From Octopus sinensis (taxonomy: Eukaryota): a DNA stretch of 64,000 bases. The notes beneath the pieces were generated by a model. That model had not been told where the DNA came from. It did no database searches and saw only the letters and a program-made list of their open reading frames with translations. The DNA lies in the NCBI RefSeq assembly GCF_006345805.1, contig NC_043000.1:96968001-97032000 (forward strand). Direction: 5' to 3'. Below, one piece after another: positions 1-64,000 of the stretch. How positions within the stretch are numbered: the first letter of the stretch is position 1; each line of letters begins with the position of its first letter. The position numbers were made by a program, and so were the translations under genes.

Positions 1-290
1 TCTTCTTCTTCCTTCTTCTTCCAATCAGGACTCACGCCATTAGCCACAAAGAATAATCTTTAGCCTACTAAGAATGCATGTGGCAACTTGAACATCCACC
101 CACCACACCCGATAGACTGACGGTTGCACGGGCACAAAAGCTCCCTTGTTATCCTCATTCCGTAAACGGTGGCTTTTAACGGGTGGAGTGGTGAACCATC
201 CTGGGGTACAGAGCATTTGCAATCTAGATTAGGGTCTGAAAGTTTACCACACCATAGTGGGTTACACCATGGTTCCTCTGTTTTGTAGCA

Positions 291-484
291 GAAGTTGGAA
301 GAAAGAGTGAGAGAAAGTTGTGGTGAAAGAGTATAGCGGGGTTCATCACCTCACCCCGCCGGAGCCTCGTGCAGCTTAGGTGTTTTTGCTCAATAAATAG
401 TCACAATGCCCTGTCTGGGAATCAAAACCGCGTTGTTATAACCGCGGGTTCGCTGCCCTAACCACTGGGCCATTGCACCTCCAC
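291..484 (-). mobile_element. tRNA-derived SINE (head GGAGGTGCAATGGCCCAGTGGTTAGGG)
   Basis: The minus strand has A-box TGGCCCAGTGG and a B-box-like TTTGATTCC; the body matches the copy at ~62620-62810. Confidence 0.65.
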
Positions 485-1262
485 TCTCGCTGTTGTTGTG
501 AGTGTTAGTGTTGCTTGTTGTTTAGTCCAAGTCAGTTCTGATAAAACAGACCTGTGACAAAAACGTTCCATTCAGGAGCTTCTGTTCTTCACTAAAAGAT
601 TATGTTACCTAACGTCATTTATTTCTCACCACAGTAGTATTTAATTTGAGAGATTTAGCTATTATTTCCGGTAGGATCAACGACCACGTAGATGTTTCAT
701 CACTGGCTTGAAAGACATTTTTTTGTAGTTTTACTGATGTATTTGCCAAGATTTTTTGATAGTTCTCGTTGTTGTAGTTGTTGTTAATGATGATATTGTT
801 GATATTTTTGTCGTTATTATTATTACTGTTGTTGCTGTTGCTGTGTCTGTTAATGTTATTGTTGCTGTGTTTGGCAAGCTATGATGTGTGTCTGCAGAGC
901 GGGGTAGGGGCAAGTACTGCTTCCCGTATTCCCTGTACCCTGGGAAAGAGATCCCATCACCATAATTATCTCATAATGTTATTTCCTCCACCTTGCTCTT
1001 GCTGTGATTCACATATCTCTCTTTCTCTCTCACACACACATGTACCCCCTCTCTCTTTCTTCCTCCCCTTTTTTCTCTCCCCATTCCAATCTATCTCACA
1101 CTCCAGGCTTCTCATTTTCTCTCCACTTTACACCACATACACACATCTTTTGTCTACCCCCAACCAATGCTCTTTAAATTGTTTTACAACGAACAACAAA
1201 CCAACGACTAAGAAATACATTATCCTCAAAATTGTTCCCCAACTGCTGACGCGAGCATTTGC

Positions 1263-1293
<31 letters not shown>

Positions 1294-1734
1294 CATCATC
1301 ATCATCAAGCTTATTTCTATTATTTCACTTTTTTCTTATCATTATTTTGTACTTACATTGAAAAATCGAGCAAGGCTTTACGTCTTGTTTGGTTTGTTTT
1401 GAAATTTTCTTTTTATTTTAATCAAAGTACTTTCTGCAATACACGTGCAGTGCTTGTAATGCTATTATTTATACCCTATGTGTATGAATCCATGTTTTTT
1501 TCTTTGGTAATTTATTTGTCTGAATCAGTTTTCCAATATACCTATTATTAAGAAAAAGTTTTTTCTTGTTCAATCCCACTGCACGGGACCTTGGGTATCT
1601 TCTGCGATAGACAACCTGGGGTGGCCTATGTTTTGCGAATGAATTTGACACACATGTACTGATGAGAAACATGAAAGGTTATCTCGAGTATTCTGCACTG
1701 TGCAAAGTGATCAGACACCTAGAAAACGGCTGAA

Positions 1735-1839
1735 AACACAAAGAGAAAACACAACAACGCGTGGACGTGGAATAAGTATAGTGTTATTGGACGCTCAGGA
1801 AAGGAAAGAAAGAAGGAGGACTTAATGTTTCGAGCGGAG
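1735..1839 (-). mobile_element. Penelope-type terminal repeat fragment, cut by the assembly gap
   Basis: Homologous to 36250-36405 (AAAGAGAAAACACAACAA...GGAAAGAAAGAAGGA). The minus strand carries the 3' half of a minimal hammerhead (CTCCGCTC-GAAA-C). Confidence 0.5.
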
Positions 1840-1939
1840 NNNNNNNNNNNNNNNNNNNNNNNNNNNNNNNNNNNNNNNNNNNNNNNNNNNNNNNNNNNNN
1901 NNNNNNNNNNNNNNNNNNNNNNNNNNNNNNNNNNNNNNN
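1840..1939. other. Assembly gap (100 N)
   Basis: Run of exactly 100 N. Confidence 0.99.
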
Positions 1940-2085
1940 TATGGAGAATGTGCAGTCTTTCGCGGAGGCAGAGCTGGTAATTGTGGGCTCCAAGTGTGTA
2001 CGGTGAGGCTCTCTCGATAATGATCCATTCGATGCTGAGGTTAAATTTCGGACGTCACCGACTCTACGGGCAAAACGAGACAAAC

Positions 2086-2376
2086 GCGCGTGGCTTAGTG
2101 GGCAGGGTGTCACACACACGATTGCGTGATCGTGGGTTCGATTCCTAGACCGAACGTTGCATTGTGTTCTTGAGCAAATCACTTCATTTCATGTTGGTCT
2201 GTGAACCTTTCGTCATCTGATACGTGGCATGTGCACCTGTACAGGTAATGTCGATTTGGTGAAGAGAGTGTGCTTATGTGAACACAAACACTTGATCACT
2301 ATAAACAAATCATCTGTCTGGTTGTTCAGTAAGAAATTATCGAACCCTCATACGTCGTCTAACGACGGGATAGTCC

Positions 2377-2378
<2 letters not shown>
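2086..2378 (+). mobile_element. tRNA-derived SINE
   Basis: GTGGCTTAGTGG A box, GGTTCGATTCC B box, then TGTGTTCTTGAGCAAATCACTT; the head is similar to 19117. Confidence 0.65.
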
Positions 2379-2410
<32 letters not shown>

Positions 2411-2652
2411 AAATAAGGATTCAGATAGAATCTGGTACTTGAAAAGATACGCACCATGTAGGATTGAATAAACCTGTGGTTCCAGCCTATGGTCGGTAAG
2501 TATCAAATAGGATATTTGGTTGTGTACAAAGAGAAAACCAACCCTGTGGGCATTTATCGCCTAAGTATTGGTCCAAAGCACGCGTTATGTTGAATTGTAC
2601 GATGTTGGTATACTCTAAGGTGTTCGACAAGCCGTAAATCTCTTTGGTGTAT

Positions 2653-3376
2653 TATAATCAAATGAATAATAAAGACGATGGATAATTGTCAGCTCATTAC
2701 AGCTGTTTCTTACATAACTTTTTAATCGAAGAATCAGAACGTTACTTCATTACAAAAAACATTAATCATCAGATGAAACGTAATTTTACAAGAGAAAAAA
2801 AGAATATCCCAAGAATACAGCAGGGACGTGGCTGAAATCTATCGAGGTTAGCTATGAAATGGAGAATGACCAACAAAGTTGACCGTTGTAAGTATTAAGG
2901 GGTGGGGTTAAGTTAAGAATATAAGTTGAGAAAGTGTGTAATATATTTAAGGTCAGCTACCCGGGTGAGACTGGTTCTTTGGTAGGCTTGAGTGGGGTGT
3001 AGGTAATATTTTTTTATATAAAAGTTATTATAAAAGTGGGTAGCTCACTTTTCCAAGCCTTTTTAAGAAAATATCACCTACACCCCACTCAAGCCCACCA
3101 AAGAACCAATCTAGCAGACTCCTGTCTCACCGGGGTCACTGACCTTAAATATCATATTACACCCTTTCATAAATTTTATTCTTAACCTAACCCAACTTAT
3201 TAATTAATGTCCACAACGGCCAAATTTGTTGGTCATTCTCTCATAGTTTGCCTCGACAGATTTCAGCGACGCCCCTGCTTTTTGTAATGTTCTCATTCTT
3301 GTATTAAAAAATGCGTAAGAAATAGCTGTAATGAGCTGACATTTATCCATCATCTGTTTATATTCATTTGATTATA
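2653..3376. repeat. Fold-back element with ~360 and ~310 bp inverted arms, probably an inverted pair of Penelope-type pLTRs
   Basis: TATAATCAAATGAATA (2653) is the reverse complement of TATTCATTTGATTATA (ends 3376). The arms align up to a ~50 bp spacer (3015-3064) and contain a hammerhead motif. Confidence 0.8.
2693..2777 (-). ncRNA. Type I hammerhead ribozyme motif
   Basis: Minus strand: UUCAU-CUGAUGA-(long helix II, base UUA/UAA)-GAAA-CAGCUG-UA-AUGAG. Core intact, stem I 5 bp, atypical U10.1-A11.1 pair. Confidence 0.55.
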
Positions 3377-3382
3377 TATATA

Positions 3383-3429
<47 letters not shown>

Positions 3430-3640
3430 GTGTGTAAATGATTGACTGAAAAATGATGAGCTTTAGTCAATCGTTTAGATAAATGTCGCTTGAAATCGAG
3501 GTGTATATATATTATGATATATTATTATATAGTTACTATTGTACAGACACAAATACACACCACGAATAAATACAAAACGATTTACTAATATTCACGTTAT
3601 TACTGACAAAAATATAAAGTGTCATTACTGTAATCGGTAA

Positions 3641-3724
3641 GTCAGGATGGCCGAGTAGTCTAGGTCGCAGTGTTCAGGTCGCAGTCGGGTCTTCCCGGCG
3701 TGGGTTCGAATCCCACTCGTGACA
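3641..3724 (+). pseudogene. tRNA-Leu(CAG), degenerate copy
   Basis: 8 substitutions versus the intact copies, including an A:A mismatch in the anticodon stem, a G:G mismatch in the acceptor stem and an altered D arm. Confidence 0.8.
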
Positions 3725-5321
3725 TTTCTTTTTCTCTCTGTTATAGAACACTAATAGTTGTAGTAATGGATTTCCATTGCATGATAGATCTAGTAGATAG
3801 TTAGTCTAGTGATTTAGACATCACCTGCAAATGTGTAAGAACACATCAACATGTTTAAACACAATACTGTTTTCGATCGAACGAGAGATCTAATTCGTCA
3901 GCAACATAAATATAGTACAGATTTAATTGATCAGAACTCGTATTTGTGTGTGTGTGAACAATAGTTTAAACATCAACAACAATTTGCTACTGACGGCCTG
4001 AAAAATTTTTATTCTGAATTTACCCGATGATTTTCATGCGTAGTAGAAGCAAAGGATTTTCATTTTGGGTTCTTATATCATATAGGACCTTTATTGAATA
4101 GTTGGGAATGTTATCTACACACCATTAAGGTTAGAAAACAAAGTCGGTTTTTGAAATATTTCCATATTTCCAACAAAGGCGGGGAGGTCTTCTTGACCGG
4201 GATACGATCCTTGCAAAGATTATTTTGGACAATTTCAAATACCGAAAAATCATTCAATATGACAAAAGATACAAACTTGGCACACAATATTTCATGTCCG
4301 GTGTTTTAGATCTACACAAGAAGACCAGAAATAATTAGGGATCATACAAAGCCTAGAAAACCTAGGTTGTGCTAGCGGTCCGAAGAGACACATATCTATA
4401 CACAATATCGATTGTCACGAATCTGCATTGCTTTTAAATGAAGCGCGGTGTTCGTGTACTAGCCGTGGTAAAAACTAGAAATCAACTAGACTAAAAAAAC
4501 CTTCGGGATCTTTTCGCTTTGACCGGCAGATTTTTAAAATAATTTCTTTGTAACTAAACACTTTTAAACTTCGTATACTGGTAATGTGTTACATAAAACA
4601 TCTTTTTCTCTTGGCTTTCTTGAGAAAATTCTGTAGTTTGTAAGTTATTTGTTGTTTAACTTCTTGCATTTCGGCAATTTCAACCAATCAATGACGTCTA
4701 TTGAGGTGATCCAGCAGCAGTCTTTGGTCAAGTGCAGGCCGTGGTTGACGTTTGTTCTGAATTATTGCCAGGTGCGCTTAGAATTCTACTAGCAGAACAA
4801 CGCTTTCTGTTCAATAGAGTTCAAAATATGAGTGACGGTTAACTGGGAACAATTTTGCGTATCTATGAAGACCGTCTGACCAGCTCCTCTTATGCTGACA
4901 ATTATGGCTGATATTATGAGCAATTTTCGAGACATCGGTCTGGCAGAGCTACAAGAGGATATTTCTGGTTGGGATCAACTCTATATGTATAGTTGTGTTG
5001 GATTTGCCAGAAACTAAGCCCAACCGAGATACATACAGAGCGACAAAATTTTCTTGCTTTTCAAACTTTCCCTGCCTAAACACAGCTCTTACATTGGCAT
5101 GACATTGCCTAGTCACTACCCATGCATTACTTATTTGTGGGTTTATGTCTATAATTCTAAGCCTTTAAGTACAACTTTTGCCTACGTCTTACGTCTTCAG
5201 TTGCACTCTAGTCTGGTTCCCTTTTCACATTTTAAAGAAATCTTAAACCTCTCCAGCAGTTGATTCTATCAAGCTGCTGAATGAGTGAAAAACTCATAAA
5301 ATAATTTCAGTTACACACACA

Positions 5322-5359
<38 letters not shown>

Positions 5360-5646
5360 TGCACACGCGCAATAATAGTTATTTTCAAACCAATAACTTG
5401 AAAACGTAGTAAGTTCATACTATAGCGACAACAGATATACAGTACTTTTGACTATTGGGGGTTTTCCTGAACACTGCTTCTAAAGTTGTGCTTCATATTT
5501 TCCCAGCATTAGCAGCGCCTTTTTACTTTATAAGTATACATTTTCCTGAGATGCTATACATTGGGATAGAACCCAGGATCTCGTGATTACACAGCGAAAT
5601 TCTTAACTCACTCATTCTCTCCCAACAACAACAACAACATCAGTAA

Positions 5647-5700
<54 letters not shown>

Positions 5701-5872
5701 CATGTATATGTGTGCACATACATACACAGAAGCTCGCACACACGCACGTAAGCACACATACACACACACACTAACAGAACACAAAAAATACAACTAAAAA
5801 ATTACGCCACAAATTACTATTCTTTATGTCATCGCTGATAAAATGTTAAAATGTCAACCTGACAATCAGCAA

Positions 5873-5956
5873 GTCAGGATGGCCGAGCGGTCTAAGGCGC
5901 TGCGTTCAGGTCGCAGTCGGGTCTTCCCGGCGTGGGTTCGAATCCCACTTCTGACA
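5873..5956 (+). tRNA. tRNA-Leu(CAG)
   Basis: 84-nt class II cloverleaf GTCAGGATGGCCGAGCGGTCTAAGG...GGTTCGAATCCCACTTCTGACA, anticodon arm CTGCG-TTCAGGT-CGCAG, with a T-run terminator ~8 nt downstream. Confidence 0.97.
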
Positions 5957-6275
5957 TTCGCAATTTTTCTTTTTAAATGATGACTACTAGTCGCAGCAAT
6001 GATTTTTTTTCTTGTGTGGTACATTTAGTAAATCATATTTCTACTAACTTTGCAAACTAAAACACAAAGAATGCATCTACGTGTTTAAAATTGTAAAACA
6101 TGTAGATGTTTCTTTAAAAAGACTCTTTGTGTATTTTTAGATTCTTCTGCTCGGAGTTTCATCGTTCCAAAACGATAAAAAAAAATATATAAAGACAAAA
6201 AATAATTATTTCATGCTCTTTCAAGTATATAAATTCTGATGAATTTCAACAACAATCAGTTCTCGAAGGTAAGAA

Positions 6276-6340
6276 TTGCTTTGGTCATATGGTAGAGCGT
6301 CTATCATGTTTACCGAGGATGTGTGTTCGAGCAGCCCTCA
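6276..6340 (+). pseudogene. tRNA-like relic, most similar to tRNA-Thr(TGT)
   Basis: TGGTCATATGGTAGAGC A-box-like and GTTCGAGC B box, with TGT at the anticodon position; homologous to 11130-11183. Confidence 0.35.
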
Positions 6341-7012
6341 GATCTTTCTATCCAAAGTTTCCTTTTTGGCCCAGAATTTACACGTTATAATTTATAGCTT
6401 TATCGGTTTCAACTTCCACCGTTCCAAAAAAAAAAGTATTATACATATACACATATACATATACATGCACAAATGCATACATGCATGCAAGTTTATGTAT
6501 ATATATTTCTACTCGGATGCGCAAATACATATATGTAAATACATTGCAGTCTGCATATTATATATCTATATACATAAATTGTAGAAGACATGCAGCGCTC
6601 CCGCAACAAAATGTACTTTCGCTAATTAATGTTGGAGACTATGCGGGAGACCTCATCGAATTTGTGTATACAAGATTTTTTTTATCTAGCCCAGCTTATG
6701 ATTTATAGCTTTTTAGCAGAAATATCACATAGACGTTTCTGACTGAACAAAATTATAATCAAAGATCTTCCAGCCTGTTTCTTTTTCATATTTAGGACTA
6801 CATCAGGTAATGACAGTAACTGAACACAAATTTATATCGCTAAGCAATTCGCCGATATTCCCCACCTTGAAATAAAAATTAAATAATGTTTTAAATATAT
6901 AGATGCACTCTTGCAAATAGACACTTATAAATAAATTATTTGATTTTAACTCTTAATCAGTAGAACTATGTCCTACTAAATTTACCATGCCTGTAATTTT
7001 GAAAATAAATTG

Positions 7013-8289
7013 TATTGGGTTGACAAATAATTTATGAGCGTTTTTTTTTCTCAAATTTAAAAATGCACGCAGAAATAAAACGCATTGGCAAATGTTTTAT
7101 GTTATTTAAAAGGGAATCTTTTATTCTACAAGATCGTGTGTTTTGATTTTTAATTTTAAAAAATTTTGTGTATTTTCAGATCATTAAAATGGATTGTCAA
7201 ATTGAAAAAAACTGAGCATTTCCAACACCATTTGCCTTTTGCATTTAATCGGTGTTAAGGCCACCGAAGCTGCTCGTGAGATTTGTGTAGTGTATGGAAA
7301 AGGAGCAATGCCTCAAAATATTGCCGCCGATGTTTTTCGCGCTTCAAAAATGGGAATTTTGACCTCAAGGTCGGATCACACACCAGTCGACTGAGTTCTA
7401 TAAAGACCGAATGAATCAATTTCTTCACAAAATTCACGTCAAACGACCAGAGAATTGGCGGAGCAGGTGGATTGTAATAAAAAAAATACTGTGGTGAACC
7501 ATCTGCACTCAACGGACAAGGTTCAGAAACTCGGCGCTTGGGTGCAACACACTTTGAGTGAAAACAACAAAAATCAACGCTCCACAATCGCTGCCAGTTT
7601 TGTTGAACGACATCGCTCAGCACCTGGTCACAAACATCGTTTTTTTTACTGCATTGTCATTGGCGATGAAAAATGGTGCCTTTATGTCAATATGAAGCAA
7701 CGAAAAGAATGGTTAAGCCCCAACAAACAAGTGACTCCGCAAGCAAAACAAGACCTTCATCCCCAAAAGACTATGCTGTGTATATGGTAGGGCTGAGATG
7801 GCATAATTCATTACGAACTGCTTGAGCGAAACCAAACACTGAATGCGGAGCTCTAGGTTCAACAACTGTACCGACTCAACGAAGCAATTCAGCAAAAAAG
7901 GCCGAACAGGCGAAATGGCGTTCTTCTGCAACACGACAACGCGTGTCCTCACATCGCCAATATGACCAAAGCCGCGATTCAAGAACTCGAATGGAAAGTG
8001 CTGCCTCATCCACCATACTCTCCAGATTTGGCGCCATCAAATTTTCATCTCTTTTGACCGCTTACGAATGCTTTGCGCGGTGCATCGTTCAATAATGATA
8101 TGGAACTAAGGGCTTGGTTGGACGAATACTTAGAGTCAAGATTGGAAGGTCTATATCACCGAGGAATCGAAAAACTTATTGAATGATTGGGAGGAGGTCG
8201 TAAACAACAATGGAGAGTATATAATTAATTAATTTGTTGTAGTTTTTTCTTTAAAATAAATTTTAAAAAAGGAACGTTCATGGATTATT
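7013..8289 (+). mobile_element. Mariner (DD34D family) DNA transposon, non-functional
   Basis: Left end TA-TTGGGTTGACAAATAATTTATGAGCG; the right TIR is degenerate and truncated (AACGTTCATGGATTATT); an internal transposase remnant is present. Confidence 0.9.
7189..8232 (+). pseudogene. Mariner transposase pseudogene
   Basis: Motifs WVQHTL (WVPHEL-like), IVIGDEKW, HDNACPH and HPPYSPDLAPSNFHLF. D34 spacing with the third Asp changed to Asn; stops and frameshifts present. Confidence 0.92.
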
Positions 8290-8576
8290 ACACATTCAGA
8301 GAACGCACAAAAAACTACAACTAATAAATTACGCAACAAATTACTACTCTTTATGTCATTACTGACGAAATGTTTAAAATTAGTGCCAAAATCTTTATGC
8401 CATTACTGATAAAATGTTCAAAATCAGAGTCAAAAATCAGCGCTACGCTCATACGCACACACACACACGCACTCAGAGAACGCACAAAAAAATACAATTA
8501 ATAAAGTACACAACAAATTACTACTCTTTATGATATCACTGATAAAATGTTAAAAAGCCAGTATCCTAATCAGTGA

Positions 8577-8660
8577 GTCAGGATGGCCGAGCGGTCTAAG
8601 GCGCTGCGTTCAGGTCGCAGTCGGGTCTTCCCGGCGTGGGTTCGAATCCCACTTCTGACA
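8577..8660 (+). tRNA. tRNA-Leu(CAG)
   Basis: Identical to 5873-5956; T-run follows. Confidence 0.97.
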
Positions 8661-9472
8661 CATACTACTTTTATTTTTTACATGATCACTACTTGTCTCT
8701 GTAATAGATTTTTGCTGTGAAGTAGATTTAGTGGATCGTACTTCTAACCAAGCCACTTACAAGTGTCAAAGAATGCACTACATGTTGCAATTTATAAGGT
8801 ATGTAAATGTTTGATTAAAAGTACTCTCTAGATATTTATAGCTTTTTCTGCTTCGGTTTTCATTGTCCGATTGTGACCTAAACGAAGTGCATTAGACTGC
8901 TTGGCCTTCCTGACATAATACTCAGCATTTTACTTTTTATCGCTTTATCAGTAGGCGGTCTAAAGAAAAAACAAGACAACGTCTACAGTTTAGCGAACTT
9001 CCTGTATCAAACAAGCAGACAATATGCCCGCTTCAATGAGATTGTACTTCCGCTCGGCTCGGAGACCGGTATCTTTGTAGCTTGGTTGGGCCTTCGAGGG
9101 TATGCATCTCGATACAATAGCTGCAACAGAACCGCTATAAGGCACTGGAGTCGAATCTCTAAAAATTTCATACACAGGCGCGCGGGCACACACACGCACA
9201 CACACAAACACTCACACACACACACATACAGAGGACCACGACTAATAAACTACGCAATAAATGACAATTCTTTATGTCAATACTGATAAAAAGTTAAATT
9301 GTCAGTGTGTCATTCATTTACATGCACTATAATTTGAAACACGTAGGTTTATTCGTAGGCCCTTATAAGTGGTTTGGTTAGAAGTATGACTTACTAAGTC
9401 AACCATGCAACAAAAAGTCAACATGGCCATGGGCAGTCTTTATTAAAAACGAAAAAAAAAAAAAGCCGTGGT

Positions 9473-9557
9473 TACCAGGAGTGAGATTCGAACCCACACC
9501 GGGAAAAAACTGACTGTTAGGCGAACGCGGCGCCTTAGACCACTCGGCCATTCTGAC
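9473..9557 (-). pseudogene. Inverted tRNA-Leu-derived pseudogene
   Basis: Aligns to the Leu(CAG) copies. The anticodon position reads CGC, the 3' side of the anticodon stem is broken, and there is an internal T6 run. Its downstream flank is inverted with it. Confidence 0.85.
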
Positions 9558-9689
9558 AATGATTTTTAACCACTTTAACAGTAGGAGAATATCTATGTTT
9601 CTACACACAAACTATCACTTGCTCTTACACAACGATGATCAGGGTGCGCTTTCAGTTCAGTGCGTTATTGTTTTACAGTTTATGCACAA

Positions 9690-10340
9690 ATTGTTCAACT
9701 AAATCATCTTACCATCGACGAGAACTTCTAAGTGGTCTTTCCATGCTTTTGGAAACCTCTCAGCAACTGCAGAGGTCCATCTGTTGTCTATGAACTTTGC
9801 AAAATGTCCGGTCCACGGAACTTGTGCTTTCGTCATTCTACAATCATGTCTTTCCTTTCACTCCGTGCTGGAATTTATTAATTTGGGATATACTCTCGCA
9901 ATGATATTCGTAGCATGGATATTTCCTTGGCCCTTTGGTAGTAGTCCATCGATGTTCTTCCATCTTTTCGAACGATTTCATTGAACACACTGTCACTTAG
10001 TGTTCTTGTCCAACTTTATTTTGGGCTCATCTCTAATTGGGGTAAATGACTTTCCTCTTCCCTTTGCGCTCCTCAAGATTTCGGCATTCATGTTTCCCCC
10101 ATATTCGCTATGTATCCCATGTATATGTAAATTGTTTTCTACTTCTCAAACAATTGCAGCTGTAGGTAAGTGTGGCAAATTGTCATCCGATCCCAAGGGG
10201 ACCTATAGTTAGTTGAAATTCTTAACAACCTCTGGTCACCCGGATTCCGATTAACTGTATTCAAGCGATATGATTGTAATATATGATGCTGAGGTCTATT
10301 TGATTGCCTTGTTCTTGTTTTAAAATGATGCCACTGCGCT
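9690..10340 (-). mobile_element. RTE-clade LINE remnant (RT C-terminal region)
   Basis: Minus-strand translation MLRISLREYIPN...WTGHFAKFIDNRWTSAVAERFPK resembles the RTE C-terminal MERxMLGISL...WAGH...DNRWT...EWxP region; many stops. Confidence 0.75.
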
Positions 10341-10579
10341 AGCTCGGAGGGCTGGTCATAACTAACTGTTTGGTTTAGCTAACTTTCAATCTCAAAAGAG
10401 CAGACTAGATGCCCTAACGAGATTGTATTTCTGTTGAGGACGGAGTCCGGTACCATCATAAATTGACTGAACCTTCGAGGGTATGTACCTCAATACAATA
10501 GCTGCCATAGAACCACTATGAGACACTGGAGTCGTGTTTCGCAAGCAGAAACACACGCGTGCACGGGCACTCGCGCGCG

Positions 10580-10614
<35 letters not shown>

Positions 10615-10724
10615 GCTCACACAGACAACACACATAAAACTACAACAAACAAACTACGCAACAAATTACTACGCTTTATCTCATTACTGATAAAACATTA
10701 AAACGTGATTGAGTTTTTCAGCAT

Positions 10725-10808
10725 GTCAGGATGGCCGAGCGGTCTAAGGCGCTGCGTTCAGGTCGCAGTCGGGTCTTCCCGGCGTGGGTTCGAATCCCAC
10801 TTCTGACA
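10725..10808 (+). tRNA. tRNA-Leu(CAG)
   Basis: Identical to 5873-5956; T-run follows. Confidence 0.97.
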
Positions 10809-11129
10809 TTCATAACTTTTATTTTTAAGTGAAGACTACTCTTCGCAGTAATGGATTTTTGTTGTTATAGATTTAGGAAGTCGTATAACTTTGTTTTCAG
10901 ACTAAGATATTTACAAGTTTCTAAGAATTCTACGTGTTTCAAATTACAAAGCATGTAAATGTTTGGTTACATGAACTCTTACAGGTTCTTTTGCTTTGAA
11001 TTTCAACGTCCATCCCACCCACCTACTCACACACATCGCAAAGAAATTATTTCACGCTCTTTCAAATATATAAATTCCGATGACTTTCAACAACAATGAG
11101 TTTTCACTGGAAAAAATAGAGTTTCTAAA

Positions 11130-11183
11130 GTAGAACGTCTGTCATGTTTACCGCAGATGTAGGTTCGAGCCCCACAGGCAGCA
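11130..11183 (+). pseudogene. tRNA-like relic, most similar to tRNA-Thr(TGT)
   Basis: T-arm GTAGG-TTCGAGC-CCCAC, 3' end AGGCAGCA, then a T7 run; lies at a similar offset from the Leu gene as 6276-6340. Confidence 0.4.
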
Positions 11184-11325
11184 TTCGGCGTTTTTTTCTA
11201 GCAAAGTTTTTACAAGTTATTTTTCATAGCTTTATCAGGCTCAAGTTACTCCGTTCCAAAAAGCATAAGACATATACACATATATTTACATGTACACACA
11301 CATATAATGCATACACGTTTATATA

Positions 11326-11392
<67 letters not shown>

Positions 11393-11549
11393 GGGTGTGT
11401 GTGTGTGGTGTGTGTGTGTGTGTGTGTGTATGCATGTATATATGTGCATGTGCAAATCTACTACATGTTGTTATACAACGCAGGTCTCAATGCGATTTCA
11501 ATTCTTACGTACGCCATTGTTTTACAGGCTTAATCCAATTCGCTGTCCT

Positions 11550-11940
11550 AAATCGTTTTACCATTGTCGTCACGACAATGGTAAGACGAACTTTTGGAAA
11601 CCACTCAGTAACTTTAGGAGTTCACCTGTTGCCTATGAGCTTCGCAGCATATCTGGCTCAGCGGAACTTGTGCTTTCGTCATTCTGCAATTATGACTGTC
11701 CTTCTACTGCGTTCTCGAATCAACTCATTTCGGATGTGCTCTCACAATGATATTCTTAGCATGGATCTTTCTATGGCTCTTTGCGTCGTAGCCAATGAAT
11801 ATTCTTCCATTTTTTCGTAGTAGCTCACGTATTACATGCATTCAAAGGCGCACGTAGGACGGTGCTATCGAAGAAACTAGTACCAGTCGAACTTTACTTT
11901 GAGTTCGTCTCTAATTAGGGTAAACGTCTCTCGTCCACGA
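11550..11940 (-). mobile_element. RTE-clade LINE remnant
   Basis: Translation TTQRAIERSMLRISL*EHIRNELIRERS...GNR*TPKVTEWFPK; homologous to 9770-10040. Confidence 0.78.
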
Positions 11941-12550
11941 AATTCAAATATTCAATAAATTTCACAATAATAAAAAAAAAAAAAAATTTGAAAGGTTCGA
12001 TGAATTTCACAATGGTAGTCTCTCTTTGAGAGCTCGGTGGGTTTCAAAACAATAACTCATATCAACAATTAGATACGATGAAGTTTTAAAAAAGTAAGAA
12101 GAAAAAGACAGAAATCAAAATTTCTTATAACTTGTGTCGCAGTACGTGAAGGAAACTCCTTCATCGTTGGCTTTGCTGGTGAAGACGTTCAAATTTAAAC
12201 CAGTAACTTCTTCCTTGAAACTCACTAAATTCTCAGTTATATAGTAATTGCTGTTATGAGAGTCATCGAACATTTCAATTTTGTAACTTCTATTACTGTG
12301 AATATTATTGAATGTTTGAATGTGTATGAACCTTTGATTTTTAAAAAAAATGTTTCACCGACTTTTCCCCTATACCTTCAATTTCTTGTAAACTTTTTTT
12401 TAGTTTACTATTGAAAAACAACAAAAAAATAATAATAAAGAATGCTGAAATCGGTATACAATAGTAATTTTAATAAATTTGGCAAACAAATTTAAAACCT
12501 ACAATTCATTTTGAAACTCAGGTGCATTTGCCCCCCAAACCAACTGTCCT

Positions 12551-12636
<86 letters not shown>

Positions 12637-13016
12637 TAATAATAATAATAATAATAATATTAGGGAATAAATCCAAACTTATAAATAAAATTTATAAGTT
12701 TAATTTATTTAAATAATTTTAAATTTTTAACTTTTATATTTTTAAATTAATTTTATGTATTGGCTTATGTTTTTCACTGTTTGATTTGCCTAATAGTGGT
12801 TTTATCTCTAATTTGATACAATATATATATATATATATATGTATGTATGTGTATATATAGTTAGATATATATTTTTGATGTTATAGATTTAGATATAAAT
12901 ATACGTGTATATAAGTTTATACATTTACATGAGTAAATATGTAAGTTTGTATTCACACACGCACATATATAAATGCATTCACACACAAACATATTTATTC
13001 CTGCGTATATGTATTT

Positions 13017-13056
<40 letters not shown>

Positions 13057-13095
13057 TATATATATACATACATATATATATACTCTCTCTCTTTC

Positions 13096-13126
<31 letters not shown>

Positions 13127-13989
13127 GGGGGGAGATCGGGAGAGAGAGAATTAGATACATATAAACACACACCCACATCAACAAATGCATTAATGCGTAC
13201 ATATCTAACTTAATATTTAATAGATACCGTGGAGAGAAGGTTTTATACATATTTCAAGATATATCTGTAATAAAGAGGTCTGCTGCAGATAGCTGTATGT
13301 CTATATATAGAATTCTAGCGGTATTATTCACAAATTTGGCTTGTTCAATACAGAGAAAGGCTGCACATTTAAACAACGTAAAACGTATTAGAATATTTAG
13401 ATAGACAGCAGCTATGCTAAACGTGACGTTGACAATGCTTAACCATTATTTTACAGTTACTATCCCTCCAAAATTTGAATATGACATGACTACTATACGG
13501 GTAGCAGTGGAGAGGAGAATTTCACATCTCAACCACGACGTTCCAGTTTCTGTCAAACTGCATGGCGTCGCGACCACGCGCCTTTTACTAGTCTGCTGTG
13601 ATCTGATGCTGGTAGAACTAGAAGAAAGATCCAATCGAATATATATGTATATTTATTAATTTTTGCTAGGAAAATGTTGACTGTGATATCGACGTTTTGG
13701 TTTGCAAAAATAAAATGTATAACCCTATTAAAATGTATTCGGTAATTCCTAATTTTAATGTAAAACTGTTTTCATGAATAACTTGAAATAAAATCTAACA
13801 CAAGCGTGCTCGCGCGCGCACACACACACACACACACATATATGGGAAAGGGGTGTGTTTATGTTTAAATTTGTGAACGAATAAAGTATTCGATGGCCAC
13901 TGTATATCTTGCTTTTGTTACAAGAAACGAAGACTCACTCTCCATTCGGATTTTCGCGTGATACGCTCGTTCAGAACGTATGGAATATA

Positions 13990-14213
13990 TATCTTTTACT
14001 TGTTTCAGTTATTAGACTGCGACCATGTTGGGGCACTGCCTTGAAGAATTTTTAGTCAAATGTATCGACTCCAGTGCTTACTTTTTTTGTAAAGCATGAT
14101 ACTTATTCTATCCGTCACTTAGCCGAACCGCTAAGTTACAGGGGACGTAAATACATTAACACCGGTTGTCAAACGGTGGGGAGGGGCAAACATAGGCACA
14201 AAGACATACGCAC

Positions 14214-14249
<36 letters not shown>

Positions 14250-14420
14250 ATACATACATACATACATACATACATGCATGCATAGAACGGGCTTCTTTCA
14301 GTTTCGGTCCGCCAAATCCACTCTACAAGGGTTTGGTAATGCCTAGGCTATAATAACAAAGACTTACTCAAGGTGCCACGCAGTTGGACTGAACTTGGAA
14401 CCATGTGTTTGGGAAGCAAA
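13990..14420 (-). mobile_element. tRNA-derived SINE, family B (GGCGCAGGCGTGGCTGTGTGG-type), with internal microsatellite
   Basis: Reverse complement of the family-B body seen at 34557 (CTTGCCCAAGGTGCC, CTATAGCCTCGG, GACTGAAACAAGTAAAAG tail). Confidence 0.8.
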
Positions 14421-14423
14421 TAT

Positions 14424-14462
<39 letters not shown>

Positions 14463-14657
14463 CGTGTATGAATATATGTATGTATGTATGTATGTATGCT
14501 AATATAGTTATAAGCTTCATCTTATAAGCGTTCACCGTATATTGGCTATAGAAAATAGTCTAATATTAGGCCATATAAGCTATCGACGGAAAAAAATAGA
14601 TAGGTACGCCTTGGAATTTAATTTCTTAATTTTGAAATGAGTACACTGACCGATTAC

Positions 14658-14708
<51 letters not shown>

Positions 14709-14924
14709 GGTAGTGATGGCATGTTGCCAATTTAATGTGGCAGTTCCATGAAAGGGAAGAATACTAATGCTATTAGCCCTAGGAAACACCGTTTCCAGTT
14801 GGCCACGATACATTTGCTGTGTCCTTATGTTTTCGAAGGGGAGATTAGCACCTCCACCAACCAAAGCCTAGTTTCAGAGTCATTGCTCGTCCTTAGTCTG
14901 GAGTAGCATGGCTTACTAGCTTGA

Positions 14925-16610
14925 TTTTTTATTACTGGCACAAGGCCTAAACACAGAGGGTACATACACAGACATGCGGGAACAAAAAACACATGAAAGG
15001 ATGAATGTGAAATGAATAAAATTACAATGCAAATGAGACGGCCATCTCACTCCCGCTGCGAGATGAAACCGTGGATTCCTTTTCCTTTAAACCTTTACAT
15101 TTTACATAACAATTTCTAGCATCGCTCCGAGGCGAAACCGCGACTTCCCTTTTCGCTTTTACCTTACAATTATAAACTTTTTAAACAAATGTTCATACCT
15201 GCTTTACTTGTTTTCTTTTCCTTTTTTAAAACTAAAAAGTTCAACCAAATGTTTTTCACAGTTTCTAATTAAATTATGACTTACCACTTCATCCACCTTC
15301 GGCCTCAATGGGTTTAGTTTCTCACGATGTCCTTCAATTTTGCAGTCTTTTAAGTTGGGGTGTCCTACATCTCACTATAATTTTTCTTTTTGTTTGTGTT
15401 TTTCATTGTTGTCTCTTTTTGTCTCTATATTTCTGCTGTTTTTGGATTTCTTGTGATTGTATCTGTGTGTCTGCGTGTTCGTGTATTTGTGTGCCTGTGT
15501 GTTCGTTTGACTGTAATTCTACGTGTTTCGTCTGTGTGTCTATGTCTTTAGGTTTCCGTAATTCTGGGTTGTCTTGATTCTAGTCTGAATAACTCTGTAC
15601 TTGTAAGTCCTTTACTAGTAATTCTACTGGTAAATTTTCTCCGTTTCTCGTCGTGGGTAGGGTTTCTCTTCCATTGCTTTACACTTCTTAATTCCACTGT
15701 CGTCGGTAACTTCCTTCTCTCTCTTTTTCTGAGTTTCACCTCCGCAAAATTCCCGTCTTGTTCTGTTTTTTGTTTCTGCTTTTTGTCTACCATTATATCT
15801 TGCTGAACACTCCCCTCTACCATTTCTACTGCAGCTCTAGGGCATTTCCTTCTCAAGTGCCGTCTTTCACCACATCCATAACACTTTGGGGGTCTCCCCC
15901 ACCCCAACAACATTATTTCCAGCTTTTCTCCATTTGGTAGTTCCAATGTTTCCGCCATTTCGTCGTAATATTCCGGGCTCACTGCGCAGATTATTTCTAG
16001 ACCATAGCCCACTCATTTCACTTGTGTTTGGCTTATCATTCCGATCCTCAGGTCTTTCCATTGTTCCTCAGCTCTAAATTAATAATTGCGGCTCTTACCC
16101 ATTTTGGGTCTATCGACACTGGGATTCTTCCCGCCCTAATCCTAACGATTCTTTTGCCCAAACAGTTTGGCATCAACGTCAATTTCTCTCCCTGTAACAG
16201 CCTGTTGTCAGACTTTTCGCCTCCTCTTTTGATACAAAGGTTACTGCTATAGTCGCAAATTTCTTTCCTCTTGTAAAAAAAAGTTATCCTTTCCCTATTT
16301 GGTCCTCCAAGATTTCCTCTATCTCTTCCTGCGGCGCGTGTTTTTATTCTCCTATTTACATTCGAAAATGTTCTGAATATGCCCGTCTTGCTTTCCATTT
16401 TTCTTTTTTCCTCCTCTGGCAGGGTCATTTTCATATTTGACCCTTCTTTCTTTATCATACCATAATATTTGGTTATCTTTTCCTCATTCCACTCCATCAT
16501 CTCCGGCTTCAGCACACGTGGGTCCAGGGGAATTCAACCTCCAGTAGCCTCTGCATAACTTTTCATTTTGTCAATTATTTCACTACCACCCAACAATGGT
16601 GGCTTCAAAC
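14925..16610 (-). mobile_element. Tx1/L1-like non-LTR element retaining only a gag-like ORF1 and a 3' tail
   Basis: Frameshifted ORFs 16048-16515 and 15548-16012 with a perfect CX2CX4HX4C knuckle (CYGCGERRHLRRKC). The motif ELPNG..GR.PKC is shared with ORF1 of the 25.6 kb element. AATAAA-like A-rich end. Confidence 0.7.
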
Positions 16611-16660
16611 AAAAATCAGCAAGAATTCTTCCAAAAAAAAAAAAAAGTGGGGGGCGTGGC

Positions 16661-17047
16661 TTGCTAGCTGTCGATGCTTTGAAACTATATAGATTTCAAG
16701 TGAAATACATTCACTGATTTCGAAAATAGAAATATTACATTTCTAAATCTCCCAGTGAGATTTATAGAATAGCAGCACGATAAAGTGATGGTATGTTGCC
16801 AACTTAATGCTATTTAGCCCTAGGAAACACTGCTTCCAGTTGGCTATGACACATTTTCTGTAGCATTCTTCCTTTTCATGGGACTGCCACATTAAGTTGG
16901 CAGCATACCATCACTTTATCGTGCTGCTACTCTATAAATCTCTCTGAGAGATTTAGAAATGCAATATTTTTATTTTCGAAATCAGAGAAGGTATTTCGCT
17001 TGAAATCTATATGATTTCAAAAGCGAATAAGCATCGACTGCTAGCAA
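16661..17047. repeat. Inverted repeat with ~150 bp arms and an 80 bp spacer
   Basis: 16661-16809 is the reverse complement of 16890-17047 at high identity. Confidence 0.9.
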
Positions 17048-17578
17048 CAATATATAAAGCCATCCGAAAAAAAAAGACTGTCCTGGGATATAGAGAATCC
17101 TTCTGTTATTGAGTACATACATAAACATTAACGCGAGGAATATTGATGGAACATTCCCATCGTACGTATCTTCAGTCAAATGTAAAGTAGGTTGTATATA
17201 GTTGTTTTGGACAAAGAAATATGTACATTCGTAGAGGTCAGCTACTCTACTGATGTGAAAATTTCTTAGAAAATCAAAGATTAAAAAGAAACTTTCAAAT
17301 TGTTATAAATTCATATTAACACCAATGATAATTGGTGCACTTGATTTCGTTTGTCAATTCCTAAGTGACAATCTGGAAAGGCTTAGGTTTCCAGAAAAAA
17401 AATCAAATGCCTGATATGCACATTAAAAATACAATCCGTAAGTGGAACAGTAAAAATATACAAGATTTTATTGAATTTTATCATGTGACATTGTTTCTGA
17501 TATCAACATCCAAATGATGGAGGACACACATTCTTGTGTACATACATACATATATACATACATACATACATACATACA

Positions 17579-17612
<34 letters not shown>

Positions 17613-18358
17613 CGCTATTATATATTTGTCAATTCTGTTGGTTGGGATAGAAACGTCGCCATTTTCGAAGTGTTGGCGTTGTTATTGTTGTTGATGGTGT
17701 TACTACTTTTGTTCCTGGCTGAGATCTGTTCGAGCAGTCCTAGATTGATAAGGCTATTTTAGTCTTATTTCAAACATAGTATGTATGTGTGTGTGTGTGT
17801 ATGCATATATATATGCTTGTATATATGTATATATGTATGCTTGTATGTATGTATCTATGTATATTTTTTAATGCATGCGTGCATATATATTTATATATAG
17901 CTATATACATACTTATACACCTATGTATGTATATACAGGTAGAAAGAAAGAAAGAAAGATAGATAGATATAAATAAGAGTGTGCATGTGTATATATGTGT
18001 GTGCGTATATGGTTACAATGAAATTTCAATACGCTCTCGTTCACACTAGAACGCGATGAAACAACAAAAGCTTGATTAGCAATTAATACGTTTTGTTTAA
18101 ATTGCAATTAATTATAATCTTGGCAAAAATGTACCTAAGATGTACCCAATTACATGATAATGCGTACGCAATATTTAAGCGATGTCATCTTTCCTTGATT
18201 GGATATATTCATTTAGAATATGGTGATATGAGAAAGGAATCTATATTACAATGCTAAAAGACTCCAAGTAGACGCCATAGAATAATTTCACTATTTTCTA
18301 CAATCAGCACTTTTCCTTTGATTAAATTATGACATCGCTAAGATAGGGTTGTTACATA

Positions 18359-18572
18359 TTGGTTTCAAATTTTGGCACAAGGCCAGCAATTTTGGGGAAG
18401 GAGTTGAGTCGATTACATCACTCCCATCCTCAACTAGTAATTATTTTATCAACCTCGAAAGGATGAAAGGCGAAGTCGACCTCGGTCGAATTTGAACTCA
18501 GAACGTAAAGATGGACGGAATGCTGCTAAACATTTTCCCCAGCATGTTAACGATTCTAAGTTTCGCCGTCTT
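18359..18572 (-). mobile_element. tRNA-derived SINE, family A (GGCGGCGAGCTGGCAGAATCGTTAGC-type)
   Basis: GTCGACCTCGG..GAATTTGAACTCAGAACG core; TTTTGGCACAAGGCC tail. Confidence 0.8.
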
Positions 18573-19116
18573 AGGATTGTTTTATATTCACAGGTAAAAT
18601 ACTGTGTTATCGAATCTATGATTTCCTATCCATCAATGACTTATTGATAAACAATCCTTGCAGTCTACCGAGACTTTATACACTGGAATCTCTTAAACAA
18701 TTGCGACTCAATTTGTTAAAATTAGCAGCCAAATATTCTTCAAATATTTTAACAATACATATTATGGTAATATTGTCCGGTGTAAACTACACTTGAAAAC
18801 ATACGGGATGGCAATGTCTGGAATGATTTCCATCATACATCTGTTTGAACAGATCCAGTAAAGGCTAAAAAAAATAGCAAAAAGTGGAATCAGCATAGCT
18901 AGTCAAGAAGAATAAAGGTATATATTTGTGTTTGTTTTTCTGTTTGTTCCCAAAGGACTTCGTTGCCAGCTGTCGTCGCTTCAAGGCGTTTCGTAATGTC
19001 AGTAGTTTTTTTCAAAATACCCTTAAAATGCCAATCCAAGGAATTACTCCGGGTATATAACGACCTTTGATCACTGGTCTGCTCGTTCAGAACTGACTTG
19101 GAGCTAAAGAAGGAGC

Positions 19117-19350
19117 GGAGGCACGTGGCTTAGTGGCTAGGGTGTTGAACTTATGATCGTAAGATTGTGGTTTCGATTCCTGGACCTGGCGACGCGTTGT
19201 GTTCTTGGGCAAAACACTTCACTTCACGTTGCTCCACTCAGCTGGCAAAAATGAGTAATCCTGCGACGGACCGGTGTCCCGTCCAAGTGGGAAATTTATA
19301 CACCCTGAAACCGGTAAACCGGTCCTTATGAGGCATGACTTGAGAAAGTA
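19117..19350 (+). mobile_element. tRNA-derived SINE, family C
   Basis: GGAGGCACGTGGCTTAGTGG A box, TTTCGATTCC B box, GTTCTTGGGCAAAACACTT core. Confidence 0.8.
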
Positions 19351-19559
19351 ACTTTAACTTTTAGGGCTAAACAGTAGCTAAATTTCTCTCAAATCAAACA
19401 ACTCCGTTTAAGAAAAAAGAAAGAAAAAAATAATGAGAAGGGCATTTCAGAATACTTATAGATACAGTTTCAGAAACTTCTACAAAGATGGGATAGTCAC
19501 GGCTAGAATGCCTTTTATCAAAGGTCTGTTTAAGGCTGAGGTGGGGTTAAATAATAATA

Positions 19560-19770
19560 GTTTCAAATTTTGGCACAAGGCCAGCAAGTTTGGAGAAGGG
19601 ATAAGTCGATTACATCGACCCCAATGTTCAACTGGTACTTATTTTATCGACCTCGAAAGGATGAAAAGGCAAAGACGACCTCGGCGGAATTTGAACTCAG
19701 AACGTAAAGACGAACGAAATGCCGTTAAGAAAATTTCCCGGTGTGCAAACGATTTTGCCAGTTCACCGCC
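19560..19770 (-). mobile_element. SINE family A
   Basis: Same core as the 18359 copy. Confidence 0.82.
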
Positions 19771-19849
19771 TTAAGGTTAAATAATAATAACAACAACAAA
19801 TTCTCAGATATATACACATCAGATGTACACTCGTGTTAGCACAGTTTAT

Positions 19850-20200
19850 TTATCAATACATAGGTAAATACTTTTATTATCACAATTTAATAACAAGGAA
19901 ACAAAGAAACAGAAAAGAAAAAAGTGCGGGGAGGGATTAATCAGCAGAAGGAATAGGAAGAGGGAGCAACAAGCCGCACTTCCCTGAATAAATGGGGTGT
20001 TCAGCTGCGCCCCGCGGTAATGATTGCGATGGCGTTGCCGCAGAGAATAGCCAGCGACGCTTGCTGCAACACCCCGCACCAGGAAGGGCTAATTTCTCAG
20101 ACGGGGACGCCGTTATCCCGATTTTGCGGATGAAAACGGTAATAAGTGGTCCAAGAGCATTTGAGGTTTGAACGGCGACCGACACATATTAATAGCGGCC
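19850..20200 (-). mobile_element. 3' end of a restriction-like-endonuclease LINE (CRE-like)
   Basis: Frameshifted translation YVSVAVQTSNALGPLITVFIRKIG...LQQASLAILCGNAIAI resembles the C-terminal PxAxET.GxLGP...QRxSxAxxRGNA motif. Confidence 0.55.
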
Positions 20201-21858
20201 GCTCAGACCCCTATTGACTAATGACAAAGACGTTACCTTTTAAGGTGTGAAGGAACCAGGAAGTTATACCTTTTTTAATTGAGCAGATATACGCCTTCTT
20301 TTGTCTTTTACCTTTTATCTGTTTCAGTCATTAGACTGCGGCCATGATGGGCAGCACCTTAGTCGAACGAATCGACCTCATTACTTATTTTACTTTAAAT
20401 CTGGTACTTATTCTATCGTTGTCTTTTGCCGAACCGCGAGGTTACGAGGGACGTCTACATACTTCTGTATTTTTATACAGCCTACTAGCTTACAACCATT
20501 GACTCATCACTGCTAGTGAACTTTAGACTAGTTAGGAAAGTGGGTGGTACTACAATATAGTAAGCAATAAAATATCATCTGAGAAAAAAAATCAACTTTT
20601 ATTTAATACCTAAAGTAAAGCAATAAAACAAACACAAAAAAACACATTAAACTAGTCATTTATTAAAACTTTTCCTGTAACTAATTTCCTGTGACTTTTT
20701 TCTGTGACATTCTTTCCTGTGATCTCACTCTTTGATTTTTACGTGATTATTTTATGTGATATTTTTCTGTGATTTTTTTTTTCTAACCTTTTCCTGGATT
20801 TAAAATCTAACTGGAGTACGAAAAACAACATTGGTTCAATAATTAATATTATTTTAATCAGCTGAACTAATATTGCCTTTTCCTCAACATGCAAGAATTG
20901 TTAATCAATTGAATTTTCAATGCTTCTTACATCAGGCATGGCTCTCTGGTTAAGAAGCTCGCTTTGCAGCCATGTGACTTTGGGTTCAGCCCACAGTGCG
21001 ACACTAGCATCTTTTACTATAGCCTCGGGTCGACTAATATCTTGTGAATGAATTTGATGGACAGAAACTGTGTGGAATCCTGTAGTATACACAATAATTC
21101 AAGGGCCTAGACTTTCGTATTAAGTTTTATTTTGTTTTAAGTGTAAGCTTGTCCTGATATATTTGGTGTTTAAACAACTTAAAGTGAAAAACGGAAGGCG
21201 CCCTGAACGGGTAGTCCGTTGCAGGGTTAATTCTCCAACTGTAACTCTCGATGGTGATTCTTTATTTCCAACTGTAACTCTCGATGGACTAAGTATCAAA
21301 GAAGGAAGTGCTTTGTATAATATCGAGGTATGTGAGGATGGTAGGGAGAAAACCTGGGAAACGAAGAGAAGAGGAGAATTATGATCGAGAGAGAAAAAGA
21401 GGATAAATTATCTCTCTCTCGCTTTCTTTCTCACTCTTTCTCTCTTACTCTCTCTCTTTCTTTCTCTCTCTTTCTCTCTCTCTCTCATTCTCTGTCTAGC
21501 TCTGCCCCCCCATACATACACACATATGTATGTATAAAGAGAGGAGGGGAGGGGAGGAGAAGAAGAAGAGAAGAAGATATATTTCACCAGCATATAATAA
21601 ACCAAGGTAGAGGTTTAAAGCTTCGTTGTGAATGAAAAGCATAATGAATTTATGGAAATCTAGTCATACCAGTGTTCACATCCATATAATTTCCTATTCA
21701 ATTATTATTTTTTTCTCCAGAATGTAATAGCTTTTGTCACTGTTATTATTATCGCTTTTGTTGCTGTTGTTGTAGTTATATTTAGCCCTAGGCCGCCCAC
21801 AAGTAAGCTGATAAAGGTCGTTCAATTGCTACTTTTTGTTTTGTATTTTTCTCTTTTG

Positions 21859-22110
21859 GGCGCAGGCGTGGCTGTGTGGTAAGGAGCTTGCTTCCCAACC
21901 ACATGCTTCCGGGTTCAGTCCCACTGCGTAGCACGTTGAGCAGGTGTGTTCTACTATGGCCTCGGGCCGACCAAAGCCTTGTGAGTCGAAACTGAAAGAG
22001 GTCCGTCGTATATATATATATATTTGTGTGCCTGTGTTTGTCCCCACCACCATCGTTTGACAATCGATGTTGGTGTGTTTACGTCCCCGTAACTTAGTGG
22101 TTCGGCAAAA
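21859..22110 (+). mobile_element. SINE family B
   Basis: GGCGCAGGCGTGGCTGTGTGGTAAG head, GGTTCAGTCC B box. Confidence 0.85.
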
Positions 22111-22810
22111 TAATTAATGACTACATTATTCAATGCAGTAAAGCCATCTTAAGGCAGTTGTCCTGAGGTAGGGAGTCCAATACTAACCTACGTACGCATT
22201 GGTTATATATGTAGAAGGCCCTATATTTTCCCATACCACGACGCCTGTAATGATTTTAAAACAGCTCTGATCCAACGTTATTTGGGAGAGGTTTGGTTGC
22301 TATTTCTAGCGACCACATAGAGTTCCATTGTTGGCTCGTAATATTTCTTATTGTTTATTTTAAGTGAAACATCATATTTCATGGTTTTACATCCGGGATA
22401 ATAAGAGAAAATTTTTCCAATTTATGCAAACACTACAACAAAGACAGCTAATCAAATAAAGACTAAGATTTACTGTAAACATTCTCAGCACATAGAACAT
22501 AAACGCACATATACACATAGATAACCATGTAAATATATGCTCACATACATATATAGGCTTATACATGAATATGCTCATACACTTACAAAGCACATACGCA
22601 TATACACAAATATATATTGACACATACGTATATACACAAATATATATTGACACATACGTATATACACAAATACATATTGACACATAGGCATACACACGTA
22701 TGCATACGTATGCATGCTTGTAAGTATATCAATGCACACAAATACATCATATAAGGAAGTGAGCAGATACATATACATACATATATAAATGTATATATAT
22801 ATGTGTGTGC

Positions 22811-22866
<56 letters not shown>

Positions 22867-22923
22867 GTATGAGCATATGTATGCATATGTGTCTATGTGT
22901 ATATGTGTGTGTACGTGCGTGAG

Positions 22924-22991
<68 letters not shown>

Positions 22992-23199
22992 ATGTGTTAG
23001 GGTGCACGTGCAATCACACTTATATGTGAGGGAGAGAGAGAGAGAGAATGAGTGTGAGTGAGAGTGAGAGATGATAGAGAGAAACATCCTCATCCAGAAT
23101 CATACCTTACTGACGTACATTCACACGCAAGCACATATAGGTATACACATGCGCAGAGACGCTAGCACAATGGAACAAACATACACACATACACACACT

Positions 23200-23238
<39 letters not shown>

Positions 23239-24995
23239 GTACACACACACACACACACACGCACGCGCGCACACACACACACAGACACACAGACACACGC
23301 ACACGCGCAGACACGTACACACACGCACATGCGCATACACATACATGCACCTTCGAGCATATTTCGCATTTTCGACTATGGACAAAGTTCACAGGAGATA
23401 TTCGCTTGAAAATAAACTGTTTAACTTTGTTGTTTTGTTTCTTGTGCTTCGTTTGTGTTATCTTTGTAAACAAAATCTTGGTTTTAGCTGCAGAGATACG
23501 GGGAAAGAGGGGAGTGTTATAGAGAGAATCTTCCTTCCTCTCTTCTTTCCTCCCTTTCTTCCCCCCTCCTCCTTTGCCTCCTCTCTTCTTCTTTGCAACA
23601 AAGATATTCGAAGGATTTCGCAATATGTAAATATCATGCTTAACTAACACGTATGTAACCCGCTCATTTGTAACACACAAGCTATTGTCTTCAAAAACGT
23701 CAAAAATAAAAATGAAAAAAAAAAAAAATAAATAAATAAAGGAAGGAAGTAAGAATTCCTTTGGATATTGTAGTCCTTGATATACTTGGAATTAAGTTTA
23801 AGAATAAAAGGCAGGACGAAACGGGATGGGATGCTTGATAACAAATGGAACACGTCTGTTTGAACAAGGCTCATTTCGAGTCACTACTACTACCACTACT
23901 ACTACTGCTGCTGTTGCCGTTGTCGCCGCTGGATATACCTTTCTACACGAGCAAAAAAGGACTGTCTGCGCGGGCCCTCGACCTGTAAGAAATAGAAACT
24001 AAACCTTCCTCAAATTTCAGTCCCACCGTCTTAAAAAAAAAAAAAAAAAAACAGAAAGAAAAAACGGATGGATTCTTCTCATATACAATATAGTTGAAGA
24101 AATAAAATTAGCAAAAGAAAAGAAATAAGCTGACGGATAGTATGCCTTTGAAAATATGTCTCTTCAATAACAGCAGACTCGAAGCTAAACAACAGTAGCA
24201 TACATTCATTGTTGTTGATTTGTTTCTTAAAGCTATATCGTTAAACAGACAACTGAAGACTCAACATAAATATTAGTTTCTTTTCATATATAATCCCCTA
24301 TCTTTTTTTTTTTTCTGTTCGGCTGTTCGGTACAATTCCTTAATACTAGATGTAAACTGATGACTAAGCTGAATACAAGAAAACTAGTCACAAGGGAAGA
24401 AAAAAATTCACAGGAAAATTTCAATAAATGGTACTTATATTTTTCATTTTTTAAAGATATCGAATAAACGTGATTTTTGCCAACATTTATGTAATTCCAT
24501 TGTATGACTGTGTTGTCATTGTGAACAAGTCACACATTGCCAGTTATTAACAGGCTTAGAATATTATTTGTTTAATTATTTTAACTATTGTTTGTGATGC
24601 TTAAATTATAAGTGGCATTTTTTCCTTGTGCTTTTTGTTTTCCTAGTTCAAAAAATGTAGCACTTATTTCTTGTGACAATATTTCCTCTCACCGACGCCA
24701 ATAAAACGACAATTTTTTCCCTTTTTCTTCAATATTTTCCTTTAACATATTAACCTAACATAATGTGGTAGATAGCAGAAACAACAGAGCATCGAACAAA
24801 ATACATTATGGAGTTCAAAAATGTCTCTTTACATATTGATTTTCAAGTCCCACCAAGATTAATATTGGCTCTCATCCTTCTGAAATTGTTAAAAATGTAG
24901 CAAATAAGTAGATGTATCGATTTAATCAACTAAACTTACCAGCAAATCTAAGACCATGTGCCAATATTAGACATTAATATATATGATTAAGATAA

Positions 24996-25190
24996 GGTGT
25001 GAGCTGGCAGAATCGTTAGCACGCCGGACAAAATGCTTAGTGGCATTTCGCCTTTCTTTATGCTCTGAATTCAAATTCCACAGAGGTCAGCTTTGCCTTT
25101 CATCCTTTCGGGGTCGATAAAATAAGTACAAGTTGATGTAATCGACTTTGCCCTTACCCGAACTTTCTGACCTTGTGTGAAAATTTGAAT
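24996..25190 (+). mobile_element. SINE family A
   Basis: GAGCTGGCAGAATCGTTAGCACGCC head and family core. Confidence 0.8.
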
Positions 25191-25599
25191 CCCATGTATA
25201 TAAATAAAATGACAAAACAATTATAACTATGACACACTATAAATACGGAGCTCATTAAAAGAGACCCAACGAGCTTATGCTTTGTCCATTTGATAAAAGT
25301 AGATGCTTATGGGATACATTAAGTGATGATTTCGATCCCCGACATCTAATACTACGGTTGGTGATGTGGCTACCGCGGCCTTGACTGCTCGGAACAAGTG
25401 ATAGAAGAGTCGCTAATTGCAGGTGAACTACAATCTTATACCGTGGAAATTGAAACGTCTGAAGGAGTTGATTCTTGTTCTTGACTTCTTTAACATCTAG
25501 TCTAACGTAAAATACCCAATGAAGCTCATAAAAGCTCAAGATTGTTCAAGCATCTAACCTTCGCGCTCATTTACACTAATGGTAAGGTAGTCTTCAGTT

Positions 25600-28575
25600 G
25601 CTTCCTAAGATTAAGTAAAAAGAAAATGGAAAAAAAGAAAGAAAAGCTCAGTTGCAGACATTATCGAGCTGCCTAACGGAGCACAATTTCAGGTCGTGGT
25701 GGAAGGTAGAAAGCCAAGGTTCCACACTTGTGGGTCTAACACTCATTTGAAGGCCCTCTGCTCACAACAGCTACAACAAAATGGAGCTAAAAGAACAGCG
25801 GCCCTGTTACCATCATCACAAGAAGGCCTAAAGCTGCAACAACAATTAATGCAGCAACAGCCATTAAACAACATCTTGAACTGCAACGGGCGACACAGAT
25901 ACGCCATGTACTGCCGACATTGGAGATTCAGAAGCCTTATCATGCGACGAGAAGGAATTGAATCTGCCAAGAAGGACTTGTGTTTGGGAAAAGCGGGAAA
26001 ATATTAAAAACATATGGCCGTCCTAAGCTAAAAAGTGATAATACAGGACGAGGAAAATTCACCTAATCCACCATTTACACTAACAACATCGACGCACTCA
26101 CCCGAATCCCAACAACAAAAGCAATGTAAATACTTTCAACCACAAACACAACTACAAAAAGCACCAAAACAGAAACAAATACACGAAGAGAAACAACAGT
26201 CACAAGAACAACCGGTACAACTTACTACAGAACGCCTCATCAACTTCACAGTCATTCGCAAGAGCAACAGCGAGCTGATGCAGGAAGTGGTGAACAACAT
26301 GAATATTCATACAAAATGAGTAGGGTTCGACGAATTCTTTCGAAATGTTTCCATGACAGACAGCTTAGAAAAACTGACACATGCACATAGCTAGAACTAA
26401 AAAGAAAATATCCAAAAGATATTAGGCCGTTTAAAGCCGGACAAAAGGACTTTGGGGAGGCCCTTCATTAAAGATAATGTTTCAGACAAGGCAGCTGAAT
26501 CAGCCGACATTCTCAAAATCCAAGGTAAGTGATCTTCCATTTTATTTCTCCGATAAACATGATTTTCAGAATGAAGTGTTTGAATGTTGTGGCCTTGGAT
26601 CAGCTCGGAAGTAAGATTACTTGCTAAATAACCCCAGGTCGCTCGATTTAGATGTGGCTGCAATTAGCGAGACAAGGATTTCCAATGCACAAGCAATAGC
26701 ACCCATTTTAGATTACTGTGAGATATTCTCAGCATGTGGTCTGTCGGGAGCGGGAGGCAGGTCCGAAAATCTCGAAGTATAGGTAATCTTCTTGGACGCG
26801 GGCGGCAGGATGGTGGTCCTAGATGGGAATGGCAATGAAGGTGGCGCCCTTAGACTGGTGATCGCTTATGCCTCGACAGGGGCTGGAAGGCAAGAATTCT
26901 TCAGGCGTCTATAAATATTCCTGGGAACTTGTCGTAGTTTAGTTCTAGGAGGGGACTGGAATGGGATCATGGACGCACGGAAGGACTGTGTGGGGCTAGT
27001 ACACAGAAGAAGGGAGAACAAAAGCCTCGAAAACCTACTCAAAATCTTCCCATTGTCTGATAGGTATCGACTGGATTTCTCTGATGTGTCAGTGTGGATA
27101 TGGAGCAACCACAATGGGTCATCCAGATCGTATCTAGATAAAGTATTTGTTAGATCAATGCATAGAGATAGAGTAAGTTGCCCACAATTTCAATTGGTCG
27201 GTTACACAGGCCACAAATTTGTGACCCGTACAGTCGAGTTAGATAGGACCCGTGGACAAGTATGCCGATACTGTAAGTTAAACGCGCCCTTTTCCGCCTG
27301 CAAAGACTACAGTGACCGCATTAGTGAACTAGTTAAGCGGCAGGTAATGGGGACAGTCTTCAACAACCGGTAGTGGGCCGCCCCGAAGTAGCTGATTAGA
27401 GAAATACCGATAGCGTTTAGCAAAGGGTTAGCTATAGAAAGGAATAGATTAGCGAGTGAACTAGTTAGCAAATTAGAAGAGGCGATTAGGAAGGGCGTCG
27501 CAACCGATGAGTTAGCGGCGAGAATAGCCCTTGATTATTTCTTCGAAGCGAAACACGAAGATTGCGTTGTCAGAGCTAAGGCCTGTGTGCTCAAATAGGA
27601 AAGAACTAAAGCTCTCTGATGGGCCCAAACGGTGGAGACGCGACGTGAAAACAAAACCACGATTAGAGCTTTGACGGATCGAGATGGGCGCGTGCTTGTT
27701 GTCTCCGAGAAGACGTGTGCGGCTTTTCAACAGCACATCGCGCAGCTGTATGGGAAGGGTGATGAGTCGACGACGGTAGTGGACGTTAATTCGTACCTGG
27801 ACTGTCTGCCGCGTCTCTCGGCAGCTGGTGCCAGGTTATGTCAAAAGCCGATAACAGCTGCTGAAATTCGGGAGGCGATGAGCGATTGCACAAGTCACAG
27901 ATCGCCCTGTTTCGATGGTCTGCCCATGTATTCTAAGTATTGATGCTAGATTTGTTTGACGATCTCTTAACAGACGTCTACCGCAACTGGCAACAGAACA
28001 GGAGAATTCTCAGTATTGTGACACTGCTGAGGAAGGACGCCTACCATAGGGATGTACTAGGGAATTTTCAGCTCATAACTCAGCTAAACACAGAGTTTAA
28101 GATTTTGGCCAAGGTGTTAGTGGAAAGGTTGGCGCTTGTCGTCGGTAGCGTGGCCGGAGAAGCGCAAACGTGCGTAATCCTTAGCAGGTCTATCCACGAC
28201 AACCTCCACCTTGCGATACGTCATAGAGAGGACTGGGACCAAAGCTGGCTTCGAGGGTGCTCTGATCAATTTGGATCAATCGGAAGCATTCGATAGGGTC
28301 AAACATCGCTACGTGGAAGCCATCCTGAAAGCAGACGATTTCGGACCCATTTTCAGAAGCTAGATCGCTGAAATGCACAGTAAACGGTTACCTATCGGAA
28401 CCGTCTGACATTGCATGCTGAGTCCGTCAAGGCTGCCCGATGTGAGTTGGTAGCAGGGGCTAAAATCGATGCTGATAAATCGGTGGGTTTGCGGCTGGGT
28501 TCCTGGAGAGGCAGGGTCGATGCCGTCGGACGGCGTCCTCGGATGCTGGACCGACGGATCTGTTAAACTGCTCAA
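25600..28575 (+). mobile_element. Tx1/L1-clade LINE, decayed (ORF1 zinc knuckle + APE endonuclease + partial RT)
   Basis: ORF1 ADIIELPNGAQFQVVVEGRKPRFHTCGSNTHLKALC; endonuclease motifs LDVAAISETR, GGDWNG, SYLDKVFV; RT motifs SPCFDGLP, ITQLNTEFKILAKVL, LDQSEAFDRV, RQGCP. The YADD region is deleted and the element is 3'-truncated. Confidence 0.9.
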
Positions 28576-28861
28576 AAGTTGTTAATTGCTGAAATTTTGT
28601 AATACAACATTTGTTTATGTAAACTAAATCGCATAGGGCCTATTAGCCTTTTCGTTTCTCGTTCCTTTAGAGCTCAAGTTTGTTACGAAAATCTTCATAT
28701 TTTGTTTTGAAAAACACATTTTATTTTTGGAGCATGGCATCAACTTTCAGTATCAGCAGACTGAAGTGAGAGGTAGGTGTTCCCAAAAGCAGGAGAAGCA
28801 CTGGAATAATAAGTTTGAAGCGTTAAAAGTTCAAAGTTCAAATATACTAATACCTGTGTGA

Positions 28862-28898
<37 letters not shown>

Positions 28899-29449
28899 CA
28901 TCATGATCTTGTGTGGTGTTCATGATTTACTCAACAATATTAATTGGTTACACCCCAATACAGACTGCATACTTTGGTTCACCAGGAGCCAACCAATGCA
29001 CAATAAATAAGCTTCCCAAATAACAGCAACGTTGAGTCTTTATGATATCCTTATTGTGAATTTTCCGTTGTCTAGGAAGCATTTTAGTTATACTATCTAA
29101 TGTGAATTTATAGTTATCAATGAATAAAACGCATTCAGAGTCTAAAGGCATACCTGTATCACCTAAATTACGTGGGATACAGTAAATAGGAGACTGTTAT
29201 ACAATATAGTTAACACCACTTTAGTAGCTGCTAAACGTACAGTAAGCCTTTTCACGGCATTATCTAACACCATGAGTACCAAATAACGAATACCTGTTTA
29301 TTATATGGTAATTAAACTGTAATGAAGTAAAAGATAAAAAAAAAAGCATTTCAAAGTTAAAATAACATTTTTCAAATAAATGAAAAACATATTTGTATTA
29401 AAAAATATTGAAAAAACTTTTCTTTAAGTTCCTCTACTTTTGTGTTTTA

Positions 29450-31330
29450 TCGTCAATGCACTGTCTTCAATAAATTTCTTTATTAATTTCCCAATGTCGC
29501 TGTTTTTTGTTTCGAGTCCATCAACAAATATCGTCTCCATCAACATGTTTCATGTCCATCAATGATTTTCGGTATTAACCACACTGTCGATAAACTGATC
29601 TGAAAATATTTGTATTAATTCAATATCGTTGTCAACTGCAACCCAGTCACCGATACCTTTTCCCTCGAGACTATGATTTTCAATGGATGCTGTTTGGACT
29701 GTCTGCATTATTTCTTTAGTGCTCTGTCTAACGTTGAAAATTATCAAAATCCCCTTCATCTTCATCATCATCATTAAATTGTCAGACATGAAAATAAACC
29801 AACATTTTCTGCAATAAACTGACAGATTTAAATGAATCAATGCAATAGAAGCTGCAAAGAGCGCATCCTTAAATGTAAATTGATATTAAAAGTCAGGGAC
29901 AGACACATCGCTGTTGATTAATTGATTTTTCATAATTATTTCTATGGTCACAGAGAAGTGACGTTGGGTGGTAAATAATGAAAAACTATTTCCACAACCT
30001 GAAACGAATTTAGATTCGTGACGATGAAATTATTGTAGAATAAGAAGCAATTAATGTCTGAAGGCATACCTATATCACATAAATTAAATCGAACTGCTAC
30101 CATAAATTTGTCAGTAAACCAGTCGTTAAAAAGTCCTTTATTTAGGTATGCATTTTTTACGACTTATTCCTTTCAAGGATCTAGGATGATGAAATAATCA
30201 GCCACTAAAAGTTCTATCCTTTGTAAACCACATGTGTTCACTCATTTAAGAACTGTCAGTCGTTATTTATTAAGCTTGAACAACTAGAACTTGTTTCATT
30301 GGTATCTGACAATGTTTTGTTGGTAAAATATTTCCAGTAAAGCCCAGTTTCTTTGGTGTCATAGTGTTTCTTAACAAGTATATCAAATGTCGTGTACTTC
30401 GATATAGCCACTTCTATGCCTGTTTGTCGTTGTTTTCTAGAAATTTCCAATATTCATAATCCACTGTGTATACTAAATCTCGACAACAAACGAACCGAGG
30501 AAACAACTAAAATCTTCAAATTCATTTTGTCGTTGAAATTTAAAAAAAAAATTATAAACCAAGATGTAGCCAAACATTTCGATCGCTTGAGTTGAAAAAA
30601 AACAAACAAACATTCGCACAATATTTTACCTAAAATTTTACGTACTTCAGAGATTCTCCTGTTTGTTTATATTGTTAGTCTCAGAACAGGTTATAAAATG
30701 TGTGTTCTTATATCGTATAAAATCAGTGATCCGATAATATATTCTGTCAATAACATACTTCTATTTATGTCTTGTTTTATTTTCTTATTGACAACAATTT
30801 TATTAACAGGTTTTAACATTCTACTAAGTATTTTTTCCTTCTCATTCTTCTAAGTAACTTTAGGCATTGTGATGAGTTATATGATGTATAATATAACAGA
30901 GAATATAGCTTTCAAAGATGTTCACTCCTGAGACTGAAACTTCAATACAACCCATGTGAACTTTTACACCATCTTAAAAATAATTTGTTGCAGAAAATAT
31001 ACAACATCAAACGAAATTTATGCATTTTGTGATTCTCTATAAACTTCCATAGATCTTATGGCTTTCAAAGTAAGCGTAGAATTTCCACTGGTACAACTAG
31101 AAAAGGATAAAAAAATGTTTAAAATACAGCACCAAACGTTTCACATGTCTGCATGGTGTTCACTTTACACATGGTGACAGCGGATATAAAACTAGCGAAA
31201 ATAAATAAAGCTCATAGCTTTCGTTATGTAAGATAATTTTCATACGCCGTTAGCTTGGGTTTTTCGTTATTCAAGATGTCGTCATTTGAGAATTTATTGT
31301 ATTCTGCAACCTCTACTATTTTTATATCAA
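29450..31330 (-). mobile_element. pogo/Tigger-like transposase remnant
   Basis: Fragmentary translation: VSVSGVNIFE (CENP-B HTH-like), NAYLNKDFFNDWF, YLPPNVTSL*P, TFKDALFAASIA...RKCW, WVAVDND. Confidence 0.6.
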
Positions 31331-32137
31331 ATCTTTCCATCATTTCTCCAGTCATGCAAACAACATGGGGTTTGTAAATCTGGGATTGATCGTTGTAAAA
31401 CGAGAAAACATTTGAAACTGAAATAATGTTGGAACAATTCTCAAAAAAAGTCTAACTGGAGTCGTGACGAGTTGATAGGTACTGTGACTCTCAGTCATTC
31501 TACCTGAAATACTGATTTCTAAAGTATACTCAAGGTCGAAATTTTGGAGTGGGGTATAGTAGATTATATTGCCCTCATAATTCCATGCATCTTTGAAGAG
31601 CATTAGTTTCATAAAGTGAATTGATAGCGACTTCTACCTGGAATTGAAACCTCTTCGCACTCATGTTCTCTTAGGCACTCGCTGCTAAATAACAATGTAC
31701 AGATTTATAGGTGTTGGAGTCATAATGGACTGCATTGAGTTCAGTACATCATACGTACTTAGTCTATTAACTGAGTCAGAGTAAATGAACTCCCTACTTG
31801 GTCGTTGGACCTGTTAGAAATCGCAGCCAAATATTTCTCAAATAACTCCCAAACATGAAAAAAACGCACCGGATAATATATATCTGGATACACAATGTGG
31901 CCCACTCTCACCCCACACCACCAAAGTGAAGAGAGGATACGAGCAATGGCAATGGCTTGAATTCTTGTTTCGAACTATCGCTAGAGATAAACAATAACAG
32001 CTAGGAAGATATGAGAAGCAGTCAACGCTATCGATATTTGAACCCAGAATATTAAAGCAGAAAACTATACCGCATTTGTATTGTGGATGCATAGGTATTT
32101 TACTTCACTCCAGCAATTCTATAACTACTACAGTGTA

Positions 32138-32293
32138 CAGCACTCATTGGCAAACTGCGGCCTGCGGGATTTTCTGAATGACACGTCTAACGAAAAGTTA
32201 CTTTGAAATTTGCTTAGCAGTGTGCCTCGCTTGGTGATGAATCATGTCCCATGCAGCCCGCTTCTCGAAAAACGTTGCCCATGCAAGTAGAGT
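32138..32293. mobile_element. Possible hAT-type MITE
   Basis: Ends ...TTGGCAAACTGCGGCCTGCGGG and GCAGCCC...AAAAACGTTGCCCA resemble hAT MITE termini; no TSD found. Confidence 0.35.
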
Positions 32294-32769
32294 CCGATAT
32301 TGTTTATGTTGTTACTGAGAAATCATCCCGTGCCAATTCTGATGTTTCTACTGTCTCGCAAGCCATTTCAGAACTATTTCTTGCAAAATTCTTTGTATAC
32401 GAAACGAAAATCTGCTATCGTCATCAACTAACCAACTAGAATAAGATTTTCTTTTTTCATATATAATTTTTTATCTGTATTTATTCATTTACTTTTTGTC
32501 TTTGTCTTATTACAATATCAGATGGACAATCTTCTACGCTGAGTGAAAATATCTAATTCCTGCAGACAATATTCAACCAATTCTTGCCAGAAAATCGCCT
32601 TAACTGAAGAAATTAGCATAAACTATTTCCTGTTAACAGCTAAACTAATCACAATATATTCTAAAGCTATGTAAACTGTACACATATATGACTATACTTG
32701 CACGTATGTGTAGCAAAGTATGCATTTGTGTAGCGTACACGTAAGCTTGTAACTATGTATTTGTACTTG

Positions 32770-32855
<86 letters not shown>

Positions 32856-33161
32856 CGTCAGTCAGTCAGTCAGTAAGCCTGTCCGTCTACTTATCAATGT
32901 ATGTGTATGAATGCATTTATGTGTGTATATATTTGTGAATGTGAATGTATATATGTACTTCTATGCGTATATAGTTATGGCTGTATGTATGTGAATATGT
33001 GTACATGTATGCACACATATTTGATTGTTTTCTTTATCGCATGCCGATGTGAGTCTATAATGTGTGTTTGTATGTGTGTATGCAAGCATATTTTACGCTT
33101 CTCTCTCTCTATCTGATACACATATATATATATATATATGTATATTAGTGTATATATATAT

Positions 33162-33215
<54 letters not shown>

Positions 33216-33567
33216 TATGTCTGTATAATATCTACATATATATGCATATATATATGTGTGTGTATTTATATATATGTATATATGTCTATATAATATCTAC
33301 GTGTTGTTACTGAGAAATCATCCCGTGCCAATTCATATATAAATGCATGGTATGTATACACACATGAACATTTGTACTTACATACATCCTCTTAGGACCT
33401 CCACATACAAACACAGGCATACACACACACATCCAGTCACTTGCTAGCATACACACATACACACACAATATTTTATTTGCTGGTACTGTTCCAGCAGGGC
33501 TGCAGTCGAATAGTGAAACCAATTAAGTATATTTACATATTTATATACATCCACATATGTGTGTGTG

Positions 33568-33636
<69 letters not shown>

Positions 33637-34556
33637 TGTGTGTGTATAGTCAGTATATGGTTGTAGAGTAGAAATTATATTCATAACTGAATTTCATTAG
33701 TTTCCTAACATCAGACGAATGATAGAACAACCAATGTTCTCTCAGCAAATATGTAGACAAAAGTAAGCAAAACTTCTGGATGGAAATCGCAGATGCAGTT
33801 AGCATGTCTTCAATTGGCTGTTTTTCTTTCCCTTGTTTTGTATATTCAACGAACTAAAATGAAGGAGTTGTTTGTTCAAGGGACTCTGCGTAGATAACCA
33901 AATAAGGAGAAAAATTGGTAAGACTTTCACAAGAAGCGCGGTCCATACTTCAGTGGTAAGTGACTATATAATATCGTCATCGTCAGGTATCGCAACCTTT
34001 TGCAGCGCGTTGATGACACTATAACTAAAGTCCTCTCACTTAAGCACGGGTTCTTCCATCGGATAAAGCTATAACATTACTTCGTTCGGACTTCCTGAAA
34101 GTGTTTCCATGGCAAGGATATTAGGGTGGTCCGTACGTGTCTTTTGCTGTTGTATTTTTTTTTCTGGGTGGGGAACGGACGGCAGGTGAGTATCTGTACA
34201 ATAGTTTAAGAAACATTTATTTTTCTCTTCACTTGATATGATTGGCAAACACCGTTTATTAAGGTTGCTGTCGTACAAGTTTGTGATAATTTCTGTGTTA
34301 CACAGTTTGCAGGTCTTTGATAATTGGGAATAACGTGTTTTCGCTGCTGACAATATCCCAAATTGTTTATAGTTTTGTCTTAGAAAAAGCAAACACTACC
34401 GATTTGTTAACATTGGCTTCGTGCTAAAACTGGTTTATTGCTTTTACTGAATTTTGTACGAGCCAAGGGTGTTAACGTGAGCACTTGACCTGCAAAAATT
34501 GCCATCAAATGTCTATCAAATCACATCTTGTCGGGTTGAAAAGAGAGTTATTGATA

Positions 34557-34967
34557 GGCGCAGGAGTGGCTGTGTGGTAAGTAGCTTGCTTACCAGCCAC
34601 ATGGTTCTGGGTTCAATTGCACTGTGTGGCACCATGGCCAAGTGTCTTCTACTATAGCCTCGGGCGGACCAAAGCCCTGTGAGTGGATTTGATAGACGGA
34701 AACTGAAAGAAGCCTGTCGTATATATATATATATGTGTGTGTGTGTGCGGATATGTTTGTGTGTCTGTGTTTGTCCCCCAACATCGTTTGACAACCGATG
34801 CTGGTGAGTTTACGTCCTCGTAACCTAGCGGTTCGGCAAAAGAGACCGATAGAATAAGTACTAGGCTTACAAAGAATAAGTCCTGGGCTCGATTTGCTCG
34901 ACTAAGGGCGGTGCTCCAGCATGGCCGCAGTCAAATGACTGAAACAAGTAAAAGAGTAAAAGAGTAA
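34557..34967 (+). mobile_element. SINE family B, full length
   Basis: Complete head, body and (AAAGAGT)n-like tail. Confidence 0.88.
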
Positions 34968-35097
34968 TGTAATTTAGATACATTGTGTCTAAAAGTATAA
35001 TGAAATTGTTACTACCCAAACACCTCTGATAATTGGTCTTCTCAGAGCTGAGATTAAGTTAAACAACATCGATTTTCAATGGATAGAATAGAACAGA

Positions 35098-35098
<1 letters not shown>

Positions 35099-35152
<54 letters not shown>

Positions 35153-35210
35153 CATACATACATACATACATACATACGTACATACATACATACATACATA
35201 CATACATACA

Positions 35211-35244
<34 letters not shown>

Positions 35245-35284
35245 CATACATACATACATACATACATACATGCATACATACATA
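35099..35284. repeat. Compound (GATA)n-(CATA)n microsatellite
   Basis: Direct reading. Confidence 0.95.
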
Positions 35285-35720
35285 GAGTAACTGCTGTATT
35301 TGTTGAGTAAATAAACAGTTTGGCCGCTTGTTTCTCTGGAGAATGAGAACCCAATAAAGTTCGAAAATCGATTAAAGTTGTTCATTCATCTTTTAGTCTG
35401 CGGAGAAATGGCTAAAAATTTGCCCTGTTTATAATTAATCCACGTTACATATTTATTAAATCGTGCCTTGATACTGTGTGGACTAAGGCCGCCATTGACA
35501 GGCCGCTGGTATTTATAGTGTTAAACACGTTCGGTATGCAAATTAGGGACTCCTTCATAGAGTAACTGCTGCATTTGTTGAATATATAAACATTTTAGTT
35601 GCTTGTTTCTCTGGAGACTGTCAGAATGATGTAAACGCAACTGATGAGAACGCAACAAGGTTCTTCAGACTGCAGGAAAATGGCTGAAGATTTGCCCCAT
35701 TTATAATTATAACATATGTT
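35281..35720 (+). repeat. Degenerate head-to-tail dimer (275 bp period) with split hammerhead-like motifs
   Basis: CATAGAGTAACTGCTG at 35281 and 35556; each copy keeps a complementary half of CUGAUGA-GAAC-loop-GUUC-GAAA-AUCGAU-UA. Confidence 0.55.
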
Positions 35721-36296
35721 TCATGTATGTATATATATATATATATATATAATGTAGTTTTGTCGTCCCAAACAACTCGAACTTTATAATAAATTTAACT
35801 ACACTCTTACAATTGAATCGCTCTGTCAGTAAATGTACGTTTGTTATATCAAAACTAAGAGTAAAATAATAGCCTTACTTTAACATATACAGACAGATAC
35901 ACGTGCACACATAATTTGTTTAACTGGTTTTAGCAAATTTGATTGCAGTTACACAGTGATATACATGCAGACATATTAATATATGTATTACTTATAACGC
36001 AGTAGGTTCGCACAATCAGTAACACGCTGTGCAAAATGCTTAGCAGCATTTTAACCGTCTTCACTTCTGAGTTATGCCGTAGTCGACTTTGCTTTCATCC
36101 TTTTAGAGATCGATAAAATAAGTAACAGTTGGAGGCTGGGGATGATGTAATCGATTAATCCTCTCCCCAGAAATTGCTGGCATTGCGCCAAAATTTGAAG
36201 CTAATATATATATATATATATATATATTGACCGCATGTGTATCGTTGTTGATTTTCTTTCTCCGTCTTCCCTTCCTTGGACCTTTCCTTTTTCTAT

Positions 36297-36331
36297 GTTT
36301 CTGACGAAGATTTCTGCTCAAAACGTCAAAT
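36297..36331 (+). ncRNA. Minimal hammerhead relic in a Penelope-type repeat (36250-36405)
   Basis: GUUU-CUGACGA-AGAUUUCUGCUC-AAAA-CGUC-AAAU; GAAA is mutated to AAAA. Confidence 0.5.
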
Positions 36332-36399
36332 CTTCCTTCTTTCTTTCCTATCCTGTGCGTCCTCGCATTGTTGTGTTTTCTCTTTGTTCATGTTTGGAT

Positions 36400-36487
<88 letters not shown>

Positions 36488-37959
36488 TTCTGATTAAAAT
36501 AACTTTTCTCAGTAAATCTTCGTGTGTTTTTTGTCATATTTTTTATCGATAAATTAAGTTTATGAAGTTTCAAGAGCCAGGTCTCTGGGTCGTCAGAAAG
36601 TAGAAACAATAGCTACATGAAGACAGCAGCTTCATACCGATCCTTGATTTAGTGGATGTTGTGTCAAAACAACTCCCATTCAGTGATGACTACATTCAGT
36701 TCCAAAGCGCGTACGCAAATGCTCTGACGTTACTTCTGCCTAAACCAATCACATCCAGTTAGTTTTAAAAGGTTCATTTGATCTATGTGTCTGCACATGT
36801 GAACATAGATCATATTATTAACAGGGAGGGAGAACTATCGATTTAATCCACTTTTATATTTTAATTATTGGTTGTTTTCTTAACCCTGTGACGTCGTCAA
36901 AGTTTGAATTCAGAGCAACATAGCGTTGGAATAGATATAGTCAACCATTTATTTTGACGATATGTTGCTTAACTGAATTTTTGTAAGAATAGACACAAAG
37001 CAAAAATGAGGTTTAATGTAATAGCTTCATGTCGCTTAGGCGTCAGTTACGTTGTTTTGTTTACATATTAACCTACGAAACATAATTTTATTTTGCTATT
37101 TAATTGAAAATAAAGTTAATATAAATAAGCTTATTTTTAAACTATTGAATTTTATTTTAATGAAAAGATAATGACCTTTCTGAGGAAAAAAAAACCGCAG
37201 AAGATAAGCAAACGTGGCGACGAAATGCCGACGGTCTTGCTGCGCGTGTGCATGTGTGTATGTTTATATGTTTGTGTGTATTTGTGTGTGTGTGTGTGTG
37301 TATGTGTGTGTGTGCGCGTGTGCGTGCGTGTACGTGTGCGTGAGTGTGCATATCTGTATATTTATACATATATTTGAACGTTATACATATATATGGATAT
37401 ACATAATGCATATATACATACGCATCTATTTATACATTTTGTATAATTTTTCTATTATATATATGTATATATATATAATTCTTAAACAAGAATGTTGTTG
37501 ACAATGACTTCGAAGTTTCGTCGAACCGCGATGCATTAAGTTAGTCTTGCCTTTACATAATCTCTGTTGAGTTAAAATCTTCCTTGGGTATATAGATTTG
37601 AGAGGAGTGGAAATTAGGTTTTAGGGTGGATTGTTATGGAGAGATGTTTTGGAGAAATACTCATTGATTAAATTTGGGGTTATGCTATTGTTTAGAATTT
37701 GTCAATCTGTCTCGTAGTCTTTCTCTCCCTCTCTTTCTTTTTTCTTTCCTTCTCTCTCTTTCTCTCTCTCTCTCTCAGTCATGTGTGTTATATACACTAC
37801 ACTATCTCATTTGCAACAAGCTACTGTTAGTATTATGTCAGGAAAAAGATGTTTGGCTTATCTTTTATCAAGCTGCTGCCATCTCTCCGGCCTTCTTCAT
37901 ATCTATCCTCAGAATGGTTACCAATAATTCGCTATTGTATCTATAATATATACATATAA

Positions 37960-38170
37960 GGCAGCGAGCTGGTTGAAACGTTAGCACGCCGGGCGAAATA
38001 CTTAGCGGTATTTCGTCTGTCTTTACGTTCTGAGTTTAAATTCCGCCGAGGTCGACTTTGCCTTTCATCCTTTCGGAATCGATAAATTAAGTACCAGTTA
38101 CATACTGAGGTCGATCTAATCGACAGGCCCCTCCCCCCAAATTTTGGCCTTATGCCTACAATAGAAAAGA
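37960..38170 (+). mobile_element. SINE family A
   Basis: Near-consensus copy. Confidence 0.88.
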
Positions 38171-38229
38171 ATATATACATATATACATACGCATGTATGC
38201 ATGTATATATGCGTGTGTGTGTGTATTTA

Positions 38230-38292
<63 letters not shown>

Positions 38293-38294
38293 TA

Positions 38295-38358
<64 letters not shown>

Positions 38359-40691
38359 GCACCATTGTACAATACTGGCAATTCTACATGCGATCTTTTC
38401 TTTGAAGAAATGTATTATATATTTACTTCTAGATCAATTTTATTAAATTTTAATGGAGGTTTCACAACAAAATGTTGACACAAATTTCGAAAGACACAAA
38501 TATTCCAATTCTTAACTGCTTTCCATATATTATATAATAAACATAATTTTTCTAAAAAAATGTTTACTATAAATAGATAACTAATTGTCATGGTTTTAAA
38601 TCTACGTTGCTAATTGTCGTAGAACTCTTATGCTTAAGGTTTTTCTTTAGTTATCAAGTAACGTCAATGTGCAATAATTGCTCTTTGAAAGACCAGCTGT
38701 AGGGAAGGCTTTGGTAGTCAATTTGCCCACACAAGACCCAAAAAAGAAATGACTCCTCGAATGTAGAAATTTATATGCGCTTGTCAACTGTACCACTCAC
38801 AAAATAGGTTGCTTACCATACACAATAACCCAAGTGTAGAAAGTTTTACGACTACGTATCAAAAGCAATGAACATCTCCAAGTACACCATCATTCAAAAA
38901 ACAATTTAGCATACACAAATACAGGATCAAGTACATCGCGGTCATCAACAATTCTGTAAACACCCAAATCAGTAACTTGGAAAATAAAGAACCCATTGTG
39001 ATATAATTAAAAAAACAAAAACCAACGGCCACTAACTAGCTTCAATCGATTTAGACCTGAGAGGCTGTTATAGCCACATCTCAACAATATGACAATACCT
39101 GACAGAGTTCATCGTACATAGGCCACGACCCATTGACACAATCCATATTTCCAAATTCCGTATCTTTTTGTATGTTGTATTTTGACTACTGCCCGAATGT
39201 ATTTCTCTCTTGTTTTCTAAGCGTTTTCGAAATGAGCATTTTACTGGAAATATCAGGATTAAATTAAATATTTTCAAGGCAAGGGTTTCAATATTTTTGT
39301 TATTGATATTATTGATATTTCATAACCTATACCACATTGGTTCTTAACATTTTCCGAAGTGTTTTAGGCAAAACTACAACAGCACATGAGGTGCGTGTGT
39401 AAATATATATATATATATCATACACACACACATATATCTACAAGTGTCGTGTGTGATTATAGATATACTTATAATTGTATATATTTATGTGTGAATATGT
39501 GTGTGTGTGTGTGTGTACATATATATGCATATATGTGTCTGCATATATACGATTATCAATGAGATTAAGAAACAAATTTTTGATGTTACAAAATTACAAA
39601 AATGTTATAGACGCATATAGTAAATTTATACTTTAAATTATGGGACTATATCACACACAGGCAAACGCATACACACACAGGGACAAAGACACACAGACGC
39701 ACACATGCTTGGCTGTAGAATGATGAACACAATACATTTAATTCAGATTATTCACTCATTCGTAGGGGACGATTTGAATGAACACTCGTCATTATTCTCT
39801 ATGCTGTCTTCCTGCATATTCGACCCATGTCTTTCATTGCTCCTCGGTCGATAATACTGACACGGCAACCGATTTAGGGAAATGCTATGATTCAGGAAAA
39901 TACTATAAATTATGAACAGTATACTATACAGGAACGTGTGACTCAAGGAAGCTACAACTCAAGCAAACACAACTAGGGAAAAAAAGAGGTACCTAATCTT
40001 GAAGCATTTACATAGAATGGTGGATGTACACTGTAATATGGCAGAGACTGACAATGACTAACACAATAGTCTTTATATTTTTGCTTCCACTGACAGCGTT
40101 TAATCCGTTTATTGTGTTAAAACCGAGGGAAAATATTACTATTGTTGTTGTTATTTATTTATATATTGTAGATGCAGTTTCTGTTTAAGTTTTTATGTTA
40201 GTTTAAGCATGTGAGTATATACAAAAGTGTGTATGTATGCATATATAATATATGAATGCACATATATTTATACATATGCTATGCATATGTATATGAATAT
40301 ATATTTAAATACATTTCTACGAATGTACATATAAATGTGTGTTTATGAATATGTATATATTTATACTTACGTATATATATGTATACTATTATGTCGCACA
40401 TATATATTATAGCTCCCTCTGTCTCTGTCTGTCTGTCTCTCTCTCTGTCTATATGTATATACAGACACACATATATATATATATACACACATATGCACAC
40501 ACACTCACACATATATACAAATATAAGTATATATATATATATACACATATATATAAACGTATATATACATATTATATATACATATATTATATATACCCAT
40601 TTATGCACAAATATAGAAACATATACATATACGTAAAATCCCACATACTGCTGATGTACACCAAAGCAGTTAAAAGGATATGCACTGCCCT

Positions 40692-40894
<203 letters not shown>

Positions 40895-41044
40895 CAATAG
40901 CACAAAAAGTGATTGATTTTCTTACGGTTTTAACACAATAAACGGATTAACTGTTGTCAGCAGAACAAAAAGTACCATATATTTGTGCGCGTGTGTTTGT
41001 GTAGATGCACGAATGTATATATGTGTATATGTATAAGCACACAC

Positions 41045-41155
<111 letters not shown>

Positions 41156-42045
41156 ACATACATATATGTATGTATGTATGTGTGTATATTGCATATACTA
41201 TATATATATTGTATATATTATATATGTGTGTGTGTGTGGGGGGGTAGGTGCATGTATATGTTCAGGTATTTGTTTAACATACAAGTATGTGTGTATGTAT
41301 GAATGTATGTATGTATATATGTGGATATATGTGTATCTATATATGTATACATACAGAGATTATGTTCAGTATTTCCTTATGTATAGTATTCGTGTATAAA
41401 TACGAATGAACATGACAGTAAAATGAAAGCGATAAAAATTGATAAAATATGAGAAACAATAAATGAAGCCACTAATGAAAACACAGAAATAAATGTATAA
41501 AATTGGAGATGCTCAAGTCAAATATAGCTATAGATGTCAAAGTAAAGTTATAAAAGCCAATAGAAACTCACAACAGACTTAATAAATTAAAAACAAAGTG
41601 TTTTTATAACGGACTCTAAGCCTCCAAGAAGGTCACGTCTTTTGGTCCGTTTGTTGAATAGTTGTTCTCTCCTTTTTTTTTATTTAATTTGCTGCTTTGT
41701 AATTTTCCGTTGTGTTGTTGTTGTTGTTGCTAATGTTCTTGTTGGTGTTATTGTTGTTGTTTCGATGAGAGTATTATTTTATCTTTGATTTTGTTTTCGT
41801 TTCATTATGGATGGCATAGTTGTTTTTTGGTGTTCTCATGTTGCTGTTATTTTTATTTTTATATTTTTGTTGTTCTTTAACCATTATCGAGTAAACCAAT
41901 GCATGGTCAAATTTGTTCCTGCCTGAACTATATCCGCCAGCCAACCACTATTTTTTAAAAAGCGGACAGCAGCAAGAAACTATTTCCACCAATTTCGAAA
42001 GAGGTTTCTTTACGAGTACATGAAATTTCATTATTTAAGAGACAA

Positions 42046-42260
42046 GGCGGTGAGCTGGCAGAATCGTTAGCACGCCGGGCGAAATGCTTAGTGGTATTTC
42101 GTCTGCCGTTACGTCCTGAGTTCAAATTCCGCCGAGGTCGACTTTGCCTTTCATCCTTTCGGGGTCGATAAATTAAGTACCACTTAAGCACTGCGGTCGA
42201 TATAGTCGACTCAATTCTTTTTTCTGCCCTTGTTTGTCCTCTCTGTGTTTAGCCCCTTGC
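42046..42260 (+). mobile_element. SINE family A
   Basis: Near-consensus copy with CTCTGTGTTTAGCCCCTTG tail. Confidence 0.88.
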
Positions 42261-43149
42261 CGAAATCACGCGTAAACGGCTCTTTTCCTCGGAAAAGTAA
42301 AATTTAGGCTATTTCTTGAACGCCCTGCTACCGCATAACAGGTATTTCGGGTCCTTTATCGCAAATGGCTGTTACCTAGAAATAGCAGCCAGATCTTTGG
42401 AGGAGAGATACGTTGAATGCACTAGAAAAAAAACCTATGGAAAAAATTATTTCACAGTGAGATTACAAACAGGTCTTTTACGAAATATTTACCGTATTTT
42501 TAAAGTCATTTTCACTTTGATACATTTTTTAAATATGCTAAAAAAATTTTTGTAATGGTATTCACTTGAAAATACTTTTAAAAACATTAAAATATTGCCT
42601 GTTTAAAGAAAGCTGAAATATAAATACTGTATAAACAACTTACACTTTTGAAATCGCATTCACTTAAAAATATTTCTGAATGATCAAAATATTGTGTTTA
42701 ACAAAAGCGAAAATAGAAACATTTACTGTAAAAAGTAAATCGTATGTTTTCGTTGTCAAGTTACTGTATCTAATTGAAAGGTTAGAGTTTCTTCCATTTA
42801 AGGATGAAGCTATATTCGGAATATTTTCCCATTATCCACTGTTTTGGGTATTTATACCCCTAAATCCCGAATATCTCAATAACTTCTGGTCTGATTTACG
42901 CAAAACTTGTTTTAATCCGTTCGTATTAACATTTCAGGAGCTACTGAATTCATAGTATTTTCCCATTATGAGCCAGTTTGGCTGTGTAGCATTGCAAGTA
43001 AGCAATACCAACCAAGGAGATGTAAACCGCAATGATAAACACCAATTACGATCAATTTGTAGTAGTGGAAATAATTATGATACAGTTAACACGGTAACGA
43101 CACCGGTAAATGGAGTCGGGACTGCCTTATATACAAATAAATACGATAA

Positions 43150-43560
43150 ATGCTCATGCAGAGAAAAATCAAAATGTCCTTTGATGAATCTCTGTATAAG
43201 TACAAATCTTATATATAAATGTACCGTGCACACAAGGGGAGGGCCGTATGTTTACATTGGGCAGACGGCTGATTCATTTAAGAATCGTTATCGTAACCAT
43301 GTTGCCAGTTTTAAGATAATCGTAAGAGACATTAAACATCTTTGGCAGATATTGTATAGCGACTGAAGGAGGATAAAATGACGTGCAACATTAACTGGTC
43401 CATAGTAAAGTACGCGAAATCATACAATATAATTTGCAGGAGAGGCAGTCTCTGCTCCGATGAATCTCTGTCTATTCTGTAGACTAACGAGATCATCAAT
43501 AGAATATCTGAACAACTCTCGAGATGCCTACACGCTTATAAATGTACTTTCGTACAATGC
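43150..43560 (+). mobile_element. Penelope-like element, GIY-YIG endonuclease remnant
   Basis: CSCREKSKCPLMNLCISTNLIYKCTV...YIGQTADSFKNRYRNHVASF, then after a frameshift INWSIVKYAKSY...LC..E...INRISEQLSRCLH. Confidence 0.85.
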
Positions 43561-43969
43561 AGTGGAAATGAATTTTGAGTAACCGTTAACAATTTAATTT
43601 ACATTAATGTATAACTTAAGTTTACTATTAACCTCCCCATTCTTACAAACACCAAGTAGATAGCTAACTCGCTTTGTGATCATGAGTACACCAAACCTCA
43701 CGTCTGAGTATGCTCACATTTTTGAGGATGCTTGTATGAGCGAGTGTACTCGCGCCATGCAGTTTGCCCGATGGCGTTTATACATCCGTATTTGTTAACG
43801 GTTATTTTTAATACTTTTCTCGCTGGATTGCGTGTTCGTTTCTCTTTTTCTCATCTGTGATTTTATTTTTGATCTTTTATATAAATAATTACATTTCCTC
43901 TGTCTGGCTGCTTCTCTTTCAACAAAATGGAAAGTTACATTGCGGAACAGTTATTTTAATGAGTTGTAT

Positions 43970-44087
43970 TTATTTATCACCTGACAAGATACATCTGCAC
44001 CGCCGGATGCTCTTGAACCAGTTGTTGAGTGTTCCACCCATGAGGAATCGATGTTAGATGTGTCGAAACAATTGTCGTGATAAATAA
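43970..44087 (+). ncRNA. Type I hammerhead ribozyme (G8A, probably inactive) downstream of the Penelope ORF
   Basis: Stem I UUAUUUAUCAC/GUGAUAAAUAA (11 bp), core CUGACAA, helix II GAUACAUCU/AGAUGUGUC (9 bp) with a ~59-nt insert, GAAA, CAAUUG, GUC triplet. Confidence 0.8.
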
Positions 44088-44331
44088 TAAATTCCCGTAT
44101 ATTCCATCTTTCGTCTTTCATTTGCCATATATATATATATATAGGTGGATAGTGCATCAAAGCAGTATCTGCCAACCAAAATCACAAATTTCACATATTA
44201 TCGGTCGGCCCGAGGTTATAGTAGAAGACACACGCTCAGCGTACCTCGTAGTGTAACAGAACTAGAAACCGTGTGGTTGGGAGGCGAACTTTTTAACTGC
44301 ACAACTATACCTGCGCCTTGGAATAAAGAGC

Positions 44332-44399
44332 CTTCTCGGTGGGGTATTGAATCCCTGTCTCCTGCGTGGCAGGCGGTGTTACAATTATACCACCGAGGA
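44332..44399 (-). pseudogene. tRNA-Asp-derived pseudogene (anticodon position now GCC)
   Basis: TCCTCGGTGGTATAATTGTAACACCGCCTGCCACGCAGGAGACAGGGATTCAATACCCCACCGAGAAG aligns to tRNA-Asp(GTC); D-arm deletion and T-arm mismatches. Confidence 0.7.
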
Positions 44400-46026
44400 T
44401 AACAATTATATGTTATATTATATATAACATAAAACTCTACACAGCCAGCAGTATATAAATGATAACTTGAATAATATTATCATGGGAACTGTCTTTCTCA
44501 CAAGACATTCATATAAATATAATGTAGGAAAAAATTCTACAACCCTAGATCAGGACACCCCAAATATCAAGATATTCTTAAATACAGTAGGACTCTCTAA
44601 GCCTTTGTAGAGACTTCACAATAGACATGAAATTATCCATCTAGTACATAGAAATCCAAGCGCTGAAATAACACCTTAATACTTGAAACAAAAAATGGAC
44701 ACACTAAATAACGTAGTCCTGAAATTATAATCAGACGGACGGTATTTGGCTGGAAAATCTTTGATCGAAGGTCTACGTGATTAAGTCTGATCTGTTGGGT
44801 TAAATAACAAGAATTCATCAGTTGTGATTTTTTTTACCTCTCCCACTTTACCACACGCACATAAGTTTACCCCATACGACGATGTGTTTCGTTTGCTGAT
44901 TCCATCTCCTCAGCGGTTCAAAACGTTGAGTACATACAGCTATCAATTTAATATATCTTTGAATTGTTTCATATATATATACTGGCATTGTCACGCGCTG
45001 AGCAACTCATCTGGACAACAACTACAGAGCACTCTCAGTGCGTATAAAATTCTCTTACACATACACACACATGCAGACACACACATACAGCGAAATCTCT
45101 CGTTTATTTTGAAAGACAAGCGGCCAGTTGTTTGATGAAGGGGACGACCTCCTTATTGAATTAACATACGGAAGTGGTTGAGTATTCCTCAAATATTTGT
45201 ACTCATAATATAATTCCAAAGTAGAGTCAGTGTGATAGTGAGGCAAGACTGAAGTTTTGAAGTAAAGTATATTTCATCGTGTCCTGAATGTTACATTAAA
45301 CTGCATCTGGTAGTGAGACTCCAGTTCGAGAGTTCTGAAATTGTAGGGAGCGTGCAGTCATCCCATAATTACCATTATTCCCAGATCCGTTCTGACCCGG
45401 AACGGTAGTACCTGTCAGGGTATTGGTAAATAATTTTTTGTAATAGAAGATTGAGTTCCTTCGCTGCGCTGGGAGCATTCAATCCAGGAGAAAGAAAACT
45501 CAAAAATTAATACCCTTTTAATACAATCTAGAAGGGAAACTTCAAATTTAGTACCCTTTTAATACAAGCTAGGAGAAGGAAACCTCCATATCTAATGACC
45601 CTCTTGCAAAATTCCCCCAAGCCAACAGAGAAGAGTAAGGCTGATGAAACTAACATGAGGTATGCCCAACAACAAAAATTTATACCATGGAGGTAAATAT
45701 GTCATGCTAGTGAGCATTCTACTGCTACGCAAATTCACATAAGGCTTGGGTGAATCCGAAATGATGGTAAGACCTTTGACCAAGATGCCTAGCCGTAGGA
45801 TCGAAACCAAATCTCTTGGTTTTTAATCATTCAGTCAGGCATACACACACATTCATAAGTATAAGTATGTACATATATATGGATGTGCGTATGTATATGC
45901 ATGTATGTGTGTATATGTATATATATATAATAATACATACACAGAATCAAACATATTTGTGTGTGTGTATGTATGAAACCATACGTACTTCGTAATTTTA
46001 TTTCATCTTTGTATTTTGTTTTAAAC

Positions 46027-46062
46027 AATAGACGTCTCAACGTATGTGTCTTCGTCAGATGA
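46027..46062 (-). ncRNA. Minimal hammerhead relic
   Basis: Minus strand CUGACGA-AGACACAUACGUU-GAGA-CGUC; GAAA altered and stem I not pairing. Confidence 0.35.
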
Positions 46063-46403
46063 TTTGAAATTTTTGCATTTCTATTGCTCCCATGTCAAGC
46101 AAAGACATTAATTTTATTTAATTTTTATTTTCTACAGCAATTAATAATATTGACATAAAGAACTAGAGGTTTTCGTCTGTGCTTTGTTTGCTTGTTTGTT
46201 TGTGTTCCTTTGTTCATACCAACCACCACACCAAACTTTGGCAACACAAATGTTTCTAAATAACACCTATTATTAAATAATGGTATAATATAATAATTGC
46301 TGCTAGAAACAACTGTCTACTCTGATTTGATAATCGTTATTATTATGGCAATGTAAGACTTTAGAAACAATTAATGGTGATGGATGTGAGGTTGTTTAAT
46401 AAT

Positions 46404-47075
46404 GGTTTCAACTTTTGGCACAAGGCCAGCAATTTCGTTGAAGGGGATTATATCGACCCCGTTGCTCAACTGGTACTTTTTTCATTGACACCGAAAGGAT
46501 AAAAGACGGTCGACCTCGGCAGAATTTGATCTCAGAACATAAAACAGACGAAATGCTGCTAAAAATTTTTGCTTGGCACACTAACGATTCTGCCAACTCG
46601 CCGCCTTACGTGGTTGTTTCATAATATCAGTTTCAAATTTTGGTGCAAGGCCAGCAATTTTGGAGGTGGTACTAAGTCAATTACATCGACTCCAGTGCAC
46701 AACGGTTACTTATTTTATCGACCCCGAAAGTATGAATGCCAAAGTCGACCTGGGTAGAATTTGAACTCAGAAAGTAATACAGACGAAATGCTGCAAAATA
46801 CTTTGTCCGGTATGCAACCGATTCTGTCAGCTCGCCGCCTTGCAAGATTATTTGATAATCCTTATTGCTGTAGGCACAAGACTTGACATTTTGGGTAAAG
46901 GAGATACTTGAGTACGTCGACCCGAGTGTTTCACTGGTACTTATTTTATCGAACCCCGAGAGTATAACAGCAAAGTCGACCTAGGTGGATTTTTTACTCA
47001 GAAAGTAAAACAAAGAGAATGCCATGCCGGTAAGGATTTTGTCTGGTGTACTAACGATTCTACCAGCCCGCCGTT
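46404..47075 (-). mobile_element. Three head-to-tail family A SINEs
   Basis: Copies at about 46404-46605, 46630-46839 and 46867-47073. Confidence 0.85.
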
Positions 47076-47580
47076 TTACGAGGTTGTTTAATAAAATCAC
47101 TAAATCTTCGAATAAAATGTCCTTTAGTATTTTGCCGGTTCTTTACATCCTAGGTTCGTATCACACCGAGGTCACCTTTGCTTTCATTATTTTGGGGTCG
47201 ATTAAATAAACTATAAATGCTGAGGGTAGACTGAATTGCCTAACATTACCTCACAACGCTTTGTCTCGCGTTTATGTTACAATTTATTATCATGATGGAA
47301 ATATGATTCCAAGAACAGAGTTTGTATACAGTGTTATTGAATCGAGAGTTTTATTTAAAGTCACTTGGAATGATCAATTTTAAACACTACTGGAATTTAC
47401 AATGACCAATTTTAAATAGTATTGGAATTTACTCACAAGGTATTGGAATTTTAAATGTATACCACTCTGCCTAACTAATGGATCTACAAATGCAATATTC
47501 CTGCATATTTCACATCTATTTTCATTCCTCCATTTCGTATCTTATCTAAATTAACTATTGCTTAACCATCCTCTCACACT

Positions 47581-47628
47581 GTCTCCGATAAAGGGATATA
47601 ATAAATATCATGGAAACAGCTGTAAGAC
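47581..47628 (+). ncRNA. Hammerhead relic in a Penelope-type terminal repeat (~47400-47700)
   Basis: GUCU-CCGAUAA-AGGGAUA.loop.UAUCAUG-GAAA-CAGCUG-UA-AGAC; two core substitutions (U4C, G8A). Confidence 0.55.
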
Positions 47629-47700
47629 CTTCTATTTATAAATGTTCTAAAATCTTCACAGCCTTGGTTTGTTATCTCATTCTGAAAAATTTCTTATATA

Positions 47701-47746
<46 letters not shown>

Positions 47747-47857
47747 ATATATATAAATATATACATATTTATTCATATATATATATATACATACATATAT
47801 ATATATACATACATATATATATATAAATATATACATATTTATTCATATATATATATG

Positions 47858-47899
<42 letters not shown>

Positions 47900-47949
47900 C
47901 ATAAATATGTATATATATATATATATATATATACACATACATATATATG

Positions 47950-47998
<49 letters not shown>

Positions 47999-48258
47999 AC
48001 ATATATATATACATACATACATACATACATACATACATACACACACACACCACACACACACCACACACACATATATATATATATATATATAAAATCAAAA
48101 TAAGTAACAAGAATATCTTCGGTAATTTGGTATGATCGTTTCACGCTACATCATTTTATTAAACATTGTAAGTATTACAACAGGTTTAAAATGTCGAGCA
48201 ATACTGGTGCATCTGACTTAAGTACCATATTCATTTGAATCTAAATTTTGCTGAACTT

Positions 48259-48340
<82 letters not shown>

Positions 48341-49580
48341 AGGTGGCCCATTCAGGCAACTATTCATCATATATGTATGCATTAAATTGCACAGGAATTT
48401 TGGGCCACTTTGTATGTGTGTGTGCATGTTACTCTCACCGCCGCTTGACAACTGCCGTTGCTTTGTCCCATAACGTAGCGGATCGGCGAAAAACCCGGAT
48501 GGAGTAAGTGTCAGACTTTAAAATTAAGTACTGAGGTCTATTTATTCAAGTAAAACATTCACGACAAAATCCCAGGCATGGCCGCAGTCCAATAACTGAA
48601 ATAGATAAATGAAAGAAAGAAGTACCGCCAGCAGAAATGCTTAAACCGGACTCGTTTCAAGCTTATAGAAAAATTCCCCATCCAACCCGTGAGGCCTAAT
48701 TTATGCTTCAATCCAACCTGATAAGCCAAATGAGTTTGATACTACGGATGCAGATGCTCCTATACTGGCTTGTGTATCAGATATATGTTTCCTTGGCGAT
48801 TCCTTTTCTTATGGTTGTTGTTGTTCAACTTCAGATTGGCTCTTATTAACCAGTTCCAAACTTTCAAGCCTATCATTCATTTTCAGGCATAGCATATCTT
48901 AGATGACATTATCTAATGTGCTCCTCTTTCTAGAATAGGGATGTTGCAGTTTGAAGCAGATTTGGCTGTTGTCATGCATCTTATCAACTCAGGTTTGTTT
49001 AAAGCGGCCGTGATAACGATGATGGTGCTGGAAGAGGTGGCGGCTATGGTAAAGATGGAAGAGCTGCTGGCGTTGATGGTCTTGTTCTTGCTGTCGCAGT
49101 TGTTGATGATGGTGAGGGCTGATAATATTGGCTGCAGTGGTGCCGGCATGGTACACAGGGATAACGATGCTGGCAGAGGTTGCTATAAACTACGATGGAG
49201 GCTTGAGAGAGTGTGCGCGAGAGAGAGAATGTGAAAGAGATAGAAGGAATGAAAAGAGAGAGAAAGAGAGAGAGGGGAGGCAGAGAGAGAGAGAGCAGTG
49301 CAAATTCTAGCTGGTGTCAGTAAGTAATTGCAATAGTATAACATACTTGGCATGAAATAAATAGATATTTATCAGACTGACGTGGCAGAAATTGCTAAGA
49401 TAATAAATAGTTTATAACACGAAATAATAGCATTGGGTTTATATGGGAATTTAGGAAGCTTTCTTCAATTATGAAACTTTAATATACACACACTTGTCCA
49501 TTATATATACACATATATATACACATGAATATATATACATACATGCATAAATACGCATACATACATGCATATATATACAT

Positions 49581-49634
<54 letters not shown>

Positions 49635-49837
49635 TACATATACACACACATATATATATATATATATATAATATATATATATATATATAATATACATAAT
49701 ACAAACAGAATTACACTCATACCTGAAACTCGTACAGTATATAGCACGTACGGGGGCACATACCATTATATTTGAATAGCCTAGATGCCTATACGTACAT
49801 AGACACAACCGCATATATACATATGTACGGACAGGCA

Positions 49838-49916
<79 letters not shown>

Positions 49917-50277
49917 ACGCGTATATATATATACGAATACGAATGCATGCATACACACACACAGTTAGTTTCACTATGTAAATATAGCCAGTGGTTGAAC
50001 CGAAAATTTCTTTGCAGAGCGAATAGAAAAAAAGCTGAACCAGTTTCGCGTAGCTATTGACGGCTCACCAGGATTATCTACTCCGCCCGTTTAGCTCGGT
50101 TAAATGTAGCTTTATAAACGTATGCATATAAACATATTTACGAGTAATCCATTCACACAGGTGTGCGAGGGCGTTCCCAGTACTTTATGTAATATACACA
50201 ATAGACGAATATACTAATCGATGCTATCAGGGCCATTTATTATTTTTGATGAAAATATATTTTTTTTGTAACATAAA

Positions 50278-50650
50278 CGTAGGCATGGCTGTGTGGTTAA
50301 GAATCTCGCTTCGCAACTACATGGTTTTAGGTTCAATCTTACAGCATGATATCTTGGACAAACATCTACTATAGTTCCGAGGAATGCTCTGTGAGTGAAT
50401 TTGGTGGATGTAAACTGTGTGTTTGTGTCTGTGTTTCTTACCCCACTACACCCATACTGTTTGACAATCGATGTTGGCTTGATCGCATCCCCGTAACCTA
50501 GGGATTTTGGCAAAAGAAACTGAGAGAATAAGTATCAAACTTCTGAAAAAAAATAAGCACTGTGGTCGATTTATTCGACTAAACTCTTCAAGTTTGTACT
50601 TCAGAATGGCAGCTGTTCAATGACTGAAACAAGTAAAAGATAGAAGAAAA
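50278..50650 (+). mobile_element. SINE family B, diverged
   Basis: GGCATGGCTGTGTGGTTAAG head and GACTGAAACAAGTAAAAGA tail. Confidence 0.75.
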
Positions 50651-50805
50651 ATTTAGTCTTCATGTTGTATTTATTATTTAATTTCTTTATTTTAATTGGT
50701 GAGGGGTTTACAAATATAGAATTTAGTGCTGGCACTGTAAGTTATAGAAGTTTGTATACGAATACCTCTATGTAAACAATGCCATCAAAGACAGAAAAAA
50801 ATGTA

Positions 50806-50853
50806 ATGACTGTACATGCATATTTCAAGAGTTATTGATCTTTCATCAGGACC
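50806..50853 (-). ncRNA. Hammerhead core with non-pairing stem I
   Basis: Minus strand CUGAUGA-AAGA-UCAAUAAC-UCUU-GAAA-UAUGCAUG-UA; core, helix II and helix III are plausible, but the flanks do not pair. Confidence 0.45.
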
Positions 50854-50958
50854 ACATCCAGCCCATCTACTACCCACGAACGCATTGCTTAAATGCCTAC
50901 TAATTTTAGCGGTGTAACATTATTCAATAAAGCAATTTACATATTAAACACATTACTT

Positions 50959-51188
50959 ATTTCTTTAGTGCCCACAAGGGGCTACACACAGAGGGGACAA
51001 ACAAGGACAGACAAACGGATTAAGTCGATTACGTCGACCCTAGTGCGTAACTGGTACTTATTTAATCAACCCCGAAAGGATGAAATGCAAAGTCGACCTC
51101 GACGGAATTTGAACTCAGAACGTAACGGCAGACGAAATACTGCAAAGCATTTCACCCGGCGTGCTAACGTTTCTGCCAACTCGCCGCC
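50959..51188 (-). mobile_element. SINE family A
   Basis: Near-consensus copy. Confidence 0.88.
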
Positions 51189-52084
51189 TTAATATTAAGC
51201 ACATTACTGACAGATGGTACGTAAATATTAATTACCATAAAAGACACAGTATTTCATTTTTGCAACCATAATATACTACCAAGTACATTAAAAGTTTGCA
51301 AGTCAATATTGTGTCTTACTTTTCGTGTTACCAATGCGATATTCTCATTTTTAAGTGATAAACTCCAGATTTTCTATAGAATTCAGAGCTATTGTAAGAA
51401 AGATTTAAGTCGTGTGACATTACAGGAGGATAGCAGCTCTTCGAAAGATATTTTGTGTTGCACTTACTGATTTACTCATTCATATATTATCAGCTGTATA
51501 CTAGAGTAAATAATCGGATAATTTATAGAATAGCAATGATAGTGGATGGTTTGATTTATTGTTCAGTATGTTATTTATATGTGTGTGGGATGTACAAAAA
51601 TACAAGTATTGATCCCATGGTTAAGTGTCGCTTTATATTTTTAGTTTTTCTTCTTGCACATCTCATACAATTTATCAGATATCTTTTTTTAATCATTAGT
51701 GATGTCTGCATGTAGCTGCATATATTCTTACACAAAAACGAACATATACACGCGTACGTACTGTACAAACCACGAACACACTCAAGCACACAAATATACA
51801 TACGAACACCAGCATGCGCCGGCTACGCGCGAACACAATCACACAATCACCGTTACTGAATTAAAATCATTGACGCTGATTCCACCGAAGAATATAATTT
51901 TCTCACGTTTCCTCAGCCAGGAGAATTCTTAATTTGCTTGTATTTTTAGCTGTAGATGGCTCAGGTTTTTTTAATACAATTTCCGAGTCTTGTGTGTGTC
52001 TGCGTATGTGCGCGTGTGTGTGTGTGTGTGTATGTGTGTGTGTGTGTGTATGTGTGTGCGCGCGCGTGTGTGTGCATTTAGATG

Positions 52085-52157
<73 letters not shown>

Positions 52158-52425
52158 TAGATAGCTAAATAGATAGATATAGATATGTGTGTATGTGTGT
52201 TTGTGCGCACGCGCGTATGTGTTCATGTATATATACATATTTATAATATCTGTACTTATTAATATATATGGACATAAATATATATATATATATAATATTA
52301 TATATATATATTATATATATAATATGCATATATATGTATGTATGCATATATATATGTGTGTGTATATATATGTATATATAGAGATATATATATATACATA
52401 TATTACATATGCATATATAGATAGC

Positions 52426-52463
<38 letters not shown>

Positions 52464-52523
52464 TATATATAGACACACACATATACATATACACACGCAC
52501 ATATATATATATATATATATATA

Positions 52524-52554
<31 letters not shown>

Positions 52555-53034
52555 TATAAAATTTATATAGTCTTCGTAGTTCATTAGTAATAAGAAATTA
52601 AGAGCCTAACAAGCCTCCCACCACATACTTCAGCTCGATTTCGTATTTTCCATTACCAGTTCTATTGGATTTTTAGTCTCTGTTCATTTTCTTTGGAGGT
52701 TTTTTCTTTTGTTTCTCTTTTGTAAATGAGTTTGTAGGTGAGAGATGAAGGTAAACATTTTATTAGAAAAGCCAAATCAGTAAAAAGCTAAAGCATTGTC
52801 TTGGTAAATATTGAAATAATTGTTCGATTTTTAAGGTGTAAAGATAGTTTTCCATACACATACGATCACAACAAATTATGATGAAATATCCGATGCCAAT
52901 TAAAAACGATTTTAAAAAATAACTCAGTATTAACGAAAACAATTTATGAACAATATCTATAATAATGGTTTCTAATACACGGTACTCTATAGATTCTGAG
53001 AATCACTGTTCAAACATAATAACAATCATTTCTA

Positions 53035-53655
53035 CTGAAGGCACAAGGTCTGAAATTTGCGGGGAGGGATTAGTCGATTACATCGTCCCCAGTACGCAAC
53101 TGCTACTTAATTTCTCGACTCCGAAAGAATGAAAGGCAAAGTCGACCTCGCGGGAATTTGAACTCAGAACGTAAAGACCGACGAAATACCTATTTCTTTA
53201 CTACCCACAAGGGGCTAAACACAAAGAGGACAAACAAGGATAGACAAACGGATTAAGTCAATTATATCGACCCCAGTGCGTAACTGGTAATTATTTAATC
53301 GACCCCGAAAGGATAAAAGGCAAAGTCGACCTCGGCGGAATTTGAACTCAGAACGTAGCGGCAGACGAAATACCTCTAAGCATTTTGCCCGGCGTGCTAA
53401 CGATTTTGCCAGCTCATCGCCTTTGGCATATAACGACAATAGTCATAATCCTTTCTACTATAGACACAAGGCCTGGAATTTTGGAGGTGGATGTAGTCGA
53501 TTTCATTGAATTCAGTACTTGACTGGTACTTAATTTATCGACTACGAAAGGGTGAAAGGCAAAGTTGAGCTCGACAGAGTTCGAACTCAGAACGTAAAGC
53601 CGGATGAAGTGCTGCTAGGCAATTTCTCCGGCACACTGACGATACTGACAGATCG
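53035..53655 (-). mobile_element. Cluster of three family A SINEs
   Basis: Copies at about 53035-53190 (5'-truncated), 53191-53421 and 53460-53655. Confidence 0.85.
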
Positions 53656-53710
53656 TTGCTTTTATGCTGCTGCTGATGTTGTTGATGATGATAATAATAA
53701 TAATAAAATA

Positions 53711-53747
<37 letters not shown>

Positions 53748-54241
53748 GTAACGCATAAAATGGACCAGATTGGTACAGATCCATCAAATGTGGGGTTGCA
53801 AAACAGCGTGTAAGCAGTAAAAATCAGAAACAAAGAATTTTTAAAAATTCAAGCAAACAATAATTTCCCAAAGGGGACAGACTTCCGAGGGCAGCTCTTG
53901 GAAACTCCACGAAAACAATGTCAGCCAAACCACAATGGAAAATGCCCTCTTTGACTTGGACCAGCCTCGCTACTCGCGCGCGCGCGCGCGTGTTTGAGCG
54001 TACGCAACACAAAATGGTCCATAAACTAGCAACTTTAATCAAGTACTATGGACAATAAAAAAATACCAATATATGGCATACAATGGAGAACAAAACCACT
54101 ATAAAACAAGTCCCGAAACAAGTTCATCTTCCCGAGAATTAGAAATTCAATGAAGGACAATTTAAATTTAGAAGCACGAAACACAAGATACGTGTATACA
54201 TCCATCATATATATATAATATATATATATATAGATATATAT

Positions 54242-54272
<31 letters not shown>

Positions 54273-54883
54273 CAATGTATGAGGTGTGGTTGGTCCCCAC
54301 CATCGCTTAACGTACCCTTAACGTAGCAGTTCGGCAAAAGAGAACGATGGTGTAAGTACCAATCTTAGGGAGAAAAACAAATTACTGAAGTCGGTTCATT
54401 CTACTAAAAATTCTTCAAGGCAGTGCCTCCAGAATGGCCGCAGTCTAATGGCTGAACCAACTAAAAGATAAAATATAAACAAATAAACAAACAAAAAGAA
54501 CACAATCTGTTTCAATTGTCCACTTTACTGTCTCCAGTATTACGGACAAACATGAGAAACAAATAGTGACATTCAAAGTGTTTTTTATTCGTTTACTTTA
54601 AATCAATTCATCATTAAATGAGTTAATATGTCTGTGAATAATAAAAGAACATAATTAAGAGAATGATTGGAGAACATTCAGATTGGAAGACATTTATAGA
54701 AATTAGAAACTTCCATCAATAATATGAATTCTCTCAATAGTCAAGCAAATTAATTATGCTGAGTCAACAGTTGATTTTTTCCCCTTTCGGTGTCTGCACG
54801 TCAGTGCATAACGTGATCGACTGCTATATATGCATATATATTACATATTGTATCTTTTACTTGTTTCATATATAAATACGTAT

Positions 54884-54918
<35 letters not shown>

Positions 54919-55341
54919 GATTTGATTTGATTTGACTGGGACATAGTTTCGCTTTAAGGGCTTATTCAGACAGTGAAATTTTTAAGAATATATCCATGAC
55001 ATCACACAAGTTTCTAGCAAAAAGGGTGTTTACGTATGAAGCTAATTGTAGCTATTGATGAATGATTTGGGTTATCAGTATTTTGTGGAGAAGATGTTTT
55101 GGAAGAGAGTGGGATAAAAAAAAAATACACGTAGGAAAAGTCTCACTGAGAAAATCGTTCATCATTTGTATAGAATGAGAAGTAAATTTAAATTTTGAAT
55201 TAAGGCAAAATTCAGGCTCTAATATTTCCAGTTCATTAATTTCCCCGTGAAAATAACTGCTGCAGCTGCACTTGTAACAATAACTGCAATTATATCTTAG
55301 GCCATCTCTCAGTTTTACTGTTTGTCACTAGAAGTTCAGAA

Positions 55342-55540
55342 GGCGGCAAGCTGGCAGAATCGTTAGCTGAGCGACATTTTGCCCGTTTCACGTTGTGAGT
55401 TTAGATTCTGCTATGGTCGACTTCGCCTTTAATCCTTTTGAAGTCAATAAAATAAGTACCAGTTGAATACTGGGGTCGAAGTGATCGACTTACCTCATAT
55501 CCCGAACTTGCTGGCCTTGTGCCAATATTTTAAACCATTA
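55342..55540 (+). mobile_element. SINE family A, diverged
   Basis: GGCGGCAAGCTGGCAGAATCGTTAGC head. Confidence 0.78.
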
Positions 55541-56058
55541 TTAGAAGTTCATATTTAACCGTATCTAAGCACATACCCCTTTGGTGAATGTCAAGTGGTT
55601 AGGGTTTTAAGGTCATGGTCATGGGCTCGGTTCTCCACACGGGCAACACGATGTGTCCTTGAACAAAGCTCATCATTTCAGGTTGCTTCAGTGTACTCAA
55701 TAAGTATCGGCCTAGTACTTATGCAGCCTCACTCTCTCTGTACTCAAATCTCGATATTCCGCTAGGTAAGTGTAGGAGAGCTGAGAGAATGTCAATACCT
55801 GCTAGCAACTACACAGGTATCTAAAGCAATTGACGATAATATAGTACCCGCAAGCAGACCATGTGTGTATAAATGTGTGTAGGCTTTCATACATGTATGT
55901 ATGTATATATGCATGTATGTATGCCATTATTCAGTTTTATTTCGAGATTTCTTTCCAATAGAGAAAGAGCCGGTTTCTAACCTAGAGCCAAGGCTCCTTC
56001 ACTGGAATTTCAACAACATCAACAGGCTATTTTTGTATGTGTTTGTGTGTGTGTGTAC

Positions 56059-56098
<40 letters not shown>

Positions 56099-56247
56099 AT
56101 TTGTATGTTTCTCATGCATAAAGTTGCATGTCTAGACATGTATGTAAATATCTACTGTGGGCCAGTATTCTCAAAATATTCACTTGCAACTGATATATTC
56201 CATATTCTAACTTAGATAATGTTAGAGTTACCTTTCTATCTATCTTA

Positions 56248-56374
<127 letters not shown>

Positions 56375-56740
56375 ATATATCTTCTTTAAGTATTAGAATA
56401 GCTGAAGAAATTTCTTTAGCTGCTATTTTAATGAGTTCAGTATGTGGCAAAGTAATTTATTTTACTAAGCCCTACCCTTATATATATGTAATATTTTGAA
56501 TTCGCCTATAATGGTCCCTTACATACTGAATACTTGGTGAATTTGATTAATAATTAATTAATTTTACCCTCAATTGTTGAAATTATAGTTATATATATAT
56601 ATATATATAATATATATTCACAATCAAGGAACGGCCATAATAGGCCATTCACCCACTAGAAATAACAGCCAAAAGCTTCAACCGCAAAATACATTAATTC
56701 TGTAAACCAGGAGAAAAATTGAAAAAACATTTACCCTGAA

Positions 56741-56845
56741 ATTCCTTATACGATGCACCGTTTCGTCTACTGTTTAATGTAAACTGACCTGATTAAATAA
56801 ATCAAGCCAATCTACCATAGGCTCTTAGATTCATCAGTAAGGAAT
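56741..56845 (-). ncRNA. Type I hammerhead ribozyme, unit 1
   Basis: AUUCCUUA-CUGAUGA-...-GAAA-CGGUGCAUCG-UA-UAAGGAAU; core intact. Confidence 0.88.
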
Positions 56846-57232
56846 AGCAAATCGGAACAGATATTTTTCACGAGGCTTCACGTCCATGCCTCGCCAATAT
56901 CTGACCTAAAATTTTCAAATCGTCGCACTCGCGTCCAAATTTATCGGCAGCAAAATAAATATAAGCCGCCGATTCCATTACGGAACTAACCAGAAATTCA
57001 TAATTAATCAATATAGGGAGGCAAAAAAATTTTGTAGAATTCTTTTGCCCCAGCGGCCTAGTGGGAAAAAATAAAATAGTCATAAACCCATTTTTAAGTT
57101 CAATATCACAATCAAGAACGGCCATAATAGGCCATTCACCACATAGAAATAACAGCCAAAAAGCTTCAACCAACCGCAAAATAACATTAATTCTGTAAAC
57201 CAGGAGAAAATTGAAAAAACATTTACCCTGAA

Positions 57233-57337
57233 CTTCCTTATACGATGCACCGTTTCGTCTACTGTTTAATGGTAAACTGACTGATTAAATTAAATCAAGC
57301 CAATCTACCATAGGCCCTTAGATCATCAGGAAGGAAT
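57233..57337 (-). ncRNA. Type I hammerhead ribozyme, unit 2
   Basis: Same fold; small deviations in stem I and the helix II base (possible read errors). Confidence 0.75.
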
Positions 57338-57719
57338 AGCCAAATCGGAACAGATATTTTTCACGAGGCATTCACGTCCATGCCTCGCCAATATCTGACC
57401 TAAATTTTCAAATCGTCGCACTCGCGCCAAATTTATCGGCAGCAAATAAATATAAGCCGCCGATTCCATTACGGAACTAACCAGAAAATTCATAATTAAT
57501 CAATATAGGGAGGCAAAAAATTTTGTAGAATTCTTTGCCCCCAGCGGCCTAGTGGGAAAAAATTAAATGTCATACCTTTTTAAGTTCAATATCACAATCA
57601 AGGAACGGCCATAATAGGCCATTCACCCACTAGAAATAACAGCCAAAAAGCTTCAACAAACCGCAAAATAACATTAATTCTGTAAACCAGGAAGAAAATT
57701 GAAAAACATTTACCCTGAA

Positions 57720-57827
57720 ATTCCTTATACGTATGCACCGTTTCGTCTACTGTTTAATGGTAAACTGACCTGATTAAATTAAATCAAGCCAATCTACCAT
57801 AGGCCCTTAGATTCATCAGTAAGGAAT
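57720..57827 (-). ncRNA. Type I hammerhead ribozyme, unit 3
   Basis: Same fold; 1-nt insertion in helix III. Confidence 0.8.
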
Positions 57828-58212
57828 AGCCAAATCGGAACAGATATTTTTCACGAGGCATTCACGTCCGTCCATGCCTCGCCAATATCTGACCTAAATT
57901 TTCAAATCGTCGCACTCGCGCCAAATTTATCGGCAGCAAATAAATATAAGCCGCCGATTCCATTACGGAACTAACCAGAAAATTCATAATTAATCAATAT
58001 AGGGAGGCAAAAAAATTTGTAGAATTCTTTTGCCCCCAGCGGCCTAGTGGGAAAAATTAAATAGTCATAACCATTTAAGTTCAATATCACAATCAAGGAA
58101 CGGCCATAATAGGCCATTCACCCACTAGAAATAACAGCCAAAAGCTTCATCAACCGCAACATAACATTAATTCTGTAAACCAGGAGAAAATTGAAAAAAC
58201 ATTTACCCTGAA

Positions 58213-58317
58213 ATTCCTTATACGATGCACCGTTTCGTCTACTGTTTATGGTAAACTGACCTGATTAAATTAAATCAAGCCAATCTACCATAGGCCCTTA
58301 GATTCATCAGTAAAGAT
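58213..58317 (-). ncRNA. Type I hammerhead ribozyme, unit 4
   Basis: Same fold; core intact, stem I 5' strand variant. Confidence 0.8.
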
Positions 58318-58697
58318 AGCCAAATCGGAACAGATATTTTTTCACGAGGCATTCACGTCCATGCCTCGCAATATCTTACCTAAAATTTTCAAATCGTCGC
58401 ACTCGCGCCAAATTTATCGGCAGCAATAAATATAAGCCGCCGATTCCATTACGGAACTAACCAGAAAATTCATAATTAATCAATATAGGGAGGCAAAAAA
58501 TTTTGTAGAATTCTTTTGCCCCCAGCGGCCTAGTGGGAAAAAATTAAATAGTCATAAACCATTTTTAAGTTCAATATCACAATCAAGGAACGGCCATAAT
58601 AGGCCATTCACCACTAGAAATAACAGCCAAAAAGCTTCAACCGCAAAAAACATTAATTCTGTAACCAGGAGAAAATTGAAAAAACATTTACCCTGAA

Positions 58698-58804
58698 ATT
58701 CCTTATACGATGCACCGTTTCGTCTACTGTTTAATGGTAAACTGACCTGATTAAATTAAATCAAGCCAATCTACCATAGGCCCTTAGATTCATCAGTAAG
58801 GAAT
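58698..58804 (-). ncRNA. Type I hammerhead ribozyme, unit 5
   Basis: Perfect 8-bp stem I, CUGAUGA, GAAA, 3-bp helix III with UGCA loop, GUA triplet; predicted cut between 58706 and 58705. Confidence 0.9.
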
Positions 58805-59185
58805 AGCCAAATCGGAACAGATATTTTTCACGAGGCATTCACGTCCATGCCTCGCCAATATCTGACCTAAAATTTTCAAATCGTCGCACTCGCGCCAATT
58901 TATCGGCAGCAAATAAATATAAGCCGCCGATTCCATTACGGAACTAACCAGAAAATTCATAATTAATCAATATAGGGAGGCAAAAAAATTTTGTAGAATT
59001 CTTTTGCCCCCAGCGGCCTAGTGGAAAAAAATTAAATAGTCATAAACCATTTTAAGTTCAATATCACAATCAAGAACGGCCATAATAGGCCATTCACCCA
59101 CTAGAAATAACAGCCAAAAAGCTTCAACCGCAAAATAACATTAATTCTGTAACCAGGAGAAAATTGAAAAAACATTTACCCTGAA

Positions 59186-59292
59186 ATTCCTTATACGATG
59201 CACCGTTTCGTCTACTGTTTAATGGTAAACTGACCTGATTAAATTAAATCAAGCCAATCTACCATAGGCCCTTAGATTCATCAGTAAGGAAT
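59186..59292 (-). ncRNA. Type I hammerhead ribozyme, unit 6
   Basis: Identical to unit 5 over the ribozyme; predicted cut between 59194 and 59193. Confidence 0.9.
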
Positions 59293-59506
59293 AGCCAAAT
59301 CGGAACAGATATTTTTCACGAGGCATTCAGTCCATGCCTCGCCAATATCTGACCTAAAATTTTCAAATCGTCGCACTCGCGCAAATTTATCGGCAGCAAA
59401 TAAATTAAGCCGCCGATTCCATTACGGAACTAACCAGAAAATTCATAATTAATCATATAGGGAGGCAAAAAAATTTTGTAGAATTCTTTTGCTGATAAAC
59501 ACACAC

Positions 59507-59909
<403 letters not shown>

Positions 59910-60175
59910 TAAATCGATAAAACTATAAAAGAAAGAAATTTTCATTTCAGTGGCTTTCTCCCTTTTTAACACCCTACATTTTTTTCATGCTGTGCTGAGT
60001 GTTGTAATTTAAAAATTTTATGTTTGTAACTCCTGCTGGTCTTAGCAATGCCTGATTGGTGGCGATGGTAGTGGTGGTATCATTGTTATTGTTGTTGCTA
60101 TTGTATTTACTGTTGTTTTTATGTTCCATCATTTTCATTATATATTTATTTGCTGATAAACACACACATATATGT

Positions 60176-60233
<58 letters not shown>

Positions 60234-60273
60234 CATGTATATACGTATATATGAGTGTATGTACATAAATACG

Positions 60274-60306
<33 letters not shown>

Positions 60307-60325
60307 GTACAAATATATATGTATG

Positions 60326-60364
<39 letters not shown>

Positions 60365-60366
60365 AA

Positions 60367-60397
<31 letters not shown>

Positions 60398-60536
60398 GTA
60401 TATATATATATGTATGTGTGTGTGGTGCGTGTGTGTGTGTAAATAAATATGTGTATGGTGTGTGTAGATATAGATATGCGTACAAATGCATATATATACA
60501 TGTATGTATTCATATGTGTGTGTAGATATAGATATG

Positions 60537-60571
<35 letters not shown>

Positions 60572-60857
60572 GCATGTATGTATTATGTATGCTTGTATCT
60601 ATGTATACATGGATGTATATGCATTATATACGTTACACACACACAGACACACATACACTCACACATCATATATATATACTCACATACGCAAGTGTGTGTG
60701 AGTATTTATGTGTATATATGTGTGTATATTTGTACGTAGTGAATTATAATTCAATGGTTGGAAATCATTCAAGAGGCATTTTTGTTATCATATATATACC
60801 TGTGTGTTGTGTATATATGTGAAGTGTGTATGTAGATATGTGCGTGTGTGTGTGTGT

Positions 60858-60897
<40 letters not shown>

Positions 60898-62134
60898 GCT
60901 CATGAACTATTCTGAATATCAATTTTGATTTCTGATTTATCACGTCTGCTTAGCGAGGCAACTATTTTTCCTTTCTTAATGTACAAAATTCCATTCTTTA
61001 CAATATCTCGAGATTTCTAGCGATAATGTATCGCTTTAATTGAAGCTGCTAAATTTGATTTATAAACTTCCATTAATGTTTTCTCGACGTAAAAGAAATT
61101 TAATTCTATCGCCAGTCTAATATACTAATAAGACTCCACCCTACGTTTAAAGAACACTGTTATAACAAAACAAAAAGCACATCGTTTGTTAAAGTCGTTT
61201 CATTTTATTTTCTTGGCATTTATAAATGTATTTAAAAAAAATTCTTCTTGTTTTTTATTTGCGTTTTGTAAAAGTAATTTTGGTTTTTCAATTTATTATT
61301 TGAACAGATATTTTACGGCTATATAAATTATGTTAGATACTTATCTTAGTAGTTATGTGTAAGTTATTATTATTATTATATCAAACACGTTCTTTATTAA
61401 GAGTATCTCTTACTTTAATAGGCATTCATACGCATAAAACGCTGCTATTATTGTTATCGTTAATGCTGTTGCTATTGTTATTATCGATGTTGTTGTTATT
61501 TAACCCCAATGCTACATTGATTGAACAGAGTTATTATCCAAGTCGTTCTGGCCATGACCATCCAGTATTTCTCCGGGAAAAGCATAAACTATTTCAATAT
61601 AACAGCCCCTCTATGTATCATACTTAATGCAAATTACATCTTTGGAAGACAAATTTACAATGGTATTCGTCTAGAGATACAATCTCCAATAAATTTGCTG
61701 TGTTTAAAAACACAATATATATTATAAAGGAAGATAATATGAGTTCAAATCTTGCCTATATCAACTTACCCTTTCGTCCTTTCGGTAGTGTCAGTCAAGT
61801 ACTGGGTTTGACATTATCAACCATCTTCCATCCCTTAAATTTGCTGCCCTTGTGCCGAAGTCAGAAACCTTTATTATTTAGCCCCAGACCAGCACTGACT
61901 GAACAAACCTATGATCAAATGCCTTCTTGCCATTGCGTGTTTTGAAGATGGTGGTTAATCATCTTAATAAAGTTCTTGTTATTTCTACTTAGTAGAACGA
62001 CAAAGGTGAGGATTCTAGATATAAAGTATTTCGTAGATAGATACTCCATATGAATGTCATTTCTATCAAGGCTAGATTCATAGAAGGATTTGAACTTACA
62101 AAACCATCATGTTTTTTTTTCTTTTTTCATCTTT

Positions 62135-63110
62135 TGACTTTTATGTTCTGAGTTCAAATCCCGCGGAGAACAAATTTATCTTTCATGCTTTTAGGGTCAA
62201 TAAAATGAAGTACTAGTTAAATACTAGAGTCGATACAGTCGACTTGTCCCCTCACCTCAAACGTGTTGCCCTATGCCAAAATACCGGTATTTTGTCCGTC
62301 TTTTTGTTCTGAGGTCAAATTCCACCGAGATCGACTTCGCCTTTCACCCTTTCCGGCAGATAAAATAAGTAACACTTGAATTCTGGGGTTGATGCACTCG
62401 ACTTATCCTTTCCTTCGAAGTTGCTGGTCTTGTGCCAAAATTTGAAGTCATCATCATCATCCTCTTCTTGAACTGGCAGAATTGTTAGTATCAATTCTTC
62501 TGAATTCAAATATCAGCAAGGTCAAATTTGCCTTTCAATCTTTGTTGTTTGTTCCTTCTCAAGCCATGTTTTCCTCATAAGGGCCGGTTTCCTGCTTTCA
62601 ATGATTTATTGTGAGCTGCTAGATGCAGGAGGCAAGAGTGAGAGAAAGTTGTGGCGAAAGAGTCCGCGGAAGTTCGCCATTACCTGCTGCCTGAGCCGCG
62701 TGAGGCTTAGGTGTTTCGCTCAAACACACACATCGCTTGATCTGAGATTCGAACACGCGATCCCTCGACCGCGGGTTCACTGCTCTAACCACTTGGCCAT
62801 GTACCTCCACCTTTTCATCTTTCGTGGCCGATAAAATAAAATACACCTCGAGTACTAGAGTCGGTGTAATCGACTAACCCTTACCCTTAAAATTGTTGTG
62901 CCAAAATTTGAACCCATAATTAATAATTTCAAAAATGCTCTGACAAGCAGGCGAAATCGTTAGAGCATCAGAAAAATGCCTAAATGTTCGCCCAGGGTCA
63001 AACTTGCCTTTCATCCTTTTGAAGTCTATAAAATAAAGTACCGTTCAAGTACTGAAGTCGGTGGTATCGAGTGACCCACTTCTTACAAAATTGTTAGTCT
63101 TGTGCTTAAA
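62135..63110. mobile_element. Nest of diverged SINE fragments (family A on +, family C on - at ~62620-62810)
   Basis: Repeated TTCTGAGTTCAAAT/TTTGCCTTTCATCC cores; the minus-strand head matches 291-484. Confidence 0.7.
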
Positions 63111-63524
63111 TCAGTAACCGTTATTTATTTACTTATCCTTTTTCAAGTTGTGTTCCACATCGGTCTGTGCAACACAAACATTGGACTGTTCAGTAACTTT
63201 ACAGTGTTCCTTTGTGAAGAAGTTGTTATCTCCTTGCTCAATCCTTCAGGTGAAAAGGGGTGCCGTGAGTGATCTCTCACAACCATTAATACGGCGCAAT
63301 TCAACCGATCCTGTGAGAAAAAGAAGAATAGAGAGAAATTCGTACATTCGGTGCTTTTTTTCCCAAGAAATCTAGTGCTTTTAGCTTAGTTTTTCCTTGG
63401 GGCAGGACAGATTGGAGCAATCTAGAGTATAACCAGTCGAAATTGCAAAGAAAACCCGTTCTTGTTTTCTTTGCATCGTCTGTCTGGATGGTTTGCGTTC
63501 TTGTCCCATTTTAGCTTTCTATAT

Positions 63525-63793
63525 ATATGTATATATGAATGTATATATATGTATATATATAAATGTATATATATATACATATAAATGTATATAGATATAT
63601 GAATGTATATAAATATATATATATAAATGTATGTATATGTATATAAATGTATATATGAATATATATATGTATATACATGAATGTATATAAATATGCATGA
63701 ATGTATATATATATGTATATATGAATGTATATATTTATATATACATGTATGAATCGTATATATATATATATATATACATATATACATATATAT

Positions 63794-63881
<88 letters not shown>

Positions 63882-64000
63882 GAATGTATGTGTATATATA
63901 TATATATATGTTTATATATAAATGTACGTATAAATATATAAATATATATATATATATACATGTATATATAATATACATGAATGTATATATATATATATAT
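63525..64000. repeat. Cryptic (TA)n microsatellite with recurring ATGAATGTAT motif
   Basis: Direct reading. Confidence 0.9.

What the first reader, a model, noticed from the sequence alone, without database searches (positions are those of the whole stretch)
56619..59492. Tandem array of ~490-nt hammerhead-ribozyme units: candidate cephalopod non-LTR retrozyme / self-cleaving circRNA system
Seen: six near-identical units, each carrying on the minus strand a type I hammerhead. It has an 8-bp stem I (AUUCCUUA/UAAGGAAU), CUGAUGA and GAAA core, helix III CGG-UGCA-UCG and a GUA cleavage triplet. Predicted cuts fall at 59193, 58705, 58220, 57727, 57240 and 56748, so a read-through transcript would release five monomers of 485-493 nt. 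Established: hammerhead tandem repeats such as newt satellite 2, schistosome Sm-alpha, Dolichopoda pDo500 and metazoan non-LTR retrozymes self-cleave to monomers that can circularise; retrozymes are thought to be retro-inserted as multimers. Inference: this is such an element. The monomer is somewhat longer than the roughly 170-400 nt I recall for animal retrozymes. I know of no described octopus family, but could not search.
Basis: partly seen in the sequence, partly recalled or inferred. Interest (0 to 1): 0.93.

Follow-up and report, generated by a model that had tools for sequence, protein, structure and literature searches.

The report
Hammerhead-ribozyme tandem repeat (retrozyme-type element)
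A 2.9-kb block of six ~487-base repeats each encodes a self-cutting hammerhead RNA motif and looks inserted as a multimer, so it is a new example of the known animal "retrozyme" class rather than a new kind of system.

Summary
Window 56618-59492 is a 5.9-copy tandem array with a 487-bp period. On the minus strand all six units carry the described type I hammerhead. Predicted cuts give monomers of 488, 485, 493, 487 and 492 nt.

A motif this good never occurred in 1000 random 64-kb sequences. The minus-strand monomer RNA is unusually structured (-157.5 kcal/mol, z = -6.9), and 21 G.U pairs mark that strand as the RNA.

- Helix II is a 68-nt extended hairpin.
- The most conserved helix II pair, 10.1-11.1, is A.C instead of G-C.
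- No Rfam hammerhead model matches, even at E <= 10.
- Helix III plus its loop is a 12-nt palindrome, and two copies are predicted to fold as a "double hammerhead".

The array sits between two copies of (TA)nAACTATA, 34 of 35 bases identical. This looks like a target-site duplication in a TA microsatellite, the preferred target reported for some Penelope-like elements.

It is non-coding, and no other copy lies in the window or in the searchable collections.

Best reading: a non-LTR retrozyme-type insertion, a new member of a known kind. Catalysis, circular RNA, genome-wide dispersal and the cephalopod origin could not be tested.

The parts
56618..59492 (-). Tandem array, 5.9 units of ~487 bp. 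The functional (RNA) strand is the minus strand. It starts at consensus position 189 and ends at position 132 in cleavage-site numbering.
   Evidence: TRF; blastn of the unit consensus against the window; unit alignment
59186..59292 (-). Hammerhead copy 1, equal to the array consensus. Stem I is 8 bp, core is CUGAUGA/GAAA, helix III is 4 bp plus a UGCA loop. The cut lies between A17 (59194) and U1.1 (59193).
58698..58804 (-). Hammerhead copy 2, identical to copy 1. The cut lies between 58706 and 58705.
58213..58318 (-). Hammerhead copy 3. Stem I is reduced to 6 bp (A-UCUUUA), and there is a 1-nt deletion in the helix II internal loop. The cut lies between 58221 and 58220.
57720..57827 (-). Hammerhead copy 4. 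A 1-nt insertion in helix III (CAUACG) leaves 3 bp and a 7-nt loop and breaks the palindrome. The cut lies between 57728 and 57727.
57233..57337 (-). Hammerhead copy 5, probably disabled as assembled. It has A2.1 changed to C, loss of one A after CUGAUG, and stem I 3' strand UAAGGAAG. It fails the descriptor. The nominal cut lies between 57241 and 57240.
56741..56845 (-). Hammerhead copy 6. Core and stems I and III are intact, with three small changes in helix II. The cut lies between 56749 and 56748.
59543..59577 (-). Upstream copy of the candidate target-site duplication, (TA)nAACTATA.
   Evidence: Local alignment of the flanks gives 34 of 35 identical. The 16-mer TATATATATAACTATA occurs only here and at 56584-56599 in the window, on either strand.
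59493..59542 (-). 50-nt filler at the 5' junction, (TA)17 followed by AATGTGTGTGTTTATCA. It matches neither the unit nor the duplicated target.
   Evidence: Reading it as a junction 'tail' is inference.
56584..56617 (-). Downstream copy of the candidate target-site duplication. It abuts the last unit directly, with ATAT microhomology to the unit (GTGA|TAT).

Best explanation
This is a non-autonomous, non-coding retroelement of the metazoan non-LTR retrozyme type, present as a ~6-mer inserted into a (TA)n microsatellite. Proposed mechanism: read-through transcription of the minus strand gives a multimeric RNA. Each unit folds a type I hammerhead made of an 8-bp stem I, a 68-nt extended helix II and a short helix III with the palindromic loop UGCA. 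Helix III is marginal as a hairpin, so neighbouring hammerheads pair through their 12-nt palindromes and swapped stem I strands into a double hammerhead and cut after GUA. This releases 485-493-nt monomers with 5'-OH and 2',3'-cyclic phosphate ends. Stem I holds the two ends together, so the monomer can be ligated into a highly base-paired circular RNA, on which the single hammerhead is poorly active. A reverse transcriptase supplied in trans, most likely from a Penelope-like element, copies the circle or multimer and integrates multimeric cDNA at a nicked TA repeat, duplicating the target. Shown here: the array, the motif, its non-randomness, the strand-specific RNA structure, the predicted dimer fold, the absence of coding capacity and the flanking duplication. 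Inferred: transcription, cleavage, circularisation, and the identity of the reverse transcriptase and endonuclease.
For: Array and cut spacing. The conserved core C3-A9 and G12-A14, A15.1-U16.1, C15.2-G16.2, H17 = A and the U1.1-A2.1 pair are all present in type I topology. The motif is far beyond chance, with 0 of 1000 random 64-kb sequences as good. At least two consecutive units have complete hammerheads, which meets the operational definition of an active non-LTR retrozyme. The minus-strand monomer has MFE -157.5 kcal/mol and z = -6.86, against -106.8 and z = -4.69 for the plus strand. It has 21 G.U among 154 pairs and is 63-64% paired whether linear or circular. Stem I closes the monomer fold, bringing the ends together. 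The helix III 12-mer self-duplex is -17.5 kcal/mol against -0.2 for the hairpin. Cofolding two 118-nt domains gives the double hammerhead at -88.5, against 2 x -38.6 for two separate folds. This matches the published architecture of metazoan type I hammerheads. No ORF is conserved between units. A candidate 34-35-bp target-site duplication inside (TA)n flanks the array. This fits reports that retrozyme TSDs exceed 4 bp and that some Penelope-like element clades (Naiads) insert preferentially into (TA)n. GC is 37%, below the <45% stated for the class.
Against: No Rfam hammerhead model matches, even at E <= 10 on a 141-nt slice. The 10.1-11.1 pair, the most conserved helix pair after 15.1-16.1, is A.C in all copies. 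Natural active hammerheads tolerate U.U there, which is reported as the best-tolerated mismatch, so A.C may cost activity. The unconstrained MFE of one domain (-38.6) pairs UGAUG with CAUCG instead of forming the core (-35.7). There is no covariation among units. The hammerhead is not better conserved than the rest of the unit, holding 11 of 64 differences in 22% of columns. No second copy exists in the 64-kb window or in the metagenome, prokaryote-genome or viral collections, none of which is expected to hold this host. No Penelope-like reverse transcriptase was found among the window's ORFs tested. TA microsatellites cover 3% of the window, so TA flanks alone are weak evidence. Low GC equals the local background of ~35%.
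Confidence: 0.65

Rival explanations
1. Dead relic or passive tandem repeat. The unit descends from a hammerhead-bearing element, but this lineage carries a crippling G10.1-to-A change. The array is not processed, and it grew or is kept only by unequal crossing-over.
For: A.C at 10.1-11.1 in all six copies. No Rfam match. The hammerhead is not preferentially conserved within the array. Neighbouring units are most alike, with u1-u2 at 96.5%, as local duplication would give. No other copy is seen.
Against: Every other core position is intact in at least five copies. The RNA-level structure is strongly strand-specific. The flanking duplication argues for insertion of a multimer rather than growth in place. 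Active natural hammerheads with a mismatch at this position exist.
Confidence: 0.22
2. Part of a Penelope-like element itself: tandem pseudo-LTRs left after loss of the ORF, not a separate non-autonomous family.
For: Pseudo-LTRs of Penelope-like elements carry type I hammerheads with a short palindromic helix III. Retrozyme consensus sequences group with pseudo-LTRs in trees. The elements form complex tandem insertions with 30-40-bp tails and favour microsatellites.
Against: There are six head-to-tail units with no ORF remnant between or beside them. Hammerheads of these elements are mostly 'minimal', with helix I of 4-5 bp and helix II of 6-8 bp. Here stem I is 8 bp, helix III is 4 bp and helix II is 68 nt. 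No reverse transcriptase signal was found in the ORFs tested.
Confidence: 0.1
3. Chance resemblance, or an assembly artefact of a repeat.
For: The units differ mostly by 1-nt homopolymer indels, typical of long-read error. An assembly gap exists elsewhere in the window.
Against: The motif has a probability below 1e-3 per 64 kb by simulation. Units carry distinct substitutions and multi-base indels, so they are not a collapsed or duplicated read. Unique flanks lie on both sides.
Confidence: 0.03

Closest known systems
Metazoan non-LTR retrozymes (Cervera & de la Pena 2020, PMC7229834; Li et al. 2026 preprint 10.64898/2026.07.22.740005)
   Same: Tandem multimer of a non-coding, low-GC unit. One type I hammerhead per unit. 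Highly self-paired monomer RNA. A long target duplication. No LTR.
   Different: The monomer of 487 nt is above the 170-400 nt of the 2020 paper, though within the 51-972 bp of the 2026 survey. Helix II is 68 nt instead of about 4 bp plus a loop. The 10.1-11.1 pair is A.C. Expression, circles and dispersal are not shown here. I found no cephalopod family in the searchable literature.
pDo500 satellite of Dolichopoda cave crickets (PMC2837043)
   Same: Unit size of 463-505 bp. One hammerhead per unit. Single and double-hammerhead modes have been proposed. Variation at 10.1-11.1 has been observed.
   Different: pDo500 is a high-copy satellite conserved across 12 species, with a compact 49-nt hammerhead. 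Here there is a 6-unit array flanked by a duplication, and the hammerhead domain is 107 nt.
Newt satellite 2 and axolotl retrozymes Rtz_331 and Rtz_353
   Same: A type I hammerhead with a weak helix III capped by a palindromic tetraloop, with cleavage favoured in dimers. HHR_Amex2 has a mismatch (U.U) at the base of helix II.
   Different: The amphibian helix III has 1-2 bp, against 4 here including A15.1-U16.1 and a G.U. Their units are 330-350 bp, and they have the canonical loop 1-loop 2 contacts.
Minimal hammerheads in pseudo-LTRs of Penelope-like elements (PMC4209133)
   Same: A palindromic helix III region, a dimeric working mode, and association with retroelement insertion into microsatellites.
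   Different: Those motifs flank a reverse transcriptase plus GIY-YIG endonuclease ORF, keep G10.1-C11.1, and have a short helix I. None of this holds here.
Avsunviroid double hammerhead (e.g. ASBVd) and plant LTR retrozymes (my own knowledge)
   Same: The logic of cutting in multimers through an extended intermolecular helix III while sparing the monomeric circle.
   Different: Those are type III hammerheads in RNA replicons, or sit in LTR-bounded plant elements with a primer binding site and polypurine tract.

Membership tests
Hammerhead ribozyme, type I | Conserved core C3 U4 G5 A6 N7 G8 A9 and G12 A13 A14 | tested here: met
   CUGAUGA and GAAA are present in all six copies. Copy 5 has lost one A directly after CUGAUG.
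Hammerhead ribozyme, type I | A15.1-U16.1 pair, and cleavage-site nucleotide H17 (not G) after U16.1 | tested here: met
   GAAA-C...G-U-A gives a GUA triplet in all six copies.
Hammerhead ribozyme, type I | Three helices around the core, with helix I open and helices II and III closed by loops | tested here: met
   Stem I is 8 bp. Helix II has 4 bp, an internal loop and a 19-bp distal stem. Helix III has 4 bp and a UGCA loop.
Hammerhead ribozyme, type I | G10.1-C11.1 (or another Watson-Crick) pair at the base of helix II | tested here: not met
   A opposite C in every copy. U.U at this position occurs in active natural ribozymes. A.C was not found described.
Hammerhead ribozyme, type I | Match to the Rfam covariance models for hammerheads (Hammerhead_1 and relatives) | tested here: not met
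   No hammerhead family appears at gathering score or at E <= 10, even on 141 nt. The likely causes are the ~60-nt insertion in helix II and the A.C pair. That explanation is inference.
Hammerhead ribozyme, type I | Tertiary contact between helix I and loop II | tested here: inconclusive
   An asymmetric internal loop sits where loop 2 normally is, 5 positions from the core. No conserved contact nucleotides could be assigned. Mussel retrozyme hammerheads also lack them.
Hammerhead ribozyme, type I | Site-specific self-cleavage | not testable with these tools
   Needs in vitro transcription or RNA end mapping.
Metazoan non-LTR retrozyme | Tandem repeat with complete type I hammerheads in at least two consecutive units (operational definition) | tested here: met
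   TRF array. Units 1-4 and 6 pass the descriptor. The hammerhead domain MFE is -35.7 to -38.6 kcal/mol, below the -5 threshold. The published pipeline's own descriptor may not allow a 68-nt helix II.
Metazoan non-LTR retrozyme | Non-coding unit without LTR, a few hundred bp long, with low GC | tested here: met
   No ORF is shared by the units and the longest consensus ORF is 43 aa. The unit is 487 bp. GC is 37%, though this equals the background. Primer binding site and polypurine tract were not searched specifically.
Metazoan non-LTR retrozyme | Target-site duplication longer than 4 bp, when present | tested here: met
   (TA)nAACTATA lies on both sides with 34 of 35 bases identical, and its 16-mer core is unique to these two sites in the window. 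It sits inside a microsatellite, so its exact length is uncertain.
Metazoan non-LTR retrozyme | Monomer RNA highly self-paired | tested here: met
   z = -6.86 and 63-64% of bases paired.
Metazoan non-LTR retrozyme | Many dispersed monomer, dimer and multimer copies in the genome | not testable with these tools
   There is no other copy in the window. No host genome is available. Public collection scans and a protein-word search were negative.
Metazoan non-LTR retrozyme | Expression as linear and circular RNA of monomer size | not testable with these tools
   No transcriptome access.
Metazoan non-LTR retrozyme | Co-occurrence with autonomous Penelope-like elements | tested here: inconclusive
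   By eye, an ORF fragment at 42956-43363 resembles a GIY-YIG endonuclease. It has no Pfam match even at E <= 10 and only four unnamed relatives. No reverse transcriptase of that type was found.
Hammerhead satellite DNA (newt satellite 2, pDo500) | Long, high-copy arrays conserved across related species | not testable with these tools
   Only 5.9 units are present here. No genome or sister species is available.

The most novel reading that the evidence does not exclude
This is an active, previously undescribed retrozyme family whose hammerhead is a functional variant. It would have an A.C (possibly protonated wobble) at 10.1-11.1 and a 68-nt helix II whose internal loop replaces loop 2. It would cut only as a double hammerhead in multimeric transcripts, yield abundant ~490-nt circular RNAs, and be integrated by a Penelope-like endonuclease and reverse transcriptase into TA microsatellites. 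If the host really is a cephalopod, it would be the first such family in that group.
Probability: 0.3. Interest if true: 0.55.

Novelty: new member of a known kind. Interest (0 to 1): 0.4.

Why it matters
Hammerhead tandem repeats are the source of a ribozyme-made class of small circular RNAs in animals and are thought to be parasites of Penelope-like retroelements. This locus adds a clean example with both junctions readable: a duplicated TA-repeat target, filler at one end and microhomology at the other. That bears on how multimeric copies are integrated. It also offers two testable ribozyme variants, an A.C at the most conserved helix II pair and a very long helix II. The motif is invisible to Rfam models, which is a practical warning that covariance-model scans undercount such elements.

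Tried and rejected
- Rfam at gathering score over the whole window, at E <= 10 over 3.5 kb, and at E <= 10 over 141 nt. No hammerhead family appeared, only weak miRNA-like hits on the helix II hairpin.
- Covariation among the five full units. None was found because the units are too similar.
- Other copies in the window by sensitive blastn. None was found.
- Exact-pattern scans with a 22-mer across helix II, the core and helix III, and with a gapped hammerhead pattern. Metagenome (2 scans), prokaryote-genome and viral collections gave 0 hits. These collections are not expected to contain an animal genome, so this says little.
- Use of a spurious 55-aa ORF of the unit to fish copies out of the 5.8-billion-protein set. 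No candidates were returned.
- Host identification. Pfam on 13 ORFs gave nothing usable. Two protein searches returned only unnamed Logan proteins. Their run accessions appear in no paper held. One Logan contig shares an 81%-identical repeat with window 43004-43667 but holds no retrozyme unit.
- The bacterial promoter and terminator scan is irrelevant for a eukaryote. Its repeated 'terminator' is simply one hairpin of the unit.
- A first shuffle script hung because of the N run in the window. It was replaced by a Markov-1 simulation.
- A relaxed hammerhead-like hit at 2772 (-) was examined and judged probably chance or decayed.
- The paper on tolerance of pair exchanges in the hammerhead core (PMC1986816) is not held.
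Full report
**Observation**

Tandem Repeats Finder reports a single array at 56618-59492 with period 487, 5.9 copies, 95% matches and score 5186. It is bounded on both sides by (TA)n microsatellites. Reading the minus strand and scanning for CTGATGA shows one sequence six times: AUUCCUUA-CUGAUGA-[68 nt]-GAAA-CGG-UGCA-UCG-UA/UAAGGAAU.

The monomers between cuts are 488, 485, 493, 487 and 492 nt.

The five full units are 92.5-96.5% identical. Of 64 differences from the majority consensus, 43 are indels, and 30 of those are single-base indels next to an identical base. Part of the divergence may therefore be long-read consensus error.

**Anatomy of the motif**

Core and topology:
- All positions of the hammerhead core are present: C3-A9 = CUGAUGA, G12-A14 = GAA, A15.1-U16.1, C15.2-G16.2, H17 = A, and U1.1-A2.1.
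- Helix I is open and helices II and III are closed, which is the type I topology.

Helices:
- Stem I is a perfect 8-bp helix.
- Helix III has 4 pairs (A-U, C-G, G-C, G.U) closed by UGCA.
- Helix II is unusual. It has four pairs (UCUA/UAGA), then an internal loop, then a 19-bp distal stem with a 6-nt loop. The total is 68 nt, at -28.7 kcal/mol on its own.

The nucleotides at 10.1 and 11.1 are A and C, not the near-universal G-C. This is the one departure from the consensus. It matters because Perreault et al. describe this pair as the most conserved after 15.1-16.1. Active natural hammerheads with a U.U mismatch there exist, including axolotl HHR_Amex2, and U.U is reported as the best-tolerated mismatch. 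I found no report on A.C.

By copy, five of six pass a relaxed descriptor:
- The 57329 copy fails. It has lost one A after CUGAUG and has stem I mismatches.
- The 57819 copy has an insertion in helix III.
- The 58310 copy has a 6-bp stem I.

**Chance**

I ran a descriptor modelled on published ones:
- CUGANGA as the 5' core.
- Helix II of at least 3 bp, allowing a 10.1-11.1 mismatch, with a span of up to 110 nt.
- GAAA as the 3' core.
- Helix III of at least 2 bp with a 3-8-nt loop.
- UH at the cleavage site.
- Helix I of at least 5 bp.

In 1000 random 64-kb sequences with the window's dinucleotide frequencies it gave 0.009 hits per sequence on both strands. None was as good as the observed motif. 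The motif also recurs at the repeat period, so chance is excluded.

**Rfam**

No hammerhead family is reported at gathering thresholds over the window, at E <= 10 over 3.5 kb, or at E <= 10 over the 141 nt around copy 1. I record this as a membership test that was not met. My explanation is the ~60-nt insertion in helix II plus the A.C pair. That is inference, because the tool cannot be given an edited sequence.

**The RNA and its strand**

Folded as RNA, the minus-strand monomer (59193-58706) has an MFE of -157.5 kcal/mol, against -117.1 +/- 5.9 for shuffles (z = -6.86). The plus strand reaches only -106.8 (z = -4.69). The 50 kcal/mol difference comes from wobble pairs: 21 of 154 pairs are G.U, and these would be A.C mismatches on the other strand. 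The structured strand is thus the hammerhead strand.

In the fold, the 5' end (UAAGGAAU) pairs with AUUCCUUA near the 3' end. The two termini created by cleavage therefore sit side by side at the three-way junction. Folded as a circle the RNA is 64% paired at -153.4 kcal/mol. The units are too alike to give covariation, with 0 compensatory pairs. The hammerhead domain holds 11 of 64 differences in 22% of the columns, so it is not preferentially conserved within the array.

**Double hammerhead**

The segment A15.1 to U16.1, ACGGUGCAUCGU, is a 12-nt palindrome if G.U pairs are allowed. As a hairpin it is worth -0.2 kcal/mol, and as a self-duplex -17.5 kcal/mol. Cofolding two 118-nt hammerhead domains returns exactly the classical double hammerhead: a 12-bp intermolecular helix III, stem I strands swapped in trans, and both cores unpaired. 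Its energy is -88.5, against 2 x -38.6 for two separate folds.

Cervera and de la Pena describe this architecture for most metazoan type I hammerheads. They have a short helix III with a small palindromic loop, are inefficient as monomers and are active when a second copy is nearby. A single domain's unconstrained MFE also prefers an inactive pairing of UGAUG with CAUCG, at -38.6 against -35.7. This fits a ribozyme that is off in the monomer and on in the multimer.

**Boundaries and insertion signature**

- The array begins at consensus position 189 and ends at position 132 in cleavage-site numbering, so it is not bounded by cut sites.
- (TA)nAACTATA lies on both sides in the same orientation, at 59577-59543 and 56617-56584, with 34 of 35 bases identical. 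The 16-mer TATATATATAACTATA occurs nowhere else in the window on either strand.
- The downstream copy abuts the last unit, with ATAT microhomology to the unit.
- Upstream, 50 nt of filler, (TA)17 followed by AATGTGTGTGTTTATCA, separate the duplication from the first unit.

I read this as a target-site duplication from insertion of a multimer into a TA microsatellite. Published work supports this reading. Retrozyme TSDs, when present, exceed 4 bp. Penelope-like elements show insertion bias for microsatellites, with (TA)n commonly observed for Naiads, and they often leave 30-40-bp tails at one end. As a caveat, TA tracts cover 3% of this window in 86 tracts, so only the shared AACTATA interruption carries weight.

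**Coding capacity and surroundings**

- No ORF is shared between units, and the longest ORF of the consensus is 43 aa.
- Nothing else in the window resembles the unit.
- The ten longest ORFs have no Pfam domain.
- The window looks like eukaryotic repeat-rich DNA. By eye it has a gag-like zinc knuckle, fragments of a non-LTR endonuclease and reverse transcriptase, a mariner-like piece, many SINE-like repeats, and four tRNA-Leu(CAG) genes in a ~2.2-2.7-kb repeat.
- One ORF piece at 42956-43363 resembles a GIY-YIG endonuclease by eye. It has no Pfam support and only four unnamed relatives from Logan assemblies.
- I could not verify that the host is a cephalopod.

**Elsewhere**

Exact-pattern scans of the metagenome, prokaryotic-genome and viral collections found nothing. 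A peptide from the unit has no relatives in the protein collection. None of these resources is expected to hold the host genome. Genome-wide dispersal, the point on which 'mobile retrozyme' and 'passive satellite' differ, remains untested.

**Mechanism proposed**

1. Read-through transcription of the minus strand (inferred).
2. Pairing of adjacent hammerheads into a double hammerhead and cleavage after GUA (the fold is predicted, the catalysis inferred).
3. Release of 485-493-nt monomers whose ends are held together by stem I (spacing and fold shown).
4. Ligation to a circle on which the lone hammerhead is weak (inferred from helix III energetics and by analogy).
5. Reverse transcription by a Penelope-like enzyme and integration of multimeric cDNA at a nicked TA repeat (inferred from the duplication, the filler, the microhomology and the literature).

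I put 0.65 on this overall. The hammerhead tandem repeat itself is near certain. Origin as an insertion is about two in three. Present-day activity is about even.

**Comparison and novelty**

The closest class is the metazoan non-LTR retrozyme. By the operational definition of the 2026 survey, which requires a TRF repeat with complete hammerheads in at least two consecutive units, this locus qualifies.

The 487-bp unit exceeds the 170-400 nt of the 2020 paper. It lies within the 51-972 bp found since and equals the pDo500 cricket satellite at 463-505 bp.

Three features are distinctive: the 68-nt helix II, the A.C at 10.1-11.1, and failure of the Rfam models. Full-text searches returned no paper describing a hammerhead repeat in cephalopods. 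However, such repeats are stated to occur 'from molluscs to arthropods', so finding one is expected rather than surprising. Verdict: a real feature, a new member of a known kind, of moderate interest.

Noticed in passing
window 3641-3724, 5873-5956, 8577-8661, 10724-10809 (+): Four tRNA-Leu(CAG) genes with a long variable arm lie 2.1-2.7 kb apart, so they sit in a tandemly repeated unit. Three are identical by Rfam (54.6 bits each), and ARAGORN adds a fourth at 3641.
   Followed up: partly
window 1840-1939: A run of 100 N, which is an assembly gap. The window therefore comes from a scaffolded assembly.
   Followed up: no
window ~2660-2785 (-), CUGAUGA at 2772: A second hit to the relaxed hammerhead descriptor. 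It has a 5-bp stem I, a 3-bp helix II, and a one-pair helix III with the palindromic loop AGCU, like the 'minimal' hammerheads of Penelope-like elements. Only 0.009 hits are expected per window, but helix II is barely formed. It is probably chance or a decayed relic.
   Followed up: partly
window 42956-43363 (+); also L001 523-1193: An ORF fragment with ...CSCREKSKCPLMNLC...LIYKCTVHT...YVYIGQTADSFKNRYRNH... looks by eye like a zinc-finger linker plus a GIY-YIG endonuclease. It has no Pfam match at E <= 10. Four relatives of 61-77% identity come from Logan assemblies (runs SRR11869390, SRR11869391 and SRR11869394). One contig is 81% identical in DNA to window 43004-43667. It is possibly a remnant of a Penelope-like (Naiad-type) element.
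   Followed up: partly
window 25615-28293 (+); 15551-16533 (-); 7404-7787 (+): By eye these are decayed transposable-element ORFs. The first looks like a gag-like CCHC knuckle followed by apurinic-endonuclease-like and reverse-transcriptase-like pieces of a non-LTR retrotransposon. The second is another gag-like knuckle (zf-CCHC, only E = 0.65). The third is a mariner-like transposase piece.
   Followed up: no
window 19412-19771, 46365-46760, 50893-51189, 53074-53506 (+); 41958-42248, 62318-62512 (-): A short interspersed repeat recurs many times. It is recognisable because its translations share strings such as FWHKASNFGGG...YLF.RPRKDE.QSRPRRNLNSER, so it is SINE-like.
   Followed up: no
whole window, e.g. 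54207-54272, 56313-56380, 59509-59615, 60190-60415, 63520-64000: Dinucleotide microsatellites are very dense. There are 86 perfect (TA) tracts of at least 6 units covering 3.1% of the window, plus many (TG)n and (TC)n tracts. GC is about 35% throughout.
   Followed up: no
window 56618-59492: Differences between repeat units are dominated by 1-nt deletions and insertions in homopolymer runs (30 of 64 events). This suggests unpolished long-read sequence, so apparent defects in hammerhead copies 3-6 may not all be real.
   Followed up: partly
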